Assembly: GCA_038203255.1 (NCBI GenBank)
Contig: JBBREE010000002.1
Coordinates: forward strand, 1-57,735
Origin: Candidatus Moraniibacteriota bacterium
Lineage (GTDB): Bacteria; Patescibacteriota; Minisyncoccia; Moranbacterales; UBA2206
Reading direction: 5' to 3'
DNA length: 57,735 nucleotides
In this document: piece after piece, positions 1-57,735 of the stretch
Position numbering within the stretch: the first letter of the stretch is position 1
How the letters are laid out: the number at the start of each line of letters is the position of its first letter
Notes under the pieces: model-generated
The model's database searches: none
What the model saw: only the letters and a program-made list of their open reading frames with translations
What the model was told of the DNA's origin: nothing
Made by a program: the position numbers and the translations under genes

Positions 1-2754
1 AATGACAAATTCAACATTTTGAACATTTTCAACAACTACAATATTCTTCACATTCACCTCTTCTTTGATAATGTCCAAGAGCTCCTGACTCATTTCATAT
101 TGCATAATCAAAAGTTCCGACAAGGGCTGTCTGACTTTAATGCCACTTTTCGCTCGCAGTTGCAACCCAACATTCACAATTTCGCGCACTTTCTGCATTT
201 GCTCATTCACTTTTTCATCGATTAATTTTTCATCTGACACCGGAAAATCCACCAGATGTACCGATTCGTCACCTGTTAAATTTTTGTAAATTTCTTCTGA
301 GATGAACGGCGTAAACGGCGCCATGACTTTGGATAGTTCTACAAGAACATAATATAGCGTCTGATAGGCTTCATTTTTGTCTCCGTCATTTTCACTTTTC
401 CAAAAACGCTTACGACTCCTTCTGATATACCAATTGGAAAGATTGTCGATGAAGCGCGGGAGTAATCTTGAAGCCTTATGCAGCTCATAATTTTCCATAT
501 GCCCATTGAATTCTTTAATGAGCATATTAAATTCTGAAACCAACCAACGATCAAGTAGCCCATTAAGTTTTTGCGGATTAAACTTCTTATCCACTTTAAA
601 ACTATCTATGTCAGCATAAAGCACGAAAAAAGAATAGGAGTTCCAGAGCATCCGCATCATCCCACGCGTCACTTCCCCCACTTCATTCTCGATGAAATTC
701 ATATTTTCCGCCGCTACTACTGGGGAGCTCATCAAATAAAAACGCACGCTGTCCGCCCCGTATTTTTCAAACATCTCATTTGGATCAGGATAGTTGCTAA
801 GTTTTTTACTCATTTTCTTCCCATCTTCAGCGAGCACAATCCCATTCACAATCACATTTTTGAAAGCCTCCTTTTCTTTTACGCCACTGGCGATAACATG
901 CAAATAATAAAACCAGGCCCTGGTTTGATCTACGCCTTCCGCAATGAAATCCGCCGGAAAAGTATCGTCGAATTTTTCTTTGTTTTCAAACGGATAATGT
1001 TTTTGGGCATACGGCATAGAACCAGAGTCAAACCAGGTATCAAGCACATCTGGCACGCGCTTCATTGTACCCTCACATTTTTCACACTTAAAAGTAATTT
1101 TGTCCACAATGTGTTTATGCAAATCTTCAATTTTCTCTCCGCTAACTTTTTCCAAATCCGCCACGGCGCCGAAAACTTTTTGCTCTCCGCATTTATCACA
1201 CACCCAAATCGGCATCACGCTCGCCCAGAAACGTTGCCGAGAAATGGACCAGTCGCGTGCGCCCTCAAGCCACTTGCCAAACCTTCCCTCTTTCATATGA
1301 GACGGCGACCAAGAAATGCCCATGGCATTTTCCAACATTTTTTCCTTAATTTTAGTTACCGCCACAAACCATGAGCTGGTAGCATAATTAATAAGTGGTG
1401 TGTCACATCTCCAGCAATGCGGATAGGAATGTTCGAACTTTTCCTTGTGAAAAAGTACCCCTTGTTTAGCCAGATATCTGATAATTTCCACGTCCGTTGC
1501 CTGCGGATTGTCGATTGGTTTAACGTTTAGTCCTGCGAGCTCTCCCAACTCCTCCTTAAAACTGCCGTCCATCGCCACATGTTGCACAAAAGGAAGTTTA
1601 TTTTCTTTGCCCAATCGCATATCATCTTCACCAAAAGCCGGCGCAATATGTACCACGCCTGTCCCTTCATCAGTGGTCACAAAATCTCCGGCATAAATCT
1701 GCCAACCATTTTCACGGTTTTCCAGTTTTTCGTCTTTAGCATAAAAATCAAAAAGTGGTTTGTATTTTTGATTTAATAATGCCTCCCCTTTTATATCAAT
1801 CGACTCAAACGTAATTTGCGAGTCAGAGCCGTCGTCGTTTTTAATTACAGCAGATCTAAAAACTCCATCATTTTCATCGAAAGTTGTAACTTGAATTTCT
1901 CCAAACTTTCCTCCAAATATCTCCCGAGCCGTATTTTTAGCTCTATTCTTGGCAAATATATATGTTTCTCCAAGTTTAAAATCACTTTTTCCATTAATAT
2001 TTATTATTTTTGATTTTGTATAAATCACATCTCTTCCTACCGCCAAAGCCACATTCCCCGGCAAGGTCCAGGGTGTCGTTGTCCACGCCAGAACAAAAGT
2101 ACCCGGTTCATCAACCAGTTCGAATTTCGCAATCACCGACAAATCTTTCACATCTTTATACCCCTCTGAAACTTCTTGTTGCGACAAGGTCGTTTCACAA
2201 CGCGGACAGATATGCATCGTACGGTAATCCTTATAAATAAGACCTTTGTCCCACAATTCCTTAAAAACCCACCAGACGGACTCCATATAATCACGATCCA
2301 TTGTGCGATAAGCATTTTTCATATCCGCCCAGCGTCCCATCCGTTCCACAATTTTTTCCCAAATGTCCACGTACGTCAAAACCTTACTGCGACACAATTC
2401 ATTAAATTTTTCCACACCCATTTCTTCAATGTCCTTTTTCTTTTTCGATCCTAATTCTTTTTCTACGATATTTTCAGTTGGCAAACCATGACAATCCCAG
2501 CCCCATTTGCGCTCCACCCGGTATCCTTTCATCGTCCAAAATCTGGGCACGACATCTTTTAAGATGCTAGCCACAATATGCCCATAGTGAGGAGCCCCGG
2601 TCGCAAAAGGCGGTCCATCATAAAAACTATACTCCTTAGCATCTTTCCGGTTCTCAATGGATTTTTCAAAAATCCCCTTCTCATTCCAAAATTTAATAAC
2701 CTCTTTTTCCATCTCAGGAAATTTTTGATTGGATTCTACTTTTTTAAACGCCAT
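1..2754 (-). CDS. ileS: isoleucyl-tRNA synthetase (eukaryote-like type 2), N-terminal 918 codons; the C-terminus runs off the left edge
   Basis: My own minus-strand translation from the ATG at 2754 reads MAFKKVESNQKFPEMEKEVIKFWNEKGIFEKSIENRKDAKEYSFYDGPPFATGAPHYGHIVASILKDVVPRFWTMKGYRVERKWGWDCHGLPTE. HYGH is the class I HIGH motif. The frame checked in phase at 2520 and at positions 1-60 (..EVNVKNIVVVENVQNVEFVI). It is missing from the ORF track because there is no stop inside the window. The + ORFs 571..1374, 2176..2454 and others are antisense artefacts. Confidence 0.9.
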   Translation of the reverse strand, partial: MAFKKVESNQKFPEMEKEVIKFWNEKGIFEKSIENRKDAKEYSFYDGPPFATGAPHYGHIVASILKDVVPRFWTMKGYRVERKWGWDCHGLPTENIVEKELGSKKKKDIEEMGVEKFNELCRSKVLTYVDIWEKIVERMGRWADMKNAYRTMDRDYMESVWWVFKELWDKGLIYKDYRTMHICPRCETTLSQQEVSEGYKDVKDLSVIAKFELVDEPGTFVLAWTTTPWTLPGNVALAVGRDVIYTKSKIININGKSDFKLGETYIFAKNRAKNTAREIFGGKFGEIQVTTFDENDGVFRSAVIKNDDGSDSQITFESIDIKGEALLNQKYKPLFDFYAKDEKLENRENGWQIYAGDFVTTDEGTGVVHIAPAFGEDDMRLGKENKLPFVQHVAMDGSFKEELGELAGLNVKPIDNPQATDVEIIRYLAKQGVLFHKEKFEHSYPHCWRCDTPLINYATSSWFVAVTKIKEKMLENAMGISWSPSHMKEGRFGKWLEGARDWSISRQRFWASVMPIWVCDKCGEQKVFGAVADLEKVSGEKIEDLHKHIVDKITFKCEKCEGTMKRVPDVLDTWFDSGSMPYAQKHYPFENKEKFDDTFPADFIAEGVDQTRAWFYYLHVIASGVKEKEAFKNVIVNGIVLAEDGKKMSKKLSNYPDPNEMFEKYGADSVRFYLMSSPVVAAENMNFIENEVGEVTRGMMRMLWNSYSFFVLYADIDSFKVDKKFNPQKLNGLLDRWLVSEFNMLIKEFNGHMENYELHKASRLLPRFIDNLSNWYIRRSRKRFWKSENDGDKNEAYQTLYYVLVELSKVMAPFTPFISEEIYKNLTGDESVHLVDFPVSDEKLIDEKVNEQMQKVREIVNVGLQLRAKSGIKVRQPLSELLIMQYEMSQELLDIIKEEVNVKNIVVVENVQNVEFVI

Positions 2755-2776
2755 AATTTTGATTGCATCTATGTAT

Positions 2777-2794
2777 GTACATATGTACGTACAT
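2777..2794. repeat. GTAC-rich overlapping palindromes (GTACATATGTAC / ATGTACGTACAT), 22 nt upstream of the ileS ATG
   Basis: Read directly. It shares the 16-mer GTACATATGTACGTAC with 45492..45507 and fits the consensus ACGTAC-N4-GTACGT with one mismatch. Confidence 0.6.
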
Positions 2795-2829
2795 ATTTAC
2801 TTACCTAATTTTAAAACTAAAAAAATCCC

Positions 2830-3085
2830 TACACAAAAAATATGCATAAGGACGACTCTCATCCCGCCTTCTCTGCTAACGCAGATTCGGCGAGGCAAAG
2901 CGTGGTACCACCTTAATTCAATTCATGAATTAATTCATGAATTCTTCTTGACAGCTATTACGGGCCTACCCGCCGGATTCTACTTCGCCGCGCCGAAGCC
3001 TTAGCGTAGGCGGGATTGCCTACGATAAACCCTGGGGGCGTTTCTTTCCGAAAGCATCGGGATTGATAGTCCCTCAAGCGCCTTT
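2830..3085 (-). promoter_or_regulatory. T-box leader (Ile specifier) controlling ileS
   Basis: The minus strand reads GAAUUAAGGUGGUACCACGC (plus 2901..2914), which is the T-box core with a UGGU bulge. The 5' hairpin GGGA-CUAUCAA-UCCC (plus 3059..3073) displays AUC+A in a 7-nt loop and is preceded by CUUGAGG, exactly as in the thrS leader. It is followed by the helix CCUCGCC-GAA-UCUGC-GUUA-GCAGA-GAA-GGCGGG. Confidence 0.75.
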
Positions 3086-3089
3086 CTTC

Positions 3090-3386
3090 TTATAAATAAT
3101 TCATGATGCCATACTCTAATTCGTAAACAGTCTTAAACCCGAGCTGTTTCATCATTTCTAACGCTCCTTTCGAGCGACTGCCACTCCTGCAATATATCAA
3201 ATAAACCTCCTCTTTGTCCAATTTATTCAACTCTGCCAAAAAATTCGGCTCATAGAAATCAAGATTGACTGATCCTGCCAGATTTCCTCCAGCAAATTCC
3301 ATCGCAGTGCGCACATCCAGAATTTTGATATCCTTATTTTCTTCGATTATTTTTTTCGCCTCTTTGGCAGAAACTGATTTTAACAT
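3090..3386 (-). CDS. single-domain rhodanese-like sulfurtransferase
   Basis: 98 aa; active-site loop CRSGSRS; ILDVRT..EF..G...GSVNL pattern. Confidence 0.8.
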   Translation of the reverse strand: MLKSVSAKEAKKIIEENKDIKILDVRTAMEFAGGNLAGSVNLDFYEPNFLAELNKLDKEEVYLIYCRSGSRSKGALEMMKQLGFKTVYELEYGIMNYL

Positions 3387-3397
3387 ACCTAATCGTC

Positions 3398-4564
3398 CTA
3401 ACCCAGACTTTTATAGATGGCCAGAGTTTCTCTCGCACATTTTTCCCAATTAAATTTTTCCACCTGCTTTCTTCCGCGGACGCGATACTCATTTTTGAGA
3501 TTTTCGTCGGAGGAAAAACGCTTCATCGCTTCAACAATTTCTTCCGTCTTCATTGGGTTCACCATAATGGCGGCATCTCCGGCCACTTCCGGAATGGAAG
3601 AGACATTGGAAACAATCGCCGGCGTCCCGGTGGCAAAGGCTTCCAGAACTGTCATGCCAAATCCTTCATAGAGGGACGGCATCACAAAGAAATCTGCACC
3701 TTTGAAAAGCGGTACTAATTCGTCGCCAATGACGTAACCGGTGAAAATGATGTCTTTGGCAATTTCCAAGTCTTTGGCAATCTGGCGATATTCTTGAGAA
3801 AGCCAACCATTTTTGCCGGCCATCACTAACTTGTAATTACATTTGCCGGAATCTTTCACGCATTGATCTTTAAATATTTTGAAAGCTTCAAAAAGTCGGG
3901 TAATGTTTTTGATTGGTTCAATCGTTCCAAGAAAAAGGATATATTTTTTGTCTTTCGGGATGTCATATTTCTCTAAAACTTTTTCCCGAGTCACTTTCGA
4001 TTCTTCCGCCATTCTTTTGTCAAAACCGCTATGAATGACCTCAATCTTATCTTCTTTAGTATCAAAGATTTCCATGATATCATTTTTGGTGGACTCGGAC
4101 GCTGCGATAATTTTGTCCGCGTGACTCACCATAAGACTCGTGGTAGTTTTGATTTTAGTCAGTTTGAGTTGAGGAAAAACATCCGGAACTTTGTATGCGG
4201 CCAAATCATGCACTGTCACAATTGTTTTCCCGCGATAGCTCACCGGGATGCGACTCATTGGAGAAGTAGTATGGATGATATCCAAATGTTCACGCGCCAA
4301 GGTGGCCGTGCCCAGGATTTCATTGTACGCTCCCGGCAGATATTTTTTGTAATCGGAAAACGGATAGAATTTAATCTTCACGTTCGGTTGAGAAAATTTC
4401 TTAATGTCTTTTTCTCTCACGCGAAAATCGAAAAACAAGACATATTCGTTTTCCTTATCAATCTGAAGTAGATGACGGATGAGTTGATATGTATAATGAC
4501 CCACTCCAATCGCCTCTCCTTTTTCCGGATTTAAAATTGTTCTAGCGTCTATTCCTATTTTCAT
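3398..4564 (-). CDS. glycosyltransferase family 4 (GT-B fold)
   Basis: 388 aa; C-terminal PSLYEGFGMTVLEAFATGTPAIVSNVSSIPEVAGDAA is the GT4 E-x7-E region. Confidence 0.8.
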   Translation of the reverse strand: MKIGIDARTILNPEKGEAIGVGHYTYQLIRHLLQIDKENEYVLFFDFRVREKDIKKFSQPNVKIKFYPFSDYKKYLPGAYNEILGTATLAREHLDIIHTTSPMSRIPVSYRGKTIVTVHDLAAYKVPDVFPQLKLTKIKTTTSLMVSHADKIIAASESTKNDIMEIFDTKEDKIEVIHSGFDKRMAEESKVTREKVLEKYDIPKDKKYILFLGTIEPIKNITRLFEAFKIFKDQCVKDSGKCNYKLVMAGKNGWLSQEYRQIAKDLEIAKDIIFTGYVIGDELVPLFKGADFFVMPSLYEGFGMTVLEAFATGTPAIVSNVSSIPEVAGDAAIMVNPMKTEEIVEAMKRFSSDENLKNEYRVRGRKQVEKFNWEKCARETLAIYKSLG

Positions 4565-4582
4565 AATTAGTATTTTAATTTT

Positions 4583-6310
4583 TTACATCTTCTCCGGGGC
4601 TTCCACTCCAATCAGTCTTAAAGTCTCCGCTAACACTATTCTAACAGCATTTATGAGTTTTAGTCTAGTGGCACTTTGAGCCGGTTCGGTAGCGTCCAAG
4701 ACCTTAATGTCATTGTAAAAGGAATGAAATTTATCCGCCAGTCTTATCGCATAATACGGCAATTTATGTACTTCGTAGGATGCGGAAATTTCTTCGATTA
4801 GCGCCGGGAATTTTTCCAATTCGCGAATCATACTCAACTCCTTACTGTGCGTGAGTTTGGACAAATCGGCTTTTTCTATGTCAAAATCGGCCTCCTTAGC
4901 CTTCCTTAAGATACTACAAATACGAGCGTGCGCATATTGCACATAAGGCCCGGTTGAGCCGTCCAGTCTCACTGATTCTTCGATATCAAATTCTATCTTG
5001 CTATGAGAAGAGTATTTAAGCATAAAAAATTTTACCGCGCCTAACGCTATCCCTTCCGGACTAGGAGACTCTGGAAATTTTTCTCGCACTTTTTCCTCCA
5101 CTTGACCCAAAAGGGAATCAGCCGGGATGATATTCCCTTTTCGCGAAGACATCCCCTCCCCCCCCTTAAGTGTCACGAAATCATAACCGATGTGTGCCAT
5201 CTCTTTTTTAAAACCTATCTCAGACAGAATTTTAAAAAGTTGGTCAAAATATAAACTTTGTCTGACATCCACAATGTAGATGCTCCGATCAATTTCATAT
5301 TCTTTAAATTTTTTAATCGCAAGCGGGATATCCTTCAATCCATATAGCGCGGCGCCGTCACTTCTTCGCAAAACCAAAACGCCCAAATTCCATTTTTCCA
5401 AATCAGCTATAATGGCTCCCTCACTTTCTCTAATTATTCCCGTTTTCAAAAGTTCGGGGAGTTTTTTCTTACCCTCAACCTCTTCTTCTGATTCATAAAA
5501 ATAAACATCAAATTTTGCGCCTAATTTTTCATAAATACGCGTAAATTCGTCCAAACTCCACTGGCGGGTCTTTTTCCAAAGGGCCGTAAGATTGGCATCA
5601 CCCTCTTCAAATTTTTTCTGCAACTCCTTGAATTCTTTTTCATACTCAGGATTATTTTCTATCTCTTGTGTGGCGCGCGAATAAGCTTGGCCTAAAAATT
5701 CCGCCTTATTCTCCGCCTCCTCCAATTCTTTTTCGCTGTAAAATTTTTGCAAAGACCAAAGACATTTGGCCACGTGTGTTCCAGTGTCTCCGATATAGTT
5801 GGCTGCTGTGACGTTTTGCCCCGCCTTTTTCAAAACCTCCACCAAAGAACTTCCGATAATCACATTCCGCAAATGTCCGACATGAAACTCCTTGTGAGTG
5901 TTGGGCTGGGAATATTCTACCATTGTCTTCTCCTTGCTTTCTAAATTCCCAAATTTTTCTTTTTCTTCAATTATTTTTTTCACCTTATCTTGCAAATATT
6001 TTTCCGACAGATAGAAATTAATATACCCCGGCGCAACCACTTCAATTTTTTCAAAAACATCCTTAACAGCTATGACATTTCCAACACCTTCAACATCTTG
6101 AACATTTAGAACATCTACAACACTCTTCGCTATTTCCATCGGACTTTTTTTGAATGTTCGCGCCAAATTCATCGCCACATTAGTCGTAAAATCACCAAAA
6201 GTTTCCACTTTCGGGTTTTCCACCACAATACTAGGCATTACAAAATCCGCCTCGTCTTTTTTAAGGCTCAAAATGGCATTTTCTATCAGTTTTTTGATTT
6301 CTTCTTTCAT
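4583..6310 (-). CDS. argS: arginyl-tRNA synthetase
   Basis: 575 aa; PNTHKEFHVGHLRN (HIGH), GMSSRKGN (KMSK-like), C-terminal DALR anticodon-binding-like region ending in M. Confidence 0.9.
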   Translation of the reverse strand: MKEEIKKLIENAILSLKKDEADFVMPSIVVENPKVETFGDFTTNVAMNLARTFKKSPMEIAKSVVDVLNVQDVEGVGNVIAVKDVFEKIEVVAPGYINFYLSEKYLQDKVKKIIEEKEKFGNLESKEKTMVEYSQPNTHKEFHVGHLRNVIIGSSLVEVLKKAGQNVTAANYIGDTGTHVAKCLWSLQKFYSEKELEEAENKAEFLGQAYSRATQEIENNPEYEKEFKELQKKFEEGDANLTALWKKTRQWSLDEFTRIYEKLGAKFDVYFYESEEEVEGKKKLPELLKTGIIRESEGAIIADLEKWNLGVLVLRRSDGAALYGLKDIPLAIKKFKEYEIDRSIYIVDVRQSLYFDQLFKILSEIGFKKEMAHIGYDFVTLKGGEGMSSRKGNIIPADSLLGQVEEKVREKFPESPSPEGIALGAVKFFMLKYSSHSKIEFDIEESVRLDGSTGPYVQYAHARICSILRKAKEADFDIEKADLSKLTHSKELSMIRELEKFPALIEEISASYEVHKLPYYAIRLADKFHSFYNDIKVLDATEPAQSATRLKLINAVRIVLAETLRLIGVEAPEKM

Positions 6311-6347
6311 AAACCTAGTTTAGCTTAAACAGGGCATAAAATCAAAT

Positions 6348-7154
6348 CTACTCATTATTAATCATCATCCGATACATCTCCTCCACCTCTCTTACGGGTC
6401 GGAAACTTCTCCGGTGAATTTCGCAGGGACCGAATTTTTTAAGCGCCTCCATATGAATTTTCGTGCCGTAGCCTTTGTGTTTTTCAAAATTATACTGCGG
6501 AAATTTCAGGTGAGCTTCCCGCATCATCCGGTCACGCGTCACCTTGGCAATGATGGATGCGGCTGAAATAGACTTTACGAAGTTATCTCCGCCGACGACG
6601 GTTTTCTGCTCTATGGAAATGTTTGGAATTTCACTATTTCCATCAACTAAAATAATTATCTTATCTTTGTCATTCCCGTGCATACAGGAATCTAGTCGCG
6701 AATCATTCAGTCTCTGCACTGGATCCCCGCCTACGCGAGGATGACACTTTTTCAATTTAACATTTAAATCCGTCACTGCATTTCGCATCGCCAAATGTGT
6801 CGCTTGTAAAATGTTTATCCGATCAATTGTTGCGTGATCACAAATCCCCACTCCGACATAAAAATGTTCTTGGATAAAATCAAAAATCTCCTCCCTTTGC
6901 TTTTCAGAAAGTTTCTTCGAATCCCTAATCAAATTCAGCTTCTTTAAGAAGTTTTGATCATCCAGGCTTTGGTCATTAGAGATTGTTTCGAATTTAGAAT
7001 TTAGAATTTCGTGTTTTCGCCAAGTAGCGGCGGCGGCTACGACCGGCCCGGCAAGTGGCCCTCTCCCTGCCTCATCAATTCCAACCACAAAATCATATCC
7101 TTTTTCTAAAAAGGCCCGCTCTTCCTTGAATAATTCGTCTCTTGACACCTCCAT
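6348..7154 (-). CDS. rnhB: ribonuclease HII with two extra in-frame segments
   Basis: 268 aa; GIDEAGRGPLAGPVVAAA, DSKKLSEKQRE, GDNFVKSISAASIIAKVTRD. It is about 60 aa longer than typical RNase HII. Confidence 0.85.
   Translation of the reverse strand: MEVSRDELFKEERAFLEKGYDFVVGIDEAGRGPLAGPVVAAAATWRKHEILNSKFETISNDQSLDDQNFLKKLNLIRDSKKLSEKQREEIFDFIQEHFYVGVGICDHATIDRINILQATHLAMRNAVTDLNVKLKKCHPRVGGDPVQRLNDSRLDSCMHGNDKDKIIILVDGNSEIPNISIEQKTVVGGDNFVKSISAASIIAKVTRDRMMREAHLKFPQYNFEKHKGYGTKIHMEALKKFGPCEIHRRSFRPVREVEEMYRMMINNE
6669..6745. repeat. inverted pair of about 25-nt GTCAT(T/C)CC..GG(A/G)ATC hairpin units lying in frame inside rnhB
   Basis: gtcattcccgtgcatacaggaatc ... ggatccccgcctacgcgaggatgac. 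The two arms are related copies in opposite orientation. The same unit type occurs intergenically at 48175..48200. Confidence 0.65.
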
Positions 7155-7289
7155 ACATTTTTGAGATAATAACTTTTGTGTTTATGGCGCCACTAAGCGC
7201 CCATTACACTAGTTCTTTCGTTTATAATATTTCCATCTTATCATAATAAGAAAGAAATAAATACAGGCCTGTATATACAAAGAAAAACA

Positions 7290-7322
7290 AAAAAGATCCG
7301 AACTAGTCGGATCCTTTTTTGT
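7290..7322. terminator. orphan bidirectional hairpin (A6-GATCCGA-actag-TCGGATC-T6) between divergent rnhB and dnaE
   Basis: Read directly; the 7-bp GC-containing stem is flanked by an A-run and a T-run. Confidence 0.5.
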
Positions 7323-7334
7323 TATTTGTAAATG

Positions 7335-7343
7335 TGCTATACT
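7335..7343 (+). promoter_or_regulatory. extended -10 promoter element (TGcTATACT) ahead of the dnaE leader
   Basis: TGNTATACT read directly; there is no clear -35. Confidence 0.4.
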
Positions 7344-7474
7344 AGTTTCATAATCATCCTGCCAACTCCAAGGAGCAATCCGGGGAAGGAGGATAATAAT
7401 ATTATGATTCCATCTAATTTAACTTTAAGAACTGCTATTTGTTAGTGGTTTTTTATTTTATTCAAAATTAATTT

Positions 7475-10400
7475 ATGCCAAAATTTACTCACCTCCACGT
7501 TCACACTCACTATTCCCTTCTCGACGGTTTAGCTAAAATTGACGACATTCTTGACCGGGCTAAAGAGCTTGGGATGGATTCTTTAGCTATCACTGACCAC
7601 GGTGTGCTTTATGGCGCGGTGGAATTTTTCATTAAAGCTAAGGCGCGTGGGATTAAACCCATAATCGGTTGCGAAATGTATCTGACGGCCGGAGATTATA
7701 AAAGTAAAAACAACACCACAGAAGACCGCACGCGCTTTCATTTAATTTTACTCGCCAAAGATGAAAAGGGCTACAAAAATTTAATGAAGCTCATCTCTTT
7801 TGCTCATTTGGACGGTTTCTACTATAAACCGCGCATCAATAAAGAACTTCTACGTCAATATTCCGAAGGCCTCATTGGACTGAGCGCTTGCGTAGAAGGT
7901 GAAGTGCCTTCCGCTGCGGTGAAAATCGGACCGGCCAGAGCCGAGGAATTAGCCTTGGAATATCAAGAAATTTTTGGCAAAGGTAACTTCTATTTGGAAA
8001 TTCAACATCATCCCAATTTTCCCAATCAGGCCATTGCCAATGCCGAGCTCGTTAAGATTGCCAGGAAAAATAACATTCCGCTGGTGGCCACCAATGACAT
8101 CCACTACGTCAAAAAAGATGACAATGTCATCCAAGACATTTTGCTCTGCATTCAGACTAACCGCAAAGTAACGGAAGAAAACCGCATGAACCTAATGGAT
8201 TTCGAACTCTATCTCAAAAGCCCGGAAGAAATGGCCGAACATTTCAAAGATTTTCCGGAAGCCCTGGCTAATACCCAAGAGATTGTGGCTAAGTGTAATG
8301 TGGAAATTAAATTAGGAGAAACTCAACTGCCTCACTACGAAGTGCCGGAAGGGCACACCGCCGAAACATATCTGAGAGAATTAACAGAGAAAGGATTACA
8401 AAGAAGGTTTAATGGTAATGTCACCGAAGTCCACCGAGAAAGGATGGAATATGAATTTGATATCATTAGAAAAACCGGTTTCGCTTCCTACTTTCTCATT
8501 GTCCAGGATTTTGTTAACTGGGCTCGTTCGCAAGGAATTGTGGTGGGTCCCGGTCGCGGAAGCGCCGCCGGAAGTTTCGTGGGTTACCTAGTCGGCATCA
8601 CTGACATCGACCCGATCAAATACGATTTACTCTTCGAACGTTTTCTCAATCCGGAGCGCATTTCAATGCCGGATGTAGATATGGATTTTGCCGATGATCG
8701 GCGCGATGAAGTGCTGGGTTATGTGCGCGAGAAATATGGTGACGACCACGTGGCGCAAATCATCACATTCGGAACCATGGCGGCGCGCGCTGCCATTAGA
8801 GATGCCGGGCGAGCGCTTGGCATTCCTTATGATTTTTGTGACAAAACGGCCAAACTCATCCCTATGTTTTCTTCCATTCCTGATGCGCTGGAAAACGTCA
8901 AAGAATTTTCTGACATCAGGAACGGCAGTCCGGACGGACAAAAACTCATTGACTCAGCGGCGCGCTTGGAAGGTGTCTGCCGTCACGCTTCTATGCATGC
9001 TTGCGGAGTGGTCATCACTAAAGAACCGGTGGTGGAATATACTCCAATTCAACGCATCATCGGCAAAGAATCAGGCATGGTGACACAATATTCCTCTTCT
9101 ACCAAATCCAGCTTCATCGAAAAAATTGGTCTTCTTAAAATGGACTTTTTGGGATTGAAAAATCTCACCATCATTCAAAATACTTTCCGTTTGGTAAAAC
9201 AAAATAGAAATATCGATTTAACTGTGGACGACATTCCGGAAGATGACAAAAAAACTTATAAACTCCTGCAAAAAGCCCAAACAACCGGCGTCTTTCAATT
9301 GGAAAGTTCCGGGATGAAAAGATATTTAAAGATGTTAAAACCCAATGTTTTTGAAGACATCATTGCTATGGTGGCGCTCTACCGCCCAGGCCCAATGGAT
9401 TGGATTCCGGACTTTATTGCGCGGAAACACGGTGAACGCCGTATTGAATATCTTCATCCATTTCTAAAACCGCTTTTGGAAAAAACTTACGGCGTCGTGG
9501 TCTATCAAGAACAAGTGATGCAAATCGCCCAGGCCTTAGCCGGTTTCACTTTGGGAGAAGCTGATGTGCTCCGAAAAGCGATGGGGAAAAAAGTGTTCGC
9601 TCTCATTCAAGAACAAAAAGTTAAATTCATCGACGGATGCATCAAACAAAACATTTCCGGCGCAGTAGCAGAAAAAGTTTTCTCCTACATCGAACCGTTT
9701 GCCGGTTATGGTTTCAATCGGAGCCACGCGGCGTGTTATGCGATGGTCGGCTATCAAACGGCTTACCTTAAAGCTCACTTCCCGGCTGAATTTATGGCCG
9801 CCCTTCTCACTTCTGACCAGGACAACATCGAACGCGTAGCCATTGAAGTGGCTGAGTGTCGCGAGATGGGCATTGAGGTTTTGCCACCTGACATCAATGA
9901 AAGTTTTGAAGAGTTTGCAGTGATTGATGACCCAAAAACAAAAACCACTAAGATTCGTTTCGGTTTAAATGCTGTGAAAAATGTCGGCCACACCGTCGCC
10001 CATGAAATTGTGGAAGAAAGAAAACGCGGAGGAAAATTCGAAAGTTTCACCGCATTCATCGAACGTGTGCGTCATAAAGATTTAAACAAAAAATCCATCG
10101 AGGCTTTGGCGAAAGTGGGTGCCATCGATGAATTCGCCGAAAGAAATTCCGTCATTGCTTCCATTGAAAATATCATCGCTCACTCCAAAAACGTGGAGCG
10201 TTTGGCCGGATCCAACCAAGGCAGTCTTTTCAGTTTGGAAGAAGTCAAGATGCCGGAAATTAAACTGACTGAAACGGCGCCGGCCGAAAAAAAGGATCGC
10301 CTCACTTGGGAAAAAGAACTTCTAGGACTCTACATCAGCGACCACCCGGTCAGAGAATACGTCGAATATTTTGGAAAAGTGGCACTCCCGATTAGAAACA

Positions 10401-11029
10401 TCGCGCTGGAACACGTGGGGCAAAACATTTCCATTGGTGGCGTAGTAGCCAGGCTGAAAAAGATTTATCTTAAAACGCAAAAAGCGATGATGTTTGTCAC
10501 CATTGAAGATATGGATGCCAACATTGAAGTTCTCGTTTTCCCAAAAATTCTAGAAACGACCGAAAACATTTGGAAAGAAGACACTATTGTTTTAGCCTCA
10601 GGAAAACTTTCCAATAAAGACGGCGAATTCAAACTCCTAGCCGACTCCGTCAAAGTAGTGACGCCCGGCGAACTGCAAAATTTCTCCCGCATCCTCCACA
10701 CGCAAGTCGCCAACGGCCACACTCCCCGCGCCGCCTATGAAGTCTCCAAGCCCCCTGTCAAAGAAGGCGAAGCCGGCGAAGAAAAAGATGCGCCGACTTC
10801 CGAATCCAAACCCAAAATCACCATCTCCCTCCCCACCGCCTTCAGTCAAGACACCTTAAAACAACTCTCCACCATTTTCGATCGCTGTGACCTCGGTTCT
10901 ACCAAAGTATATTTAAACATCGGCGGCAAAAAAATCGAAACCCCCTATTGCGTCAAAACTGTCGACGGCTTGGAACAAAAAATTCAAGACGTTATTGGGG
11001 ATGGAAAAGTTTACATCACAAAGCCTTAA
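7475..11029 (+). CDS. dnaE: DNA polymerase III alpha subunit
   Basis: 1184 aa; N-terminal PHP domain FTHLHVHTHYSLLDG; polymerase core PDVDMDF; C-terminal OB region. Confidence 0.95.
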   Translation: MPKFTHLHVHTHYSLLDGLAKIDDILDRAKELGMDSLAITDHGVLYGAVEFFIKAKARGIKPIIGCEMYLTAGDYKSKNNTTEDRTRFHLILLAKDEKGYKNLMKLISFAHLDGFYYKPRINKELLRQYSEGLIGLSACVEGEVPSAAVKIGPARAEELALEYQEIFGKGNFYLEIQHHPNFPNQAIANAELVKIARKNNIPLVATNDIHYVKKDDNVIQDILLCIQTNRKVTEENRMNLMDFELYLKSPEEMAEHFKDFPEALANTQEIVAKCNVEIKLGETQLPHYEVPEGHTAETYLRELTEKGLQRRFNGNVTEVHRERMEYEFDIIRKTGFASYFLIVQDFVNWARSQGIVVGPGRGSAAGSFVGYLVGITDIDPIKYDLLFERFLNPERISMPDVDMDFADDRRDEVLGYVREKYGDDHVAQIITFGTMAARAAIRDAGRALGIPYDFCDKTAKLIPMFSSIPDALENVKEFSDIRNGSPDGQKLIDSAARLEGVCRHASMHACGVVITKEPVVEYTPIQRIIGKESGMVTQYSSSTKSSFIEKIGLLKMDFLGLKNLTIIQNTFRLVKQNRNIDLTVDDIPEDDKKTYKLLQKAQTTGVFQLESSGMKRYLKMLKPNVFEDIIAMVALYRPGPMDWIPDFIARKHGERRIEYLHPFLKPLLEKTYGVVVYQEQVMQIAQALAGFTLGEADVLRKAMGKKVFALIQEQKVKFIDGCIKQNISGAVAEKVFSYIEPFAGYGFNRSHAACYAMVGYQTAYLKAHFPAEFMAALLTSDQDNIERVAIEVAECREMGIEVLPPDINESFEEFAVIDDPKTKTTKIRFGLNAVKNVGHTVAHEIVEERKRGGKFESFTAFIERVRHKDLNKKSIEALAKVGAIDEFAERNSVIASIENIIAHSKNVERLAGSNQGSLFSLEEVKMPEIKLTETAPAEKKDRLTWEKELLGLYISDHPVREYVEYFGKVALPIRNIALEHVGQNISIGGVVARLKKIYLKTQKAMMFVTIEDMDANIEVLVFPKILETTENIWKEDTIVLASGKLSNKDGEFKLLADSVKVVTPGELQNFSRILHTQVANGHTPRAAYEVSKPPVKEGEAGEEKDAPTSESKPKITISLPTAFSQDTLKQLSTIFDRCDLGSTKVYLNIGGKKIETPYCVKTVDGLEQKIQDVIGDGKVYITKP

Positions 11030-11567
11030 TCTCTCTCCTCGCTTTCTTATACTCCGGGTATTCTCGGGAAACTAAATCCCAAAATTTTTGCGAATGATTA
11101 AATTGTCCCAAATGGCACAGCTCGTGGACTATTATGTAGTCGCAAAGTTTTTCCGGCAGATAGATGATGCGATAACTGAAATTTAGATTTCCTGCCATGG
11201 AACAACTCCCCCAGCGAGTCTTAGTGTTTCTTATCGCCACTTTTTTCCAAGTGAAACCATAGCCTAAATTGAAATGTTTCAGTTTTTTTTCGGCAATCTC
11301 GCGCGCCAATTCCTTATATTTCAAATAGTCTTCCCGCGTGGCCTTAGGCATAGCGCTCACTTTTTTTTCAAAACGTGTCAGATGCTCCAAAATCCAGGGC
11401 GCTTTTTCCAGCACAAAATTCTCCACTTGTCTTTGGCTGACGTAAGGTGGCACACTCACTTTCACACTGGCATCAGCGGAAACAGAAAGTCGCATATGCC
11501 GCGCTCTGCGAGTTTTTTTCAGAGTATAAATTATCTTCTTTTCTCCCAAGAGGATTTCTTTTTCCAT
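11016..11567 (-). CDS. DUF45/YgjP-like (WLM-type) zinc metallohydrolase
   Basis: 183 aa; HELCHL zinc motif followed by NHSQKFW; the 3' ends of this gene and dnaE overlap convergently by 14 nt. Confidence 0.75.
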   Translation of the reverse strand: MEKEILLGEKKIIYTLKKTRRARHMRLSVSADASVKVSVPPYVSQRQVENFVLEKAPWILEHLTRFEKKVSAMPKATREDYLKYKELAREIAEKKLKHFNLGYGFTWKKVAIRNTKTRWGSCSMAGNLNFSYRIIYLPEKLCDYIIVHELCHLGQFNHSQKFWDLVSREYPEYKKARREIKAL

Positions 11568-11641
11568 TCAAATTATCCTAAAGCTTTCTCAAAGCCGAGC
11601 TTTGAAAATACAAAGCTCGGCTTTAGAAGGATTAGGAAGGA

Positions 11642-11839
11642 TTAAATTCCATAAGCCGAAGACATTGTTTTCACAAACCATGGCAAAATAAAGGCCAAGG
11701 CGATGAGTGGCAAAACAACTGTTGCCACAGTAATAATGAGTGTCCAAAGAAAATATTTCCTGGCCTTTTCTACGCTAACGTAGATATCATCCATTCGCTT
11801 ATTTAGAGCGTCAAATTGCGCTTGAGTTTCTTGATCCAT
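11642..11839 (-). CDS. small membrane protein, hypothetical
   Basis: 65 aa with one hydrophobic span, LWTLIITVATVVLPLIALAFILPWF. Confidence 0.5.
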   Translation of the reverse strand: MDQETQAQFDALNKRMDDIYVSVEKARKYFLWTLIITVATVVLPLIALAFILPWFVKTMSSAYGI

Positions 11840-11844
11840 AATAT

Positions 11845-12660
11845 TTATTTTATTTCAAAATTTACCGCCATGTCAATTATGATGTCTTGCGTGCCGGAAG
11901 AAATGGAAGGAGATGAAACGGCTTTTGGCATTGCTAAAGTTCCCCCGCCATATCCTTGCGAAGAATCAGTTGCGCCATAAGGAGTCGGTCCGCCATTTGG
12001 TGCGTCCTCATACCAGCTCAAGACTTTCCCAAGATTTTTGATACCAGCAGCCGAAGCCAAGGCTGAAGCTTTCCCTCTAGCGTCAGTAATGGCCGCAATG
12101 CGAGCCTTTTGCTGAAGGTCGCTGGGATTTTCCACGTAATAATTCACGCCCTGCACCGAATTGGTTCCGTTGTCACCTGCGACCGCTACAATTTTATTCA
12201 CCAAATCGGCATTCTTATCCACCCCTTCAGCTTTGATGTCCAAATTTTGGCTGGCATTGTAACCGGAAACGGAAGAAACTCCATTCTTATAATCATAAGC
12301 CGGAGACAAATTATAACTTTCGGTCTTGATGTTCGCCGAACTCACGCCCAACGCAGTTACGGCGTCCGTGATTTTTTTGATTTTATCATTCATTTGCGTC
12401 AAAGCCTCTGTGGCGCTTTTTGCTTTATCCACCTGCACACCCAAAGTGACTGTGGCAGTGTCAGGCACATATTCAACTTTCCCTTCCCCATAAACCGTGA
12501 TTTGGTTTTGCGTCGGATTAACTAGGCGTTCACGTAAAATAGAAACAATGACTATAATTGTAATTAATATCATTCCGAAAGCTATAAATCCCATCCTATA
12601 TCTCCTCCAATGATTTTGACAAGCATTTTTACCTGTAGCTTCGGTTGGCATATTTTCCAT
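11845..12660 (-). CDS. SIMPL/DUF541 (BP26-like) periplasmic protein with N-terminal anchor
   Basis: 271 aa; TM segment, then ITVYGEGKVEYVPDTATVTLGV, typical of the SIMPL family. Confidence 0.7.
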   Translation of the reverse strand: MENMPTEATGKNACQNHWRRYRMGFIAFGMILITIIVIVSILRERLVNPTQNQITVYGEGKVEYVPDTATVTLGVQVDKAKSATEALTQMNDKIKKITDAVTALGVSSANIKTESYNLSPAYDYKNGVSSVSGYNASQNLDIKAEGVDKNADLVNKIVAVAGDNGTNSVQGVNYYVENPSDLQQKARIAAITDARGKASALASAAGIKNLGKVLSWYEDAPNGGPTPYGATDSSQGYGGGTLAMPKAVSSPSISSGTQDIIIDMAVNFEIK

Positions 12661-12717
12661 AGCTTTTTAATTTAAGAATTAATTATACATACAACTCAAC
12701 TCTCTCTATTATATCAC

Positions 12718-12751
12718 AAAAAAAAGACCCCAGCTTACACCAGGGTCTTTT
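12718..12751 (-). terminator. rho-independent terminator after hup
   Basis: AAAGACCC-12 nt-GGGTCTTT stem with a T-run on the minus strand. Confidence 0.6.
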
Positions 12752-12775
12752 AGAACTATTGCTTTTTGATTGAGA

Positions 12776-13057
12776 TTATAAAACTGCTTCCTTTGCCATC
12801 TTAGACAAACGAAATTTAGCTACAGTTTTTGCAGCAATTTGGATTTTTTCTCCAGTGGCAGGATTAACTCCAGCGCGAGCTTTTCGGTGCACTTTCACCA
12901 ATTTTCCAAAACCAGGAAGAACGAATTCTCCATTCTTCTTTACTTCTGAGTACGCCATTTCTGTTAGCGCGTCCATGAATGCTACTACCTCTTTTTTAGC
13001 CAGACCGGTTTTCTCGGCCATTGCGCTCATGATCTGAGCTTTTGTCATTTTTGCCAT
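12776..13057 (-). CDS. hup: HU family DNA-binding protein
   Basis: 93 aa; GFGKLVKVHRKARAGVNPATGEKIQIAAKTVAKFRLSK is the HU arm signature. Confidence 0.9.
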   Translation of the reverse strand: MAKMTKAQIMSAMAEKTGLAKKEVVAFMDALTEMAYSEVKKNGEFVLPGFGKLVKVHRKARAGVNPATGEKIQIAAKTVAKFRLSKMAKEAVL

Positions 13058-13153
13058 TTCTTTTTGTCCCGCCGAAGCGAGATTAAATTAAATTAATTAT
13101 ACCTGCCTATACCCCAGTATTATAGGGGTTTTCTAAAAATCGCGCAACACCCA

Positions 13154-14095
13154 CTAAATTATCGTTTCAGAAGGAGGGTAATTCGCCGAAAAATTCGCCT
13201 CATTTTCTCTTACTATTTCTGCAATTTCAGCATCCGCTCTTTGACGAAGATTATTCGGATCCATATTTTCTAAGATATCAATCATCAAAATTTCTTCCAG
13301 AGAATTAAAATTTGCCAGTTCCTTTTTTTTAGCCTCTAGGAGCCCTCGCGCTTCCCGGCCTGCATTATAGGGCCGGTCTTTACTGCCATTAGCTTCCACC
13401 TTGTCCGCGATGGCTAGAAAATCTCCCAGCCTCTTAATGTCAGTGTCATACTCTCGCCTTTCTCCTGTTCTTTTCTCATCTTCAACTGAAAAATCTTCTT
13501 TTCGCCTTTCTTCTTTTCTAGGATAGCTTTTTTCTTCCCCAATATTCTCATGATGATAAAGCATAATCCTTGCCACCCTCGTTTCTCCATTAGCCATCAA
13601 AAACTCGTGCCCGGCTCTGACGTGCCCTTGCATAATTTTACGCTCCTCCTCAGTGAGCTCCTTTCCCTTTTTATTTTCAAGCACGGCCTTCACTTCTTCA
13701 CTCGCTTTTCCTTCATCATGACACAAGGCTGCCACCAAAAGATCGCGCCTATCTTCCGCAGTGAATTTTATCTTGTCATTGTCCATTACAAATCTGAGAA
13801 GCTCAGCTACTCTAATCATATGTCTGACGTCCCGTTCTCCCATTTCGCCCCGCTTCTCTCGAAGTTCTTTGAAGACTGCTTGCACAGCCGGAGTTTTTTC
13901 AATAAGATTCATCACTTCAAGCGAAACTTCTCCTTCTTCCCAATAAGTATTATCCTCAGCTATTATCTTCTTCGACCCTCTCTCGGGAGCTTCTTTTAGG
14001 ACTCTCTCAAGCCAGGCTCTCATTTCCTGCTTAGAATCTTCCGTTTTTTTTATATTATTTCCTTCTGTCCATTCTCTTTCAAAAGAATTACTCAT
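13154..14095 (-). CDS. HD-domain phosphohydrolase (degenerate HD-GYP-like)
   Basis: 313 aa; ALCHDEGK (HD) and MLYHHENIGEEKSYP resembling HHExxDGxGYP. Confidence 0.55.
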   Translation of the reverse strand: MSNSFEREWTEGNNIKKTEDSKQEMRAWLERVLKEAPERGSKKIIAEDNTYWEEGEVSLEVMNLIEKTPAVQAVFKELREKRGEMGERDVRHMIRVAELLRFVMDNDKIKFTAEDRRDLLVAALCHDEGKASEEVKAVLENKKGKELTEEERKIMQGHVRAGHEFLMANGETRVARIMLYHHENIGEEKSYPRKEERRKEDFSVEDEKRTGERREYDTDIKRLGDFLAIADKVEANGSKDRPYNAGREARGLLEAKKKELANFNSLEEILMIDILENMDPNNLRQRADAEIAEIVRENEANFSANYPPSETII

Positions 14096-14197
14096 ATTTT
14101 TTTATTCCTTCTGATAAAATTAACTACCCTCATTATACCCCTTTTGGCATAGAATAAAAGACCGCATCAAAATCCACAATTTTTCCATAATGTTTTT

Positions 14198-15799
14198 TCA
14201 CCCATCCCTCCTCATCTTCGCCAAAATCAATCTAATTTTTTCATAACTGATACTCTCCGGCAGATTTTCTTTGATGGGTTTTAGTCTGCCCCGTCCAACT
14301 TTGGCAATAACAGAGTGAATTTGCTCTTGCTCTTCCTCAGAAACTAATTTTTTGATATCCACTTCTCCGCCGGCTGTGTACCAATCAATGAGATGACCCA
14401 AGATTGTGTTTTCTCCTAGCGAGCGAATCTTGGCAATTTCCCCAGGCGCATAACCTTCGCCAGAAAGACGCACTGTTTCTTTAATCGTGGTGCCAACCAA
14501 CTGCTTTTTTGAACGCGCACTACTCTGCGGACTTTCACTTTTGCTTACATCTTTTTTCCAGCCTAAACACACATCGCACCCGCGACAATTGCGCTTTTCT
14601 TTTTTCGCTTCCGGATCATTGAAATATTCCAAAATCATCTGACGACGGCAATTTTGGCTGGAAACATAAGCCGTAATCTTAGCCAATTTTTGATATTTAA
14701 TTTCCAAAATCTCCCCGGCTTCATCCCAACTCTTTCCTTGATTCATAATGAGATTACGGTCACTGCGCAAGAAAAAATTATGCGCCGTGGCGTCTTTTTT
14801 ACTGTGGAGCAAAATGCAGTAAGCCGCATCGCCGTCCCGCCCGGCGCGCCCAGCTTCTTGATAATAACCCTCCAAACTCCCCGGCATCCCCGAGTGGATG
14901 ACGAACCTCACATCCGCCTTGTCCACACCCATACCAAATGCCACCGTAGCTACAATCACTTTAAAACGATTCTCCATAAAGTCTTCCTGAATCTTAGTTC
15001 TTCTAACTCCCGGCAAACCGGCGTGATAGGCAACGGCAGAAAAACCACTTTCACTCAAAAAACCAGCCAGAAATTCCGCTTCTTTGCGCGAAAGTGTGTA
15101 GACAATCCCTGAGCCATCAATGGACCGAATGATGCGTAAAATTTCCAAATATCTAGCCTTAGGTTTCAAATCTTTTTGCACAAAAAATTTCAAATTTGGT
15201 CGATCAAATCCGCGGATAAAAACCGCGGGGTTCGCCAAGCCTAATCTTTCGATGATGTCACTTTTCACTTCTGGTGTAGCGGTCGCAGTAAAAGCGGCCA
15301 CAATCGGACGATGTTTTAATTTGTCCAGATGATATTTAATATTCAAATATTCCGGCCGGAAATCATGCCCCCACTGCGAAACACAATGTGCCTCGTCCAC
15401 TGCCAAAAAACTCACCGGAAGCTCCGCAAAAAGACGGGAAAACGCTTGATTGGCCAAGCGCTCCGGCGCGACATAGAGAATTTTAATGCTTCCTTTTTTG
15501 ATTTGGGAAATTATTCTTTCGGCTTCATGCGCTTCAAGCGTGCTGTTGAGAGCTGCCGCCGGAATGCCACGCGCCCTTAAGGCGTCCACCTGATCTTTCA
15601 TAAGAGCAATTAGAGGTGAAATGACAACAGTGAGGCCAGGCAGTGTCACAGCCGGCAGTTGATAGCAAAGTGACTTTCCTCCGCCGGTGGGCATCAAAGC
15701 CACGGTGTCACGCCCCGAAACAATCGCCTCAACAATTTCACGCTGACCCGGACGAAATTCCCGAAAACTGAAATATTTTTGCAAATTTTTTTCTAGCAT
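14198..15799 (-). CDS. recQ: RecQ-family ATP-dependent DNA helicase (short form; Zn-binding and C-terminal HTH, no obvious HRDC)
   Basis: 533 aa; FREFRPGQREIV, MPTGGGKSLCYQLP, DEAHCVSQWGHDFRPEY, CRGCDVC. Confidence 0.9.
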   Translation of the reverse strand: MLEKNLQKYFSFREFRPGQREIVEAIVSGRDTVALMPTGGGKSLCYQLPAVTLPGLTVVISPLIALMKDQVDALRARGIPAAALNSTLEAHEAERIISQIKKGSIKILYVAPERLANQAFSRLFAELPVSFLAVDEAHCVSQWGHDFRPEYLNIKYHLDKLKHRPIVAAFTATATPEVKSDIIERLGLANPAVFIRGFDRPNLKFFVQKDLKPKARYLEILRIIRSIDGSGIVYTLSRKEAEFLAGFLSESGFSAVAYHAGLPGVRRTKIQEDFMENRFKVIVATVAFGMGVDKADVRFVIHSGMPGSLEGYYQEAGRAGRDGDAAYCILLHSKKDATAHNFFLRSDRNLIMNQGKSWDEAGEILEIKYQKLAKITAYVSSQNCRRQMILEYFNDPEAKKEKRNCRGCDVCLGWKKDVSKSESPQSSARSKKQLVGTTIKETVRLSGEGYAPGEIAKIRSLGENTILGHLIDWYTAGGEVDIKKLVSEEEQEQIHSVIAKVGRGRLKPIKENLPESISYEKIRLILAKMRRDG

Positions 15800-15812
15800 G
15801 TTTTAAATCACA

Positions 15813-15844
15813 AGCGGACAGCTCTCAAAAGAAAACTGTCCGCT
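15813..15844 (-). terminator. hairpin after the PUR-like gene
   Basis: AGCGGACAG-14 nt-CTGTCCGCT, a 9-bp stem. Confidence 0.45.
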
Positions 15845-15854
15845 AATCTAAATC

Positions 15855-16130
15855 TTATTGAAAATATTCTTTCATCCCTAGTAAAGTGTTCCCAAAATCG
15901 GCGAATTGATCTTTGAAAAGCAGGATGCGGTTAATCACCTTTTTGTTTTCTTTGTCCATATACGACTCGGCGATACTCAGGTAATTATCGCCTTTGGAAG
16001 TTTTTTTGACATCGAAAAAGTAAGTCTTCTTCCCTGCTCGAAGCATTTGGGAGTGCACTTTTTCTTGCACGTTTTGTTGTATGACCATTTTTGTTTGATG
16101 CGTCCGCCACCTATACAATTCCTCACGCAC
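15855..16130 (-). CDS. PUR-alpha-like nucleic-acid-binding protein (DUF3276 type)
   Basis: LRAGKKTYFFDVKKTSKGDNYLSIAESY matches the PUR repeat / DUF3276 core as I recall it. The track start is GTG at 16130; the ATG at 16088 (MVIQQNV..) is the more likely start. Confidence 0.65.
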   Translation of the reverse strand: MREELYRWRTHQTKMVIQQNVQEKVHSQMLRAGKKTYFFDVKKTSKGDNYLSIAESYMDKENKKVINRILLFKDQFADFGNTLLGMKEYFQ

Positions 16131-16194
16131 TCTCCTAGAGTGACATTCGCAAGTTAATTATTAGCGCGACGGGAAACCGGTTTTCCTCGCAGTG

Positions 16195-16224
16195 ATATTC
16201 TACCATCCACACGCTATCACTGTC
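16195..16224 (-). promoter_or_regulatory. sigma70-like promoter TTGACA-N18-TAGAAT for the PUR-like gene
   Basis: Read on the minus strand: ttgacagtgatagcgtgtggatggtagaat. It is followed by the 5' UTR hairpin GCGAGGAAAACCGGTTTCCCGTCGC. Confidence 0.55.
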
Positions 16225-16256
16225 AACTACCCTCCTGTGGATAACTCCTCAAAAAA

Positions 16257-16544
16257 TTAGTTAGTCGGATTTTTAGGTGCTCGACAAGCGCTGATCAGGC
16301 AAATGTTTTTAAAAGTAAAAGTCTTTCCACCTTCACCTTCTTTAGTGTTTTCGGTGACGCCAAAAGAATAGGTTTTCCCCACTTCCACGCCCAATTTTTC
16401 AAAATCCACCTGCGCTCGACTCGGCTGACCGTCTTTTTTAGTTTGAAAGAAGGAATAGGAATTGCCCCCGGCTTTAATGGCCACTCGGCCGTTTTCCGCT
16501 TTAAGGTCTTCCACTGTCAGATCCATAAAATTGATGTCGCTCAT
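16257..16544 (-). CDS. hypothetical protein (95 aa)
   Basis: ORF only, with its own extended -10 promoter (TGcTAAAAT) upstream. No motif recognised. Confidence 0.5.
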   Translation of the reverse strand: MSDINFMDLTVEDLKAENGRVAIKAGGNSYSFFQTKKDGQPSRAQVDFEKLGVEVGKTYSFGVTENTKEGEGGKTFTFKNICLISACRAPKNPTN

Positions 16545-16612
16545 ATTTTTTTGTTCTTATTAATTTTTAAACCTTTTCCATTTTAGCACAGACGAAGAAA
16601 TTTTAGAAATAT

Positions 16613-16669
16613 GGAAAAATAAAACGGCAACTATGAGTTGTGTTGTGACACATTTCTCACAGTTGCCGT
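16613..16669 (-). terminator. rho-independent terminator after 16676..17386
   Basis: ACGGCAACT..AGTTGCCGT 9-bp stem, then TTTTATTTTT on the minus strand. Confidence 0.7.
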
Positions 16670-16675
16670 CTAAGC

Positions 16676-17386
16676 TTATGCGTTCAATTTCCACCTGGCC
16701 TCTCGAGTTTGCTGTTCCTCAAGCTGACGCTGAAGGCTTGCAATCGCCCTATGAGCATCCTCCTGATAGTCAAAGTTCTTCTCTTTGAAAAGTTCAATAG
16801 CCTCTATCAGGCTGGAGATATATTGCGAAGGACAATCCCCGCCGTCTCGAAAAAATTTCAACTCATAGAAAGCCTCTTTGATAAATAACCGCCCTTTATG
16901 GCCTATCATCTCGATGGCCCTTTCTATGAGCGATTGCCGTGAGATTATCGCCGTTTCATCCGGCAAAAGAACTGCGCAAATATTTTTTAGTAGCGCATCG
17001 AGATTAATCCACACCCTGTGATCAGCGAATAACTTTTTTACCATTTGATTGATAAAAAATTTTATCGCCGCGCGCTCCTCATCACCGGTTGATATGAATT
17101 TTTGGCGATATTTAGTATATGCGCCAAGATTGTAGAGCAAGCCGTATTCTGCTTTTTCAATTGCCATCGAAAATCCCTCGTTTTCCCCGGATATCACAAA
17201 GGAATAGAAACACTTTTTCACCGCAGTATATGAGAAGACTGCATAGACAATATTCCTTCTACCTGGCTCCGTCTCATCATAGAAGAAAGAACACCCATAT
17301 TTTTCATCCCCCACTATCACTTCCTCTGAAAAAATGCATGGCATTTTTTCAATGTCAAAAAAACAATTAAGTCCTATGCCTTTCAT
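16676..17386 (-). CDS. hypothetical protein (236 aa)
   Basis: ORF with its own promoter and terminator. No motif recognised. Confidence 0.55.
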   Translation of the reverse strand: MKGIGLNCFFDIEKMPCIFSEEVIVGDEKYGCSFFYDETEPGRRNIVYAVFSYTAVKKCFYSFVISGENEGFSMAIEKAEYGLLYNLGAYTKYRQKFISTGDEERAAIKFFINQMVKKLFADHRVWINLDALLKNICAVLLPDETAIISRQSLIERAIEMIGHKGRLFIKEAFYELKFFRDGGDCPSQYISSLIEAIELFKEKNFDYQEDAHRAIASLQRQLEEQQTREARWKLNA

Positions 17387-17498
17387 AACGGCCTCCTTTT
17401 CCCTTTATGGGGATTGTTTTTATAAACCTACAAAGCTGATTCAATTGGTAAAGATCGAAATTAGATAATAACATTAAACGAGGGCAAAAGTCAATGTG

Positions 17499-17536
17499 AA
17501 AAAATAAAAAACGGAGCATAATTTGTCTATGCTCCG
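17499..17536 (-). terminator. rho-independent terminator after 17553..19004
   Basis: CGGAGCATA-7 nt-TATGCTCCG, then TTTTTTATTTTTT on the minus strand. Confidence 0.75.
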
Positions 17537-17552
17537 CACAACTTTTCCCCTC

Positions 17553-19004
17553 CTATTTCAGGTATTTTACCAAATGCTTGATACTTAAAAAATCTTTTTT
17601 ACCTTCAATTCCAACTAAAGTGATTGCTAAGCCATCCTCGGACAAATTTAGAGAAAAATTGGGTAAAGCTCTTGCTAAAAACCCCACTAGAAATCCTCTT
17701 CTCAATCCAACTTGGACTCCCATCATCTCGGCGACTCCTTGATCAAAGGATTCACAAAGATTCGTCAAATCCTCTCTAACGATGCCCAGGATGACCTTCT
17801 CTTTTTGGGATTTCTCATATTTCTGGGATTTTATTTCATTAAGTAGCTTCTCTTCCTCTGGACTGATTAGAACAGAAGGAGAAATATTTTCTTCTTTTTT
17901 CAGCGTGGCTGTTTTCTTGACGAACCTCAACTCAACAATCTTTTTATGCTCATTAGGTTTAGGTTTGTGAGCATTAGTAGTCGACTCCAGGGCGATATTC
18001 TCAGAAGGAGTATTGAGAGTATCCATAACTTTAGGATTTTCAGTAGTTTCATTGAAATCCTTAGTTTTGGCGACTTCCTCGGCTTTGCTGGGTGTTAAAA
18101 ACCCCAGCCCGATTTTTTCAAAAAAATCATTCCTTGGGAAACCACAGGCTTTTGCTAAGTTTTCCACATGCGAAATATGCAGACGAAGCCTACCGTCAGC
18201 TAAGCGAGAAAAAACACTCTGACAAAAACCCATCGCGATGCATATCTTTACCTTGCCCATTGCGGTTATACTCAAAGCGCTGCATAAAACATCTTCTGCT
18301 ATTTCTTTCGGCACTAACTCATTCAGGATGTCACGCTTAAACCTTCCGGGAATTTTTTCTAGATCTAATTCCTCAACACTGGGACTCGGTTGATCAAGGA
18401 CTTTTCCAATTATTTCATCAGGACTTTTGCCTTCCTTCTTCTCATTAGAGACCAAAAATCCTAATCCGATTCTTTTGAAAAAATCTTCTCTTGAATGCCA
18501 ATACATATCTGCCAAATAATTAACTTGGGAGATATGTAAGCGGATTTTTCCCTCCCTTATAAGAGCGAGTTTTTCAGAGTTAAGCATTAGAATGATAATT
18601 AATTCCTCATCAATTATCTTCGTTATTTTTCCTATTGCTTCTAGTGCATCATTGGTCATTTCCTTTGGAACCAGGTCTCTTTCTGAATATCGACCACTTT
18701 TTATTTTTGGCGGTCCCTTTAGGGGAATAGAGATTTTTTCAGAAAAGGCCTGCGCCTCTCTTTGGTGTCTGGCTAAGAACTCTGCTCCACCCTCTTTTTT
18801 TAAGGCCATGCTTAACCACTCGTCTGGAACGATACCATATTTAGTAAAATCAATCTGCTCCTTTTTACCAACTGCCCTGTCAAATACAATCCCAGTTGGC
18901 ATATCTAAAAGCCTTTGAAAACCGGATACAAATCCCGGACGTCTTTCCTCTGGAATAACTATTTCCCGATTAACATCAATATCTATCCCTTTTACCATAT
19001 TCAT
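17553..19004 (-). CDS. hypothetical protein with two tandem XRE-like helix-turn-helix modules
   Basis: 483 aa. Internal duplication: ..LALIREGKIRLHISQVNYLADMYWHSREDFFKRIGLGFL.. versus ..FSRLADGRLRLHISHVENLAKACGFPRNDFFEKIGLGFL.. The pattern resembles Cro/C1 HTH domains. Confidence 0.6.
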   Translation of the reverse strand: MNMVKGIDIDVNREIVIPEERRPGFVSGFQRLLDMPTGIVFDRAVGKKEQIDFTKYGIVPDEWLSMALKKEGGAEFLARHQREAQAFSEKISIPLKGPPKIKSGRYSERDLVPKEMTNDALEAIGKITKIIDEELIIILMLNSEKLALIREGKIRLHISQVNYLADMYWHSREDFFKRIGLGFLVSNEKKEGKSPDEIIGKVLDQPSPSVEELDLEKIPGRFKRDILNELVPKEIAEDVLCSALSITAMGKVKICIAMGFCQSVFSRLADGRLRLHISHVENLAKACGFPRNDFFEKIGLGFLTPSKAEEVAKTKDFNETTENPKVMDTLNTPSENIALESTTNAHKPKPNEHKKIVELRFVKKTATLKKEENISPSVLISPEEEKLLNEIKSQKYEKSQKEKVILGIVREDLTNLCESFDQGVAEMMGVQVGLRRGFLVGFLARALPNFSLNLSEDGLAITLVGIEGKKDFLSIKHLVKYLK

Positions 19005-19090
19005 AATCCCCTCCTCGTATTTTTTCCTAAATAATTTTTAGGCTTTCTTATAAGAAGAATAACCTTCTATTTGTTAAATGACTACTTCTA

Positions 19091-19119
19091 TATATACAGT
19101 ATTTTCGGGAAAATGTAAA
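19091..19119 (-). promoter_or_regulatory. promoter-like module TTTACA-N17-TATATA (repeat-associated) upstream of 17553..19004
   Basis: Minus strand reads tttacattttcccgaaaatactgtatata. The architecture matches 25204..25232 and 26936..26964. Confidence 0.5.
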
Positions 19120-19218
19120 CCCCACCTCACAAAAATAGAAAAGATGTCTAGTTTATTATGTATCGCGAAAAAACGGGTGGATTTTGGTGGCACATTTTGG
19201 GTGGGTAAGAATAAAAAT

Positions 19219-19242
19219 TAGAGGACTCTATAGAGTCCTCTA
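19219..19242. repeat. 24-bp perfect palindrome TAGAGGACTCTATAGAGTCCTCTA, copy 1
   Basis: Read directly; flanked by an A-run and a T-run. Confidence 0.95.
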
Positions 19243-19311
19243 TTTTTTTAGCTTAACATTTTTTTCCATTCTTATCCTAAATCTACAGAGATCTCTCTGT
19301 AGTTTCAACAC

Positions 19312-19799
19312 CTATTTATCTCCAAGCTTTTTTATTTTCTTCGGTAGCCTTTTATCCTCAGATTTTAATTTTCTTTCCAATTTCTTAACATCCTCTTCGG
19401 GCGGTAAGTCTTCGGGAATAATCCCGCCTTTGTTTGCACCGCGAAATATGTCATCGCAAACGCAATTTCGTCTTTTCTCGGATCACCATTTTGAGCGATG
19501 AGATAGCTTGCATAGCGCGTAAGTATAAAGTCGGATATTTTCTTAGTAGCTCCTTTTGGCATCGGTATCGTTTTCGTGACGTCACGAAAATGGTCAGATA
19601 ATTTTTGTTTAGCATTTTCGCAAGCAATCTTCGCCCTATTAACAGCATTCTCAAAATTTTCCCACCTCTCATAGCCTAAAAGATTTTGTAATTCCCTGGC
19701 ATACCAAAACTCGACGCCTTTTTCCTCATGCGCAAACTCTTCAAAATTTTTGTGCAATTTTATTATCGTTGTTTTTGAAAGTTTTATCTTTTGCGCCAA
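19312..19799 (-). pseudogene. dinD-like (DNA-damage-inducible protein D family) gene with internal deletion and frameshift
   Basis: The N-terminal 125 aa (GVEFWYARELQNLLGYERWENF..DHF..LTRYASYLIAQNGDPRKDEIAFAMTYFAVQT) resemble DinD. The frame then runs into a short out-of-frame tail. The +1 frame encodes GIIPEDLPPEEDVKKLERKLKSEDKRLPKKIKKLGDK*, which resembles the family C-terminus. The start codon is a non-ATG with no usable SD. Confidence 0.55.
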
Positions 19800-19931
19800 T
19801 CTCCCCTATTTCCCCTTATTCTAGCACCTCTTCCTCCCAAAAAATCTAGAAATTCAATTTGGAGAAATATACATCGCTGAAATATGTATAATATTATGTA
19901 GCGATATATAATTCTTGCTTTTGTGCGAGAG

Positions 19932-19960
19932 TTGACGCAAGGAAAAAAGTCTGCTACAAT
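19932..19960 (+). promoter_or_regulatory. sigma70-like promoter TTGACG-N17-TACAAT
   Basis: Read directly; the spacer is exactly 17 nt. Confidence 0.6.
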
Positions 19961-19966
19961 CCATGC

Positions 19967-20052
19967 ATAACTAGACATCCGGGACAAATCCCAGAGGGAA
20001 AGCCAGTGATGGCTACCGGATTTTCTGACCGAGGCGAAAGCTTCGGTTTTTT
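19967..20052 (+). ncRNA. candidate small structured RNA (about 85 nt) with its own promoter and intrinsic terminator
   Basis: P1 AUCCGG (19977..19982) pairs with CCGGAU (20016..20021). It encloses UCCC-AGA-GGGA and AGCCA-GUGA-UGGCU (a GNRA loop). Next comes the hairpin CCGAGGCGAAAGCUUCGG plus U6 (20029..20052). No + strand ORF lies downstream. The family was not recognised. Confidence 0.45.
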
Positions 20053-20056
20053 CGTT

Positions 20057-20599
20057 TTATTGCATAATGATAATAATCTTTTTTTCGAGAGTTTTGTAAT
20101 ATTTGGAAAATCTTTTATCATTCTTTTTATCGAAATATGAACGGCAGAGTCCGGCAATCATATCGGCCAATCTTACACACGCAATCTGATCATCGTTAAC
20201 AGTCCTGACTTTCCTTACAGAAACTCCCTTGTCGCGCAGGACTTTTTTAATTTTAAGACCATACCACTTGGGTTTTTTACCATCGATAAAAATATTGGAG
20301 ATGTTTCGTTCAATCGCCATATGAGAAAGAACTCTTTCTAGTTCTTTAGACGGATTAACAGGATTTTTAATAATAGCAATCTTCACTTTGAAATCCAATT
20401 TCAAAACCTCCTTTATGAATTTCTCCTTAAATTTCCAAGCAACCTCCGACCAATGAAATTTTTTAATCTTTAAACTCCTTTCGATTTCAGAGATCTTTTT
20501 TTCGACTAAATTAAATTCTTCAATCTCAACATACACCAGGGCAAAAGAAGAATGATCAACTTTTTTATGAATACCGGATTCATCAATAAAAATGTTCAT
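20057..20599 (-). CDS. DUF3800 family protein
   Basis: 180 aa; N-terminal MNIFIDESG and C-terminal VRLADMIAGL match the DUF3800 signature as I recall it. Confidence 0.7.
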   Translation of the reverse strand: MNIFIDESGIHKKVDHSSFALVYVEIEEFNLVEKKISEIERSLKIKKFHWSEVAWKFKEKFIKEVLKLDFKVKIAIIKNPVNPSKELERVLSHMAIERNISNIFIDGKKPKWYGLKIKKVLRDKGVSVRKVRTVNDDQIACVRLADMIAGLCRSYFDKKNDKRFSKYYKTLEKKIIIIMQ

Positions 20600-20628
20600 C
20601 TTTTTGTTTTTATGAATTATGATGATAT

Positions 20629-20649
20629 TATATCATCATAGCAAAAAGA
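20629..20649. promoter_or_regulatory. 21-bp palindrome ATGATGATAT-T-ATATCATCAT overlapping a TATAAT -10 upstream of DUF3800 (operator-like)
   Basis: Minus strand: TTGCAT-N16-TATAAT, with the palindrome centred on the -10. Confidence 0.5.
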
Positions 20650-20730
20650 TGCAAGTCCCCTACTGACAATCAGCGCGACGCGCGAGACAAAAAAACAACC
20701 CTCCGAAATGAAAAGTTGTTTTTGAAAGTT

Positions 20731-20901
20731 TTATTTTCTCCTCCAATCCCTAATCTCCAAAACTCCTCTCCCTTTGTCTTCAATCACCAGTTTCTGATGC
20801 TCACGCCATCCATACTTCTCTATCGCGTCTTTCGGCACGGTGATGACGTAGCTGTAGGCGCTGGTTTTTTTTAGCTTGTGAACGACTTGTTTTTTCTCCA
20901 T
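20731..20901 (-). CDS. AbrB/SpoVT/MazE-type small DNA-binding protein (56 aa; below the ORF-track cutoff)
   Basis: My own translation: MEKKQVVHKLKKTSAYSYVITVPKDAIEKYGWREHQKLVIEDKGRGVLEIRDWRRK*. The pattern YVITVPKDAIEKYGW..G.KL.I is the swapped-hairpin AbrB/MazE motif. Confidence 0.6.
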   Translation of the reverse strand: MEKKQVVHKLKKTSAYSYVITVPKDAIEKYGWREHQKLVIEDKGRGVLEIRDWRRK

Positions 20902-20929
20902 GAGATTTTTATTTAATATTTATTTTATT

Positions 20930-20953
20930 TAGAGGACTCTATAGAGTCCTCTA
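20930..20953. repeat. 24-bp perfect palindrome TAGAGGACTCTATAGAGTCCTCTA, copy 2
   Basis: Read directly; it lies 29 nt upstream of the AbrB-like start codon. Confidence 0.95.
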
Positions 20954-20987
20954 TGGGGGCCTCTATTTTTTATTCTATCCAGATTAT

Positions 20988-21023
20988 TAGACAAAAGACT
21001 AACTCTCCGCCAAGGCGGAGAGT
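20988..21023 (-). terminator. rho-independent terminator of the fibre operon
   Basis: ACTCTCCG-ccaagg-CGGAGAGT, then a T-rich tract on the minus strand. Confidence 0.6.
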
Positions 21024-21044
21024 CATTATTAAGATTTGTCTTTC

Positions 21045-22223
21045 TCATTCAGTGGGAACACCCAATGGAGAATCGGGCGTGACCACAGGTTCAGCCGGCG
21101 CGTCAGAAGACACTATGTCTTTCTCGGCGCTCACTTCCGCCGACACCTCATCTTTGTTTTCTTCTTCCTCTCCAAGCTGACTCGCATCAGAAGAAATTCC
21201 ACTGTCTGTTTTTTCATCAATCTGGCTCACAAGACTTTCCACATCGTCTGCATTTTTCCAAATATCCATAGATTCTAGAAATTTTATAGAACATTTCTTT
21301 TCATCCCCTTCTCCAAAACAGACTTCCGTATAATATTTCTTAAACTCTTTTTTCTCTTCATCTTTAGTGTTTTTTTCGCCGGGAGTCGGGACTGGCTGGG
21401 TCCAATCTCCTGTGCCGTCTTTTTCACGAGCGAAAGATCTTCCCGGTGAGGCGTCTGAATATTCATACCAATCTAACAAATCATTCTCTCCGTCCGAAAG
21501 TTCCAGAGTGTCTTTGTCTTCGTTTAAATCGCAACCAATCAGATAGACCAACAAAAATCCGTGTGGACCAATTTTGGTTTCATGCTTATTCGTATTGTCT
21601 TTACTGATTTTAAAGCTATTGCCCTTAGAAGAAGAATGTTTAATTTTCCAATCCTTTACATCAACTTCTTCCTCTCCATTGTTATACAATTCCACCCATT
21701 TATTCCCATTACCTTCCGGACACATATCTTTTTTCCAACATTGCGCCGGATTCGGCATAAATTCATTAAGCACCACTCTCCAAGTAATCGCAAACTTTTC
21801 ACTTTCCCTTTGACCTTGCAAATTATGCGAATCGGTCGCTTCAATTCTCACATGACAATCATTGGAAATTTCCGCCGGCACTGTCCAATCGTAGTGTCCC
21901 GGATCATTGGAAAATTCTTCAATCTTTTTATATTCTCCCGCCCCACACGCATATTCCAATTTCAAATCTGTTACTTTAGCCTCCGGATCACTCAATTTAA
22001 TTTTCCAGCTCAATTTTTTTTCCTCTCCCACTTGCCACGCATTGTCCCCATCAAAATCCTCAAAAGAAATGCTCGGCGTCACCCACCAGCCTGCCGAAAA
22101 ACCAGTGTTGCCCAATCCGGACGTGGCCGAAAAAAAAGAATCCGTTTCCGGCACACGGCCAACATTCAAAGCAACAGCGATGAAAAGTGACATGGCGATG
22201 ATTTTTAGGACAGATTTTTTCAT
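21045..22223 (-). CDS. secreted lamin-tail-domain (LTD) protein with SipW-type N-terminal motif and acidic C-terminal tail
   Basis: 392 aa. Signal peptide, then SFFSATSGLGNTGFSAGWW (compare TasA-type AYFSDxxxxxNxFxAG). LTD core: VLNEFMPNPA..KWVELYNNGEEEVDVKDWKI. Confidence 0.7.
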   Translation of the reverse strand: MKKSVLKIIAMSLFIAVALNVGRVPETDSFFSATSGLGNTGFSAGWWVTPSISFEDFDGDNAWQVGEEKKLSWKIKLSDPEAKVTDLKLEYACGAGEYKKIEEFSNDPGHYDWTVPAEISNDCHVRIEATDSHNLQGQRESEKFAITWRVVLNEFMPNPAQCWKKDMCPEGNGNKWVELYNNGEEEVDVKDWKIKHSSSKGNSFKISKDNTNKHETKIGPHGFLLVYLIGCDLNEDKDTLELSDGENDLLDWYEYSDASPGRSFAREKDGTGDWTQPVPTPGEKNTKDEEKKEFKKYYTEVCFGEGDEKKCSIKFLESMDIWKNADDVESLVSQIDEKTDSGISSDASQLGEEEENKDEVSAEVSAEKDIVSSDAPAEPVVTPDSPLGVPTE

Positions 22224-22232
22224 TTTTCTTTA

Positions 22233-22775
22233 TTATTCTATTGATTCATTCTCCTTTTTCTTTCTACGTTCTTCCACTTTCTTTCTGATTTCTTCCTTAA
22301 TCTTATTCAGTTCGTCGTAAATTATAATCACAGACGGCACGATGATAAGGAGGATGAGTCCGGGAGTGGTTTTAGCATATCCCACCGGATAACCGAGAAA
22401 AGGGATGGCCACCAATTCTCGCCCGATGATTTTATCCCTGGAAAAATTGGCATTATCCTGAGCATTATTGGCGTCTCCTTTGGTGTCAAAAAATGTTTGG
22501 CCATCTTTTTCCTCTTTTTTAACGATGCGATGAGTGATGGTCACCTTTGGATCAATGGTCGTGCGCGTCACCACGTCTCCGATGCCATAGTCGCCAAAAG
22601 GTTTCACAAAAATGAGGCTCCCGGTGTGAATGGTCGGCTCCATGGAACCAGACTGCACCACAAAAAGTTTATAATTTCCGGGGAAAGGCATAAAGGAGAA
22701 AATAACAAAAACGCCGAGAATAACCAAGAGTCCTAGAAGAGTATTGATTATGATTTTGAAAATTTTTGAAAACAT
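22233..22775 (-). CDS. sipW: signal peptidase I, SipW/archaeal type
   Basis: 180 aa; N-terminal TM; VVQSGSMEPTIHTGSLIFV catalytic Ser box; GDANNAQD. Confidence 0.8.
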   Translation of the reverse strand: MFSKIFKIIINTLLGLLVILGVFVIFSFMPFPGNYKLFVVQSGSMEPTIHTGSLIFVKPFGDYGIGDVVTRTTIDPKVTITHRIVKKEEKDGQTFFDTKGDANNAQDNANFSRDKIIGRELVAIPFLGYPVGYAKTTPGLILLIIVPSVIIIYDELNKIKEEIRKKVEERRKKKENESIE

Positions 22776-22844
22776 AAATTTTATCTATTATTGAAATAAT
22801 TTTCTCTATCGATTGCACCCCGTGAGATGCAATCTAAAAGGAAA

Positions 22845-23444
22845 CTAAATTTGATCAAGACCAAAAATAGTGTCAACAACTACATTAGATCCCATAATAT
22901 CATTTCCTGCTTCAGTAGGTACTGACCACTCAATTTTAACACTAGCCAATTTACCTGGGGCGCTACTATTCTCTGTATCTCCGCTCAGTTGACCAAGATC
23001 ATGAGTACTATTATTCCAAGCTGTCAGAGGGCCACTAGCGATAGCTGTATTAAAAGTTCCGTCATGATTAGAATCGAAAGACACAGTCAAATTCATATTG
23101 TGATAAAGAGGAGTGTCTTCACGCACATGAAACTTAATCGTTGCGTTAGCAGCAACATTTCCAACATTCTTAATGTCTAAAACCTGCTCGCCAAAGCTAC
23201 CTGGTCTAGCGTTCAGGTTGCCTCCGAAAGGATTTCCAAATCCATTAGTTTCGGCAAGATTAATAGTATTAACCCAGTCATATCCGGTTGGAGATGCGTT
23301 TTGATCTATCATTAGTGCCATACTATCTGTATTAGAGAATGTACTGCCCAGAACAGAACCATCCTTGTGATAAGCTGCATAAGTTGCTCCACCAGCTATG
23401 GCGGCAATAGCAACTATAAACATTAAGCTTTTTAATATTTTCAT
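22845..23444 (-). CDS. TasA/camelysin-like secreted protein (divergent paralogue)
   Basis: 199 aa; signal peptide ..AIAGGATYAAYHKDGSVLGSTFSNT, a weak SipW-type motif. Confidence 0.55.
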   Translation of the reverse strand: MKILKSLMFIVAIAAIAGGATYAAYHKDGSVLGSTFSNTDSMALMIDQNASPTGYDWVNTINLAETNGFGNPFGGNLNARPGSFGEQVLDIKNVGNVAANATIKFHVREDTPLYHNMNLTVSFDSNHDGTFNTAIASGPLTAWNNSTHDLGQLSGDTENSSAPGKLASVKIEWSVPTEAGNDIMGSNVVVDTIFGLDQI

Positions 23445-23587
23445 AATTTGTTTTTTATTTATTTAGATTAATTATTTACCCAGTTAAATTCCGTACTCGG
23501 ATTATTTAACTATGGGTTTTTGAACATTTGAGGCTGTTCAAACCTTCGATCTTTAATTTTTTGGCAAGAAAAATTTCCTTGCTCTAC

Positions 23588-23613
23588 TTGTAACGTACCA
23601 TGGTACGTTACAA
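23588..23613. repeat. 26-bp perfect palindrome TTGTAACGTACCATGGTACGTTACAA
   Basis: Read directly. The core ACGTAC-CATG-GTACGT matches the ACGTAC-N4-GTACGT sites at 45490..45505 and about 2775..2790. Confidence 0.9.
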
Positions 23614-23625
23614 AAAGAGATTGGA

Positions 23626-24246
23626 TTATCTGATTTGACTAGCCACAAATGACAAGTCAAAAGTTGCAGTTGTTCCTTGATATCCATTGCCCATATCTGT
23701 CGGCACAGTGTAATCGATAATAATCAAATCATTTTCTCCGGCAGGAATAGTAAAATTCGTAACTCCCTGATTATATTGCATCGCGCCACTGCTCATTATG
23801 TCTACCGGACCAGAAATTAAATAATTGTTGATTGCCTTACCACCGGTATTCCAATCGGGAGTAAAGTAAGCATTAGAAGAACCATTACTGTAGCCAATAA
23901 TAGAAGTTTTGATCTGACCAAGCAAATTACTGTCATTTTTAGTAACGTTAGTAGCTTGAACAGTCAAAGACCCGATGTCTAAAGTACCAGAATTATGCAG
24001 AGTAATCCACTGTCTCATTGTATCTCCAGGCTTGAGGTTCTTAAAGACAACGGGAACTTCAGTCCTTACTCCAACGCCACCACGAATATAATATGTCTCA
24101 TCACCCGTAGCTTCAACGTTAAGTGTTCCAGTTGAAAAAGTTTCTCCAGAAATAGTCGCCGTGTCACTAAAATATGCGCGAGTCGCTCCAGTAGCAATCG
24201 CACCGACGGCACAAACTACTATTAAGCTTTTAATTATATTTTTCAT
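23626..24246 (-). CDS. TasA/camelysin family protein with canonical SipW-dependent signal peptide
   Basis: 206 aa; AVGAIATGATRAYFSDTATISGETFSTGTLNVEA matches the SipW-cognate signal / TasA N-terminus. Confidence 0.75.
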   Translation of the reverse strand: MKNIIKSLIVVCAVGAIATGATRAYFSDTATISGETFSTGTLNVEATGDETYYIRGGVGVRTEVPVVFKNLKPGDTMRQWITLHNSGTLDIGSLTVQATNVTKNDSNLLGQIKTSIIGYSNGSSNAYFTPDWNTGGKAINNYLISGPVDIMSSGAMQYNQGVTNFTIPAGENDLIIIDYTVPTDMGNGYQGTTATFDLSFVASQIR

Positions 24247-24588
24247 AATTATATTTTGATTAATTTATTTTTTGATTTATTAATTAAACACCCTGCCTAA
24301 TAATCGACCTGGTTATTAGTTTTTTTGAACAAACAAAAAAGCCAGCCGTTTTTTACTATGCCAAAAAGCATAACAAAAGCCGGTTGGCTTTCTAACTCGT
24401 AAATATTCTTTTTCACCCTGAAAGAATAAGTCGGTCATCTCCATTTCTCGCAAAACAGCCCTCCTCTGCTTGCTTCTATATTTAATTTACTTTATTTAAG
24501 TATAACCTTTTGAGCGAGCAATGCAAATCAGCTTTATCCACAGCTTATTAGCAAAATCCCCCCTCCCAAAAAACCCGACAGTAAAATT

Positions 24589-24647
24589 TAGAGGACTCTA
24601 TTTATCCTGTTGAATTGGATTTTTATTCAACAGGATGGAGTCCTCTA
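24589..24647. repeat. palindrome copy 3, split by a nested 33-nt hairpin (ATCCTGTTGAAT-9 nt-ATTCAACAGGAT)
   Basis: TAGAGGACTCTA ... GAGTCCTCTA with the insert read directly. Confidence 0.9.
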
Positions 24648-24705
24648 AAATAAAAAAACGTGAAGGTTGACAGCTGTCATCCCTCACGTCAAGTACATAC
24701 TTTTC

Positions 24706-25026
24706 TCATAAGCGCAACTTTTTTCCCCATATATTGAATCTTCGTCTCAAGCCTAGGCAATGGTTGCAGGCCCTTGTTGAAACCAATTCTTTGGCGCAAC
24801 ATTTTTTATAAAAACAATCGCCACAAAAAACGGTGACACCATCAAAACCTAAGCAGAAAATCATTTTACACCGCGGGCAGAAGGATTTCTCATTGACGTG
24901 CTTAAGAGAAGGACTCATAAACTTCATACTTTCCGCTAGTCTCCGAGCCATAAAATTCAAATCGGATACCAGTTTAACTGTCCCTCCCTTCTTGAATTTA
25001 CTAGTTTTATCTTTCTCCATTGCCAT
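24706..25026 (-). CDS. Cys-rich (zinc-ribbon-like) hypothetical protein
   Basis: 106 aa; CPRC..C..CGDC..CC..CNHC; good SD (AAAGGAGAGG) before the ATG. Confidence 0.5.
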   Translation of the reverse strand: MAMEKDKTSKFKKGGTVKLVSDLNFMARRLAESMKFMSPSLKHVNEKSFCPRCKMIFCLGFDGVTVFCGDCFYKKCCAKELVSTRACNHCLGLRRRFNIWGKKLRL

Positions 25027-25203
25027 AGCCTCTCCTTTTAGTTTAACAGCTAAAAGACTGCTTTTTTATGCTTCGAGCCATCTTTTAAAAGATTCTACGA
25101 TGAGATTAATTTAAATTTGGGCGTCTAAATTACCTCCTCCCCTTAAATTTTAGTCCAAAGACCCGATAAAAAATTTCATTCTATTGTTAAAGCAACTACC
25201 TTA

Positions 25204-25232
25204 TATATAGCGCATAAAAATGGCTTTGTAAA
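25204..25232 (-). promoter_or_regulatory. promoter-like module TTTACA-N17-TATATA, part of a conserved about 30-nt repeat next to palindrome copy 4
   Basis: Minus strand: tttacaaagccatttttatgcgctatata. It is near-identical to 26936..26964. Confidence 0.55.
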
Positions 25233-25255
25233 CCTGGTGGGTTTCCACACAAAAA

Positions 25256-25279
25256 TAGAGGACTCTATAGAGTCCTCTA
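25256..25279. repeat. 24-bp perfect palindrome, copy 4 (overlaps the AbiEii stop codon)
   Basis: Read directly. Confidence 0.95.
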
Positions 25280-26074
25280 AATTACACCTTCCGAAACACC
25301 CCTTGCATTAACGCCGATCGTTCCGACATCAATCCCCTCAATCATCTCTTCTATTTTTTGATCTTCGACCACTTCTGAATAGTGGATACTTTGCGATTCT
25401 CCAATTTTTTCTTGCTTGGCTACTGCCCAGTTAGCCAGTATTGATTTTTGGCTTATGGATTTACGCACTTCTTTTTGTTTAATAAGCTTCGTTATTTCTA
25501 ATAGATTTATCTTGAAATTTTTGAGAATCTGAAACAAATCATAGAAATCTCGATACCTCGCTCTATCATTGGCGGCTCTGATTTTTTCAGCCACTATTTC
25601 CCGGACATCCATAACATTCACCTTGGTATCAACTTTCCAAATGTTGTTGTATGTCATTTCCTGAGTCGGTAAGATAACATTCTGGATAAAATCAATTTCC
25701 AGCTTCAGAGAATTTGGCTGTCCAAGCGGCCCATCATATTTCAATCGCTCCAATTTAATGGTCGCACCGGAAACATATTCTTTTTTGATTTCCAAAAAAG
25801 AATAAGGCTCGAATATCTTTTTCACATCTTCTAACTTTATTTTTGGATCTAGCGAAGTAAAATCCAAATCTTCAGAAAAGCGCATCTGATCGAGATAGCA
25901 GTGATGGATGGCCGTTCCACCCTTAAAAACCAGCCTGTCTCGAAGCGGAGAATCGTAAACAATTTTGGAAACAATTGCCAGAAAATAGTCCTTCTCGGCG
26001 ATGGCCAGAGGATATTTTAAATTTTTTCTGTTTATAACTTCCAACTCCCTCTTAGAAAGTGAAACTAAATTCAT
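25277..26074 (-). CDS. AbiEii/AbiGii-family nucleotidyltransferase toxin (DUF1814)
   Basis: 265 aa; LVFKGGTAIHHCYLDQMRFSEDLDFT nucleotidyltransferase motif. Confidence 0.8.
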   Translation of the reverse strand: MNLVSLSKRELEVINRKNLKYPLAIAEKDYFLAIVSKIVYDSPLRDRLVFKGGTAIHHCYLDQMRFSEDLDFTSLDPKIKLEDVKKIFEPYSFLEIKKEYVSGATIKLERLKYDGPLGQPNSLKLEIDFIQNVILPTQEMTYNNIWKVDTKVNVMDVREIVAEKIRAANDRARYRDFYDLFQILKNFKINLLEITKLIKQKEVRKSISQKSILANWAVAKQEKIGESQSIHYSEVVEDQKIEEMIEGIDVGTIGVNARGVSEGVI

Positions 26075-26856
26075 TTTTTTAATTCAAAATGATTATGATA
26101 GTAGAGTCGCCACTTGGCATTAAACTTTTTACTGTCGTTGGTCATATAACTGCTCCGACCGGCACTTCTCTTCACCAACTCGTACAAATAATCGGAATTG
26201 ACCCCGATTTTATCCAGGAGAAATCCCACAATTCTTTGCACCGTCACTGATTGGTCCCGGCTGAATTCATTCAGCTTGTCCCAATCGAAATTGTTTTTAT
26301 ATTCTCCTAGTTTTTCCAACACCAAATCCACGGAATGTGTCGTTCTTCTAAAAGCGAGCATATCCAAAACGGTCTTTTCCAAAGTGGCAATTTTCACTGA
26401 CCTATTTTCTATCTGCACTTCCTCCCAGCCATAATAATTTCTTTCACTCGCTTTGATGAAATCATAGGATATGCCTTGAATCTCTTTTTTCTTCCGTTGC
26501 TTCATATTAAGAGAAGTGACTGTTTTGATATACTGATCGAATATTTTGTGATATTGCAACGCCGACTCGAAAGACACATAAGAATCGGCAACTAGAATTT
26601 GAGCGATAATAATTTCAGAAATATTAGCCACGCCCCTGGATTCAAGCGTAGTAATGTAGTACGTTCCCCTTTTAATCCTGACTAGCCAGCCATTTTCTGA
26701 CAATTTAGCCACTAGATTTCTGGCTTCCTGCCGGCTCATTTTAGCCTTTAGTTGAGTAAAAATCTGCTCAAAATCAACAATTACCCCATATTCAGCTATC
26801 AGGTTTTCCACTAAATGTAGCTCTTTTTCAGACAATATTGTCTTTTTTGTAATCAT
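26071..26856 (-). CDS. AbiEi-family antitoxin / transcriptional regulator
   Basis: 261 aa; N-terminal wHTH ..ARNLVAKLSENGWLVRIKRGTYYI; 4-nt ATGA overlap with the toxin gene. Confidence 0.75.
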   Translation of the reverse strand: MITKKTILSEKELHLVENLIAEYGVIVDFEQIFTQLKAKMSRQEARNLVAKLSENGWLVRIKRGTYYITTLESRGVANISEIIIAQILVADSYVSFESALQYHKIFDQYIKTVTSLNMKQRKKKEIQGISYDFIKASERNYYGWEEVQIENRSVKIATLEKTVLDMLAFRRTTHSVDLVLEKLGEYKNNFDWDKLNEFSRDQSVTVQRIVGFLLDKIGVNSDYLYELVKRSAGRSSYMTNDSKKFNAKWRLYYHNHFELKK

Positions 26857-26889
26857 ATAATAATATACTTAGTGTTATTATCTATATAC

Positions 26890-26918
26890 ATATTAGACAA
26901 TATACCCTTTTTTGTCAA
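26890..26918 (-). promoter_or_regulatory. consensus promoter TTGACA-N17-TAATAT for the AbiE operon
   Basis: Read on the minus strand: ttgacaaaaaagggtatattgtctaatat. Confidence 0.6.
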
Positions 26919-26935
26919 GTCTTGTCTTTTTGCTA

Positions 26936-26964
26936 TGTATAGCGCATAAAAAAGCCTTTGTAAA
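26936..26964 (-). promoter_or_regulatory. promoter-like module TTTACA-N17-TATACA (repeat-associated)
   Basis: Minus strand: tttacaaaggcttttttatgcgctataca. Confidence 0.5.
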
Positions 26965-26966
26965 TA

Positions 26967-27002
26967 TAGAGGACTCTATAGAGTCCTCTATGGAGTCCTC
27001 TA
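26967..27002. repeat. palindrome copy 5 plus an extra half-copy (TGGAGTCCTCTA)
   Basis: Read directly; it lies 4 nt beyond the stop of the Memo-like gene. Confidence 0.95.
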
Positions 27003-27005
27003 AAA

Positions 27006-27926
27006 TTATTTAGCTCGATTAAAACGAAGGGTGAAATAACTGGTGGTTCTGGAGGGTTTCTCTCGGGAGAAATCGAAGGAGTTGCCGTTCCAAACAATTT
27101 CACTCGCCAAGTTTTTCTTTTGAGCATAAAGCAGGCTTGTGGCTAAAGCCGTTGGACAATCAACATTATTATTATCCAAGCGGGCTATTCTTTCGATATT
27201 TTTATCCTCAATTAACTGTTTCGTCTCGGCGTCTTTTTGATCAGAAATTTCTTTGGTCAAGTAGTGAGAGAAATCGGTCGAAAAAATCACTAAACTATCC
27301 TCTCCGGTGTTATCAGAAAGCCATTGACTGAGTTTTTGCGCTTCCTCGATGCCGGCGTGGGAAGTGATGATGATGGGAACTATCTTGGCTTGCGGAAAAT
27401 AGTGCGCCACAAAAGGCACAATAGTGCCGATGGAATGTTCATTTTCAAAAGCGGTAACATTGGGCGTTAAGTGAAAATCGGCCACGACCTGATCAACCAG
27501 ACCCCGATTCACTCGCACTAGTCCAAAAGGCGTTTGCCAAACGGCCTTGGCCGTAGCCAGTGTGTCACTACTGATATTTTCATGATTAGGCCCGATGATA
27601 AAAACATTTTTAACCGTCCTCCCACTGGCCGAACCGATAATGTCCGCGATTTTTTCAGCGACTAAAAAATGATGGGGGGTTATGACCGCGAAAGTGTCTT
27701 GGCGTGGTGTGACTTTCACCTTTGCTATCGTCTCAAGGAGTGTCCGAGTGTCATAGAAAGAATCTTTTTGTGTGATAATGGGCAAATCATTTTTTTCTGC
27801 CACGGTGGTTTCACCCAAAAGAAAAGTGGGATTCTCCCTAGATTTTTGATAACTCCAAAACGCCACCAGAGAGAGACTCACAATAAGGAGTCCTGCGATA
27901 AATTTTATTTTCATTCTCATGTTCAT
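27006..27926 (-). CDS. Memo-like / AmmeMemoRadiSam system protein B homologue with N-terminal membrane anchor
   Basis: 306 aa; ITPHHFLVAE, IIGPNHEN, FSTDFSHY motifs; the start is 2 nt after the A2M stop. Confidence 0.65.
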   Translation of the reverse strand: MNMRMKIKFIAGLLIVSLSLVAFWSYQKSRENPTFLLGETTVAEKNDLPIITQKDSFYDTRTLLETIAKVKVTPRQDTFAVITPHHFLVAEKIADIIGSASGRTVKNVFIIGPNHENISSDTLATAKAVWQTPFGLVRVNRGLVDQVVADFHLTPNVTAFENEHSIGTIVPFVAHYFPQAKIVPIIITSHAGIEEAQKLSQWLSDNTGEDSLVIFSTDFSHYLTKEISDQKDAETKQLIEDKNIERIARLDNNNVDCPTALATSLLYAQKKNLASEIVWNGNSFDFSREKPSRTTSYFTLRFNRAK

Positions 27927-27928
27927 TT

Positions 27929-30900
27929 TTATTCTTGGCTAATGGTTATAGTTTGATCAGAAGAATAATTGATATAGTCAGGGTTGACGGAAGACTGAAT
28001 GATGGCGTTTTCAGCCCGGTACGTGCCCAGAGTTTTCACGCGAGCGTAGTAGCGGATAAAATCTCCACCGCAATAGTTCCTGTCCCAATAACGATCAATT
28101 CTATATTTAACCATCTGACCGTCCGTGTCATACGGGTACCAAGTGTGACAATCAGTCTTACCGCTGGGGTCATAGGTTCTAGTGACTGGCGCTAGACCAC
28201 TTGGCAAGATGTCCGTGATTTGATAGTCCCCTAAAATGGCGTTGGTATAGAAATTCGGGTAGAGTCGCACTTCGACCATATCATTTTGCGAAAAATGATC
28301 GGTCACTTCGCCATTGACCAAATATTCTCGCTTAAGACTAATGTCCTTATCTTTTTCGACAGTCGCCGGATCAAGTGGCAGGGTGTAACGAGTAGAAATC
28401 CCTACGTCGCCGGTGACAGCGGTAAATTTGACCTTATCGGCCATTTCTGAGGGCAATTGGAAGGAGTAGGAAGAGTCGGTCAATTTAATTTCCTTTTTTT
28501 GACCATCCAGTTCATAACTCACTCCGGCCGGACTCGGTTTGACTTGGGTCAAGCGACGGCTCAAAAAATTAAGTTTTTCCAGATTGAATAAATTTTCGCT
28601 ATTTTTATATTTCCCATACAAAAGTTGATTGCTCACCACATAATCAAATAGTCCGTCCGCTTCCGGTGTTTCCAGACACGCCGACAAAACGGAAGCCAAG
28701 GCAGTCGCTTCAAAAACTTGATCCAAGTCTTCACTGGCACGGATGAGCATCTGAGGAGCTTTCTTTTGCCCGTATTGCCCGAGCACTTCATAATATATCT
28801 GCCGAGCGCGGGTTTCGTCGCCTAGGTCAAAAAGAGCTTGTGCCAATTGCAGTTTTCCTTTGGCATCAATGCCGTCATAATTGAGCCAAGAATATATGCG
28901 GGGCAAAACCGGTTGTCTAAGTTCTGCCAAACCGAAAAGGGCGGGGCTGATTTCTTCCGGAGTGCTGTTTTTATGTTCTAGAATTTTGAAAAAATATTGA
29001 GCCAGGGACTCTTGATCAAAACCCTTAGCACCGGAAGAAGCCACTCTAGCGGAAAGATCCAAATCGTCACTGCTATAAGGCAAAAGGGAAATCCCTCCGG
29101 TGGTCAGCTGATAATCGCTTGGGCGAAAATTAGGAGCGAAAGTTTCTTCTTGATAATAGCTCCCGAGCAAATTGCGCGCTTCTTTGGAAACATATTTTTG
29201 ATCAATCCGATCGCCATAAGACCAACTCAACTCTTGTAAGGGTTGATAGAGTTTATTTGCCCCTAAGTCACTCAAAACCACAGCGAGTGGCAATTTATTC
29301 AAAGCTTCCACTTTTGTTTCCAGACTGAGCTTCTCCGTTTTAGCCGATTGCGCTTCCATACGTGAAGAGACAACTTCAAGTGGCAACTTAATGGCGTCTT
29401 TTCCCTTGGCCGATTCCAAGCTGTAATTTATTTCATGCCTCCCCAGTTTCAAATCCGGCAGGGGGAAATAGGCGCCCGCGAAAGCTTGAGCGAAGAGTTG
29501 GGCGGATTTTTCCAAACTTAAAGTAGGCGCCGACACCGTGAACGCCACTTTGTCCTTTGAATTAAGGGCTGTTCCGTAGGCGCGCAGTCTTGCCACCGGT
29601 TTATCCGCCAGCAAATATTGGTTTCCGATGGTCACGTCAGCAAACACCGGTAAAGAAACCGGCAATTTGGTGGTGCTCACTCCGGCTTCCATTTCTCGGC
29701 TGATAGCTTGAGAAGTAATCCGCCAAGAAGTCAGGTTGTCAGGCAGTTTAAAAGTAACCTTAGCTTCTCCCTGGGAATTTGTTCTGACTACTTTGAATAA
29801 AGCTGCGTCGGTGAAAAATTCTCGTGGTCCGCCACCTTTCTCTTCGTTGTGAACATAAAAACCGCCGGCAAAAAAAGTGTGTTGGGGATCGATTCTCAAA
29901 TTATAAACCGGAATTATTTCGTGGTCATAGGTGATGGAATTAATTTTCACTTTCTCTCCTTTAAGATTAAGTAGCCAATCTCCTTCTTTCAAAAGACCGG
30001 CGTCGGTAAAGCGTCCATTGGAAAACATCTGATGCTCCGGAGTGACTTTTAAATTATGATTTATAATCAGATACTCGGCCACAACGTGACGCCAAGTGTC
30101 GGTCACTTCTCCTTGCACGATTGCTTTTTCCAGCGGATCGCTCAGCGTCAAAACCTTGTCGCCCTTTTGCACTTTTTCAATCGGCTTTTCACTGCCATCT
30201 GCCATACTAATCAGCGTACCGGCTGCAAAACATCCGCCTTTTTCGGCGCCCATACTTGCGAGCATAGAATTGTAGTGAGTTTTCCCCGCAAGCAAAATTC
30301 CTGAACCGACACTGGCATAAAGAGTGTCGAGTGGAGTGGCCTTGTCATCTGCCACGGCGTAATAGGCTTCGTCCACCAAATTAAGATTGACTTCCGCTTC
30401 CACCGGGGTATCTTTTTTGTTTTTAAGTTTGACGGATAAGGTAACATCCTCTCCGGGTCGGTAACTTTTTTTGTCCGGAGTCACATTAAGATTAAGTTCG
30501 CTGTCACTATAGCGATACCTTGCTTGTTCTCCTGAATAGCTGTCAGCCACTGCGTCATAAGTCACGCCGTTAAAATAGACAGCGGAGAGATTGACGTCCG
30601 GAATGTCTTCTCGCGAAAATTGAAAACTATATTCCGGTTTATCGGAAAGTGTATAATTGCGCAATCCATTTTGCAACTGCATAAATAAATAGCGTCCCTT
30701 AACCTCCGGCATAGCTTCATCATTTTTTTTGAAAATAGCTTTCACTTCGTCACCTAGGGAGAAATCGGTGTCGGAAAGTTCCAAGCGGTAATAGCGATAA
30801 TCCCAATTGGAATACTGGCTGACAAATTTTCCGTTGTAGTAGTATAGATATTGACTGTAGTTATCATAATGACCCTCGCGATCATAAACGCGATATTTAA

Positions 30901-33427
30901 TCTGGTAGGAAGTTTCCGGCACCACCGCTTGCGAGAAAACATAACGGCCGTTCTTATCAGTACTATTAGAGAAATTACCCACTTCTTCTTCGACTTTTGC
31001 ATAATTATAAGTCTTATAAGTTTTTTTATTGATGAAATCATACTGGGTTCCGGTTTCATTCTTTTCATAGGTCGTCCTAATGATTTTACCCTCCACTTTC
31101 ACGCCATTCGCTGGTGCGTCTCCTATATTTTGATTATAGTAGTTCCCATCTTGCGCCAATTTTTCCAAATCGATAAATCTCACTTGCATCTTTATTTGAG
31201 CTTCTCCAGCTTTAGGATAGGTGACCTCGGACCTGGCATAAGTACGCGCACCATAAGCTCGCAGATCCATTTCGGCGGTTATCTCAGAAAGTTCACTGTT
31301 TTCCGGCACGACATTTAAGTTTTGATAACTGGGCCAACAGCTATAGTCTTTGGTGCAATCCGTATATTCCTTAGAATAAGTCAGCTGAGCCTCCCCGTCT
31401 TCATTCGTGGTTACTTTTTGATCTCCTTCCGGCGTTTTGAGAATTAATTTCAAATTAGGCACCGGTGTCCCTTCGAAAAAATTCGCCTTGAGTTTTAGGT
31501 TCACTGTGTCCCCCGCGAAAAAAACTTTTTTGTCAGGCGTCAAACTCAAATCGAAAGCTGGCTTAGTGTAGGCTTTGATACTCAAATATTTACGTTGAAT
31601 AAGTTTATCCCCCACCTTTATCTCTAAGGTATAATAATCCGGCCGAAGATCGGCAATCTTAATTTCACCTTCAAAAGTATCAAACTGCGACAAAGAAATT
31701 TCCTGTTCGGTGATGCTGACCGGGTGGTAATAATAATCCACGTAGCCTTCCTTATACAGCGTGACCGTCACCTTGTCTTTCACTTTGTCTCCGGTACGCG
31801 CTTTGACCAGCCCCCAATATTTAATCGTATCGGTGGTTTGATAGCGTGGCCTGTCGGTATAGAAATAGCGCCAATAATCATCCGCGGCTTCCGGCTTGTT
31901 CCACCAAGTACTGCGCAAAACTTGCGAGGCGGGAGTGATGACGACACTGTCCCCCTTGGAAATTTTGAAATAGAAATTTTCTTTCTGGGTGTTTTCTTCT
32001 TGCGCGTAGGCTAAAATTTCTGAGGGAGTGGAAAATTTAGCCACACCTTCCTCGCTAGTTGCAAATCGTTTGTCAGTCCCAACCAGTTCCACCTCAGCTC
32101 CGGCTATGGCCTTTTTACTTTTGGCACTATTAGCCCAAACAAGCGTCTGGGTCTTGGTAATATTATAATAAGCTGTCAGGTCACTAACTTGAATCCAAAC
32201 CTGAACCTTAGCATCTCCGTGGGAAAGCTCTGCCAAATAGAATCCTTCCGTCAAGGGAGTGGGCAACTCGATATATTTTTTATCAGCATTAGTCTTAATT
32301 GGAAGGTTAAGGGAGTTAAGCTTAGAAAGAGAAGTGGTGTCCAATTTAAATTGTTCTTTAGCAAAAGACCACCATGGCAGTTTATCTCTTTGGCTCAAAG
32401 CAGTCATATATTCCCGCCAAGAAGAAAAACGAAAAACAGCAACGTCAAGACTTTCAGCAAAAGTGCCAACGGAAACCTGAATGACTGGTGGCTGGTCGGC
32501 CGTCGTTTCTAAGGTCTGGTCATAAATGTTAAGCTGACTGGCTCTATCCATAGCATCTCTTACTTGCTCTGTTTCGAAACTAAAAGTATATTCTTCCGCC
32601 AAGGTTTCCCCTGATCCCACTAGAGGCATTCCTTTTTTAATCTTAACCGTATAGAGTGTTTTAAAAGCCAGCTTTTCTTGCGGAACAAAAACCAAGGTTC
32701 GTCCATGATGCTCAAATGAACCGGCGACTGAGGGAGACATCTCAAAATAGTTTTGCCAATCCTTGAAATTATCATAAGTAAAGGTTATTTCAACCCCACT
32801 ATCCACCGGCACATAAGTTCCTTGTTCTCTGGGAATGCTGTTAAGCACCTTAAAATTATCTTTAACTTGATAGGCCCAAGAATACATCTGCCCGGAAGAA
32901 GCCAGATTGGCTAAACTTACCTTGAGAAGAGTACTGGGAGGCAGAATTTTCTCCGGCAGAATTTTCCAACTGGTGTCTGACAATTTTTGGAGCGCATAAG
33001 AAACATCCGGCTCCATTTTGAGGTGCTCTTTAACCGCGCCCTCCCCCAACGCTTCCTTACTCTCAAGAATGTAGGCGCTATCAGCCGAAACTCCCAGCGC
33101 GTCCTCTTTTTCTGCCTTCAATTTGAATTCGTCCTTACTCTCAGTTTCAAAGGCCATCTTTAAAAAACCGGAAAAAAAATCGTGGGGTGGTAATTTTTTT
33201 CCAGCTGAATTTTGCGTATTGCTCAATTTTTTGAGCAAGTCAGCTTTTTTGACATACAAAATGCTCCCCGTCAAAGCCAAAATTAAAATAAAGACGATCG
33301 TAGCCGTAATGATTTTTCCGTATTTTTTTTCTAAAATTATTTTCTTAAGTTTCTCAAATAGAAGGATAAATTTATTTTTTTGTGAGGTTGTGTCAGACTC
33401 TTCGGGAAATCTTTTTTGTAATTCCAT
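27929..33427 (-). CDS. membrane-anchored alpha-2-macroglobulin family protein (no thioester motif seen) with embedded Hint domain
   Basis: 1832 aa; N-terminal TM IITATIVFILILALTGSILYV; repeated MG-type segments; A2M-domain signature FFTDAALFKVVRTNSQGEAKVTFKLPDNLTSWRITSQAIS. No CxEQ found by eye. Confidence 0.75.
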   Translation of the reverse strand: MELQKRFPEESDTTSQKNKFILLFEKLKKIILEKKYGKIITATIVFILILALTGSILYVKKADLLKKLSNTQNSAGKKLPPHDFFSGFLKMAFETESKDEFKLKAEKEDALGVSADSAYILESKEALGEGAVKEHLKMEPDVSYALQKLSDTSWKILPEKILPPSTLLKVSLANLASSGQMYSWAYQVKDNFKVLNSIPREQGTYVPVDSGVEITFTYDNFKDWQNYFEMSPSVAGSFEHHGRTLVFVPQEKLAFKTLYTVKIKKGMPLVGSGETLAEEYTFSFETEQVRDAMDRASQLNIYDQTLETTADQPPVIQVSVGTFAESLDVAVFRFSSWREYMTALSQRDKLPWWSFAKEQFKLDTTSLSKLNSLNLPIKTNADKKYIELPTPLTEGFYLAELSHGDAKVQVWIQVSDLTAYYNITKTQTLVWANSAKSKKAIAGAEVELVGTDKRFATSEEGVAKFSTPSEILAYAQEENTQKENFYFKISKGDSVVITPASQVLRSTWWNKPEAADDYWRYFYTDRPRYQTTDTIKYWGLVKARTGDKVKDKVTVTLYKEGYVDYYYHPVSITEQEISLSQFDTFEGEIKIADLRPDYYTLEIKVGDKLIQRKYLSIKAYTKPAFDLSLTPDKKVFFAGDTVNLKLKANFFEGTPVPNLKLILKTPEGDQKVTTNEDGEAQLTYSKEYTDCTKDYSCWPSYQNLNVVPENSELSEITAEMDLRAYGARTYARSEVTYPKAGEAQIKMQVRFIDLEKLAQDGNYYNQNIGDAPANGVKVEGKIIRTTYEKNETGTQYDFINKKTYKTYNYAKVEEEVGNFSNSTDKNGRYVFSQAVVPETSYQIKYRVYDREGHYDNYSQYLYYYNGKFVSQYSNWDYRYYRLELSDTDFSLGDEVKAIFKKNDEAMPEVKGRYLFMQLQNGLRNYTLSDKPEYSFQFSREDIPDVNLSAVYFNGVTYDAVADSYSGEQARYRYSDSELNLNVTPDKKSYRPGEDVTLSVKLKNKKDTPVEAEVNLNLVDEAYYAVADDKATPLDTLYASVGSGILLAGKTHYNSMLASMGAEKGGCFAAGTLISMADGSEKPIEKVQKGDKVLTLSDPLEKAIVQGEVTDTWRHVVAEYLIINHNLKVTPEHQMFSNGRFTDAGLLKEGDWLLNLKGEKVKINSITYDHEIIPVYNLRIDPQHTFFAGGFYVHNEEKGGGPREFFTDAALFKVVRTNSQGEAKVTFKLPDNLTSWRITSQAISREMEAGVSTTKLPVSLPVFADVTIGNQYLLADKPVARLRAYGTALNSKDKVAFTVSAPTLSLEKSAQLFAQAFAGAYFPLPDLKLGRHEINYSLESAKGKDAIKLPLEVVSSRMEAQSAKTEKLSLETKVEALNKLPLAVVLSDLGANKLYQPLQELSWSYGDRIDQKYVSKEARNLLGSYYQEETFAPNFRPSDYQLTTGGISLLPYSSDDLDLSARVASSGAKGFDQESLAQYFFKILEHKNSTPEEISPALFGLAELRQPVLPRIYSWLNYDGIDAKGKLQLAQALFDLGDETRARQIYYEVLGQYGQKKAPQMLIRASEDLDQVFEATALASVLSACLETPEADGLFDYVVSNQLLYGKYKNSENLFNLEKLNFLSRRLTQVKPSPAGVSYELDGQKKEIKLTDSSYSFQLPSEMADKVKFTAVTGDVGISTRYTLPLDPATVEKDKDISLKREYLVNGEVTDHFSQNDMVEVRLYPNFYTNAILGDYQITDILPSGLAPVTRTYDPSGKTDCHTWYPYDTDGQMVKYRIDRYWDRNYCGGDFIRYYARVKTLGTYRAENAIIQSSVNPDYINYSSDQTITISQE
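29846..30232 (-). other. 129-aa Hint (intein / bacterial-intein-like) module inside the A2M ORF
   Basis: CFAAGTLISMADG (block A, Cys1), VTPEHQM (block B, TxxH), FFAGGFYVHN (terminal HN). The next residue is Glu. Flanks are GAEKGG|C and N|EEKGGG. Confidence 0.75.
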
Positions 33428-33474
33428 TTAATTTTAGTTATTATTTTATTAAAATATATCATAAAACGCCTCAT

Positions 33475-33502
33475 TTGACTATTTCTCCAATTTCTCTATA
33501 AT
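33475..33502 (+). promoter_or_regulatory. promoter TTGACT-N16-TATAAT for the thrS leader
   Basis: Read directly. Confidence 0.6.
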
Positions 33503-33508
33503 TAACCT

Positions 33509-33635
33509 ACAGTCTTTATGAAGCCTTGAGGCGGCTACCAACCGCGGAGCTTTATGTGGATTAACTCAAAAGAGCGCCCAAATAATTTTGGGAATTCGAG
33601 TGGAACCGTCCGAAGTTATCGGACCTCGAAATTCT
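33509..33635 (+). promoter_or_regulatory. T-box leader (Thr specifier) controlling thrS
   Basis: CUUGAGG-GCGG-CUACCAA-CCGC (33531..33545) shows ACC+A in a 7-nt loop. T-box-like GAAUUCGAGUGGAACCGUCC with UGGA at 33601..33604. Alternative helix UUCGAG..GUCCG-aaguuau-CGGAC-CUCGAA (33595..33630). Confidence 0.65.
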
Positions 33636-33675
33636 AATCTTATTTTGGTGCTTTTTTAATTTTTAAAATAATATT

Positions 33676-35490
33676 ATGTCAAAAAAAGAAACCCCTGAAA
33701 AAATTGAAATCATCCGCCACTCAGTGGCGCACGTTCTGGCCACCGCGGTTTTGGAAATGTTTCCGGAAGCCAAATTCGCGATCGGTCCCGCCATTGAAAA
33801 CGGCTTCTACTATGATTTTGATCTGCCTCGCACTCTCATCCCGGAAGACTTGCCAATCCTTGAGGAAAAAATGAAAGCTATTATCAAAGCTAATCATAAA
33901 TTCGAACGGGCGGAAATTTCGATCGAAGAAGCTCTGGTAGATTTCAAGAAAGTTAAACAAGATTACAAAATTGAGCTACTTGAAGGACTTAAAGAAGAGG
34001 GTGAAAAACAAGTTTCCGTCTATAAAACCGGAGCTTTTATAGATCTTTGTCGCGGACCGCATTTGGAATCTACCGGCGAAATTAGATTTGACGCCTTTAA
34101 GCTCACCAAGATTTCCGGGGCCTATTGGAGAGGTGACGAAAAAAACAAAATGTTGCAACGAATTTATGGCGTAGCTTTTGAAAGCAAAGCGGAACTGAAA
34201 GAATATCTCCGTGTAATGGCCGAGGCGGAAAAAAGAGATCACCGGAAATTGGGAAAAGAATTGGATTTATTTCATATCGATGAATTGGTCGGGCTAGGCC
34301 TCCCTCTTTGGCATCCGAAAGGAGCCATCTTGTGGCGCGTTATCGAGGACTTTTGGTACGCCGAGCATCTCAAAAACGACTACGAATTGGTCCGCACTCC
34401 GCATATCGGCAACCGCTCGCTATGGGAAACTTCCGGCCATTGGGGATTTTATAATGAAAGTATGTATCCTCCGATGGAAGTGGGACAAACTTTAAAAGAC
34501 AGTCAGGAAGGACAAAAAACTAAAGACCCGGAACAATTTCTTCTAAAGCCCATGAATTGTCCTTTCCATATTGAAATATTCAAAGCCAATCCCCACTCTT
34601 ACAGGGATCTGCCTTTACGTTGGGCGGAATGTGGCACAGTTTACCGTTTTGAAAAGAAAGGCGAACTCTCTGGTCTCACTCGTGTACGAGGGTTCACGCA
34701 AGATGACGCCCATATCATTTGTCGCGCCGATCAAGTGGAAGAAGAACTAAAAAAAGTAGTTGATTTCATTCTCTTCATTTATGCTTCTTTCGGTTTTAAA
34801 ATTGAAGACGTGAATGTTTATCTTTCTGTTCGAGATCCCGAGGAGACTAAATACGCCGGAGATGAAAAAGGCTGGAAGTTCACTGAGGAAATTTTGGAGA
34901 AAGTGGCCACGGAGAAAAAATTAAATGTCACTAAAGACATCGGTGGAGCAGTTTTTTATGGACCAAAATTAGACTTTAAAGTGAAAGATGCCATCGGCCG
35001 CGAATGGCAATGCTCGACCTTGCAATTCGACTTTAACCTACCGGAAAGATTTGATATGACTTTTGCCAACGACCAAGGAGAAAAAGAAAGACCCTACATG
35101 CTTCACCGCGCTCTTTTCGGATCATTTGAAAGATTTATCGGCGTACTCATCGAACACTATGCCGGCGCTTTCCCAACTTGGCTCGCCCCTGTGCAGGTCA
35201 TTATCCTTCCAATTTCTGAAGAAAAATTTGGAGCTTATGCCAAAGACGTCCAGAAAAAATTGTTAACTGCCGGCCTCCGCGTTTCAGTCGACAACTCCGC
35301 TGAATCCCTCGGCAAACGCATCCGCATCGCCAAAATGCAAAAAGTGCCGTATATTTTAGTAGTGGGAGAAAAAGAAATGACTGATAACTTGGTGGCAGTG
35401 AACCCCAGAGGGGAAGATTCTAAGCAGGAAGTGATGGGGGTTGAAGAGTTTTTAGAGAGAATTACGAATGAAATCAAGGAAAAGAAATAG
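33676..35490 (+). CDS. thrS: threonyl-tRNA synthetase (starts at the second additional/editing-like domain; no TGS domain)
   Basis: 604 aa; HSVAHVLATAV, RDHRKLGKELDLF, class II motifs FRFEKKGELSGLTRVRGFTQDDAH, GAFP. Confidence 0.9.
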   Translation: MSKKETPEKIEIIRHSVAHVLATAVLEMFPEAKFAIGPAIENGFYYDFDLPRTLIPEDLPILEEKMKAIIKANHKFERAEISIEEALVDFKKVKQDYKIELLEGLKEEGEKQVSVYKTGAFIDLCRGPHLESTGEIRFDAFKLTKISGAYWRGDEKNKMLQRIYGVAFESKAELKEYLRVMAEAEKRDHRKLGKELDLFHIDELVGLGLPLWHPKGAILWRVIEDFWYAEHLKNDYELVRTPHIGNRSLWETSGHWGFYNESMYPPMEVGQTLKDSQEGQKTKDPEQFLLKPMNCPFHIEIFKANPHSYRDLPLRWAECGTVYRFEKKGELSGLTRVRGFTQDDAHIICRADQVEEELKKVVDFILFIYASFGFKIEDVNVYLSVRDPEETKYAGDEKGWKFTEEILEKVATEKKLNVTKDIGGAVFYGPKLDFKVKDAIGREWQCSTLQFDFNLPERFDMTFANDQGEKERPYMLHRALFGSFERFIGVLIEHYAGAFPTWLAPVQVIILPISEEKFGAYAKDVQKKLLTAGLRVSVDNSAESLGKRIRIAKMQKVPYILVVGEKEMTDNLVAVNPRGEDSKQEVMGVEEFLERITNEIKEKK

Positions 35491-35658
35491 TTTTAGTATT
35501 TTATATTATGCATTATAATTCAAGCCATGTGGAGTGCGACACTATAAATTCGAGCGAGTTTGCGTTAAGAATTTACTCATAGTTGGTCTTTTTAGAGGTA
35601 GCTAGTAAATTTAGCAAACGAGCGATGAATTTATTGGCGCACGTAACTGGATTGAGAG

Positions 35659-35753
35659 TTCTTTTTGTTACTTTTTCTTGCGGAAAGAAAAAGTAAGCGG
35701 TGTTCTTTTGCGGAAAAAGAAAAATAAGCCCGGTTCTTGCAAGAAATAAAGTC
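35659..35753. repeat. imperfect tandem about 31-nt repeats TTCTT(T)TGCGGAAA(AA)GAAAAAnTAAGC.. upstream of miaB
   Basis: Read directly: 2 full and 1-2 partial units, each with a small TTCTT/AAGAA hairpin. Confidence 0.6.
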
Positions 35754-35757
35754 AATT

Positions 35758-37101
35758 ATGAAATATTATATAAAAACCTTCGGTTGCCAAATGAACGTCT
35801 CCGATTCCGAAAGAATCGCCAGCTTTTTAGAAGCGCAAAATTTTCAACCGGCTAAAAAAATCACTCAAGCTGATTTAGTCATTTTTAACACTTGCGGAAT
35901 CAGGAAGATGGCTGAGGACCGCGCCTATGGTCAAATTCACAATGTTTGGAAGAATAACAAAAAAGCAAAAATAATCCTGACCGGATGTCTGGCTAACCGC
36001 AAAGATATCCAAGAAAAATTAAAAAACAAAGTGGATTTATTTTGTGAAATTAAAGATTTCCCCTTTGTCATTGCGAGCGTAGTGAAGCAATCTAGTAATA
36101 TTAAGATTGGCCTTGCTAAGAATGAGATTGCTTCGTCCACTACGCTCCCTCGCAATGACAACTACTTATGCATCCCGCCTAAATATTCCAATTCCTTCCA
36201 AGCCTACGTCCCCATTATGACCGGCTGTAACAATTTCTGCTCGTATTGCGTCGTCCCTTATGCTCGCGGAAGAGAAACTTCCAGGCCGGTCGAAGAAATT
36301 TTGACTGAAATCAAAGGCCTCATTAAAAACGGCGTAAAAGAAATCACCCTTCTGGGCCAAAACGTGAATAGCTATAAAGGTAAAGATCAAAAATCAAAAG
36401 AAACTAGTTTTTCACAATTGCTTAAAATGACAGATGCTATTCCTGGTGATTTCTGGATTAGGTTTATGTCTCCACATCCCAAGGACATGACGGACAATCT
36501 GATTGAAACCATCACTAGTTTGGAAAAAGTCTGCGAAGCGGTGCATCTCCCCTTGCAAGCCGGAGATGATACAGTTCTCGCTCGGATGAACCGCGCATAT
36601 TCCCGCACGCACTATTTAGGCTTAGTTGAAAAAATCAAAAAAGGTTTCGAGAAAAACAAACCAGGGGCAATTTTCTCTTTGTCTTCTGATATCATTGTCG
36701 GCTTCCCCGGCGAAACCAAAGCGCAATTGGAAAAAACGGCGAGCGTTATGAGGAAATCGAAATTTGATATGGTATATTTTGGCCAATTTTCCCGGCGCCC
36801 TGGGACAGTCGCTTGGGAGATGAAAGATAATATCACAAAGGCTGAAAAAGTCGAGCGCGAAAAATATCTCAATGAAATTCTAGCTAAAACCGCCTTGGCG
36901 AATAATAAAAAATATCTCAAAAAAACTTTTCCGGTGCTTGTTACAAATGAAAAAAAAGGGAATTATTTCGGAACTACTCGGACGCTCAAAAATGTGAAAA
37001 TAAAAACCAATGAAAAAAATCTCCTAGGAAAATTTGTTGACGTAAAAATAATAAATGTTACTGCTTGGCATTTGGAAGGAGAAATATATGCAAAACAATA
37101 A
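35758..37101 (+). CDS. miaB: tRNA-i6A37 methylthiotransferase MiaB
   Basis: MKYYIKTFGCQMNVSDSE (MTTase N domain), radical SAM CNNFCSYC, C-terminal TRAM. The track start at 35737 is TTG; the ATG at 35758 is preferred. Confidence 0.9.
   Translation: MKYYIKTFGCQMNVSDSERIASFLEAQNFQPAKKITQADLVIFNTCGIRKMAEDRAYGQIHNVWKNNKKAKIILTGCLANRKDIQEKLKNKVDLFCEIKDFPFVIASVVKQSSNIKIGLAKNEIASSTTLPRNDNYLCIPPKYSNSFQAYVPIMTGCNNFCSYCVVPYARGRETSRPVEEILTEIKGLIKNGVKEITLLGQNVNSYKGKDQKSKETSFSQLLKMTDAIPGDFWIRFMSPHPKDMTDNLIETITSLEKVCEAVHLPLQAGDDTVLARMNRAYSRTHYLGLVEKIKKGFEKNKPGAIFSLSSDIIVGFPGETKAQLEKTASVMRKSKFDMVYFGQFSRRPGTVAWEMKDNITKAEKVEREKYLNEILAKTALANNKKYLKKTFPVLVTNEKKGNYFGTTRTLKNVKIKTNEKNLLGKFVDVKIINVTAWHLEGEIYAKQ
36067..36159. 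repeat. 93-bp inverted-repeat element in frame within miaB (31 codons)
   Basis: GTCATTGCGAGCGTAGTGAAGCAATC ... GATTGCTTCGTCCACTACGCTCCCTCGCAATGAC. It encodes VIASVVKQSSNIKIGLAKNEIASSTTLPRND in the linker before the radical SAM domain. Confidence 0.8.
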
Positions 37102-38083
37102 AATCATCGTCATCCTCGGCCCGACTGCTTCCGGAAAATCAGGCACGGCTATTAAACTGGCCAAAAAATTCAATGGCGAGATTATCTCGGCCGATTCACG
37201 GCAAATTTATCGCGGGATGGACATCGGCACTGGAAAAATCGAAAGCGATTTCCCTAGTGCAATTTCAAAATCCAAATTAAAAATTTCAAATAAAGATAAA
37301 CCCTTCATATCTTCCGGCATCCCCCACTACGCCATTGACATTGTGAGTCCACGTACTGATTATAACGTGGCGACATTCAAAAAATACGCCGACAGAGTTA
37401 TCACTGACATCTTGTCACGTGGCAAAGTGCCCATCATCGCCGGAGGCACCGGATTTTGGATAAAATCAATTGTTGATAATGTGACTTATCCGGAAGTCGC
37501 GCCTGACCCCGTGTTACGATTCTTGCTACGTAACAAGACCACCGAAGAACTTTTTTCCATGCTTCAAAAATTAGACCCGGTACGTGCCGTGTCTATCGAC
37601 GCCAAAAACCCCGTGCGACTTGTGCGAGCCATCGAGATTTGCAAAACCCTAGGAAAAGTCCCAAGGCAAGGTGAGACATCTGATGTCCCTAATGCCTTTG
37701 GACATCGGATGTCCAAAATTTTTCATAAAGAATTCCTCCAAATCGGCATCCTAAGGGGCAAAGAAGCTTTGGCCGAACGCATTAAATTAAACATCAAAAA
37801 AAGATTTGAAGCTGGTATGATTTCCGAAGTGGAAAAATTACATGCCAAAGGACTAAGTTGGAAAAAAATAGAAAGTTTCGGTCTCTCCTATCGCCTCATC
37901 CCGCAATTTTTGCGTGGCGAAATTAAAAGCGAAGAAGACTTATTGGAAAAAATATACCTCGCCGAAAAAGACTACGCCAAACGTCAGCTCACTTGGTTCA
38001 AAAAAGATAAACGAATTATCTGGATGACCGATTATGAAAAAATAGAAAAGACCGTCCAAGAATTCTTAGTATCTAGTATTTAG
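37088..38083 (+). CDS. miaA: tRNA dimethylallyltransferase MiaA
   Basis: MQNNKIIVILGPTASGKS P-loop, DSRQIYRGMDIGTGK. SD GGAAGGAG before the ATG at 37088. Overlaps the miaB end by 14 nt. Confidence 0.9.
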   Translation: MQNNKIIVILGPTASGKSGTAIKLAKKFNGEIISADSRQIYRGMDIGTGKIESDFPSAISKSKLKISNKDKPFISSGIPHYAIDIVSPRTDYNVATFKKYADRVITDILSRGKVPIIAGGTGFWIKSIVDNVTYPEVAPDPVLRFLLRNKTTEELFSMLQKLDPVRAVSIDAKNPVRLVRAIEICKTLGKVPRQGETSDVPNAFGHRMSKIFHKEFLQIGILRGKEALAERIKLNIKKRFEAGMISEVEKLHAKGLSWKKIESFGLSYRLIPQFLRGEIKSEEDLLEKIYLAEKDYAKRQLTWFKKDKRIIWMTDYEKIEKTVQEFLVSSI

Positions 38084-38104
38084 TATTTAGTATTTAAAAT
38101 TCAA

Positions 38105-38132
38105 GGCGGTTGGGTCCTTTGGACCAACCGCC
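38105..38132. terminator. strong GC hairpin terminator between miaA and the convergent small ORF
   Basis: GGCGGTTGGGTCC-TTT-GGACCAACCGCC. Confidence 0.7.
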
Positions 38133-38139
38133 TCTACTT

Positions 38140-38349
38140 TTATCTTCTGCCCGTAACCCGCGGACAGCCAAAATGAACAAACTTCATCCCTGCCGATGAT
38201 CCACGGCCCTGAGGGTCTGATGATATTCGCTCGCTATCAGCTATGCGACCGGCTACCTCAAGCATCCCTTTTTTGATAATGCGCGTAGGATCTTGCACGC
38301 GTGGACAATCATCAATATTGTCATACGGACAACCTTTTCCATCACACAT
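38140..38349 (-). CDS. small Cys-containing hypothetical protein (69 aa)
   Basis: Good SD (AGAGGTGA) 4 nt before the ATG. No family recognised. Confidence 0.45.
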   Translation of the reverse strand: MCDGKGCPYDNIDDCPRVQDPTRIIKKGMLEVAGRIADSERISSDPQGRGSSAGMKFVHFGCPRVTGRR

Positions 38350-38446
38350 AAATCACCTCTCTTCTGTTCATTTTTTAGAACAAACGAAAAAACTTCGCTG
38401 AGTTTTTCAATCTATCCCCTTTTACACTTCCAGATAATTTATCATC

Positions 38447-38480
38447 AAAAAAGCTTTCCGTCAATGGGAAAGCTTTTTTT
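38447..38480. terminator. bidirectional terminator after gatB
   Basis: AAAAAAGCTTTCC-gtcaat-GGGAAAGCTTTTTTT. Confidence 0.7.
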
Positions 38481-38485
38481 CTCTT

Positions 38486-39955
38486 CTATTTAATTTTTTT
38501 CCTAATCAACTCCATCGCACTTTGCGGATTAGCCTTACCACCGGACTCTTTCATTACTTGCCCCATCAAAAATTTCAAAACATTTTCTTTGCCGGATTTA
38601 ACGGCCGCAACTGAGTCTTCATTTTCGGCCAAAACTTTTTCCACCATTTTTTCCAGTTCGTCTCCGTTGTCCAACTGCGCCAAATTTTTCTCGGAAATTA
38701 TTTGCGAAGGATCTCCACCGGTGCGGTACATTTCCAAAAGCACCGTTTGCGCCGCTGAAGAATTGATTTTCCCCGCCGTTACAATGCAAATAAATTCCGC
38801 ATAATTTTCCGGCGTGATTTTCACATCTTTCAAATTTCCTTCGTGTTCGGCCATATGTTTCCTCAGTTCCGTTATGATGTAGTTGGCCGCTTGTCGCAAG
38901 GCTTTTTCTTTTTCAATGGCAAATTCCTTAGCCGTAATTTTCTCCAAAATTTCACTGGCCGTGTTTTCAAAATACTCAGCCAAATCACGCGACGCCGTAA
39001 TGACAACTACGTCGTCCTTCGGCAGGGAATATTCCTTTTTAAATCTTGCCATTTTTTGGTCCGGCAATTCCGGTAATTTTCTTTTCAAATCAGAAACATA
39101 CTCCTGGGTAAATTCAAAAGGAGGAATGTCCGGCTCTGGGAAATAGCGATAATCGTGAGCTGATTCTTTCTTCCTCTGTGAGACAGTTTCTCCTTTCGCC
39201 GCATCCCATCCCCGCGTTTCTTGCACGATTTCCTCGCCTTTTTCCAACGCTTCAGTTTGTCTTTCAATTTCAAAGGCGATGGCTTTTTCCACAAAACGAA
39301 AAGAATTGATGTTTTTCACTTCCACTTTCGTCCCGGACAATTTTTCTTCCCCATCTTTATAAAGTGAAATGTTGGCCTCGCACCGCATATGCCCTCTTTC
39401 CATATCCGCGTCCGAGATTTCCAAATAACGACAAATCTGTTGCAATTTCTGGCAAAAAAGTCGAGCCTCTTCACCGGTTTCAATGTCCGGTTCCGTCACC
39501 AACTCCATCAAAGGCACGCAAGCACGATTAAAATCCACTAAAGTATAGTCTACCCCTTTCGGATGAATGAGTTTCCCCGTGTCTTCTTCCAAATGAATAC
39601 GCGTCACTCCAATTTCCTTGTCGCCTATTTTCAATTTCCCTTTTTCACAAAATGGTTGGTCGTATTGAGAAATCTGATAACCTTTTGGCAAATCCGGATA
39701 AAAATAGTTTTTACGGTCGAACTTTGATTTCAAACGCAGTTCGCACCCAAGAGCCAAACCGGCCAATTGCACAAATTCAATGGCTTGAAAGTTAGGCACC
39801 GGTAAAGCGCCGGGTTGCCCCGTGCAAACCGGGCAAATATTCACGTTGGGATGTTCCTCCATTCCCATCCCATTTTTGCACGCACAAAACATCTTCGAAG
39901 CCGTTTTCAACTCCACGTGCACTTCCATTCCAATAACCGGGGTGTATTTTGCCAT
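38486..39955 (-). CDS. gatB: Asp-tRNA(Asn)/Glu-tRNA(Gln) amidotransferase subunit B
   Basis: MAKYTPVIGMEVHVELKT.., NICPVCTGQPGALP, C-terminal GatB/YqeY domain. The ATG at 39955 is preferred over the track start at 39973. Confidence 0.9.
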   Translation of the reverse strand: MAKYTPVIGMEVHVELKTASKMFCACKNGMGMEEHPNVNICPVCTGQPGALPVPNFQAIEFVQLAGLALGCELRLKSKFDRKNYFYPDLPKGYQISQYDQPFCEKGKLKIGDKEIGVTRIHLEEDTGKLIHPKGVDYTLVDFNRACVPLMELVTEPDIETGEEARLFCQKLQQICRYLEISDADMERGHMRCEANISLYKDGEEKLSGTKVEVKNINSFRFVEKAIAFEIERQTEALEKGEEIVQETRGWDAAKGETVSQRKKESAHDYRYFPEPDIPPFEFTQEYVSDLKRKLPELPDQKMARFKKEYSLPKDDVVVITASRDLAEYFENTASEILEKITAKEFAIEKEKALRQAANYIITELRKHMAEHEGNLKDVKITPENYAEFICIVTAGKINSSAAQTVLLEMYRTGGDPSQIISEKNLAQLDNGDELEKMVEKVLAENEDSVAAVKSGKENVLKFLMGQVMKESGGKANPQSAMELIRKKIK

Positions 39956-40028
39956 ATTCAAATATTTTATCAAGCTTATTCCCTACCCTACTATTCTAGC
40001 CAATATATCCTAATTTAGCAACATTTAA

Positions 40029-40358
40029 TCATCTATTATCTCCATCTCCGCCTAATTTTCCACGTTCCATTCGACTATATAATTTTTCGATATTCTTCTC
40101 AGCAATATCATCTAAATCCAGCTTTAATTCCGTTGCAATTTGAGAAACATACCACAAGACGTCCCCCAGTTCTTTTTCGATGGATAATTTTGTTTCCGCA
40201 TCAACCACTCCACCTTTGTCCCTGATAACTTTTTTTATCTTTTCCGCTACCTCCCCTGCCTCGCCCGCTAGCCCAAGAGTAGGATAGATAAAATTATTGT
40301 CAGCATCAGGATACGCCGCTGTCACGCGAGATTTTTTTTGATATTGTTCAAAGTTCAT
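40029..40358 (-). CDS. MazG-like nucleoside triphosphate pyrophosphohydrolase
   Basis: 109 aa; GLAGEAGEVAEKIKK and ELGDVLWY motifs. Confidence 0.8.
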   Translation of the reverse strand: MNFEQYQKKSRVTAAYPDADNNFIYPTLGLAGEAGEVAEKIKKVIRDKGGVVDAETKLSIEKELGDVLWYVSQIATELKLDLDDIAEKNIEKLYSRMERGKLGGDGDNR

Positions 40359-40361
40359 AAT

Positions 40362-40976
40362 TTATTTTAAAAATTTATCAATAATTTTAACTATATCTTG
40401 CGAAACTTCTTCTACAGTCTGCTCGCCATTGATCACATAGAAATTCTTAAATTTTTTATCTTTACTTATTTTGTCATAAGTTTTAATTATCTTTTCCAGT
40501 TTTTTTTCTTTTTCAAATAGTTCAGTTCTAAATCTACTCCCGTTTATCCTGCGCATACATTCCTTAGGAGAAACTCTTATAAAGAAAGTAATATCCGGAT
40601 TAGGAAATTTTTCATTTATTTTTTGCAACCATGCTAAATCATTATTAAGAGATCCAAAGGCAAAAGTTGAAAAATAATATCTGCTTGATATAACTGTATT
40701 ACCAGCCTCTATGGCTGGAAATATTTCTGATTCCAAGTGATGTGCCCTATCAGCCGCATAAAGCAATTGGAGGCCAGTGTTACTCAACTTCCACTGATGA
40801 GTAAGTATCCCCCTAATCAGTCCACCTACTATATTATTTGTCGGTTCAGTTGTCGTATGAACTTTTTTCTTTTTAGCTTTTAAATATTTCTCCAATAAAG
40901 CAATCTGCGTTGATTGCCCAGAGCCGTCCAATCCTTCAAAAACGATAAATTTCCCTTTTTTCATATTAGTATACAA
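40362..40976 (-). CDS. tmk: thymidylate kinase
   Basis: FIVFEGLDGSGQSTQ P-loop; DRAHH-type DR motif. Confidence 0.85.
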   Translation of the reverse strand: MYTNMKKGKFIVFEGLDGSGQSTQIALLEKYLKAKKKKVHTTTEPTNNIVGGLIRGILTHQWKLSNTGLQLLYAADRAHHLESEIFPAIEAGNTVISSRYYFSTFAFGSLNNDLAWLQKINEKFPNPDITFFIRVSPKECMRRINGSRFRTELFEKEKKLEKIIKTYDKISKDKKFKNFYVINGEQTVEEVSQDIVKIIDKFLK

Positions 40977-41466
40977 CTTTATATTTAAGCACTACTGAAT
41001 CATCATTTATTTTTTCACATTCGATTAGTTTAAGGTCAACATTAAAATCTCCCTTAAAAAGTGAAAGTCCGTCACCAAAAATTTTCGGCTCCACTGTCAC
41101 ATAAATTTCATCAATTAATTTTTTCTCAAGAAACATCCCATTCACCGCCGCGCCTCCGCCCAAAATAGCTGTTTCATACCCTTCTTTTTCCAAATCTTTC
41201 AAAACATCCTCCGGTTCGCCTTTAACCCATCTCACATCCGGGGTTTCTGGTGGATTTTCCTGCATCGTGAAAACCACGTGCAACCTGTCTTTCAACGGCG
41301 CCGGAAAAGTAGCGAAAGTTTTATCTCCCATAATGACCACTCCAACTTCTTTGGAAACACGTTGAAAAAACTTTTTATCTTCTCGGCTCGTCCAATCAGG
41401 AAAATGCGAACTGGTTTTAGCAATTCTTCCGTCCATCGTCATTGCCATCACTAAAATAATTTTCAT
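40966..41466 (-). CDS. dihydrofolate reductase-like protein (RibD C-terminal domain family)
   Basis: 166 aa; MKIILVMAMTMDGRIA.., ILGGGAAVNGMFL. Confidence 0.65.
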   Translation of the reverse strand: MKIILVMAMTMDGRIAKTSSHFPDWTSREDKKFFQRVSKEVGVVIMGDKTFATFPAPLKDRLHVVFTMQENPPETPDVRWVKGEPEDVLKDLEKEGYETAILGGGAAVNGMFLEKKLIDEIYVTVEPKIFGDGLSLFKGDFNVDLKLIECEKINDDSVVLKYKVVY

Positions 41467-41481
41467 AAAAATATTTTTTAA

Positions 41482-42294
41482 TTATATAGCAATTGGCGCC
41501 TTGATGGCCGGATCAGCTTCATATCCTTCCAGCTCAAAGTCTTCATATTTAAAATCAAAAATGTCTTTTACTTTCGGATTAATTTTCATTGTGGGTAGTT
41601 TTTTCGGAGTGCGAGTAAGTTGCAAATCCACCTGCTCAAAATGATTATTGTAAATATGCACATCGCCCAAAGTATGCACAAAATCTCCAAGCTCTAAATT
41701 ACAAGCCTGCGCCATCATCATAGTGAGAAGTGCATAGGAAGCGATATTGAAAGGAACACCTAAAAAAACATCGCAACTTCTTTGATAAAGTTGGCAGGAT
41801 AATTTTCCATTTGCCACATAGAATTGAAAGAGTAAATGACAAGGTGGAGGGGAAGTTTTTTTGCCGGCAATAAGTTGACGCAAATCCGCGACATTCCAAC
41901 CACTCACGATGATTCTTCGCGAATCCGGGTTTTTCCTGATCATTTCCTGCACTTCGGCAATCTGATTTATCTTTGTTCCATCCGTCGCCTCCCAACGAAT
42001 CCATTGTTTTCCATAAATCGGCCCCAATTCCCCATTTTCATCCGCCCATTCATCCCAAATCGTCACTCCATTATCATTTAAATATTTTACATTAGTATCA
42101 CCCTTTAGAAACCAAAGCAATTCATAAATAATTGACTTAAGGTGCATTTTTTTGGTCGTCAATAGCGGGAATCCCTTACTTAAATCAAATCTCATTTGAT
42201 ATCCGAACAAACTGCGTGTCCCCGTGCCTGTCCTATCCATTTTATCATTCCCTGTTTCTTTGATCGCCTTGAGTAAATCCAAATATTGTTGCAT
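41482..42294 (-). CDS. thyA: thymidylate synthase ThyA
   Basis: [36 protein letters not shown] (catalytic Cys), [19 protein letters not shown] (Asn means dUMP-specific). Confidence 0.92.
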
Positions 42295-42298
42295 AATT

Positions 42299-42850
42299 TT
42301 ATTTTAATTTATTAATTATTTCGTCAATTTGTAAATATAAATCTTCTAAATCATTATCATTATTGATAATAAAATCAGCCTTATTTTTTAAGTCCTTAAT
42401 TTGTCTTTCTGCTTCACGTTCATGGTCATTTTTAAATTCTTCAAAAGTTTTTGTTGCATCATCAGTATTTTCTCCACGCCGTGTAATTCTCTCATAAGCC
42501 TTTTCCATATCAGTATCAATATAGACAAGTTTGAACCCAGGAATCTTCTGTAAATAGCTAATATCATCCATACGACGTACTCCATCAATAGCAACCACGC
42601 TATGAACGTCATTTTCCACGTCTTTGGCAATGACCGCCGAAAGAATGTCACTAAAAAAATTATCCCTAAAAATAGTAGATAATTTTTGCAGATTCTCTCT
42701 TTTTTCTTCCAAATACATCCGCTTTGCCACATCGCGAAGAGCCGTTGAGAAACGATGCGCTCCTCCCTGATATTTATCTACTATATATTTAGCCGAAGTT
42801 CCCTTCCCGCTCGCAATCTCTCCAGCTAAACCTAAGATTATTTTTGACAT
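42299..42850 (-). CDS. P-loop nucleotide kinase (CoaE / dNMP-kinase-like), paralogue 1
   Basis: [19 protein letters not shown]-loop at the N-terminus. The alternative GTG start at 42877 overlaps the deaminase stop. Confidence 0.55.
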
Positions 42851-42873
42851 ACTATTTTCTGTTTTTTTATAAA

Positions 42874-43365
42874 TCACATATTATCATAAGTTTCCATTTC
42901 ATTTTTTGCCAGAGAATATTCTATGTTGGCCTCCGCAAAAATTTCCTTGCTTCTTTGTCCCTTATGATAATCCAACTCACTAACCACCCTCTTTATGCCA
43001 GAGTTAATTATCATTTTAGCGCAAACATAACACGGGGTCATATGACAATATAACGTCCCACCTTCAAGAGCCACTCCAAACCTCGCGGCATTAGCAATAG
43101 CGTTCTGCTCAGCATGGGCAGTTCTTATGCAATGCTGTGATTCTGTGCCATCTTTATTTATAACTGTGTGCATTTCATGGCCAACTTCATCACAATGAGG
43201 TAATTTAATCGGAGAACCTACATATCCGGTTACTAAAATCCTATTATCTCTTACAATCACACAGCCAGATCTTCCCCGATTGCAAGTCCCTCTTCCGCCG
43301 ACAACCTTGACTAACTCTAAAAAATATTCATCCCAAGAAAACCTCTTGTATTTTTCTTTTTCCAT
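42874..43365 (-). CDS. dCMP deaminase (ComEB type)
   Basis: HAEQNAI and PCYVCAKMI zinc motifs. Confidence 0.85.
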   Translation of the reverse strand: MEKEKYKRFSWDEYFLELVKVVGGRGTCNRGRSGCVIVRDNRILVTGYVGSPIKLPHCDEVGHEMHTVINKDGTESQHCIRTAHAEQNAIANAARFGVALEGGTLYCHMTPCYVCAKMIINSGIKRVVSELDYHKGQRSKEIFAEANIEYSLAKNEMETYDNM

Positions 43366-43504
43366 ATTTTAATATTTCCCCTAAAAGTATACTTATCTTT
43401 CTATTTTACTATCTTTCACATCATCGGTCAAAATTGACAAAGTTTCTTTTTTATCCCACAAAAAAACACCTCCGAAAAGGTGTTTTTGTGCTAAATACCA
43501 AATA

Positions 43505-44071
43505 CTATTTCCCCGGCCCAATCTTCCCCATCATCTCATCCGTCTGCGCCATAAGTTTCTCAGCTGTTCCGTTATTGTTCATTTTGAAATCCGCTTGACG
43601 GCCAATTTCATGAATGGAAACTTCCGTGAGGCGTCCTTCTTCTTCCAAAAACTCTTCGAGTGTTGCCTCCCCTTCTCCGGCATTTTGTTTTCTGGCTCTG
43701 GTTCTTTCGTAGCGTAATTTCAAATCAGCTGTCACATAAACTAGAAAAAAATTCTTGCCAAATTTTTTGCGAAAAGGTTCCACGTCACCGTGCATCCTAA
43801 TGCCGTCCGCGATGATAATATCTGATCCTTTTTTTTCCATATCGGTAATCAAAGAATCAATAATGATGGACGGGCCATAACCTTCTTTTAAAACTAAAGC
43901 TAATTTCACCAAATTGTCCCGCGTGATTGGCACGTGGATGTCCTCCAAGGTTCTTCTTAGAATCTTAGAAGTTCCATAATGAATCGCCCCATATTTTTCA
44001 ATTAAATAATCGGAAACAGTCCCTTTTCCAGCTCCTTTTTCTCCAATCAGGCCAATAACAATTTTTTCCAT
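43505..44071 (-). CDS. P-loop nucleotide kinase (CoaE / dNMP-kinase-like), paralogue 2
   Basis: MEKIVIGLIGEKGAGKGT. The ATG at 44071 is preferred over the GTG at 44098. Confidence 0.55.
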   Translation of the reverse strand: MEKIVIGLIGEKGAGKGTVSDYLIEKYGAIHYGTSKILRRTLEDIHVPITRDNLVKLALVLKEGYGPSIIIDSLITDMEKKGSDIIIADGIRMHGDVEPFRKKFGKNFFLVYVTADLKLRYERTRARKQNAGEGEATLEEFLEEEGRLTEVSIHEIGRQADFKMNNNGTAEKLMAQTDEMMGKIGPGK

Positions 44072-44174
44072 ATTTGCAATTATTAGTCTTTTAAACACCC
44101 AATAATTCTAGCAATCTTTTTCGCTTTCGTCAATATAAAAAACCTGTTGTCACAGGTTTTTTCATAAAGATTGG

Positions 44175-44687
44175 CTAAAAAGACGGCTTTTGAACAAAGC
44201 TCCCCCGAGAAATTGGTTTGCCCGTAGCACTTGGAGAATTCAAGCCCCGCGTGCCAGAAGATTCTCTTTTGAGCGGAACAATTTTCCTTTCACTTCTCTC
44301 TTTTCGTTCTTTCCTTTCCATGAGCAAACTGACCGGGGCTGAAGCTGACTTTTTTTCCGGGGAAAAAATATATTTTTTTTCATACGTCCCGTTGAAAATT
44401 TGTCCGGCAATCTTTTGCGCCTCACTCTTATCAATGTTTTTGCCATGACCACTCCTAAAATATCCCAGAACTTTTCGCATATCCTCTTTCTTGACGTTTT
44501 TGCCACCCGTTTCCTCTTTAAGCACCGCAAAAAATTCTTTCCGTTCCACTGACTTATCCAAGGCTCCGGCAATAGTTTTGTTCTGCATTAGTCTTTTCAT
44601 AGCCTCACTTTTCTTCGCCATATATCCCAAATTCTTAGCCGTAAACATTGTGCCTTTGGGTAGGTTTTTTTTCATTTCCATTGCCAT
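44175..44687 (-). CDS. basic hypothetical protein (170 aa)
   Basis: ORF only. Confidence 0.45.
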   Translation of the reverse strand: MAMEMKKNLPKGTMFTAKNLGYMAKKSEAMKRLMQNKTIAGALDKSVERKEFFAVLKEETGGKNVKKEDMRKVLGYFRSGHGKNIDKSEAQKIAGQIFNGTYEKKYIFSPEKKSASAPVSLLMERKERKERSERKIVPLKRESSGTRGLNSPSATGKPISRGSFVQKPSF

Positions 44688-44775
44688 ATTTTTTTGCTTA
44701 TGTTTATTAGCCTAATTATAGCACAAAAAAAGCGCTCTCAGGCGCTTTTTATGCTAGATGCTATATAAAAGGATA

Positions 44776-45465
44776 TTACATACTCACTTTCAATCCAATC
44801 CCCATCGTTGAGCAAACACTCACGCGAACAACCAATTTACCTTTCGATTTAGCTGGTCTGAATTTTTCCAAACTGGATACAAAAGCTCTGATATTTTCCA
44901 CGAGTTTTGCGTCTTCAAAAGACAATTTTCCTACGGCTTGGTGAACAATCGCACCATTATCATTTTTAAAAGCTACCTTACCCTTTTTGAGAGCCGCTAC
45001 AGTTTCCTTAATCTTAGTAGTCACCGTTTCAGTTTTCGGGTTTGGCATAAGGCCTTTTGGTCCCAAAATTTTAGCCACCGGTCCAAGTTTCGGCATCATT
45101 TCCGGTGTCGCCACTAGAACATCAAAAGCCTCTTTCCCGGCAAACGCTTTACCTGATTTAATTTTTTCGATAAATTCTTCTCCTACCACTTCGTCCGCTC
45201 CGGCTTCCTTGGCGTCTTTAGCGTGAGTGCTGGTCATAACAACAATCCTTTTCGTCTTACCGGTACCGTGGGGCAATTCCATCGTTCCGCGTAACTGTTG
45301 GTCGGTCTTTTTCGGATCAACATTGGTCTTGATATGAACTTCTACTGTTTCATCAAATTTAGAAGTTTTATTCTCTTTCATCATCTTCACTGCTTCTTCC
45401 AAAGAATACACTTTGTCTTGATCTATTTTTTCTGCCACTGCTCGATATTTTTTTCCGTGTTTCAT
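44776..45465 (-). CDS. rplA: 50S ribosomal protein L1
   Basis: MKHGKKYRAVAEKID.., GTMELPHGTGK. The start ATG at 45465 was chosen. The track extension to 45516 reads through the GTAC palindrome. Confidence 0.9.
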   Translation of the reverse strand: MKHGKKYRAVAEKIDQDKVYSLEEAVKMMKENKTSKFDETVEVHIKTNVDPKKTDQQLRGTMELPHGTGKTKRIVVMTSTHAKDAKEAGADEVVGEEFIEKIKSGKAFAGKEAFDVLVATPEMMPKLGPVAKILGPKGLMPNPKTETVTTKIKETVAALKKGKVAFKNDNGAIVHQAVGKLSFEDAKLVENIRAFVSSLEKFRPAKSKGKLVVRVSVCSTMGIGLKVSM

Positions 45466-45487
45466 ATATTTTTGTGGTGCAAACGAT

Positions 45488-45507
45488 GTACGTACATATG
45501 TACGTAC
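45488..45507. repeat. 20-bp perfect palindrome GTACGTACATATGTACGTAC, 22 nt upstream of the rplA ATG
   Basis: Read directly. Confidence 0.9.
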
Positions 45508-45603
45508 TTCTCCCACTGATTAAATGTTACATCGTTTCACTTGTTATAGCTGTTCCATCGCTAACGCTTGTTATAATTGTCATTTAGAACATTTTCAACA
45601 TTC

Positions 45604-46029
45604 CTATCCTTCGATTTTAATTCCCATACTTCGAGCTGTCCCTCCAATGATTTTCATCGCTCCCTCTACATCGTTTGCGTTGAGATCAGGTAATTTCTTC
45701 TCAGCAATTTCTTTCAGTTGAGTTTGAGTAATTTTGCCCACTTTATCCTTCAAGGGATTGCCCGCACCCTTTTGCACACCAGCTGCTTTTCTGAGCAAAT
45801 CTGAAGCTGGAGGAGTTTTCAAAATAAAAGTAAAGGTGCGATCTTCAAAAACCGTGATTTCTGCCGGGATAATATCTCCCATCTTGTCCTTAGTTTGGTC
45901 ATTAAACTTTGTGCAAAATTCCTGAATATTAAGTCCGTGCTGACCCAAGGCTGGTCCCACTGGAGGAGCCGGGTTAGCTTTGCCTGCTTGAATTTGTAAT
46001 TTAATAACTGCTTTAATTTTCTTTGCCAT
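45604..46029 (-). CDS. rplK: 50S ribosomal protein L11
   Basis: [25 protein letters not shown]. Confidence 0.95.
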
Positions 46030-46040
46030 ATTTGTAAATT

Positions 46041-46586
46041 TTATATCTTATTAATCTGCAAAAAGTCCAATTCCACTGGTGTTTCACGACCAAAAATAGA
46101 AACCAACACCTTAATCCTACCCTTTTCTTCATCCACTTTGTCAACCTTACCATCAAAATCCTTAAATGGTCCGTCGATGATTTTCACCGAGTCGCCATTT
46201 TCCACATCAATCTTATATTTCGGTTCAGCCACACCCATTCTTTTCTTCAAAAGTTCAATCTCAGCCGGGTCAACCGGAGTCGGGGTGGTTCCCAGACCAA
46301 TGAAGCCGGTGACGTTCGGGGTGTTTCGCACCACGTACCAAGAAGCATCCGTTACAATCATATTCACCAAGACATATCCCGGATAAATTCTTTCTTCCAC
46401 TACAGTCCTTTTGCCACTTTTAATTTTAATTTTCTTTTCAATCGGCACCATCACATCGAAAATCAATTCTTGCATATCCATTGATTCGATTCTTTGCTTC
46501 AAGTTTCTGGACACATTGTCCTCATAGCCGGAATAGGTGTGTAGGACATACCACGCGCGTCCATGATGTTGTGTTTGCTTTGCCAT
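46041..46586 (-). CDS. nusG: transcription termination/antitermination factor NusG
   Basis: [11 protein letters not shown].., KOW motif [18 protein letters not shown]. Confidence 0.9.
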
Positions 46587-46596
46587 AATTGCTTTA

Positions 46597-46782
46597 TTAT
46601 TTTAATACGAACGTCTTAAGTAGCATTTCAAAAATCCAATCCAGAGAACCTAAAAATATGGCGGTTGCCACACTAATACCGATAACTACTAGTGTGTAGT
46701 TAATGGTTTGTTCTTTGGTTGGCCAATTGACTTTCAAAAGTTCCGCTCTGGCATCTTTTAAAAATTGAGTGATTTTATCCAT
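46597..46782 (-). CDS. secE: preprotein translocase subunit SecE
   Basis: 61 aa; EL.KV.WPT..Q pattern plus a single TM; position upstream of nusG. Confidence 0.8.
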   Translation of the reverse strand: MDKITQFLKDARAELLKVNWPTKEQTINYTLVVIGISVATAIFLGSLDWIFEMLLKTFVLK

Positions 46783-46893
46783 ATTTTGAGCTTTTTTAAA
46801 AGCCCCTCTGGGCTTTTTCTTTATTTAATACTATATTATTTTCTAATTTATGTCAATGGGGTGGGTATATCTTAAAAAATAACGACGGGGAAT

Positions 46894-46936
46894 CAAATAA
46901 AAATGGATTCTGGCGAAGATATTTCACCAGAATCCA
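46894..46936 (-). terminator. rho-independent terminator
   Basis: TGGATTCTGG-13 nt-CCAGAATCCA, then TTTTTATTTG on the minus strand. Confidence 0.7.
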
Positions 46937-46957
46937 TAAGGCGTGGACGGAAAATCC

Positions 46958-47158
46958 CTATTTTATAACCAAGAGATTATCTTTTGACCCGTTAGGGGTA
47001 AGGCAGTCGTAAACCCACGCTACCTGCTGATGGCTAAAGACACCGGCTTGATCTTTCTCACTTCTTTTCTTGGCACACTGCGTGCAGGCGGATAAATTTC
47101 CTTCATTTTGACAAAAAGAGCAAGTGGCATCTAGATAAATCAATTTATTATTCTCCAT
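46958..47158 (-). CDS. small Cys-rich hypothetical protein (66 aa)
   Basis: CSFC..C..C pattern. ORF only. Confidence 0.4.
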   Translation of the reverse strand: MENNKLIYLDATCSFCQNEGNLSACTQCAKKRSEKDQAGVFSHQQVAWVYDCLTPNGSKDNLLVIK

Positions 47159-47239
47159 CTTTAGACCCCATCCGGTTGAGATTATTCAAAGGTACTGCTT
47201 TTTTTCTTAGCTACACCATAGCACTAATCAACAAAAAAA

Positions 47240-47737
47240 TCAAGCACTTTCCGGCGCGTCTTTGATTCTTTTGTATTCCACCCAAGTCAAAAGAATAACC
47301 AAGATGTCTAAAATAGTCAGTGCGAACATAAAGACGGAGTGATTAAGGAGAAAGCGATAGATCTGATAAATTGTAAAAGCGGTGAAAAAACCAATGGCTG
47401 TCGGATAGGCCCATAGTTTTTTCTCCCACAAATTAACCACTAAAAAAATTTTTATGAGGCCGTGCGCGAGTAGATATATAATGCCAAAAAGCTGAGCATC
47501 GTGGGAAAAATTTTGCGCAACATGCAAAAAATAGTTGGCCACCAAATCATTTGGATCCTGACTCAATTCTTCCTGCGTGAAGTATGTCACCAGGCGACTG
47601 AGATTAGCCGGACTGGCAAAAATCAAAAGCACCGCGCCGACGGTTTCCAGCACGCCATTAATCAGTTTTAATGTCACCCCGGCTTCAAAAGCTTCATGGG
47701 CGAACTTATTAGTTTTAAGAAAATCCCAAATTTTCAT
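47240..47737 (-). CDS. DUF2127 family membrane protein
   Basis: 165 aa; four hydrophobic spans; N-terminal FEAGVTLKLINGVLETVGAVLLIF. Confidence 0.6.
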   Translation of the reverse strand: MKIWDFLKTNKFAHEAFEAGVTLKLINGVLETVGAVLLIFASPANLSRLVTYFTQEELSQDPNDLVANYFLHVAQNFSHDAQLFGIIYLLAHGLIKIFLVVNLWEKKLWAYPTAIGFFTAFTIYQIYRFLLNHSVFMFALTILDILVILLTWVEYKRIKDAPESA

Positions 47738-47742
47738 CTAAG

Positions 47743-48141
47743 TTATTTCAGCATATTAAAATGTTTCAGTGTTGGCAAAATATTAGGGGCCAAGTTTTCT
47801 TCTTCCAAATCCTCTAGCGAAATCCACTTCCAAGCACGTATTCCCTCTCCTGGCGTAATTTCTCCAATCCTCTTGGCCAAGTAGTGCACCAAAATCACGT
47901 CAAGTTTTCCTGCCGGAGTTTCTTTTTCAGTATACATAAAAAACGGAGGATCGGTCGAAATCTCAATTTCAATCCCCAATTCTTCCTTAACTCTTCTTCT
48001 GGCAATATCTTCCAGGCCCTCGGATTCATCCATCGCCCGTCCCCCACAAAACTTCCAAAAATCAGTATCGCCATGCTGATCCAAAAGAACCATTCCATCC
48101 TCCACAATCACCGGCCCCGAAGCAACTATAATTTTAGGCAT
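47743..48141 (-). CDS. NUDIX hydrolase
   Basis: Nudix box GGRAMDESEGLEDIARRRVKEELGI. Confidence 0.8.
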   Translation of the reverse strand: MPKIIVASGPVIVEDGMVLLDQHGDTDFWKFCGGRAMDESEGLEDIARRRVKEELGIEIEISTDPPFFMYTEKETPAGKLDVILVHYLAKRIGEITPGEGIRAWKWISLEDLEEENLAPNILPTLKHFNMLK

Positions 48142-48174
48142 AGTTTTTTTATTAAAAATATTAATTAAATTTCT

Positions 48175-48200
48175 GTCATTCCCACGCAGGCGGGAATGAC
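48175..48200. repeat. 26-nt hairpin repeat GTCATTCCC-acgcaggc-GGGAATGAC (intergenic)
   Basis: Perfect 9-bp stem read directly; the same family as the units inside rnhB. Confidence 0.8.
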
Positions 48201-48222
48201 AAAGGATGTTTTCTTATCTTAA

Positions 48223-49854
48223 TTATAATACTTTTGCCATGTAGCTATCTTTCAATTTATACCCATTCTTCCGATAATACCCCCGCACGCCTACGCCTGA
48301 AATGACCGCAATTTTTTTGAGTCCAAATTCTTCGCGTGTAATCCTTTCCGCTTCTGTTAATAATTTTCTACCCAGCCCGATGTGTTGCGGACCCGCCTGC
48401 AACGCTTCGCGTAGCGATGCGGGCAGGAAATTTTCATCTTTCTTATCAATCCCCATCAACTTCCCATAAGTATGTACTTCGCGAATTATGGCCGCCTCTC
48501 TTAAAGCTGGAATAAAATGATCATCATTATTTTCCGATGGAATTCGAAGTCTTAGAAGAGCAAACAATTTCTTCTTATCAGGAGAAATAAATTGCAGAAA
48601 AATCTCCTGTCCGTCGTTAGCTCTATAAACAATCTTATCTAATATTATTTTTTCTTGAGTATCATAAACTGATCGCACTTCTCGACACCGGATGCATTGG
48701 CAAAGAGATTTCTTTGCAATAAGTTGTCTGAGGTTGGAAACGCGTGGTCCCGCCAAAATAGAAGTCTCGGGCACGTCGCGCACCAGTCTCGCAATCCTAA
48801 CATAGGGCGGGATGAGATTTTTCTTGACCCGAATAATGAATCTTTCAAACGCTTTGTCTTCCAAGGCCTGGTATTCCCCTTTTTTCCACATCGAGCAAAG
48901 CTTCGTCCCTTTCGTCACAACTGTTGGATAAATTTTGAGCATATCCGGCTGAAAACTTTCACTGCTAAACAATTTTTTAAACATCTGATAATCTCTTTTC
49001 AAATCAGATCCGGGGAGCCCCGGCATAATGTGATAATTTATTTTGAACCCGGCGTCTTTCAAGAGTTTTGTAGCTTCAATAGTCTTTTTAATTCCGTGCC
49101 CGCGACGGTTAATTTCCAAAACATCATCGTAGACGCTTTGCACGCCAAGTTCCACCCGCGTGCATCCCAAGCGCCTGAAATTTAAAATTTCTTTTTCATC
49201 AATATAGTCCGGGCGCGTTTCCAGCGTAAGCCCGATAATCCGACAATGAGCTTTTTCATTTTTCTTTTGTTCTTTTTGCAGGATATCCAAATCGGTACCC
49301 ACGTGAGTACCTTTCTTTTTTTTCGGATAATCATTACACGCCCGAAAACATTCAGAGATAAATTTATTTTGATAGTTTTTCGGCAAATAGGAGAAAGTTC
49401 CGCCCATCACAATCAGTTCAATTTTTTCCACCGAGTGACCATTGAGCTCCAAGGCTTTGAGACGATTTTGCACCTGGGCATATGGATTGAAGTGCGCCGA
49501 AATGGCCCGCATCACAGCCGGTTCATTAGACAAATAGCTCTTAGGCATTTCCTTTTCCGTTGGACAATAAATGCACTTCCCAGGGCACGGATAACTTTTG
49601 GTGAGAACAGCCACCACCGCCACCCCCGATTCTGTTCTGATGCATTTACTGAAAAGTTTTTTCTCAAATTCGAGACTGCGCCTGATTTCACCTTTTGCCA
49701 CCATCTTTTCATAGGCCTCCCGAATATCCGGATTAGTTGGCGGTTGAACACCCAGAATCTTGCAAATGTCTTTTTTAAGACGCGCAAAATCCAACTTCCC
49801 CTGAGAAATACCCGCCATAGCCATTTTTATAAATTCCGAGTTTACTTTTTGCAT
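48223..49854 (-). CDS. Elp3-like radical SAM / GNAT acetyltransferase fusion (tRNA U34 modification type)
   Basis: 543 aa; CPGKCIYCP radical SAM cluster; C-terminal GNAT with QHIGLGRKLL. Confidence 0.8.
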   Translation of the reverse strand: MQKVNSEFIKMAMAGISQGKLDFARLKKDICKILGVQPPTNPDIREAYEKMVAKGEIRRSLEFEKKLFSKCIRTESGVAVVAVLTKSYPCPGKCIYCPTEKEMPKSYLSNEPAVMRAISAHFNPYAQVQNRLKALELNGHSVEKIELIVMGGTFSYLPKNYQNKFISECFRACNDYPKKKKGTHVGTDLDILQKEQKKNEKAHCRIIGLTLETRPDYIDEKEILNFRRLGCTRVELGVQSVYDDVLEINRRGHGIKKTIEATKLLKDAGFKINYHIMPGLPGSDLKRDYQMFKKLFSSESFQPDMLKIYPTVVTKGTKLCSMWKKGEYQALEDKAFERFIIRVKKNLIPPYVRIARLVRDVPETSILAGPRVSNLRQLIAKKSLCQCIRCREVRSVYDTQEKIILDKIVYRANDGQEIFLQFISPDKKKLFALLRLRIPSENNDDHFIPALREAAIIREVHTYGKLMGIDKKDENFLPASLREALQAGPQHIGLGRKLLTEAERITREEFGLKKIAVISGVGVRGYYRKNGYKLKDSYMAKVL

Positions 49855-49903
49855 ATAATAAAGATTAGGCCATTAGGACACATTATGCAAGCATCTATCA
49901 GAG

Positions 49904-49946
49904 CCTAAAACCGAGTTTTAGGAAATTCCTAAAACTCGGTTTTAGG
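49904..49946. repeat. 43-bp compound palindrome: CCTAAAACCGAGTTTTAGG-AAATT-CCTAAAACTCGGTTTTAGG
   Basis: Read directly. It lies in the divergent region between Elp3 and the methyltransferase. Confidence 0.85.
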
Positions 49947-49952
49947 CGCGAG

Positions 49953-49981
49953 TTGAACTTATGCCTAAGCCTTGCTATACT
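49953..49981 (+). promoter_or_regulatory. promoter TTGAAC-N17-TATACT, placing the TSS at or next to the methyltransferase ATG (leaderless)
   Basis: Read directly; the -10 ends 8 nt before the ATG at 49990. Confidence 0.5.
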
Positions 49982-49989
49982 TCTCCTAT

Positions 49990-50685
49990 ATGAAAAATGG
50001 AACACGAACAAAAATATTAGCCGGCATCGAAAAAGGCTACGACCAAATGGCGGAAAAATTCTCCGGGACACGCTGTTTTTTTTGGCCTGATTTAAATTTT
50101 ATCAAAGACGAAGTTACTTCGGGCAGTCGAGTGCTTGATTTTGGTTGTGGGAATGGACGCCTCTTAAATATCTTAAAAGAAAAAAACATTCAATATTTCG
50201 GCGTGGACGTTTCACAAAAATTAGTCAATCTAGCCAAAGAGAAATATCCGCAATTCTCCGGAAACATTACCAAAAATTCCGGAGAGGCCAAGTTAGATTT
50301 TCCTAATGGTTTTTTTGACGCGGTGATTTCCGTAGCCGTTTTTCACCATCTGCCAGACAAAAATTTCCGCTTGGAAACAGCGAAAGAACTTTACCGCCTT
50401 ACTGCGCCCGGTGGTAGAATAATCATCACTACTTGGAATTTGTGGCAAAAAAAATATCGCCGTTATATCTGGAAAAATATAGTCAGAAAAATATTTTTTC
50501 AAGGTAAGCTGGATTTTTTCGATTGTGAAATTCCTTTCAAAAATAATGCCGGCGAAAGTTTTTTGCGCTTTCATCATGCCTACACTTTGCGAGAATTAAA
50601 CAGTCTTTTCAAAGAAGCCGGTTTTTCTGAAATAGAAACAAAAATAGTAAACGGCAAGAACCTGGTTTTAATTGGGAAAAAATAA
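49990..50685 (+). CDS. class I SAM-dependent methyltransferase
   Basis: VLDFGCGNGRL motif I. The ATG at 49990 is preferred over the TTG at 49972. Confidence 0.75.
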   Translation: MKNGTRTKILAGIEKGYDQMAEKFSGTRCFFWPDLNFIKDEVTSGSRVLDFGCGNGRLLNILKEKNIQYFGVDVSQKLVNLAKEKYPQFSGNITKNSGEAKLDFPNGFFDAVISVAVFHHLPDKNFRLETAKELYRLTAPGGRIIITTWNLWQKKYRRYIWKNIVRKIFFQGKLDFFDCEIPFKNNAGESFLRFHHAYTLRELNSLFKEAGFSEIETKIVNGKNLVLIGKK

Positions 50686-50759
50686 GCAAATATGGACAAA
50701 TTTTTTCTTTCGTGTATAATAGTTTCTAGTTGCCCATAGCACCTATTTTTATTGTTTTT

Positions 50760-50832
50760 GGGCCCTTAGCTCATTTGGTAGAGCACCTGCTTTGCAAGCA
50801 GGGGGTGATCGGTTCGAGCCCGATAGGGTCCA
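50760..50832 (+). tRNA. tRNA-Ala (anticodon TGC)
   Basis: Cloverleaf read by hand: acceptor GGGCCCT/AGGGTCC with G3:U70, anticodon loop CTTTGCAAG, TPsiC GGTTCGAGCC, A73, no encoded CCA. Confidence 0.9.
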
Positions 50833-50835
50833 CAT

Positions 50836-50909
50836 GGGCGCATAGCTCAGTTGGTTAGAGCGCGTCACTGATAATGACGAGGTCCCAAGTTCGAATCTTG
50901 GTGCGCCCA
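50836..50909 (+). tRNA. tRNA-Ile (anticodon GAT)
   Basis: Acceptor GGGCGCA/TGCGCCC, anticodon stem CGTCA/TGACG with loop CTGATAA, TPsiC GTTCGAATC, A73, no encoded CCA. Confidence 0.9.
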
Positions 50910-50911
50910 CT

Positions 50912-50945
50912 AAAAAATCCCCTTATGGGGATTTTTGTTTTTTTT
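50912..50945 (+). terminator. rho-independent terminator after the tRNA pair
   Basis: AAAAATCCCC-TTAT-GGGGATTTTT, then GTTTTTTTT. Confidence 0.8.
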
Positions 50946-50986
50946 GGAAGGTGTATTTTAAAAGATACCACTACAGGTGCCCGAAA

Positions 50987-52384
50987 CTATTTCAATTTTT
51001 TCACTATCCCCCTAAATTTATCTCCACGATCAATTTCATTGTTAAAAAGTCCGAAGCTAGCTGCTCCAGGAGAAAGCAAAATAACATCACCCTTTTCTGC
51101 TACTGACCTAGTCAAATCGACTGCCTTTTCCATCGTTTCTACAATTTCAAAACTTTGATTAGCTTTAACGCCATCAATTTTCTTCAGCGCTGAAATTATT
51201 TTTTCTGTCCCTGCTCCCTTTAAAAAAACCACTTCTTTAACTGAACTGTGGATGGCTTTTGCCAAATCAGTCATTTCCAGGTTTTTGTCTGATCCTCCAG
51301 CGATTAGAATAATTGGTTCTGAAAAAGATTTAATTCCGCAAACTGCCGCTTCCGGCATAGTAGCGGCTGAATCATTCACATATTTAACACCATTAAACTC
51401 TCTAACCATTTCCAAACGATGTGGCACTCCGCGAAAGTCGACTATGGTCTTTTTGATAATGAGCAAACTTACACCGACAGCGATTCCCGTCGCGGCGGCG
51501 GCTAAAATATTTTCCAGATTATGCTCCCCTTTTAATTTTATCTCAGCCACTTCTAAAATTTTCTTTTCATCTATACCATCATTATAATAGACTGCTCCGT
51601 TTTCAACATACACTCCACGCTCATTTTCTAATTTATTTTTAGAAAATTTAATGAGGCGTGATTTTATCTCAGCAGAGAACCCCACTACGATTTCATTATC
51701 ATTTGAAATCACACAACTATTTTCCTTTTTCTGATAAAGACAGATATTTTTCTTATCATTAATATAAGCTTCCATCGATTTATAATAATTCAAATGATCC
51801 GGATAGATGTTGGTTATGACGGCGATAGCAGGCGAAAGCTTAGCCCGTTCCAAAGCGGAAAGTCGCCAGCTGGAAAGCTCAAAAACCACAATAGTGTCTT
51901 TTTTAAGATCCTTGATTTTATCCAAAACGGAAGTTTGACCGATCCCAACTTTCAATGTATTTTTTCCAGCCGAAACTAAAATTTCACTTATTAAACTCGC
52001 GGTAGTAGTTTTACCTTTTGTCCCTGTCACGCCAATAATAATATTTTTGCAAAATTTAAAAAACAAACTGGAATCCATTTCGACCGGAATTTTTTTTTCC
52101 AAAGCTAATTGGATATATTTATTTGTCCAAGGAACAGCCGGGTTTTTAACGATCATATCAGCCACTATGAAATTTTCCGGACGATGCTGACCAAAAACAT
52201 ACTTAATATCCTTTAAGTCTTTCAGTTTTTCCAAGGATGGCGCCAGTTCCTCTTTGGATTTTATCTCAGTAACAGTCACAATTGCGCCCAGTGACGCCAA
52301 AAAACGAACGGTGCCCACTGCACCGCCATGAAGTCCTAATCCCATCACTGTAATCTTTTTTCCTCTCAAATCCTCTCTTTTCAT
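50987..52384 (-). CDS. murD: UDP-N-acetylmuramoyl-L-alanine--D-glutamate ligase
   Basis: KKITVMGLGLHGG.., GVTGTKGKTTT, Mur ligase C-terminal domain. The ATG at 52384 is preferred over the GTG at 52396. Confidence 0.88.
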   Translation of the reverse strand: MKREDLRGKKITVMGLGLHGGAVGTVRFLASLGAIVTVTEIKSKEELAPSLEKLKDLKDIKYVFGQHRPENFIVADMIVKNPAVPWTNKYIQLALEKKIPVEMDSSLFFKFCKNIIIGVTGTKGKTTTASLISEILVSAGKNTLKVGIGQTSVLDKIKDLKKDTIVVFELSSWRLSALERAKLSPAIAVITNIYPDHLNYYKSMEAYINDKKNICLYQKKENSCVISNDNEIVVGFSAEIKSRLIKFSKNKLENERGVYVENGAVYYNDGIDEKKILEVAEIKLKGEHNLENILAAAATGIAVGVSLLIIKKTIVDFRGVPHRLEMVREFNGVKYVNDSAATMPEAAVCGIKSFSEPIILIAGGSDKNLEMTDLAKAIHSSVKEVVFLKGAGTEKIISALKKIDGVKANQSFEIVETMEKAVDLTRSVAEKGDVILLSPGAASFGLFNNEIDRGDKFRGIVKKLK

Positions 52385-52435
52385 AAACCAAAACACTCAT
52401 TAATGATTGCTAGTTATTGCTCTTCAGCTACTATT

Positions 52436-54007
52436 TTAGTGTTTTATCACTCTCCCGCTTTTTCCTTCCACAAATGCTCCATCTTTCAAAACTGCTTTTC
52501 CGTTGATAAAGAGATGCTCCACTCCGCGCGCGTATTGATAAGGGTTCTCTGTTGTAGCTTCTCCAGCAATTTTATCTCGGTCCAGAATAACTACATCGGC
52601 ATAATATCCCTCAGCAATTTTTCCACGCTTCTTTATGCCAAATTTTTCTGCCGGGTAAGAAGTCATTTTTCGTACCGCTTCTTCCCAAGTCAAGACATCT
52701 TCATCTAAGACATATTTAGAAAATATCTTCATCGTAGTGCCAAAAGATCGCGGATGAACAGCTTCTCCGGTTTCGATATGCGCTACGTTATATCCCGACC
52801 CATTAGTCGCAATCATAGATAATGGACTACGTAGAGCAGCACGGATATTGTTTTCACTTAAAAGTTCCGCGCTCGTTATGACGCGCCCATTAGAGGCCAG
52901 GAGAATATCAATGACAGCTTCCTCTACTGTGCTATTTTGAGAGGCTGCAATATCCACTATCTTTCTGCGGTTTAAGGATTTATCCAAAGAACTAGAGGCA
53001 ATTTCTATTTTTTCAAACTCAAAAACGGAAGCTTTCATTTCGGCTATAACCTTCGCTCTTATAACTGAATCTCTTAAACGACTAAGCATTAAATTTCTTC
53101 CTCCTTCCGATACCCAAGCAGGTAAGAAAGTATAGAGCACCGAACCAGTATTAGTATAAGGATAAATATCAAAAGAAATATCCATCCCATTTTCATTCAT
53201 TCTTTCGATAATAGCCAGCGCCTCTTCCATTTTAGGCCAATTTTTAGCACCCACTGCCTTCAAATGAGATATGTGTAGTTTTACTTTTGATTTTTGAGCA
53301 ACACTAATTGCCTCCTCAATTGAATCAAGGAGTTCTTCTGATTCTTCGCGAATGTGAGTAGCGTAAACCCCATTGTATTTTCTTACGATGACAGCCAGAT
53401 CAGTCAACTCCTCGATTGTAGCCATGCGCGCATGGGTGTAAATAAGCCCAGTAGACATTCCCAATGAACCATCTTTTAAGGAAGCGGTCAATTTCTTTTT
53501 GATAAAATCCAACTCTTTCGGATTAGGACTGCGCATTTCATCTTCCAAGATTCCGCGACGCATAGTAGCGTGACCAGTTAAAGTGGCAAAATTAAGCGGT
53601 AGCCCCTTCTCTTCTAAAAATTCGAAGAACTCTTTAAGACTAAGCCAATTCACATTAACTTTTGATAAATCGACCCATTTCTGGATTGATTCAATATTTT
53701 TAGAAGAAACCAGGGGCGCCAAAGATGATCCACAATTACCTCCGACAATGGTCGTAATTCCTTGAAACAAGAGACTCTCCATATTCGGTTCTAGAAAAAT
53801 CTGCCAAAAGGTATCGCTATGATTATTAACATCAATAAAGCCCGGGCAAACTATTTTGCCCTTAGCATCAATTTCAATTTCCCCTCGTGCGTCATGCAGT
53901 TCTCCAATTTCAGAAATCTCATCTCCCTTTATCCCAATATCAAATTCCCGCATCGCTTTTCCGGTGCCATCAATAACTGTGCCGTTTTTGATTATAATAT
54001 CAAACAT
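52436..54007 (-). CDS. N-acyl-D-amino-acid deacylase (D-aminoacylase, amidohydrolase superfamily)
   Basis: MFDIIIKNGTVIDGTG.., PGFIDVNNHSD (HxH-type metal site), GRVIK tail. The start at 54007 avoids overlap with gap. Confidence 0.75.
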   Translation of the reverse strand: MFDIIIKNGTVIDGTGKAMREFDIGIKGDEISEIGELHDARGEIEIDAKGKIVCPGFIDVNNHSDTFWQIFLEPNMESLLFQGITTIVGGNCGSSLAPLVSSKNIESIQKWVDLSKVNVNWLSLKEFFEFLEEKGLPLNFATLTGHATMRRGILEDEMRSPNPKELDFIKKKLTASLKDGSLGMSTGLIYTHARMATIEELTDLAVIVRKYNGVYATHIREESEELLDSIEEAISVAQKSKVKLHISHLKAVGAKNWPKMEEALAIIERMNENGMDISFDIYPYTNTGSVLYTFLPAWVSEGGRNLMLSRLRDSVIRAKVIAEMKASVFEFEKIEIASSSLDKSLNRRKIVDIAASQNSTVEEAVIDILLASNGRVITSAELLSENNIRAALRSPLSMIATNGSGYNVAHIETGEAVHPRSFGTTMKIFSKYVLDEDVLTWEEAVRKMTSYPAEKFGIKKRGKIAEGYYADVVILDRDKIAGEATTENPYQYARGVEHLFINGKAVLKDGAFVEGKSGRVIKH

Positions 54008-54017
54008 AATATGAAAA

Positions 54018-55016
54018 TTATTTATCTGATATATATTCCGCCATTTCCACAAGACGATTTGAATATCCCCATTCGTTGTCATACCATGAAACGACCTTCA
54101 CCAGATTTCCATTAACCATAGTAAGGGGCAAATCAGCAATGGAGCTACGCGGATCCATCCTAAAGTCCATCGAGACTAACTCCTCATCTGTCACGCCTAA
54201 AATATTTTTCAATCCATCTTGCGCCGCCTCTCGAAAAGCATCATTAATTTCTTCCGCACTCGCTTCTTTATTAAGAATGCAAACAAAGTCCACAATAGAA
54301 ACGACCGGGGTTGGTACGCGTAAAGATATCCCATCTAATTTTCCCACCAGGTGAGGAATAGCTTTCCCTACAGTTCTCGCGGCACCAGTCGTAGTCGGGA
54401 TGATATTTAAAGCTGCTGCCCTAGCACGTCTCAAATCTTTATGTGGCAAATCTTGCAAGCGCTGATCGTTGGTATATGAATGCGTAGTTGTCATAAAGCC
54501 TTTTTCCAAGCCAAAATTATCATCCAATACTTTTATGATTGGTGCTAAGCAATTAGTTGTACAACTTCCATTAGAAAGAATTGTTTCTCCGGCGTATTCA
54601 TTTTCGTTTACCCCTAAAAGGAAAACTGGAACCTCGTCTCCCTTAGGCGGTGCAGACAAAATTACTTTTTTAGCTCCGGCATTAATGTGTTTTTGGGCGT
54701 CTTCTTTTTTATTAAAAACTCCGGTACATTCCAAAACGGTGTCCACTTCCAAATCTTTCCAAGGTAATTTTTCAGGATTTGGTTCCATAAAATATTTAAT
54801 CCGCGTTCCGGAAACAATCAGCTCTGAGGCTTCCTTATCCACAACAACTTCCTTGTCATATCGACCATAAGAAGAATCATATTTTAAAAGATGAGCGGCT
54901 GTTTCAATATCGGTGAGATCATTAATAGCCACCACCTCAACATCTTCTTTGGCAAAAGCGATTTTAAAACTTGGTCGACCAATCCGACCGAAACCATTGA
55001 TTGCAATCTTTGTCAT
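54018..55016 (-). CDS. gap: type I glyceraldehyde-3-phosphate dehydrogenase
   Basis: MTKIAINGFGRIGR, SNGSCTTNCLAP (catalytic Cys), WYDNEWGYS. Confidence 0.95.
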   Translation of the reverse strand: MTKIAINGFGRIGRPSFKIAFAKEDVEVVAINDLTDIETAAHLLKYDSSYGRYDKEVVVDKEASELIVSGTRIKYFMEPNPEKLPWKDLEVDTVLECTGVFNKKEDAQKHINAGAKKVILSAPPKGDEVPVFLLGVNENEYAGETILSNGSCTTNCLAPIIKVLDDNFGLEKGFMTTTHSYTNDQRLQDLPHKDLRRARAAALNIIPTTTGAARTVGKAIPHLVGKLDGISLRVPTPVVSIVDFVCILNKEASAEEINDAFREAAQDGLKNILGVTDEELVSMDFRMDPRSSIADLPLTMVNGNLVKVVSWYDNEWGYSNRLVEMAEYISDK

Positions 55017-55037
55017 ATTAGTTTATATCCTAAATTA

Positions 55038-55511
55038 TTAAAAACCGTATGTAACACACGAGGCTGATTTTCCAACAAAATTATAATCAGCTCCAGGATG
55101 ACTGGCAAAAAAACCATTAAGATTTAAATTAGCCCCACAAACTATTTGCTGTGCACCACCTGGGGTGCTTGCACCTATACCGAATTGCAAATTACTACCG
55201 GGATTAGAGAAATTAGTATAAGTAAAATTAGTACCGGTCAAATCCGGATAAGCCGCTACTGTCTCAGAACAAATCTTGTTCCCGGGATTTGCCGAACCAA
55301 TCGTTGGAGTGGACACAGTCTCTCCTCGCACAAGGCAAATCTCAGCCAGCTTAGCAGCACTTTCAAGTGCAGACAGGGCCTTGGTGGATTTAGCGCGTTG
55401 CCTGCCACCATTTAAACTCACCATAACCACTGTGGCTAAAATACCTATAATGGCAATAGCGACCATAAGTTCGGCGAGCGTAAAACCTTTTTTATTTATT
55501 TTATTCTGCAT
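55038..55511 (-). CDS. type IV pilin-like protein (prepilin N-terminal cleavage/methylation domain)
   Basis: KKGFTLAELMVAIAIIGILATVV class III signal. Confidence 0.8.
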   Translation of the reverse strand: MQNKINKKGFTLAELMVAIAIIGILATVVMVSLNGGRQRAKSTKALSALESAAKLAEICLVRGETVSTPTIGSANPGNKICSETVAAYPDLTGTNFTYTNFSNPGSNLQFGIGASTPGGAQQIVCGANLNLNGFFASHPGADYNFVGKSASCVTYGF

Positions 55512-55549
55512 ATTTTAATGTTTTATTTTTCTATCCTAGCCTACTCTTA

Positions 55550-55822
55550 TTATACTTCAATATCGGTTATTTTCCAATCCTCTCCTGCCACTTTCTTAAC
55601 CTCAAAAATCGTGTGCGTAAAAAGAGCTTCTTTAGCGATGCTTTTTAGGCCAAATTGTAAATTTTCCAAAGAAATATCCTCCGTGTGTTCCGGATGACCA
55701 TCATGTGACATTGAAATCTGTCCGATTTCAATCTGGACTTTTTTCATACTGGAAAGTCCTTTTTCTACAGCAATCAATTTCAGCTGATCAATTATTTCTT
55801 TAGCTAACATAAAATCATGCAT
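55550..55822 (-). CDS. HypA-like nickel-binding protein lacking the CxxC zinc module
   Basis: Starts MHDFMLAKEII.. (compare HypA MHE..) with KKVQIEIGQIS. No Cys residues at all, so the zinc-finger insert is absent. The start is 4 nt after the dfx stop. Confidence 0.45.
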   Translation of the reverse strand: MHDFMLAKEIIDQLKLIAVEKGLSSMKKVQIEIGQISMSHDGHPEHTEDISLENLQFGLKSIAKEALFTHTIFEVKKVAGEDWKITDIEV

Positions 55823-55826
55823 ATCT

Positions 55827-56201
55827 TTATTTCTTCCATAACCCATGCAAATTGCAATAAGCGCGAACAGTTAAGTTTTTTGCCTCCAAGCAAAATTCTG
55901 CCATTGGTTCTTGTCCCGGTTCAAGAGTTTTGCGATAAGTCCGATGTTCAGTCACCACTTCAATCCACTCAATATAATGCTCCGCTTCCATTGGGTGATC
56001 AACGCTACCCACACGCACAATTATCCCGTCATCAGTCATTTCAACTGTTGGTACGTGTTTTTCCATTCCTTCTTCCTCATTTTTTTCCTGTCTAAGCTCC
56101 ATGACCCTCCCACAACAAATCAATTCTCCCTCTCCGATATGCACCATCTCCACAATATTCCCACAAATATTGCATTTATAAACTTGGTTTAACTCGGTCA
56201 T
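55827..56201 (-). CDS. dfx: desulfoferrodoxin (2Fe superoxide reductase)
   Basis: MTELNQVYKCNICGNIVEMVHIGEGELICCG (desulforedoxin-like centre I), EKHVPTVE, HPMEAEHYIEWIE, CNLHGLW (centre II). Confidence 0.85.
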   Translation of the reverse strand: MTELNQVYKCNICGNIVEMVHIGEGELICCGRVMELRQEKNEEEGMEKHVPTVEMTDDGIIVRVGSVDHPMEAEHYIEWIEVVTEHRTYRKTLEPGQEPMAEFCLEAKNLTVRAYCNLHGLWKK

Positions 56202-56221
56202 ATTTTTAATATTAATTATTA

Positions 56222-57481
56222 TTAATGTACCGCACAACTTATGCACGGATCATATGCTCTAATAAACGCTCTTAATTTTTTCTCCCTAGTTTTCACATCA
56301 AGATTAGCAATGCTTGGGATGTATTGAGCTATATCATCTTCCAGATTTCCCAAAAATTGCGCTGTTGGAGTAATAATATTCACATTTTTAACATAACCTT
56401 TTGCGTCAACATCCACATGATAGTAGAGCGTTCCACGCGGAGCCTCTACTGCCGCCGAGCCACTGCCTTCTCTAATTTCATATTTTTTTGTCACTATTTC
56501 ATTCAAATCAGAATTTAAAAGTTCACGGATAAGTTGACCAGAAACTTCTATGCAGTGAATCACTTCCGCCATTTGAGCCAAGATATTTCCAAATGGATTA
56601 TAATAGGGGAATTTCCAGGAGAGTTCTGAGATATATTTGGCAGCATTCGGGCGAAGCTTGTCGCGGTTAATATTAATTCTCGCGATAGCTCCAATCATAT
56701 AACTTTCACCATTATGTTCCACTCGCTTTATCACTTCTTGTTGGCGTTGGAATTCATGAAAACTACCCTCAAATTTTTCCACCGGAATATGAAAACCACG
56801 ATTAGAAAGGATGTCCCCATCGTAGATGGCATATTCCCCCTCTTTGTGGAGAGCAATATATTCAGTTTCACGATAAAATTCTGGAATTTTTATACCCTTA
56901 AAAAATTCCCCTAATTGCTTAGCTAATTCTAAAACCTCTTCTGTCTGAGAAGCAATCTTTCTAAAAGCTTCCTGGTCCGGAGCTTTTTTAAATCCTCCCA
57001 CTTCATTAGTCAGAGGATGCACCACGCGCCCACCAACTACCTTCACGATTTCCATTCCATATTCACGGATGCGCATGGCCGCCTTAGCTTCAGCCGGATA
57101 TTTCTCCACCAATTTGATGTCATTATCAATATCCAAAAAATCAGCCAGGGACAAAAAGAAAAGATGCAATGCGTGTGAATGGATGATTTGCGCATATTCC
57201 ATAAGCGCCCGCATTTTTTTAGTTTCCGTTGTCACAGAAATTCCCATCGCATTTTCCAGAGCCTTAATCGAAGTCAGATTGTGCACCACCGGACAAATTC
57301 CACAAATTCTTTGTGCTACTACTGGCATATCCTTATAATGACGCCCGATGAGTACACCTTCAATGAGTCGCACGCCTTCTTGCACTTCCAGCTTGGCCGA
57401 CTTTACGTCACCATGAATAACGCTAGCCATAAAACCGGTGTGCCCTTCCATTTTTGCAATATGATTTATTTTTATATTCAT
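56222..57481 (-). CDS. [NiFe] hydrogenase large subunit homologue (short, group-3-like)
   Basis: 419 aa; N-terminal RICGICPVVH and C-terminal DPCISCAVH nickel-ligand motifs. The protein ends at the His with no C-terminal extension. Confidence 0.8.
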   Translation of the reverse strand: MNIKINHIAKMEGHTGFMASVIHGDVKSAKLEVQEGVRLIEGVLIGRHYKDMPVVAQRICGICPVVHNLTSIKALENAMGISVTTETKKMRALMEYAQIIHSHALHLFFLSLADFLDIDNDIKLVEKYPAEAKAAMRIREYGMEIVKVVGGRVVHPLTNEVGGFKKAPDQEAFRKIASQTEEVLELAKQLGEFFKGIKIPEFYRETEYIALHKEGEYAIYDGDILSNRGFHIPVEKFEGSFHEFQRQQEVIKRVEHNGESYMIGAIARININRDKLRPNAAKYISELSWKFPYYNPFGNILAQMAEVIHCIEVSGQLIRELLNSDLNEIVTKKYEIREGSGSAAVEAPRGTLYYHVDVDAKGYVKNVNIITPTAQFLGNLEDDIAQYIPSIANLDVKTREKKLRAFIRAYDPCISCAVH

Positions 57482-57508
57482 ATTTTTATTATATTCTAAA
57501 TTCTCTTA

Positions 57509-57735
57509 TTAGTTAAGTTTACAAATTTGGCTAAGCGCCGATTTATCCTCTTCCGTTAATGTTGGCGTTTCCACGTTTTGGTCGCCGATGAGATAATACA
57601 TAATGGATTTCGAATTTTCCACATGATCAAGTCCAAGATAATGCCCAAATTCATGCACCAGAGTCAATCTCAAATCTCCTGTCTTATTAAATTGGTAAAT
57701 GTCAATTTCATTTCCATCAAAAACTCCTTTTTCAA
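57509..57735 (-). CDS. metzincin (matrixin-like) zinc metalloprotease, C-terminal part; the N-terminus is beyond the right edge
   Basis: My own translation: ..GVFDGNEIDIYQFNKTGDLRLTLVHEFGHYLGLDHVENSKSIMYYLIGDQNVETPTLTEEDKSALSQICKLN*. It has HExxHxxGxxH plus the Met-turn SIMY. Confidence 0.75.
   Translation of the reverse strand, partial: EKGVFDGNEIDIYQFNKTGDLRLTLVHEFGHYLGLDHVENSKSIMYYLIGDQNVETPTLTEEDKSALSQICKLN

Follow-up and report, generated by a model that had tools for sequence, protein, structure and literature searches.

Five copies of one 24-bp palindrome lie within 7.8 kb of the 57.7-kb window (the whole stretch of DNA analysed), which raises the question of what such a repeat does in an island of accessory gene cassettes. 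The sequence, TAGAGGACTCTATAGAGTCCTCTA, occurs exactly at 19219, 20930, 25256, and 26967, and a search with its 12-mer half-sites revealed a split copy (24589–24600 plus 24636–24647). As the first-pass annotation had claimed, all five are confined to 19219–27002, a region that surrounds the window's sole AbrB-like gene; neither the 24-mer nor its half-sites were found in the other ~50 kb scanned, and no copy is expected by chance (0 in 100 shuffles). The claim of a repeat is borne out, but not that of the palindrome as its unit: the 24-mer reads best as a tandem pair of near-palindromic 12-bp boxes (consensus TAGAGGCCTCTA; half-site, TAGAG[G/T]), and the real unit is an array of such boxes. 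Copy 1 (19219–19242) has two boxes, TAGAGGACTCTA TAGAGTCCTCTA. Copy 2 (20930–20965) and copy 5 (26967–27002) are three-box arrays reading, on the minus strand, TAGAGGCCCCCA TAGAGGACTCTA TAGAGTCCTCTA and TAGAGGACTCCA TAGAGGACTCTA TAGAGTCCTCTA, respectively; the third unit of copy 2 is TGGGGGCCTCTA (20954–20965), and that of copy 5, correctly noticed before as an extra half-copy, gives a 24-mer match with three mismatches at 26979–27002 that overlaps the exact one. Copy 3 (24589–24647, minus strand) carries the boxes TAGAGGACTCCA and TAGAGTCCTCTA, with a 35-nt hairpin (24601–24635; CCTGTTGAAT...ATTCAACAGG) in place of the middle box. This hairpin had been called unrelated, but belongs to a second hairpin family seen before AbrB-like genes in other genomes. 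Copy 4 (25256–25279) has two boxes, ends with the TAG stop codon of AbiEii, and is followed by TTTTTG on the minus strand; no strand is assigned to copies 1 and 4 or to the nested hairpin. The equal spacing of 1711 bp between copies 1 and 2 and between copies 4 and 5 is a coincidence, the intervening sequences being unrelated to each other.

The island, lower in GC than its flanks, comprises a Bro-N/DUF3800/AbrB cassette, a SipW–TasA–LTD fibre operon, a Cys-rich ORF, and AbiE, with a boundary to Memo/A2M. In agreement with the earlier description, each copy comes after a minus-strand transcription unit: the Bro-N/DinD-like remnant ends 123 nt before copy 1, copy 2 is placed after the LTD gene (the last of the fibre operon), the Cys-rich ORF ends 59 nt before copy 3, AbiEii ends within copy 4, and the Memo stop codon lies 4 nt before copy 5. 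Promoter-like elements are also found beside the copies. Copy 2 is close upstream of the AbrB-like gene, as reported, although the distance to its ATG is ~28 nt rather than 29 nt, and a candidate −10 element (TAGAAT; 20972–20977, minus strand) lies 6 nt upstream of its three-box array, in a geometry found also in relatives. On the minus strand of copy 1, an extended −10-like element, TGTTAAGCT, is located 7 nt upstream. The module TTTACA-N17-TATAYA, which had been described as a conserved segment before copies 4 and 5 with a third example elsewhere, indeed occurs exactly three times in the window, always on the minus strand (chance expectation, 0.02): with TATACA at 26936–26964, preceding AbiEi/AbiEii; with TATATA at 25204–25232, preceding the Cys-rich ORF and 23 nt from copy 4; and with TATATA at 19091–19119, preceding a 483-aa ORF and 99 nt from copy 1. 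The modules of copies 4 and 5 are 90% identical across 31 nt, and copy 5 sits 2 nt upstream of the −35 element of the AbiE module. Copies 4 and 5 lie upstream of the −35 elements of recognisable promoters, a position that is not classical for a repressor.

A location after transcription units would also suit intrinsic terminators of an ordinary (bidirectional) kind, or 3′ hairpins that stabilise mRNA, sharing one sequence by chance. The RNA hairpin of the palindrome is stable (−16 to −24 kcal/mol; z-scores, −3.2 to −5.5), and a terminator scan detects copies 1, 4, and 5. However, a U-tract follows only copies 1 and 4 on the transcribed strand, and separate canonical terminators adjoin copies 2 and 3 of the window as well as the copies in L001, L006, and L007. 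The fibre operon has its own terminator hairpin (21000–21025, minus strand) just upstream of copy 2, so that the palindrome is not needed there as a terminator, and that of the Cys-rich ORF, with a U-tract (24658–24689, minus strand), lies immediately before copy 3. Furthermore, the 24-mer is used at no other gene end in the window, and we judge sound the argument of the first-pass annotation that sequence-identical elements are not ordinary terminators. This explanation is therefore considered highly improbable.

The proposed binder of the boxes is the 56-aa protein with a SpoVT/AbrB/MazE fold encoded at 20731–20901 (minus strand). Its Pfam score (20.6 bits) is under the gathering cut-off of 24.7, and PF04014 is matched by 41 of 41 family members. 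An AlphaFold2 model (pLDDT, 74) shows a β-β-α-β-β arrangement, for which MazE, Sso7c4, SpoVT, and AbrB-N are the best Foldseek matches, with E-values that are not significant. By these Pfam and structural matches, the protein probably has the small swapped-hairpin-type domain of the autoregulated PF04014 proteins AbrB, MazE, PrlF, Sso7c4, and MraZ, which likewise have repeated or palindromic sites before the gene, overlapping its promoter. MraZ binds repeats, and the MazE operator is an 'alternating palindrome'; the tandem-repeat operator described here recalls both. In contrast to those regulators, the AbrB-like genes stand alone, no conserved toxin or partner gene having been found beside them, the N-terminal motif of the family is hypervariable, and no PDB chain was matched by sequence. 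The operator differs as well: it is a regular array of 2–4 12-bp boxes whose sequence is specific to the lineage, and one lineage has it in multiple copies, at many cassette junctions.

Homologous loci numbered 42 in Patescibacteria, mostly in Moraniibacteriota and Parcubacteria. When arrays were defined as 12-nt-period direct or inverted repeats in the 100 nt upstream of the gene, a score of at least 10/12 was reached before 59% of 41 AbrB-like genes and 5.3% of 529 same-locus control genes, and a score of at least 11 before 49% and 1.7%, respectively. The arrays sit between the −10 element and the start codon in most homologues, and after the gene in L007 and L024. A strict extended −10 element (TGnTAnnnT) ends 0–13 nt upstream of the first box in 11 of 29 arrays, as compared with 3.7% of random windows, which indicates that the arrays cover the transcription start. 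Because many arrays, among them those of L015, L031, L035, and L042, are direct repeats of individually palindromic boxes, the conserved feature is a periodic double-stranded site rather than hairpin potential; the inability of such direct repeats to fold also argues against terminators. Box similarity correlates with the identity of protein residues 1–22 (Mantel rho, 0.40; reached in 0 of 2000 permutations) and with that of the C-terminal part at a rho of only 0.17, both values being uncorrected for shared ancestry. Boxes are of the ACGTA..TACGT type for all seven proteins whose residue 16 is His, whereas the 24 without it (23 Tyr and one Glu) all have other types, mostly TAG..CTA.

We propose, with a probability of roughly 0.6, that the 24-mer is an array of operator boxes for the island's 56-aa AbrB-like protein, multiplied to the cassette junctions as operators or roadblocks. 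The operator role that the first-pass annotation suggested for this protein is strongly favoured by comparative evidence, namely the conserved promoter–operator geometry, the box–protein covariation, and the extra copies of each genome's own operator described below. What the sequences show directly is how the boxes are built, that they accompany this gene family and covary with its proteins, and that islands with several copies recur. Dimers of the protein would bind the boxes in double-stranded form. Copy 2, downstream of the −10 element and before the ATG, would be the autoregulatory operator of the AbrB-like gene, and the four remaining copies additional operators where accessory cassettes meet. 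Protein bound at these junctions may shut down the neighbouring promoter, stop read-through out of the preceding unit, or do both; at copies 1 and 4, the RNA hairpin may add to termination to some extent. If so, a single small repressor would insulate and co-regulate acquired cassettes.

The junction copies may be 'stoperator'-like, by analogy with the immunity repressor of mycobacteriophage L5 (Cluster A): besides the operator in its own promoter region, this repressor has numerous intergenic stoperators, which are proposed to halt transcription elongation, repressor and sites co-evolving (PMC9283540, PMC6550527). The two systems have in common an operator at the promoter of the repressor, additional sites in the short gaps between genes of an acquired block, where elongation is proposed to stop, and co-evolution of repressor and sites. 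The L5 sites, however, are asymmetric 13-mers that work in one orientation only, bound by a monomeric helix-turn-helix protein (PMC9283540, PMC6550527), whereas those described here are symmetric 12-bp box arrays with an AbrB-fold candidate binder and a presumed function, in a chromosomal island of Patescibacteria rather than a phage; the searches made gave no phage matches.

The cassette-boundary placement recurs in relatives. Sites matching each genome's own operator number 7 in L014, 6 each in L022 and L029, 4 in L024, 3 in L016, and 2 in L060, against 0.5 sites per Mb expected by chance. The extra operators (L014, L022/L029, L024, and L016) lie between toxin–antitoxin and defence-type cassettes, including SocA, RhuM-Fic, TIR, HD, and SNase, and a Peptidase_S51 gene has an array in front of it in two genomes. 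This arrangement of putative operator copies at accessory-cassette junctions, recurring in uncultured Patescibacteria, has most likely not been described previously. A copy at each junction, in the window as in L014, L022, and L029, could alternatively mark recombination sites at which circular cassettes integrate and excise, analogous to integron attC, pdif, or FRT; the AbrB-like protein would then play an accessory role at best. Like attC and Xer pdif sites, the repeat is a short site bounding co-oriented accessory cassettes (toxin–antitoxin, defence) whose content varies among relatives; the MFS, RsgA, and F9/F10 cassettes are differently ordered among genomes, a pair of inverted boxes with a third in direct orientation is reminiscent of FRT, the L014 island encodes an HTH_17 (excisionase-type) protein, and the low GC of the island would fit acquisition by this route. 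However, the ORFs scanned in the window, L014, L022, and L029 include no integrase or other recombinase of the tyrosine or serine type, and no Xer-type 11-6-11 site was found. The perfectly symmetric 24-bp core confers no directionality and differs from attC, which is imperfect and 57–141 bp long, the cassettes have their own promoters, and sites occur outside cassette arrays as well, whether at single promoters, in the gap between converging core genes, or, within tsaD, in the reading frame. With the box sequence following a DNA-binding protein rather than a recombinase, recombination sites seem quite unlikely.

In metagenomes, exact copies of the 24-mer occur in seven contigs with no other DNA similarity to the window (GC, 33–37% vs. 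40.6%). The supposed restriction to accessory islands does not hold: elsewhere the exact 24-mer also follows core genes and is found within the coding sequence of tsaD. At four of the seven loci the 24-mer lies between convergent genes, as might bidirectional terminators; no promoter is expected there, and these copies fit only the roadblock part of the operator model. Four unrelated genes (AbiEii, RluD, MiaA, and an AbrB-like paralogue) take their stop codon from the TAG of the 24-mer. Eleven copies, drawn from several genomes, agree at every one of the 24 positions, a uniformity that is unusual for regulator sites and points to recent copying. The MiaA proteins of the window and L005 are only 37% identical, yet both genomes share the 24-mer; this is not explained by regulation alone, and for plain terminators it would require sequence-specific selection or copying.

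Such identity, together with the diversity of the surrounding DNA and of the genes ended by the TAG, the in-frame copy in tsaD, and the frequent adjacency to a separate terminator hairpin, could suggest a selfish REP- or MITE-like palindrome, spread horizontally near gene ends and terminators, to which the AbrB-like gene is secondarily linked as a preferred neighbourhood or as a fellow traveller, as RAYT is with REPs. REP/REPIN elements are likewise dispersed, short intergenic palindromes, near-identical within a genome, often after genes or between convergent genes, and tied to a specific gene that they flank. This option, raised also in the first-pass annotation, fared poorly and is unlikely: no transposase (Y1 or other), RAYT, or IS200-like gene was found among the window ORFs or the scanned island ORFs of L014, L022, and L029, a conserved GTAG-type flank is absent, and copies are few and locally clustered (0 in 50 kb outside the island; only one per 14–18 kb in L001, L004, and L055). 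The associated gene encodes a 56-aa DNA-binding protein without a catalytic domain, the arrays before AbrB-like genes have a fixed promoter–operator geometry, and some of them are direct repeats without hairpin potential. The tsaD site is not a recent insertion, because its orthologues retain three in-frame boxes at a conserved position while the sequence drifts and is genome-specific. One short sequence common to divergent genomes might also be a DNA uptake signal set out in inverted pairs, like those of Neisseria and Haemophilus. Competence genes are commonly encoded by Patescibacteria, and in Neisseria inverted uptake-sequence pairs serve additionally as terminators. With its five copies crowded into 7.8 kb and the other 50 kb devoid of it, however, the 24-mer is far too sparse and too clustered compared with known signals (~1 per kb genome-wide), and the array sequence changes with the adjacent regulator gene, making an uptake signal hardly credible. 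The REP-like, recombination-site, and plain-terminator readings are all weaker than the operator reading.

Under the operator reading, the copies probably spread by copy-and-paste of junction modules and horizontal transfer. The repeated unit in L014, L022, and L020 consists of a terminator T-tract, TGTTAAAAT, and the array, and is up to 98% identical where the neighbouring genes are 75–80% identical. Reused or 'mobile' prokaryotic promoters are near-identical intergenic modules before non-homologous genes, within and between genomes (PMC3575422), and the modules of L014, L022, L020, and L029, with 87–98% mutual identity, resemble them. They differ in that what is propagated includes a defined array of operators linked to one particular family of regulators, and the copies in the window share no more than the 24–36-bp array, plus the 31-nt promoter module at two copies.

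The 24-mer TAGAGGACTCTATAGAGTCCTCTA occurs in exact form at 19219, 20930, 25256 and 26967, and was found in none of 100 shuffled sequences. A search with the 12-mer half-site delineated the split copy 3 (24589–24600 plus 24636–24647) and an extra unit at 26991–27002 in copy 5, and reading of the sequence disclosed a further unit, TGGGGGCCTCTA, at 20954–20965, adjoining copy 2. The first-pass annotation had listed these palindromes and found no others in the window, and this holds: there are four exact copies and one split copy within the 7.8-kb island, and none in the remaining 50 kb, core genes included. Each half of the 24-mer differs from the 12-bp palindrome TAGAGGCCTCTA by one mismatch, and the 24-mer is a perfect palindrome because both halves bear mirror-image changes from TAGAGGCCTCTA. 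The individual sites are palindromes of 24–36 bp built of such 12-bp boxes, with three boxes in copies 2 and 5, and copy 3 corresponds to boxes 1 and 3 of a copy-5-like array with a 35-nt hairpin in place of the middle box. Thus, the perfect 24-bp symmetry described earlier is real, but the repeating unit is, as read from this arrangement, the 12-bp box rather than the 24-bp palindrome. The equal 1711-bp spacing of two cassettes was dismissed as a coincidence, their sequences being unrelated (26% identity in register).

The position of the copies relative to the genes is as previously described, at the 3′ ends of minus-strand transcription units, judging from the sequence and the gene positions. 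The flanks of the palindrome are A/T-rich, and its RNA hairpin is stable (−16 kcal/mol), with no Rfam family for either the palindrome or the hairpin nested in copy 3 at the gathering threshold or E ≤ 1. Whereas an intrinsic terminator combines a G+C-rich stem with a U-tract, the stable stem found here is followed by a U-tract, on the strand that is transcribed, only in copies 1 and 4 (not in copies 2, 3, and 5), and separate terminators adjoin copies 2 and 3; any role in termination is therefore no more than secondary. The promoter-like modules TTTACA-N17-TATAYA, also noted in the first reading, number three in the window, all on the minus strand (0.02 expected by chance); read along that strand, they follow copies 1, 4, and 5 at a short distance. 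A dif or replication-terminus site was rejected, since there is no GC-skew switch, several copies are present, and the genes are co-oriented on both sides; the 24-mer is also unlike the dif consensus.

The proposed binder of the boxes, the 56-aa AbrB-like protein of the island (20731–20901, minus strand), belongs to a family in which 41 of 41 members match PF04014 at E ≤ 0.01 (best E-value, 5.6e-9); the window protein alone scores 20.6 bits, under the 24.7-bit cut-off. Homologues are named ‘AbrB/MazE/SpoVT family DNA-binding’ in the source records. The AlphaFold2 monomer model (pLDDT, 74) shows a β-β-α-β-β succession, the element order expected for the swapped-hairpin fold, and the top Foldseek matches are MazE, Sso7c4, SpoVT, and AbrB-N, all at non-significant levels (E-values of 0.77 or worse; TM-scores, 0.4–0.57). 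A PDB sequence search with the protein gave no match, and no relative was found on viral contigs. The family is of moderate size, with 902 clusters at 90% identity, and its N-terminal motif is hypervariable. Among 34–36 loci, there is no conserved upstream or downstream neighbour and no conserved toxin or partner; Fic adjoins the AbrB-like gene only in one locus (L012), and Bro-N only in the window and two others (L009 and L014). Lacking a conserved neighbour gene, the family does not represent a canonical toxin–antitoxin pair, and Bro-N, adjacent in only three loci, was rejected as the box binder.

A search with the 56-aa protein returned three homologues, two of which have related arrays immediately upstream of the ATG codon (TAGAGGCTACTACAGAGGCCTCTGTAGTAGCCTCTA in L009; TAGAAGCTTCTATAGAGGCCTCTA in L010/L011). 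In a wider survey, GTDB genomes were scanned with the family alignment to give 42 loci, most of which carry two to four tandem 12-bp boxes located 10–40 nt before the start codon. An upstream repeat with a 12-nt period scoring at least 10/12 is found for 59% of 41 family genes, as compared with 5.3% of 529 control genes taken from the same loci. Furthermore, 11 of 29 arrays (38%, against 3.7% of random windows) have a strict extended −10 element that ends 0–13 nt ahead of their first box, and the arrays therefore cover the transcription start, the classical position of an operator. Copy 2, with the order of TAGAAT, 6 nt, three boxes, about 28 nt, and ATG, fits this family geometry. Many arrays are direct repeats of individually palindromic boxes, from which no hairpin can be formed, and the feature conserved across the family is accordingly a periodic double-stranded site.

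The type of box varies with the N-terminal motif of the protein. Proteins with the motif ..SSHSY are associated with ACGTATATACGT-type boxes, those with S(A/V)YS(Y/F) with TAGAAGCTTCTA TAGAGGCCTCTA, those with TNQYSY with TAGTGGCCACTA, those with N(S/T)xYSY with TAGATGCATCTA, and those with SSRYSY with TAGCACATTCTA. Box similarity correlates with the identity of residues 1–22 (rho = 0.40, a value reached in 0 of 2000 permutations) and more weakly with that of the rest of the protein (rho = 0.17), both values being uncorrected for phylogeny. The proposal that the palindrome is an operator of the island-encoded AbrB-like protein is strengthened by the array–promoter association and by this covariation, and recognition of the boxes by the AbrB-like protein as its operator sites is the best-supported reading, as a prediction from sequence.

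The exact 24-mer was also found in seven metagenome contigs (L001–L007; GC content, 33–37%) from three samples, which have nothing else in common with the window. The MiaA proteins of L005 and the window share only 37% identity. Convergent core genes flank the element in L001, L005, L006, and L007; in L004 it is found at the rluD 3′ end, in L002 it separates divergent genes, and in L003 it lies within tsaD and in frame. The TAG of the element ends the reading frames of AbiEii, RluD, MiaA, and an AbrB-like paralogue, and frequently a separate canonical terminator stands beside the element. In the window the 24-mer is confined to the accessory island, but in other genomes exact copies have core-gene contexts. 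Neither IMG/VR nor the 185,579 species representatives of GTDB contain the exact 20-mer core, and the region of copy 5 matches no phage record. One split match from a gapped search of viral contigs (L008), with neither the hairpin nor other similarity, was set aside as being close to the number expected by chance. In L002 (786–825) and L004 (1925–1944), further box-like palindromes, of another type (TAGGGGCCCTA, ATGAGGGCCTCAT, and GAGGGCACTA) stand beside the exact 24-mer and could represent composite arrays for several paralogues.

Most TsaD proteins lack the roughly eight residues encoded at the box site in tsaD. In a clade of tsaD orthologues, three in-frame boxes occupy the same position with genome-specific sequences, namely TAGGTACCTCTA TAGAGGTACCTA TAGAGGCCTCTA in L055, TAGAGGCATCTA TAGAGTACTCTA CAGAGTCCCCTA in L056, and TAGATGCACCTA TAGATGCATCTA TAGGTGCATCTA in L059. 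With the site fixed in place, the sequence drifting, and TAG-N6-CTA kept three times, this looks like a maintained, predicted binding site rather than a fresh insertion. A library or assembly artefact was rejected, because tsaD reads in frame through the element with genuine TsaD sequence on both sides, and because there are copies with diverged third boxes and relatives with lineage-specific variants.

The operator reading does not account for the presence of identical 24-mers at unrelated positions in distant genomes; some copying mechanism together with horizontal transfer must exist, which leaves a REP-like mobile palindrome and a recombination site as less likely explanations, either of them compatible with protein binding. 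The spread of the 24-mer resembles promoter reuse (PMC3575422). As for a REP/REPIN–RAYT system, no Y1 transposase was found among the scanned ORFs of the window or of the L014, L022, and L029 islands, no conserved 5′ GTAG tetranucleotide occurs in the flanks, and, whereas REP copies are scattered by tens to hundreds over a genome, the five copies of the window are clustered within 7.8 kb. As for recombination, no integrase or transposase, Phage_integrase matches included, was detected among the window ORFs scanned, which included part of those shorter than 270 aa. The attC sites of integrons are imperfect inverted repeats of 57–141 bp with R″/L″–L′/R′ boxes and extrahelical bases, and the pdif sites of Xer/dif recombination are 28 bp long with two 11-bp arms and a 6-bp spacer, whereas the palindromes found here are perfect, 24–36 bp in size, and the 24-bp form can be split only as 9-6-9 or 11-2-11. 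A DNA uptake sequence would occur about once per kb genome-wide, core genes included, but 50 kb of core genes in the window contain no copy.

The architecture of the window is recurring and not a one-off, because several relatives of the same specificity group have many sites around their own AbrB-like gene. When a site was taken to be a pair of adjoining 12-mers that both agree with the consensus at no fewer than 9 of 12 positions (chance rate, 0.5 sites per Mb), the regions within ±10 kb of the AbrB-like homologues contained seven sites in L014, six each in L022 and L029 (on the same contig), four in L024, three in L016, and two each in L025 and L060. In L014, L022, L020, and L029, a longer unit is repeated, in which a terminator T-tract is followed by TGTTAAAAT and the array; this unit is 87–98% identical between genomes, as compared with 75–80% for their genes. 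The cassettes between the sites are of the toxin–antitoxin or defence type (SocA/Panacea, RhuM–Fic, Fic, trypsin plus TIR, HD, SNase, and DUF4325–HATPase), with some housekeeping genes interspersed, and a Peptidase_S51 gene follows an array in two genomes. The claim that the copies delimit accessory cassettes is thus echoed by the multi-site islands of L014, L022, and L029, and the cassette arrangement, for which a comparison of relatives had been proposed, does differ between genomes. Additional AbrB-like gene copies or fragments are located at 5094–5400 and 12194–12320 of L014 and at 14164–14230 of L029, each behind its own array and hairpin, and the gene and its upstream module hence appear to be duplicated together.

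If the boxes are operators, copy 2 would autoregulate the AbrB-like gene, and the other copies would set the same protein at the cassette junctions. There, a mixed role as operator and roadblock is likely from the positions of the sites, which follow gene ends and stand beside promoters or upstream of them; in other genomes, sites occur between convergent genes and in the 5′ part of a coding region. The stoperators of the mycobacteriophage L5 repressor (PMC9283540) provide the nearest working analogy. As with these, copies identical to the proposed operator stand in short intergenic spaces, at four further junctions of the window and likewise in L014, L022, and L029; the L5 stoperators are, however, asymmetric, 13 bp long, and oriented with transcription, and a temperate-phage HTH repressor binds them as a monomer, whereas the present sites are symmetric and the candidate protein has a predicted AbrB fold. 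The searches brought up neither phage genes nor matches to phages. In a more far-reaching proposal, a hypervariable patescibacterial family of AbrB-fold ‘mini-repressors’ of ~55 aa, with residues 11–16 acting as a readable code for the 12-bp boxes, would bring about sequence-programmed silencing and insulation of foreign cassettes. The protein and its operator array would be transferred together between distant genomes, and the arrays would be copied to the junctions of new cassettes, and even to core genes such as tsaD, to serve as protein roadblocks and operators in a cell-encoded system resembling stoperators or an integron without an integrase. To this combined proposal we give a chance of little more than one in five.

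Autoregulation of the AbrB/MazE type is well known, as are dispersed repressor sites in phages. A full-text literature search for AbrB with Patescibacteria or Candidate Phyla Radiation returned no paper, and we found no description of a stand-alone patescibacterial family with regular 12-bp box arrays, of the apparent residue-to-box code, or of an operator multiplied at cassette junctions. Patescibacteria cannot be grown alone, and to our knowledge almost nothing has been established about their gene regulation; the 56-aa protein and the 12-bp box offer a concrete and testable regulator–operator pair. With a small protein, a short box, and natural specificity variants in dozens of genomes, the pair may constitute a compact model for the evolution of protein–DNA recognition. 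Should the extra copies act as operators or roadblocks, minimal genomes would insulate and co-control acquired defence and toxin–antitoxin cassettes without an integron or a phage-type repressor. The arrays could also be a practical marker of cassette boundaries and regulon members in metagenome-assembled genomes.

The window comes from the chromosome of a bacterium with a small genome and contains core genes (ArgRS, RNase HII, DnaE, RecQ, ThrRS, MiaA/B, GatB, ThyA, L1, MurD, and GAPDH), and the nearest relatives of its genes are from Patescibacteria, chiefly Moraniibacteriota and Parcubacteria. The GC content is 35–38% at 19.2–27 kb and 41–46% in the flanks. The accessory genes of this region comprise a truncated Bro-N/DinD-like gene, DUF3800 with the DUF3800-II RNA, the 56-aa MazE/AbrB-like gene, an LTD/SipW/TasA-like fibre operon, a Cys-rich ORF, and AbiEi/AbiEii. 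The DUF3800 gene (20057–20599, minus strand) and the DUF3800-II RNA (19967–20030, plus strand; Rfam RF02961, 72 bits) lie within a 913-bp segment bracketed by 34-nt direct repeats (19768–19801 and 20715–20748; 88% identical), which correspond to the AbrB-like gene at its 3′ end and to the Bro-N gene at its 5′ end. An AbrB-like/Bro-N pair thus appears to have been split here by an insertion accompanied by a duplication. The hairpin nested in copy 3 (24601–24635), formerly regarded as unrelated, belongs to a second hairpin family, CC(C/T)GTT(G/A)AAT-loop-ATT(C/T)AAC(G/A)GG, with eight sites in 784 kb (others including L014 5150 and 12231, L022 9950, L039 2893, L043 10171, and L013 1827); six sites are no more than about 100 nt away from an AbrB-like gene, and the family could be a 5′-UTR RNA element or a second protein site.

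Another box family with a 12-bp period, ATGTACGTACAT, has three boxes at 2770–2807 and two at 45486–45509, over the RBS/start region of rplA; these boxes resemble the ACGTAC-type operators of the His16 class of AbrB-like proteins, and a tblastn search found no second AbrB-like gene in the window. A near-perfect 20-bp palindrome, CTACAGAGATCTCTCTGTAG, at 19283–19302, is separated from copy 1 by 40 nt and is similar to the central part of the L009 operator (CTACAGAGGCCTCTGTAG). In the fibre operon, another perfect 24-bp palindrome, TGTAACGTACCATGGTACGTTACA, at 23589–23612 (arms, 23582–23619) separates the two TasA/camelysin-like genes. The 1832-aa alpha-2-macroglobulin-like protein (27929–33427, minus strand) contains an inserted HINT/pretoxin-HINT domain (aa about 1058–1194, about nt 29846–30256; E = 1e-12) flanked by EKGG repeats; the domain begins with Cys, but it is not a canonical intein because Glu follows the terminal His-Asn. 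The window has no rRNA genes, and tRNA-Ala(TGC) and tRNA-Ile(GAT) are adjacent at 50760–50910. Finally, a 45-bp palindrome at 49903–49947, composed of perfectly complementary 22-nt arms (GCCTAAAACCGAGTTTTAGGAA and TTCCTAAAACTCGGTTTTAGGC) around a 1-nt centre, lies between divergent radical-SAM and methyltransferase genes.

Follow-up and report, generated by a model that had tools for sequence, protein, structure and literature searches.

The alpha-2-macroglobulin (A2M) homologue encoded in the window, which is the whole stretch of 57,735 nucleotides that was analysed, carries an intein-like Hint domain within its bait loop. The domain belongs to the A-type bacterial intein-like (BIL) / PT-HINT domains, and its catalytic residues are intact. 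With a probability of roughly 60%, it was domesticated at the tip of the bait loop of a CPR-specific A2M into an integral autoprocessing module, which would act as a switch for maturation or activation of the bait. The conservation of the Hint in the bait loop across hundreds of species of ultra-small CPR bacteria suggests that the trap probably processes its own bait, which it would cut, re-join or chemically arm.

The host is a member of the A2M family, containing an array of MG domains, a bait-region domain (BRD) and an A2M domain, and having an A2M-like fold. The domains follow each other in the order: N-terminal membrane anchor, MG domains, BRD, Hint, A2M domain, CUB-like domain, helical TED-like domain and C-terminal MG domain.

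27929..33427, minus strand: A2M-family ORF of 1832 aa, from the ORF listing
33251..33313, minus strand: one N-terminal transmembrane anchor at aa 39-59, IITATIVFILILALTGSILYV, with a Lys-rich segment ahead of it
30356..30784, minus strand: A2M bait-region domain PF07703 (A2M_BRD), aa 882-1024, Pfam 39.1 bits, cut-off 22.7
29630..29803, minus strand: A2M domain PF00207, aa 1209-1266, immediately past the bait loop, Pfam 41.9 bits, cut-off 21
28550..29260, minus strand: helical TED-like domain without thioester, aa 1390-1626, helices at model residues 751-987

In a profile HMM search of the ORF the PT-HINT, A2M_BRD and A2M models all scored above their gathering cut-offs, as did Big_5, and MG2 scored below. 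The AF2 model of aa 640-1832 has a pLDDT of 84.5, and its best Foldseek matches are E. coli ECAM (PDB code 5a42, E 6e-39) and Salmonella Sa-A2M (4u48, 4e-36), with the structures of complement C5 and C3 also among the fold matches. The segment aa 39-59 is the sole strong hydrophobic segment and the top Kyte-Doolittle 19-mer of the protein (mean 2.61). This segment, the ORF listing and the Pfam matches bear out the description in the earlier note of a membrane-anchored A2M ORF of 1832 aa on the minus strand. By the positive-inside rule, the bulk of the protein would be located outside the cytoplasm.

29846..30232, minus strand: A-type BIL / PT-HINT domain, 129 aa, aa 1066-1194, CFAAGTL...FYVHN

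The key residues of the Hint are the nucleophile Cys1066, Thr1129 and His1132 of block B, which reads VTPEHQ (aa 1128-1133), and the C-terminal His1193-Asn1194 pair. Pfam PT-HINT (PF07591) matches the 129-aa block alone with 53.1 bits (E 5e-14, cut-off 27.7) and spans aa 1073-1194 when the whole ORF is searched. The score above the cut-off and the presence of Cys1, TxxH and the terminal HN, as first read from the letters, confirm the block as a genuine Hint module. The intein models TIGR01445 and TIGR01443 score under their cut-offs, and the BIL structures (2lwy, 6y75/6tmm) rank ahead of true inteins both by sequence and by fold. The PDB profile matches are the BIL of 2lwy with 68.5 bits and the BIL2 of 6y75 with 62 bits. 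The top Foldseek match is Tetrahymena BIL2 (6y75; TM 0.80-0.81, E 2.6e-12, 28–29% identity), and 2lwy superimposes with TM 0.84 at 29% identity. The Hint is well folded in the AF2 model (pLDDT > 90), and a six-frame HMM scan found no second Hint copy in the window.

Canonical splicing requires Cys, Ser or Thr at position +1. The +1 residue of the window protein is Glu1195, and in 147 homologues, with the junction residues read from hmmalign to the family profile, it is D in 63, E in 33, Q in 26, A in 12, S in 5, T, N and K in 2 each, and G and I in 1 each, so that only seven have Ser or Thr. The length of the Hint in these homologues, 128-130 aa, indicates that it contains no homing endonuclease. 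A canonical class 1 intein is ruled out by D, E, Q or A at +1 in 134 of 147, by the intein models below their cut-offs and by the missing endonuclease, and also by the site, which is a disordered loop beside a hypervariable stretch and not a conserved one, and by the non-sporadic distribution. The non-nucleophilic +1 residue pointed out in the earlier note is not an oddity but the defining trait of BIL domains (PMC4031507). The A-type BILs end in His-Asn, have no +1 nucleophile and perform chiefly cleavage, while splicing is possible via aminolysis (PMC4031507, PMC7664689).

30233..30295, minus strand: disordered bait loop before the Hint, aa 1045-1065, with hypervariable YNSMLASMG at aa 1052-1060 and then conserved G-A-E-x-G-G
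29822..29845, minus strand: C-terminal flank EEKGGGPR, aa 1195-1202, with +1 Glu1195, Lys1197, a Gly run and Arg1202

Alignments and the model place the Hint in the flexible bait region that immediately precedes the A2M domain, in agreement with the position proposed for it earlier. The A2M domain of the host aligns to human A2M 722-801 (family profile positions 1193-1270) and to ECAM 975-1036, and the profile places the Hint between ECAM residues 908 and 975. The bait of ECAM, the disordered Arg923-Leu942 (PMC4498604), is inside this interval. The alignment to ECAM is weak across the BRD (domain E 0.017 and 5e-5), and therefore the mapping of the bait rests on the bracketing and on the stronger match to human A2M. 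The AF2 model shows the Hint between low-confidence linkers with pLDDT < 50, the one upstream comprising model residues 406-424 (aa 1045-1063). The insert-less relatives carry an uninterrupted Gly-rich loop, GGAE[KM]GG-GGG-R, and it is exactly this loop that the Hint interrupts.

The translated junctions are those described before, GAEKGG|C ahead of Cys1 and N|EEKGGG, with Glu at +1, after the terminal Asn. The frequency of the top residue is 0.05-0.30 at aa 1052-1060 versus 0.95 for Gly1064 and 0.98 for Gly1065, and it reaches 0.99 for Lys1197 and 1.0 for Arg1202. Glycine is found at -1 in 143 and at -2 in 134 of the 147 homologues, and at both positions in 133. Lysine is located at +2 or +3 in 144 and at +1 in two more, hence 146 of the 147 have one within three residues past the junction.

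The Hint is present at the same site in at least 147 homologues, most of which represent clusters at 50% identity, and in all 80 inspected loci of GTDB species representatives, which are the best-scoring matches kept by the scan; such a recurrence is not due to chance. Nearly all of the Hint-bearing genomes are labelled as CPR/Patescibacteria lineages. Cys1, the block-B His, the penultimate His and the Asn are conserved in all 147 homologues and the block-B Thr in 145, the other two having Ser. This catalytic pattern is repeated in the 80 GTDB loci, where the C-terminal His-Asn is found in 79 and the remaining locus has no aligned residue at either position. No other segment of the protein is as well conserved as the Hint (0.565 vs 0.394), which contains 20 of the 55 positions that are conserved at 95% or more. 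The distances of Hint and host correlate (r 0.52, reached by 0 of 500 permutations), and the composition of the Hint (GC 0.432, GC3 0.442) is close to that of the host gene (GC 0.436, GC3 0.434 and 0.464); together, these rule out a recent horizontal acquisition. As judged from the sequences compared, the Hint-bearing A2Ms are a large and old family across CPR lineages and not a one-off.

27006..27926, minus strand: Memo-like gene PF01875, downstream of the A2M ORF, with an N-terminal hydrophobic segment, Pfam E 8e-27

The Memo-like gene is a conserved companion of the A2M in this clade, in members with and without the Hint, and the A2M–Memo pair recurs at four loci (L001, L003, L004 and L005). 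The same Memo partner accompanies relatives that have no insert, so the Hint is dispensable in at least some members. No A2M-associated partner besides Memo was detected by Pfam in nine neighbouring ORFs. The MagD-type A2M is encoded in a six-gene mag operon (PMC5764988), and the setting here is a different one, with the single Memo-like gene as the conserved neighbour among these nine ORFs.

The earlier note had found no CxEQ thioester motif and had read SWSYGDRIDQ in its place, and both observations hold. A regular-expression search for C.EQ gave no match anywhere in the 1832-aa ORF, and the canonical YPYGCVEQ of a relative (P0034) aligns to SWSYG-DRIDQ at aa 1401-1410 (window 29198-29227). 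The CLET at aa 1584 was rejected as a thioester, as it is off the aligned column and its Cys is absent from the family consensus. The protein thus lacks the CXEQ trait of type I A2Ms and shares its absence with the type II (MagD-like) proteins. The canonical thioester, YPYGC[VMT]EQT, is retained in 13 of the 147 Hint-bearing relatives, while the C.EQ motifs of two others (P0016 and P0017) are at aa 721 and aa 12 and are therefore spurious. The 13 relatives with both the Hint and the canonical thioester indicate that the Hint is not a simple thioester substitute, and relatives without thioester and without Hint also exist. The suggestion that the Hint thioester replaces the CxEQ does not, then, apply as a general rule, though the Hint may act as a second covalent warhead.

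In the proposed autoprocessing, the Hint would fold once exported, and an N-S acyl shift at Cys1066 would convert the Gly1065-Cys1066 peptide bond into a thioester. Cyclization of Asn1194 would cut the Asn1194-Glu1195 bond, and a nearby amine, or water, would then resolve the thioester. Attack by the epsilon-amine of Lys1197 or by the freed alpha-amine of Glu1195 would ligate the two halves to each other with the Hint removed, and attack by water would yield a two-chain A2M. In all routes the 14-kDa Hint would leave a loop whose integrity governs the conformational switch of A2M, and excision from such a loop is the ground for proposing a maturation or activation switch and not a selfish intein. 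A self-cleaving bait is plausible and is compatible with all the findings. A bait that triggers itself would seem to work against a protease trap, barring regulation or re-ligation of the chain.

Excision and re-ligation would leave the loop GGAEKGG-EEKGGGPR, which is near the insert-less GGAEKGGGGGRGR. This similarity favours a neutral or selfish mini-intein-like passenger, which would splice out by A-type BIL aminolysis, restore an ordinary bait and have no role in the A2M. Its catalytic residues would be kept only because a failure of splicing would cripple the host, and invariant catalytic residues are equally expected for any insert that must remove itself for host function. The gene context common to the insert-less relatives and the ability of A-type BILs to splice are in line with such a passenger, which is nevertheless quite unlikely. 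A disordered, hypervariable and indel-tolerant loop should permit imprecise deletion, yet a domain of 128-130 aa is kept in at least 147 diverged lineages. The Hint is more conserved than its host, many non-catalytic positions included, co-diverges with it, has the composition of the host gene and carries no homing endonuclease, and the products of BILs are mainly cleaved. It is very improbable that the Hint is non-catalytic and stays in the bait loop as a permanent bulky domain for a structural or ligand-binding purpose, for example as a docking site, analogous to the anaphylatoxin domain at the equivalent position of complement C3/C4/C5. The confident fold of the Hint and the acceptance of a domain insertion by the equivalent loop of complement proteins agree with this idea, but the near invariance of Cys1, the block-B His (and Thr/Ser), His-Asn and the -1 Gly is difficult to account for unless chemistry takes place at the two junctions.

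A further, tentative reading, with the odds against it, is that the BIL generates a reactive Gly-thioester in the bait loop and that the amine of a lysine resolves it in cis or in trans. In the cis version, Lys1197 may be the acceptor, and the product would be an A2M spliced through an isopeptide bond, with its bait branched. In the trans version, a Lys of an attacking protease or of a host-cell surface protein may be the acceptor, and the anchored N-terminal half would be covalently tethered to this target as the trap fires. If true, covalent capture would here follow an intein-derived route independent of ATP, distinct from the TED Cys-Gln thioester and in use across CPR at the symbiont–host interface. 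A capture device proper, in which the Gly1065-Cys1066 thioester would be attacked in trans by a Lys of a protease or of another target bound to the hypervariable bait, is unlikely. The target would become isopeptide-linked to the anchored N-terminal fragment, the simultaneous breakage of the bait would fire the trap, and the missing covalent step would thereby be supplied in thioester-less members. The absence of CxEQ from the window protein fits this scheme, and BIL2, the nearest solved structure, was reported to conjugate its N-extein, which ends in GG, to Lys residues in other proteins (PMC8616854). The N-extein of the Hint also ends in Gly-Gly (133/147), the disordered loop is hypervariable 5-14 residues before the thioester site, and the clade with both Hint and thioester is basal on an NJ tree, in line with loss of the thioester following gain of the Hint, although this tree of p-distances is too crude for counting gains and losses. 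Against the trans capture stand the canonical TED thioester kept by 13 of the 147 Hint-bearing proteins and the thioester-less relatives that have no Hint. The strictly conserved Asn and the +2/+3 Lys favour a reaction in cis over one in trans, and an ungated thioester in a flexible loop would hydrolyse.

No clear biological role is known for BIL domains, which were described in 2003. A large, vertically inherited BIL family at the loop whose cleavage fires the A2M trap gives BIL domains a concrete and testable function. CPR bacteria probably live in attachment to host cells. The A2M described here is one of their largest surface proteins, and a self-arming or self-maturing form would bear on the survival or attachment of these epibionts; a defensive role was suggested for the A2M-domain proteins of Vampirococcus (PMC8080830). 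It is still unclear how thioester-less A2Ms hold their prey (PMC5764988), and a bait module that generates a thioester is a candidate answer. A compact, loop-inserted BIL of 129 aa may also perform nucleophile-free or Lys-directed ligation outside the cytoplasm, which is of interest for protein engineering. The earlier note knew of no description of this architecture, and the literature searched agrees: nothing relevant was found on intein/HINT together with macroglobulin or bait region, and a search for macroglobulin in CPR/Patescibacteria returned only a generic mention of A2M-domain membrane proteins.

The Hint is similar to the A-type BIL from Clostridium thermocellum (2lwy) in its N-terminal Cys, block-B TxxH, C-terminal His-Asn and lack of a +1 nucleophile, as well as in its size of ~130 aa, the absence of an endonuclease and the secreted or surface location of the hosts. 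The known hosts of BIL/PT-HINT domains are variable secreted proteins, such as CDI/MafB-type toxins, whereas here the host is an A2M-family protein, the site is the bait loop and the flanks, Gly-Gly on the N side and [DEQ]-Lys-Gly-Gly on the C side, are very strongly conserved. The BIL2 of Tetrahymena thermophila BUBL1 (6y75/6tmm) has an N-extein that ends in GG before Cys1, and the Hint has the same Gly-Gly with a Lys past the junction. BIL2 is reported to form Gly–Lys (K epsilon-NH2–C-terminus) isopeptide bonds without ATP and to be activated by Zn (PMC8616854). BIL2, however, is eukaryotic and flanked by ubiquitin-like domains, while the exteins here are the halves of an A2M and the N-extein is not ubiquitin-like; for the Hint of the A2M an isopeptide product is a prediction.

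The bacterial A2Ms, both type I (ECAM/YfhM, Sa-A2M) and type II (Pseudomonas MagD), have the same MG array, BRD, A2M, CUB/TED-like and C-terminal MG domains. MagD, like the window protein, contains no CXEQ and still traps protease after cleavage of its bait (PMC5764988). The protein described here differs from them in having a transmembrane anchor instead of a lipoprotein signal, a Memo-like neighbour instead of pbpC or the mag operon, and a predicted self-processing domain within the bait loop.

The Hog domain of Hedgehog shares the Hint fold (1at0 and 6tyy are among the Foldseek matches) and the Gly|Cys-Phe junction. Hog uses the N-S acyl shift alone and hands the N-terminal fragment to an external nucleophile (PMC7664689). 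It is C-terminal and lacks the His-Asn, whereas the present Hint is internal and its His-Asn is invariant. In complement C3/C4/C5 a small anaphylatoxin domain is located in the bait-equivalent loop and its removal triggers a conformational switch. The anaphylatoxin is removed by an external convertase, while the domain inserted in the CPR A2M is predicted to carry its own cleavage chemistry.

Translation of the minus strand bears out the earlier note's 129-aa Hint block inside a 1832-aa homologue of alpha-2-macroglobulin (A2M), and profile HMM searches give PT-HINT, A2M_BRD (bait-region domain) and A2M matches in this host ORF:

27929..33427, minus strand: A2M-family ORF, 1832 aa (ORF listing)
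29846-30232, minus strand: Hint block, 129 aa, aa 1066-1194 (translation CFAAGTLISMADG...VTPEHQM...FFAGGFYVHN)
aa 882-1024 of the host ORF, minus strand: A2M_BRD (Pfam, above gathering cut-off)
aa 1073-1194 of the host ORF, minus strand: PT-HINT PF07591 (Pfam, above gathering cut-off)
aa 1209-1266 of the host ORF, minus strand: A2M PF00207 (Pfam, above gathering cut-off)

The block lies between ...SMGAEKGG and EEKGGGPREFFTDAALFK... and on its own matches PF07591 with 53.1 bits (E 5e-14). The sole strongly hydrophobic segment of the host protein, aa 39-59, follows a Lys-rich N-terminus, so that most of the protein would lie outside the cytoplasmic membrane.

The Hint insert belongs to the bacterial intein-like (BIL) domains rather than to the inteins. 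Among PDB sequences the family profile scores best against 2lwy, a BIL of C. thermocellum (68.5 bits), and 6y75/6tmm, BIL2 of Tetrahymena BUBL1 (62 bits), as against about 20-27 bits for true inteins; the NCBIfam models for intein N and C termini give only sub-threshold matches. Modelled together with its flanks (core pLDDT > 90), the Hint matches 6y75 (E 2.6e-12, 28% identity, TM 0.80) and 2lwy (TM 0.84) best; all inteins and Hedgehog rank lower. By published definition BILs have no nucleophile at +1, the position after the terminal Asn, and type A BILs end in His-Asn; these mostly cleave, and splicing is possible via attack of the freed alpha-amine on the N-terminal thioester (PMC4031507; PMC7664689). 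The non-nucleophilic +1 Glu pointed out in the earlier note is present, but it is the expected state of a BIL and no anomaly.

The Hint family is large, old and strongly constrained. A search of 1.84 billion 50%-identity representatives with a profile of flank, Hint and A2M domain gave 831 matches below 1e-30, 150 of them listed; of 193 collected sequences, 147 span the whole profile, a sample biased to well-conserved members of a family of at least this size. Cys1, the block-B His, the penultimate His and the terminal Asn occur in all 147, the block-B Thr in 145 (Ser in 2), and the Hint measures 128-130 aa. Gly precedes Cys1 at -1 in 143/147 and at -2 in 134/147, while +1 is variable (D63, E33, Q26, A12, S5, T2, N2, K2, G1, I1). 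A scan of GTDB species representatives, chosen partly via an A2M-domain pattern, returned 495 related stretches and the same picture, the best 80 of 495 all carrying a Hint with these features. Their record titles include Magasanik-, Peregrini-, Uhr-, Falkow-, Collier-, Moran-, Gracili-, Sacchari-, Peri- and Parcubacteria, WOR-1 and one Nanoarchaeia bin; for some bins the title reads "Gammaproteobacteria" or "Pseudomonadales", apparently as a placeholder. Beyond the Candidate Phyla Radiation (CPR), Hint-bearing A2M loci occur in the Nanoarchaeia-labelled (DPANN archaea) bin (L049, DATJQC010000017.1) and in candidate division WOR-1 (L076, METM01000016.1); either transfer among episymbiotic lineages or mis-binning could account for this.

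No other segment is as well conserved as the Hint in 130 full-length members (mean top-residue frequency 0.565 vs 0.394), and it holds 20 of the 55 positions conserved at 95% or more. Its mean pairwise identity is 45%, that of the host 30%; Hint and host distances correlate (r 0.52, reached in 0/500 permutations), and the Hint has the same GC and GC3 as the host gene. This conservation, co-divergence and matching composition speak for vertical descent under purifying selection and against a selfish element that is mobile or was acquired recently.

The bait position claimed for the Hint is upheld by alignment to human A2M and by bracketing in E. coli ECAM. Profile positions 1193-1270, which start at the last two Hint residues, align to human A2M 722-801 (6tav), where Glu729-Arg732 close the bait-region domain (PMC9181621). 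The alignment to ECAM, being weak, brackets only: residues 855-908 pair with profile 974-1027 and residues 975-1036 with profile 1214-1276, so that the Hint falls in ECAM 909-974, an interval that includes the disordered, protease-cleaved bait Arg923-Leu942 (PMC4498604). In the AlphaFold2 model the lowest-confidence segments, aa 1045-1063 and 1196-1199, border the Hint (model residues 427-555). Just upstream, aa 1052-1060 are hypervariable in the family (top-residue frequency 0.05-0.30), as would be expected for a bait, and Gly1064, Gly1065, Lys1197 and Arg1202 are 95-100% conserved. Most of the 12 insert-less relatives have a short Gly-rich loop, GGAE[KM]GG-GGG-R, at the exact place of the Hint, which has thus been inserted cleanly there.

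The host protein genuinely belongs to the A2M family and has no thioester. The model of aa 640-1832, built from 34 homologues (mean pLDDT 84.5), best matches ECAM 5a42 (E 6e-39) and Salmonella A2M 4u48 (E 4e-36), followed by complement C5/C3/C4, TEP1, CD109 and human A2M, and contains a helical domain resembling the thioester domain (TED) at aa 1390-1626. The model (window 27932-31510, minus strand) superposes better on activated structures (TM 0.40 for trypsin-activated ECAM 4ziq, 0.44 for active CD109 9fx3) than on native ECAM and Sa-A2M (0.27), though this may come from the modelling itself (pTM 0.64). A motif search found no C.EQ in the whole host ORF, and the canonical YPYGCVEQ of a relative, P0034, aligns onto SWSYG-DRIDQ, both as the earlier note had read them:

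aa 1401-1410, 29198-29227, minus strand: thioester-equivalent site (alignment to P0034)

This site is kept as a motif of its own, W-S-x-G-D-R-x-D-Q, in the thioester-less clade, which suggests that a different role may be retained there. Thioester-less bacterial A2Ms are known, as type II MagD traps protease after bait cleavage (PMC5764988).

The proposal that the Hint replaces the missing CxEQ fails as a strict rule, since 13/147 Hint-bearing proteins also carry a canonical YPYGC[VMT]EQT at the TED position. A crude NJ tree groups 12 of the 13, with the thioester-less P0178, into one clade adjoining the type I outgroup, which lacks the Hint; next comes the thioester-less clade, mostly Hint-bearing, with insert-less members scattered near its base. 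By this layout the Hint probably predates thioester loss and was lost several times. Its chemistry may still have made the TED thioester dispensable.

The BIL catalytic set is intact, with the junctions Gly-Gly/Cys-Phe and His-Asn/x-Lys-Gly-Gly, and the Hint sits in the loop on whose integrity the A2M switch depends. An N-S acyl shift at Gly1065-Cys1066 and cyclisation of Asn1194 would allow an amine or water to resolve the thioester, excising the Hint. The most informative new detail is the near-invariant Lys after the junction (+2 in 112, +3 in 32 and +1 in 2 of the 147), its N-flank counterpart at -3 being Lys in only 47/147. The same Hint subfamily occurs in unrelated, non-A2M proteins with 2-5 back-to-back copies (P0047, P0093, P0106, P0140, P0143, P0053, P0115, P0102, P0159), spaced by K-G, K-G-G or K-G-G-G only (HN/K-G(-G)(-G)/CF, as in HN/KGG/CF), and the Lys thus goes with the Hint rather than with A2M. 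If every tandem copy autoprocesses, hardly anything but Lys-Gly peptides or chains would be left.

Tetrahymena BIL2 is reported to form Gly–Lys isopeptide bonds, and it can also conjugate its N-extein, which ends in GG, to other proteins (PMC8616854). A Lys may therefore well resolve the thioester, either Lys1197 in cis or a target Lys in trans. A domesticated autoprocessing switch of the bait, whichever the product, is favoured at a probability of roughly 0.6. That the Hint acts specifically as a covalent warhead in trans is much less probable. A passenger that merely splices is somewhat less probable again, and a non-catalytic insert is very improbable. There is a modest but realistic chance that the Hint-A2M finding hides a new covalent mechanism.

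The component parts, BIL domains and thioester-less bacterial A2Ms, are already known. The literature search found no paper linking intein/Hint domains to macroglobulins or bait regions, in keeping with the earlier note, which knew of no description of this architecture; for the CPR, membrane proteins with an A2M domain are brought up only in general terms, with a possible defensive role (PMC8080830), and one record at NCBI bears the automatic name "polymorphic toxin-type HINT domain-containing protein".

Around the host gene and elsewhere, the window contains:

27006-27926, minus strand: Memo-like (PF01875) gene with an N-terminal hydrophobic segment, directly after the A2M gene
25277-26856, minus strand: AbiEi antitoxin/AbiEii nucleotidyltransferase toxin pair (type IV toxin-antitoxin/abortive infection), just downstream of A2M-Memo
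23626..24246, minus strand: camelysin-like M73 peptidase
22233..22775, minus strand: S24-like peptidase
21045..22223, minus strand: lamin-tail-domain protein
19967-20030, plus strand: DUF3800-II RNA motif (Rfam 72.2 bits, gathering score 43.2)
50760-50910, plus strand: tRNA-Ala(TGC) and tRNA-Ile(GAT), 2 nt apart

The M73, S24-like and lamin-tail genes belong to a cluster of small putative secreted/processing proteins (21045-24246, minus strand), and the RNA motif adjoins a 180-aa ORF (20057..20599, minus strand). No rRNA was detected across the whole window at Rfam gathering thresholds.

The A2M-Memo pair recurs at four relatives' loci (Memo gene at L001 11562-12473, L003 5683-6660, L004 10342-11250, L005 10019-10972) and, across these and the window, is kept with or without Hint and with or without thioester; P0034, which has both, adjoins a Memo gene. 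The host gene lies outside a mag or pbpC context, and its pairing with this conserved neighbour differs from the pbpC and mag contexts of known bacterial A2Ms.
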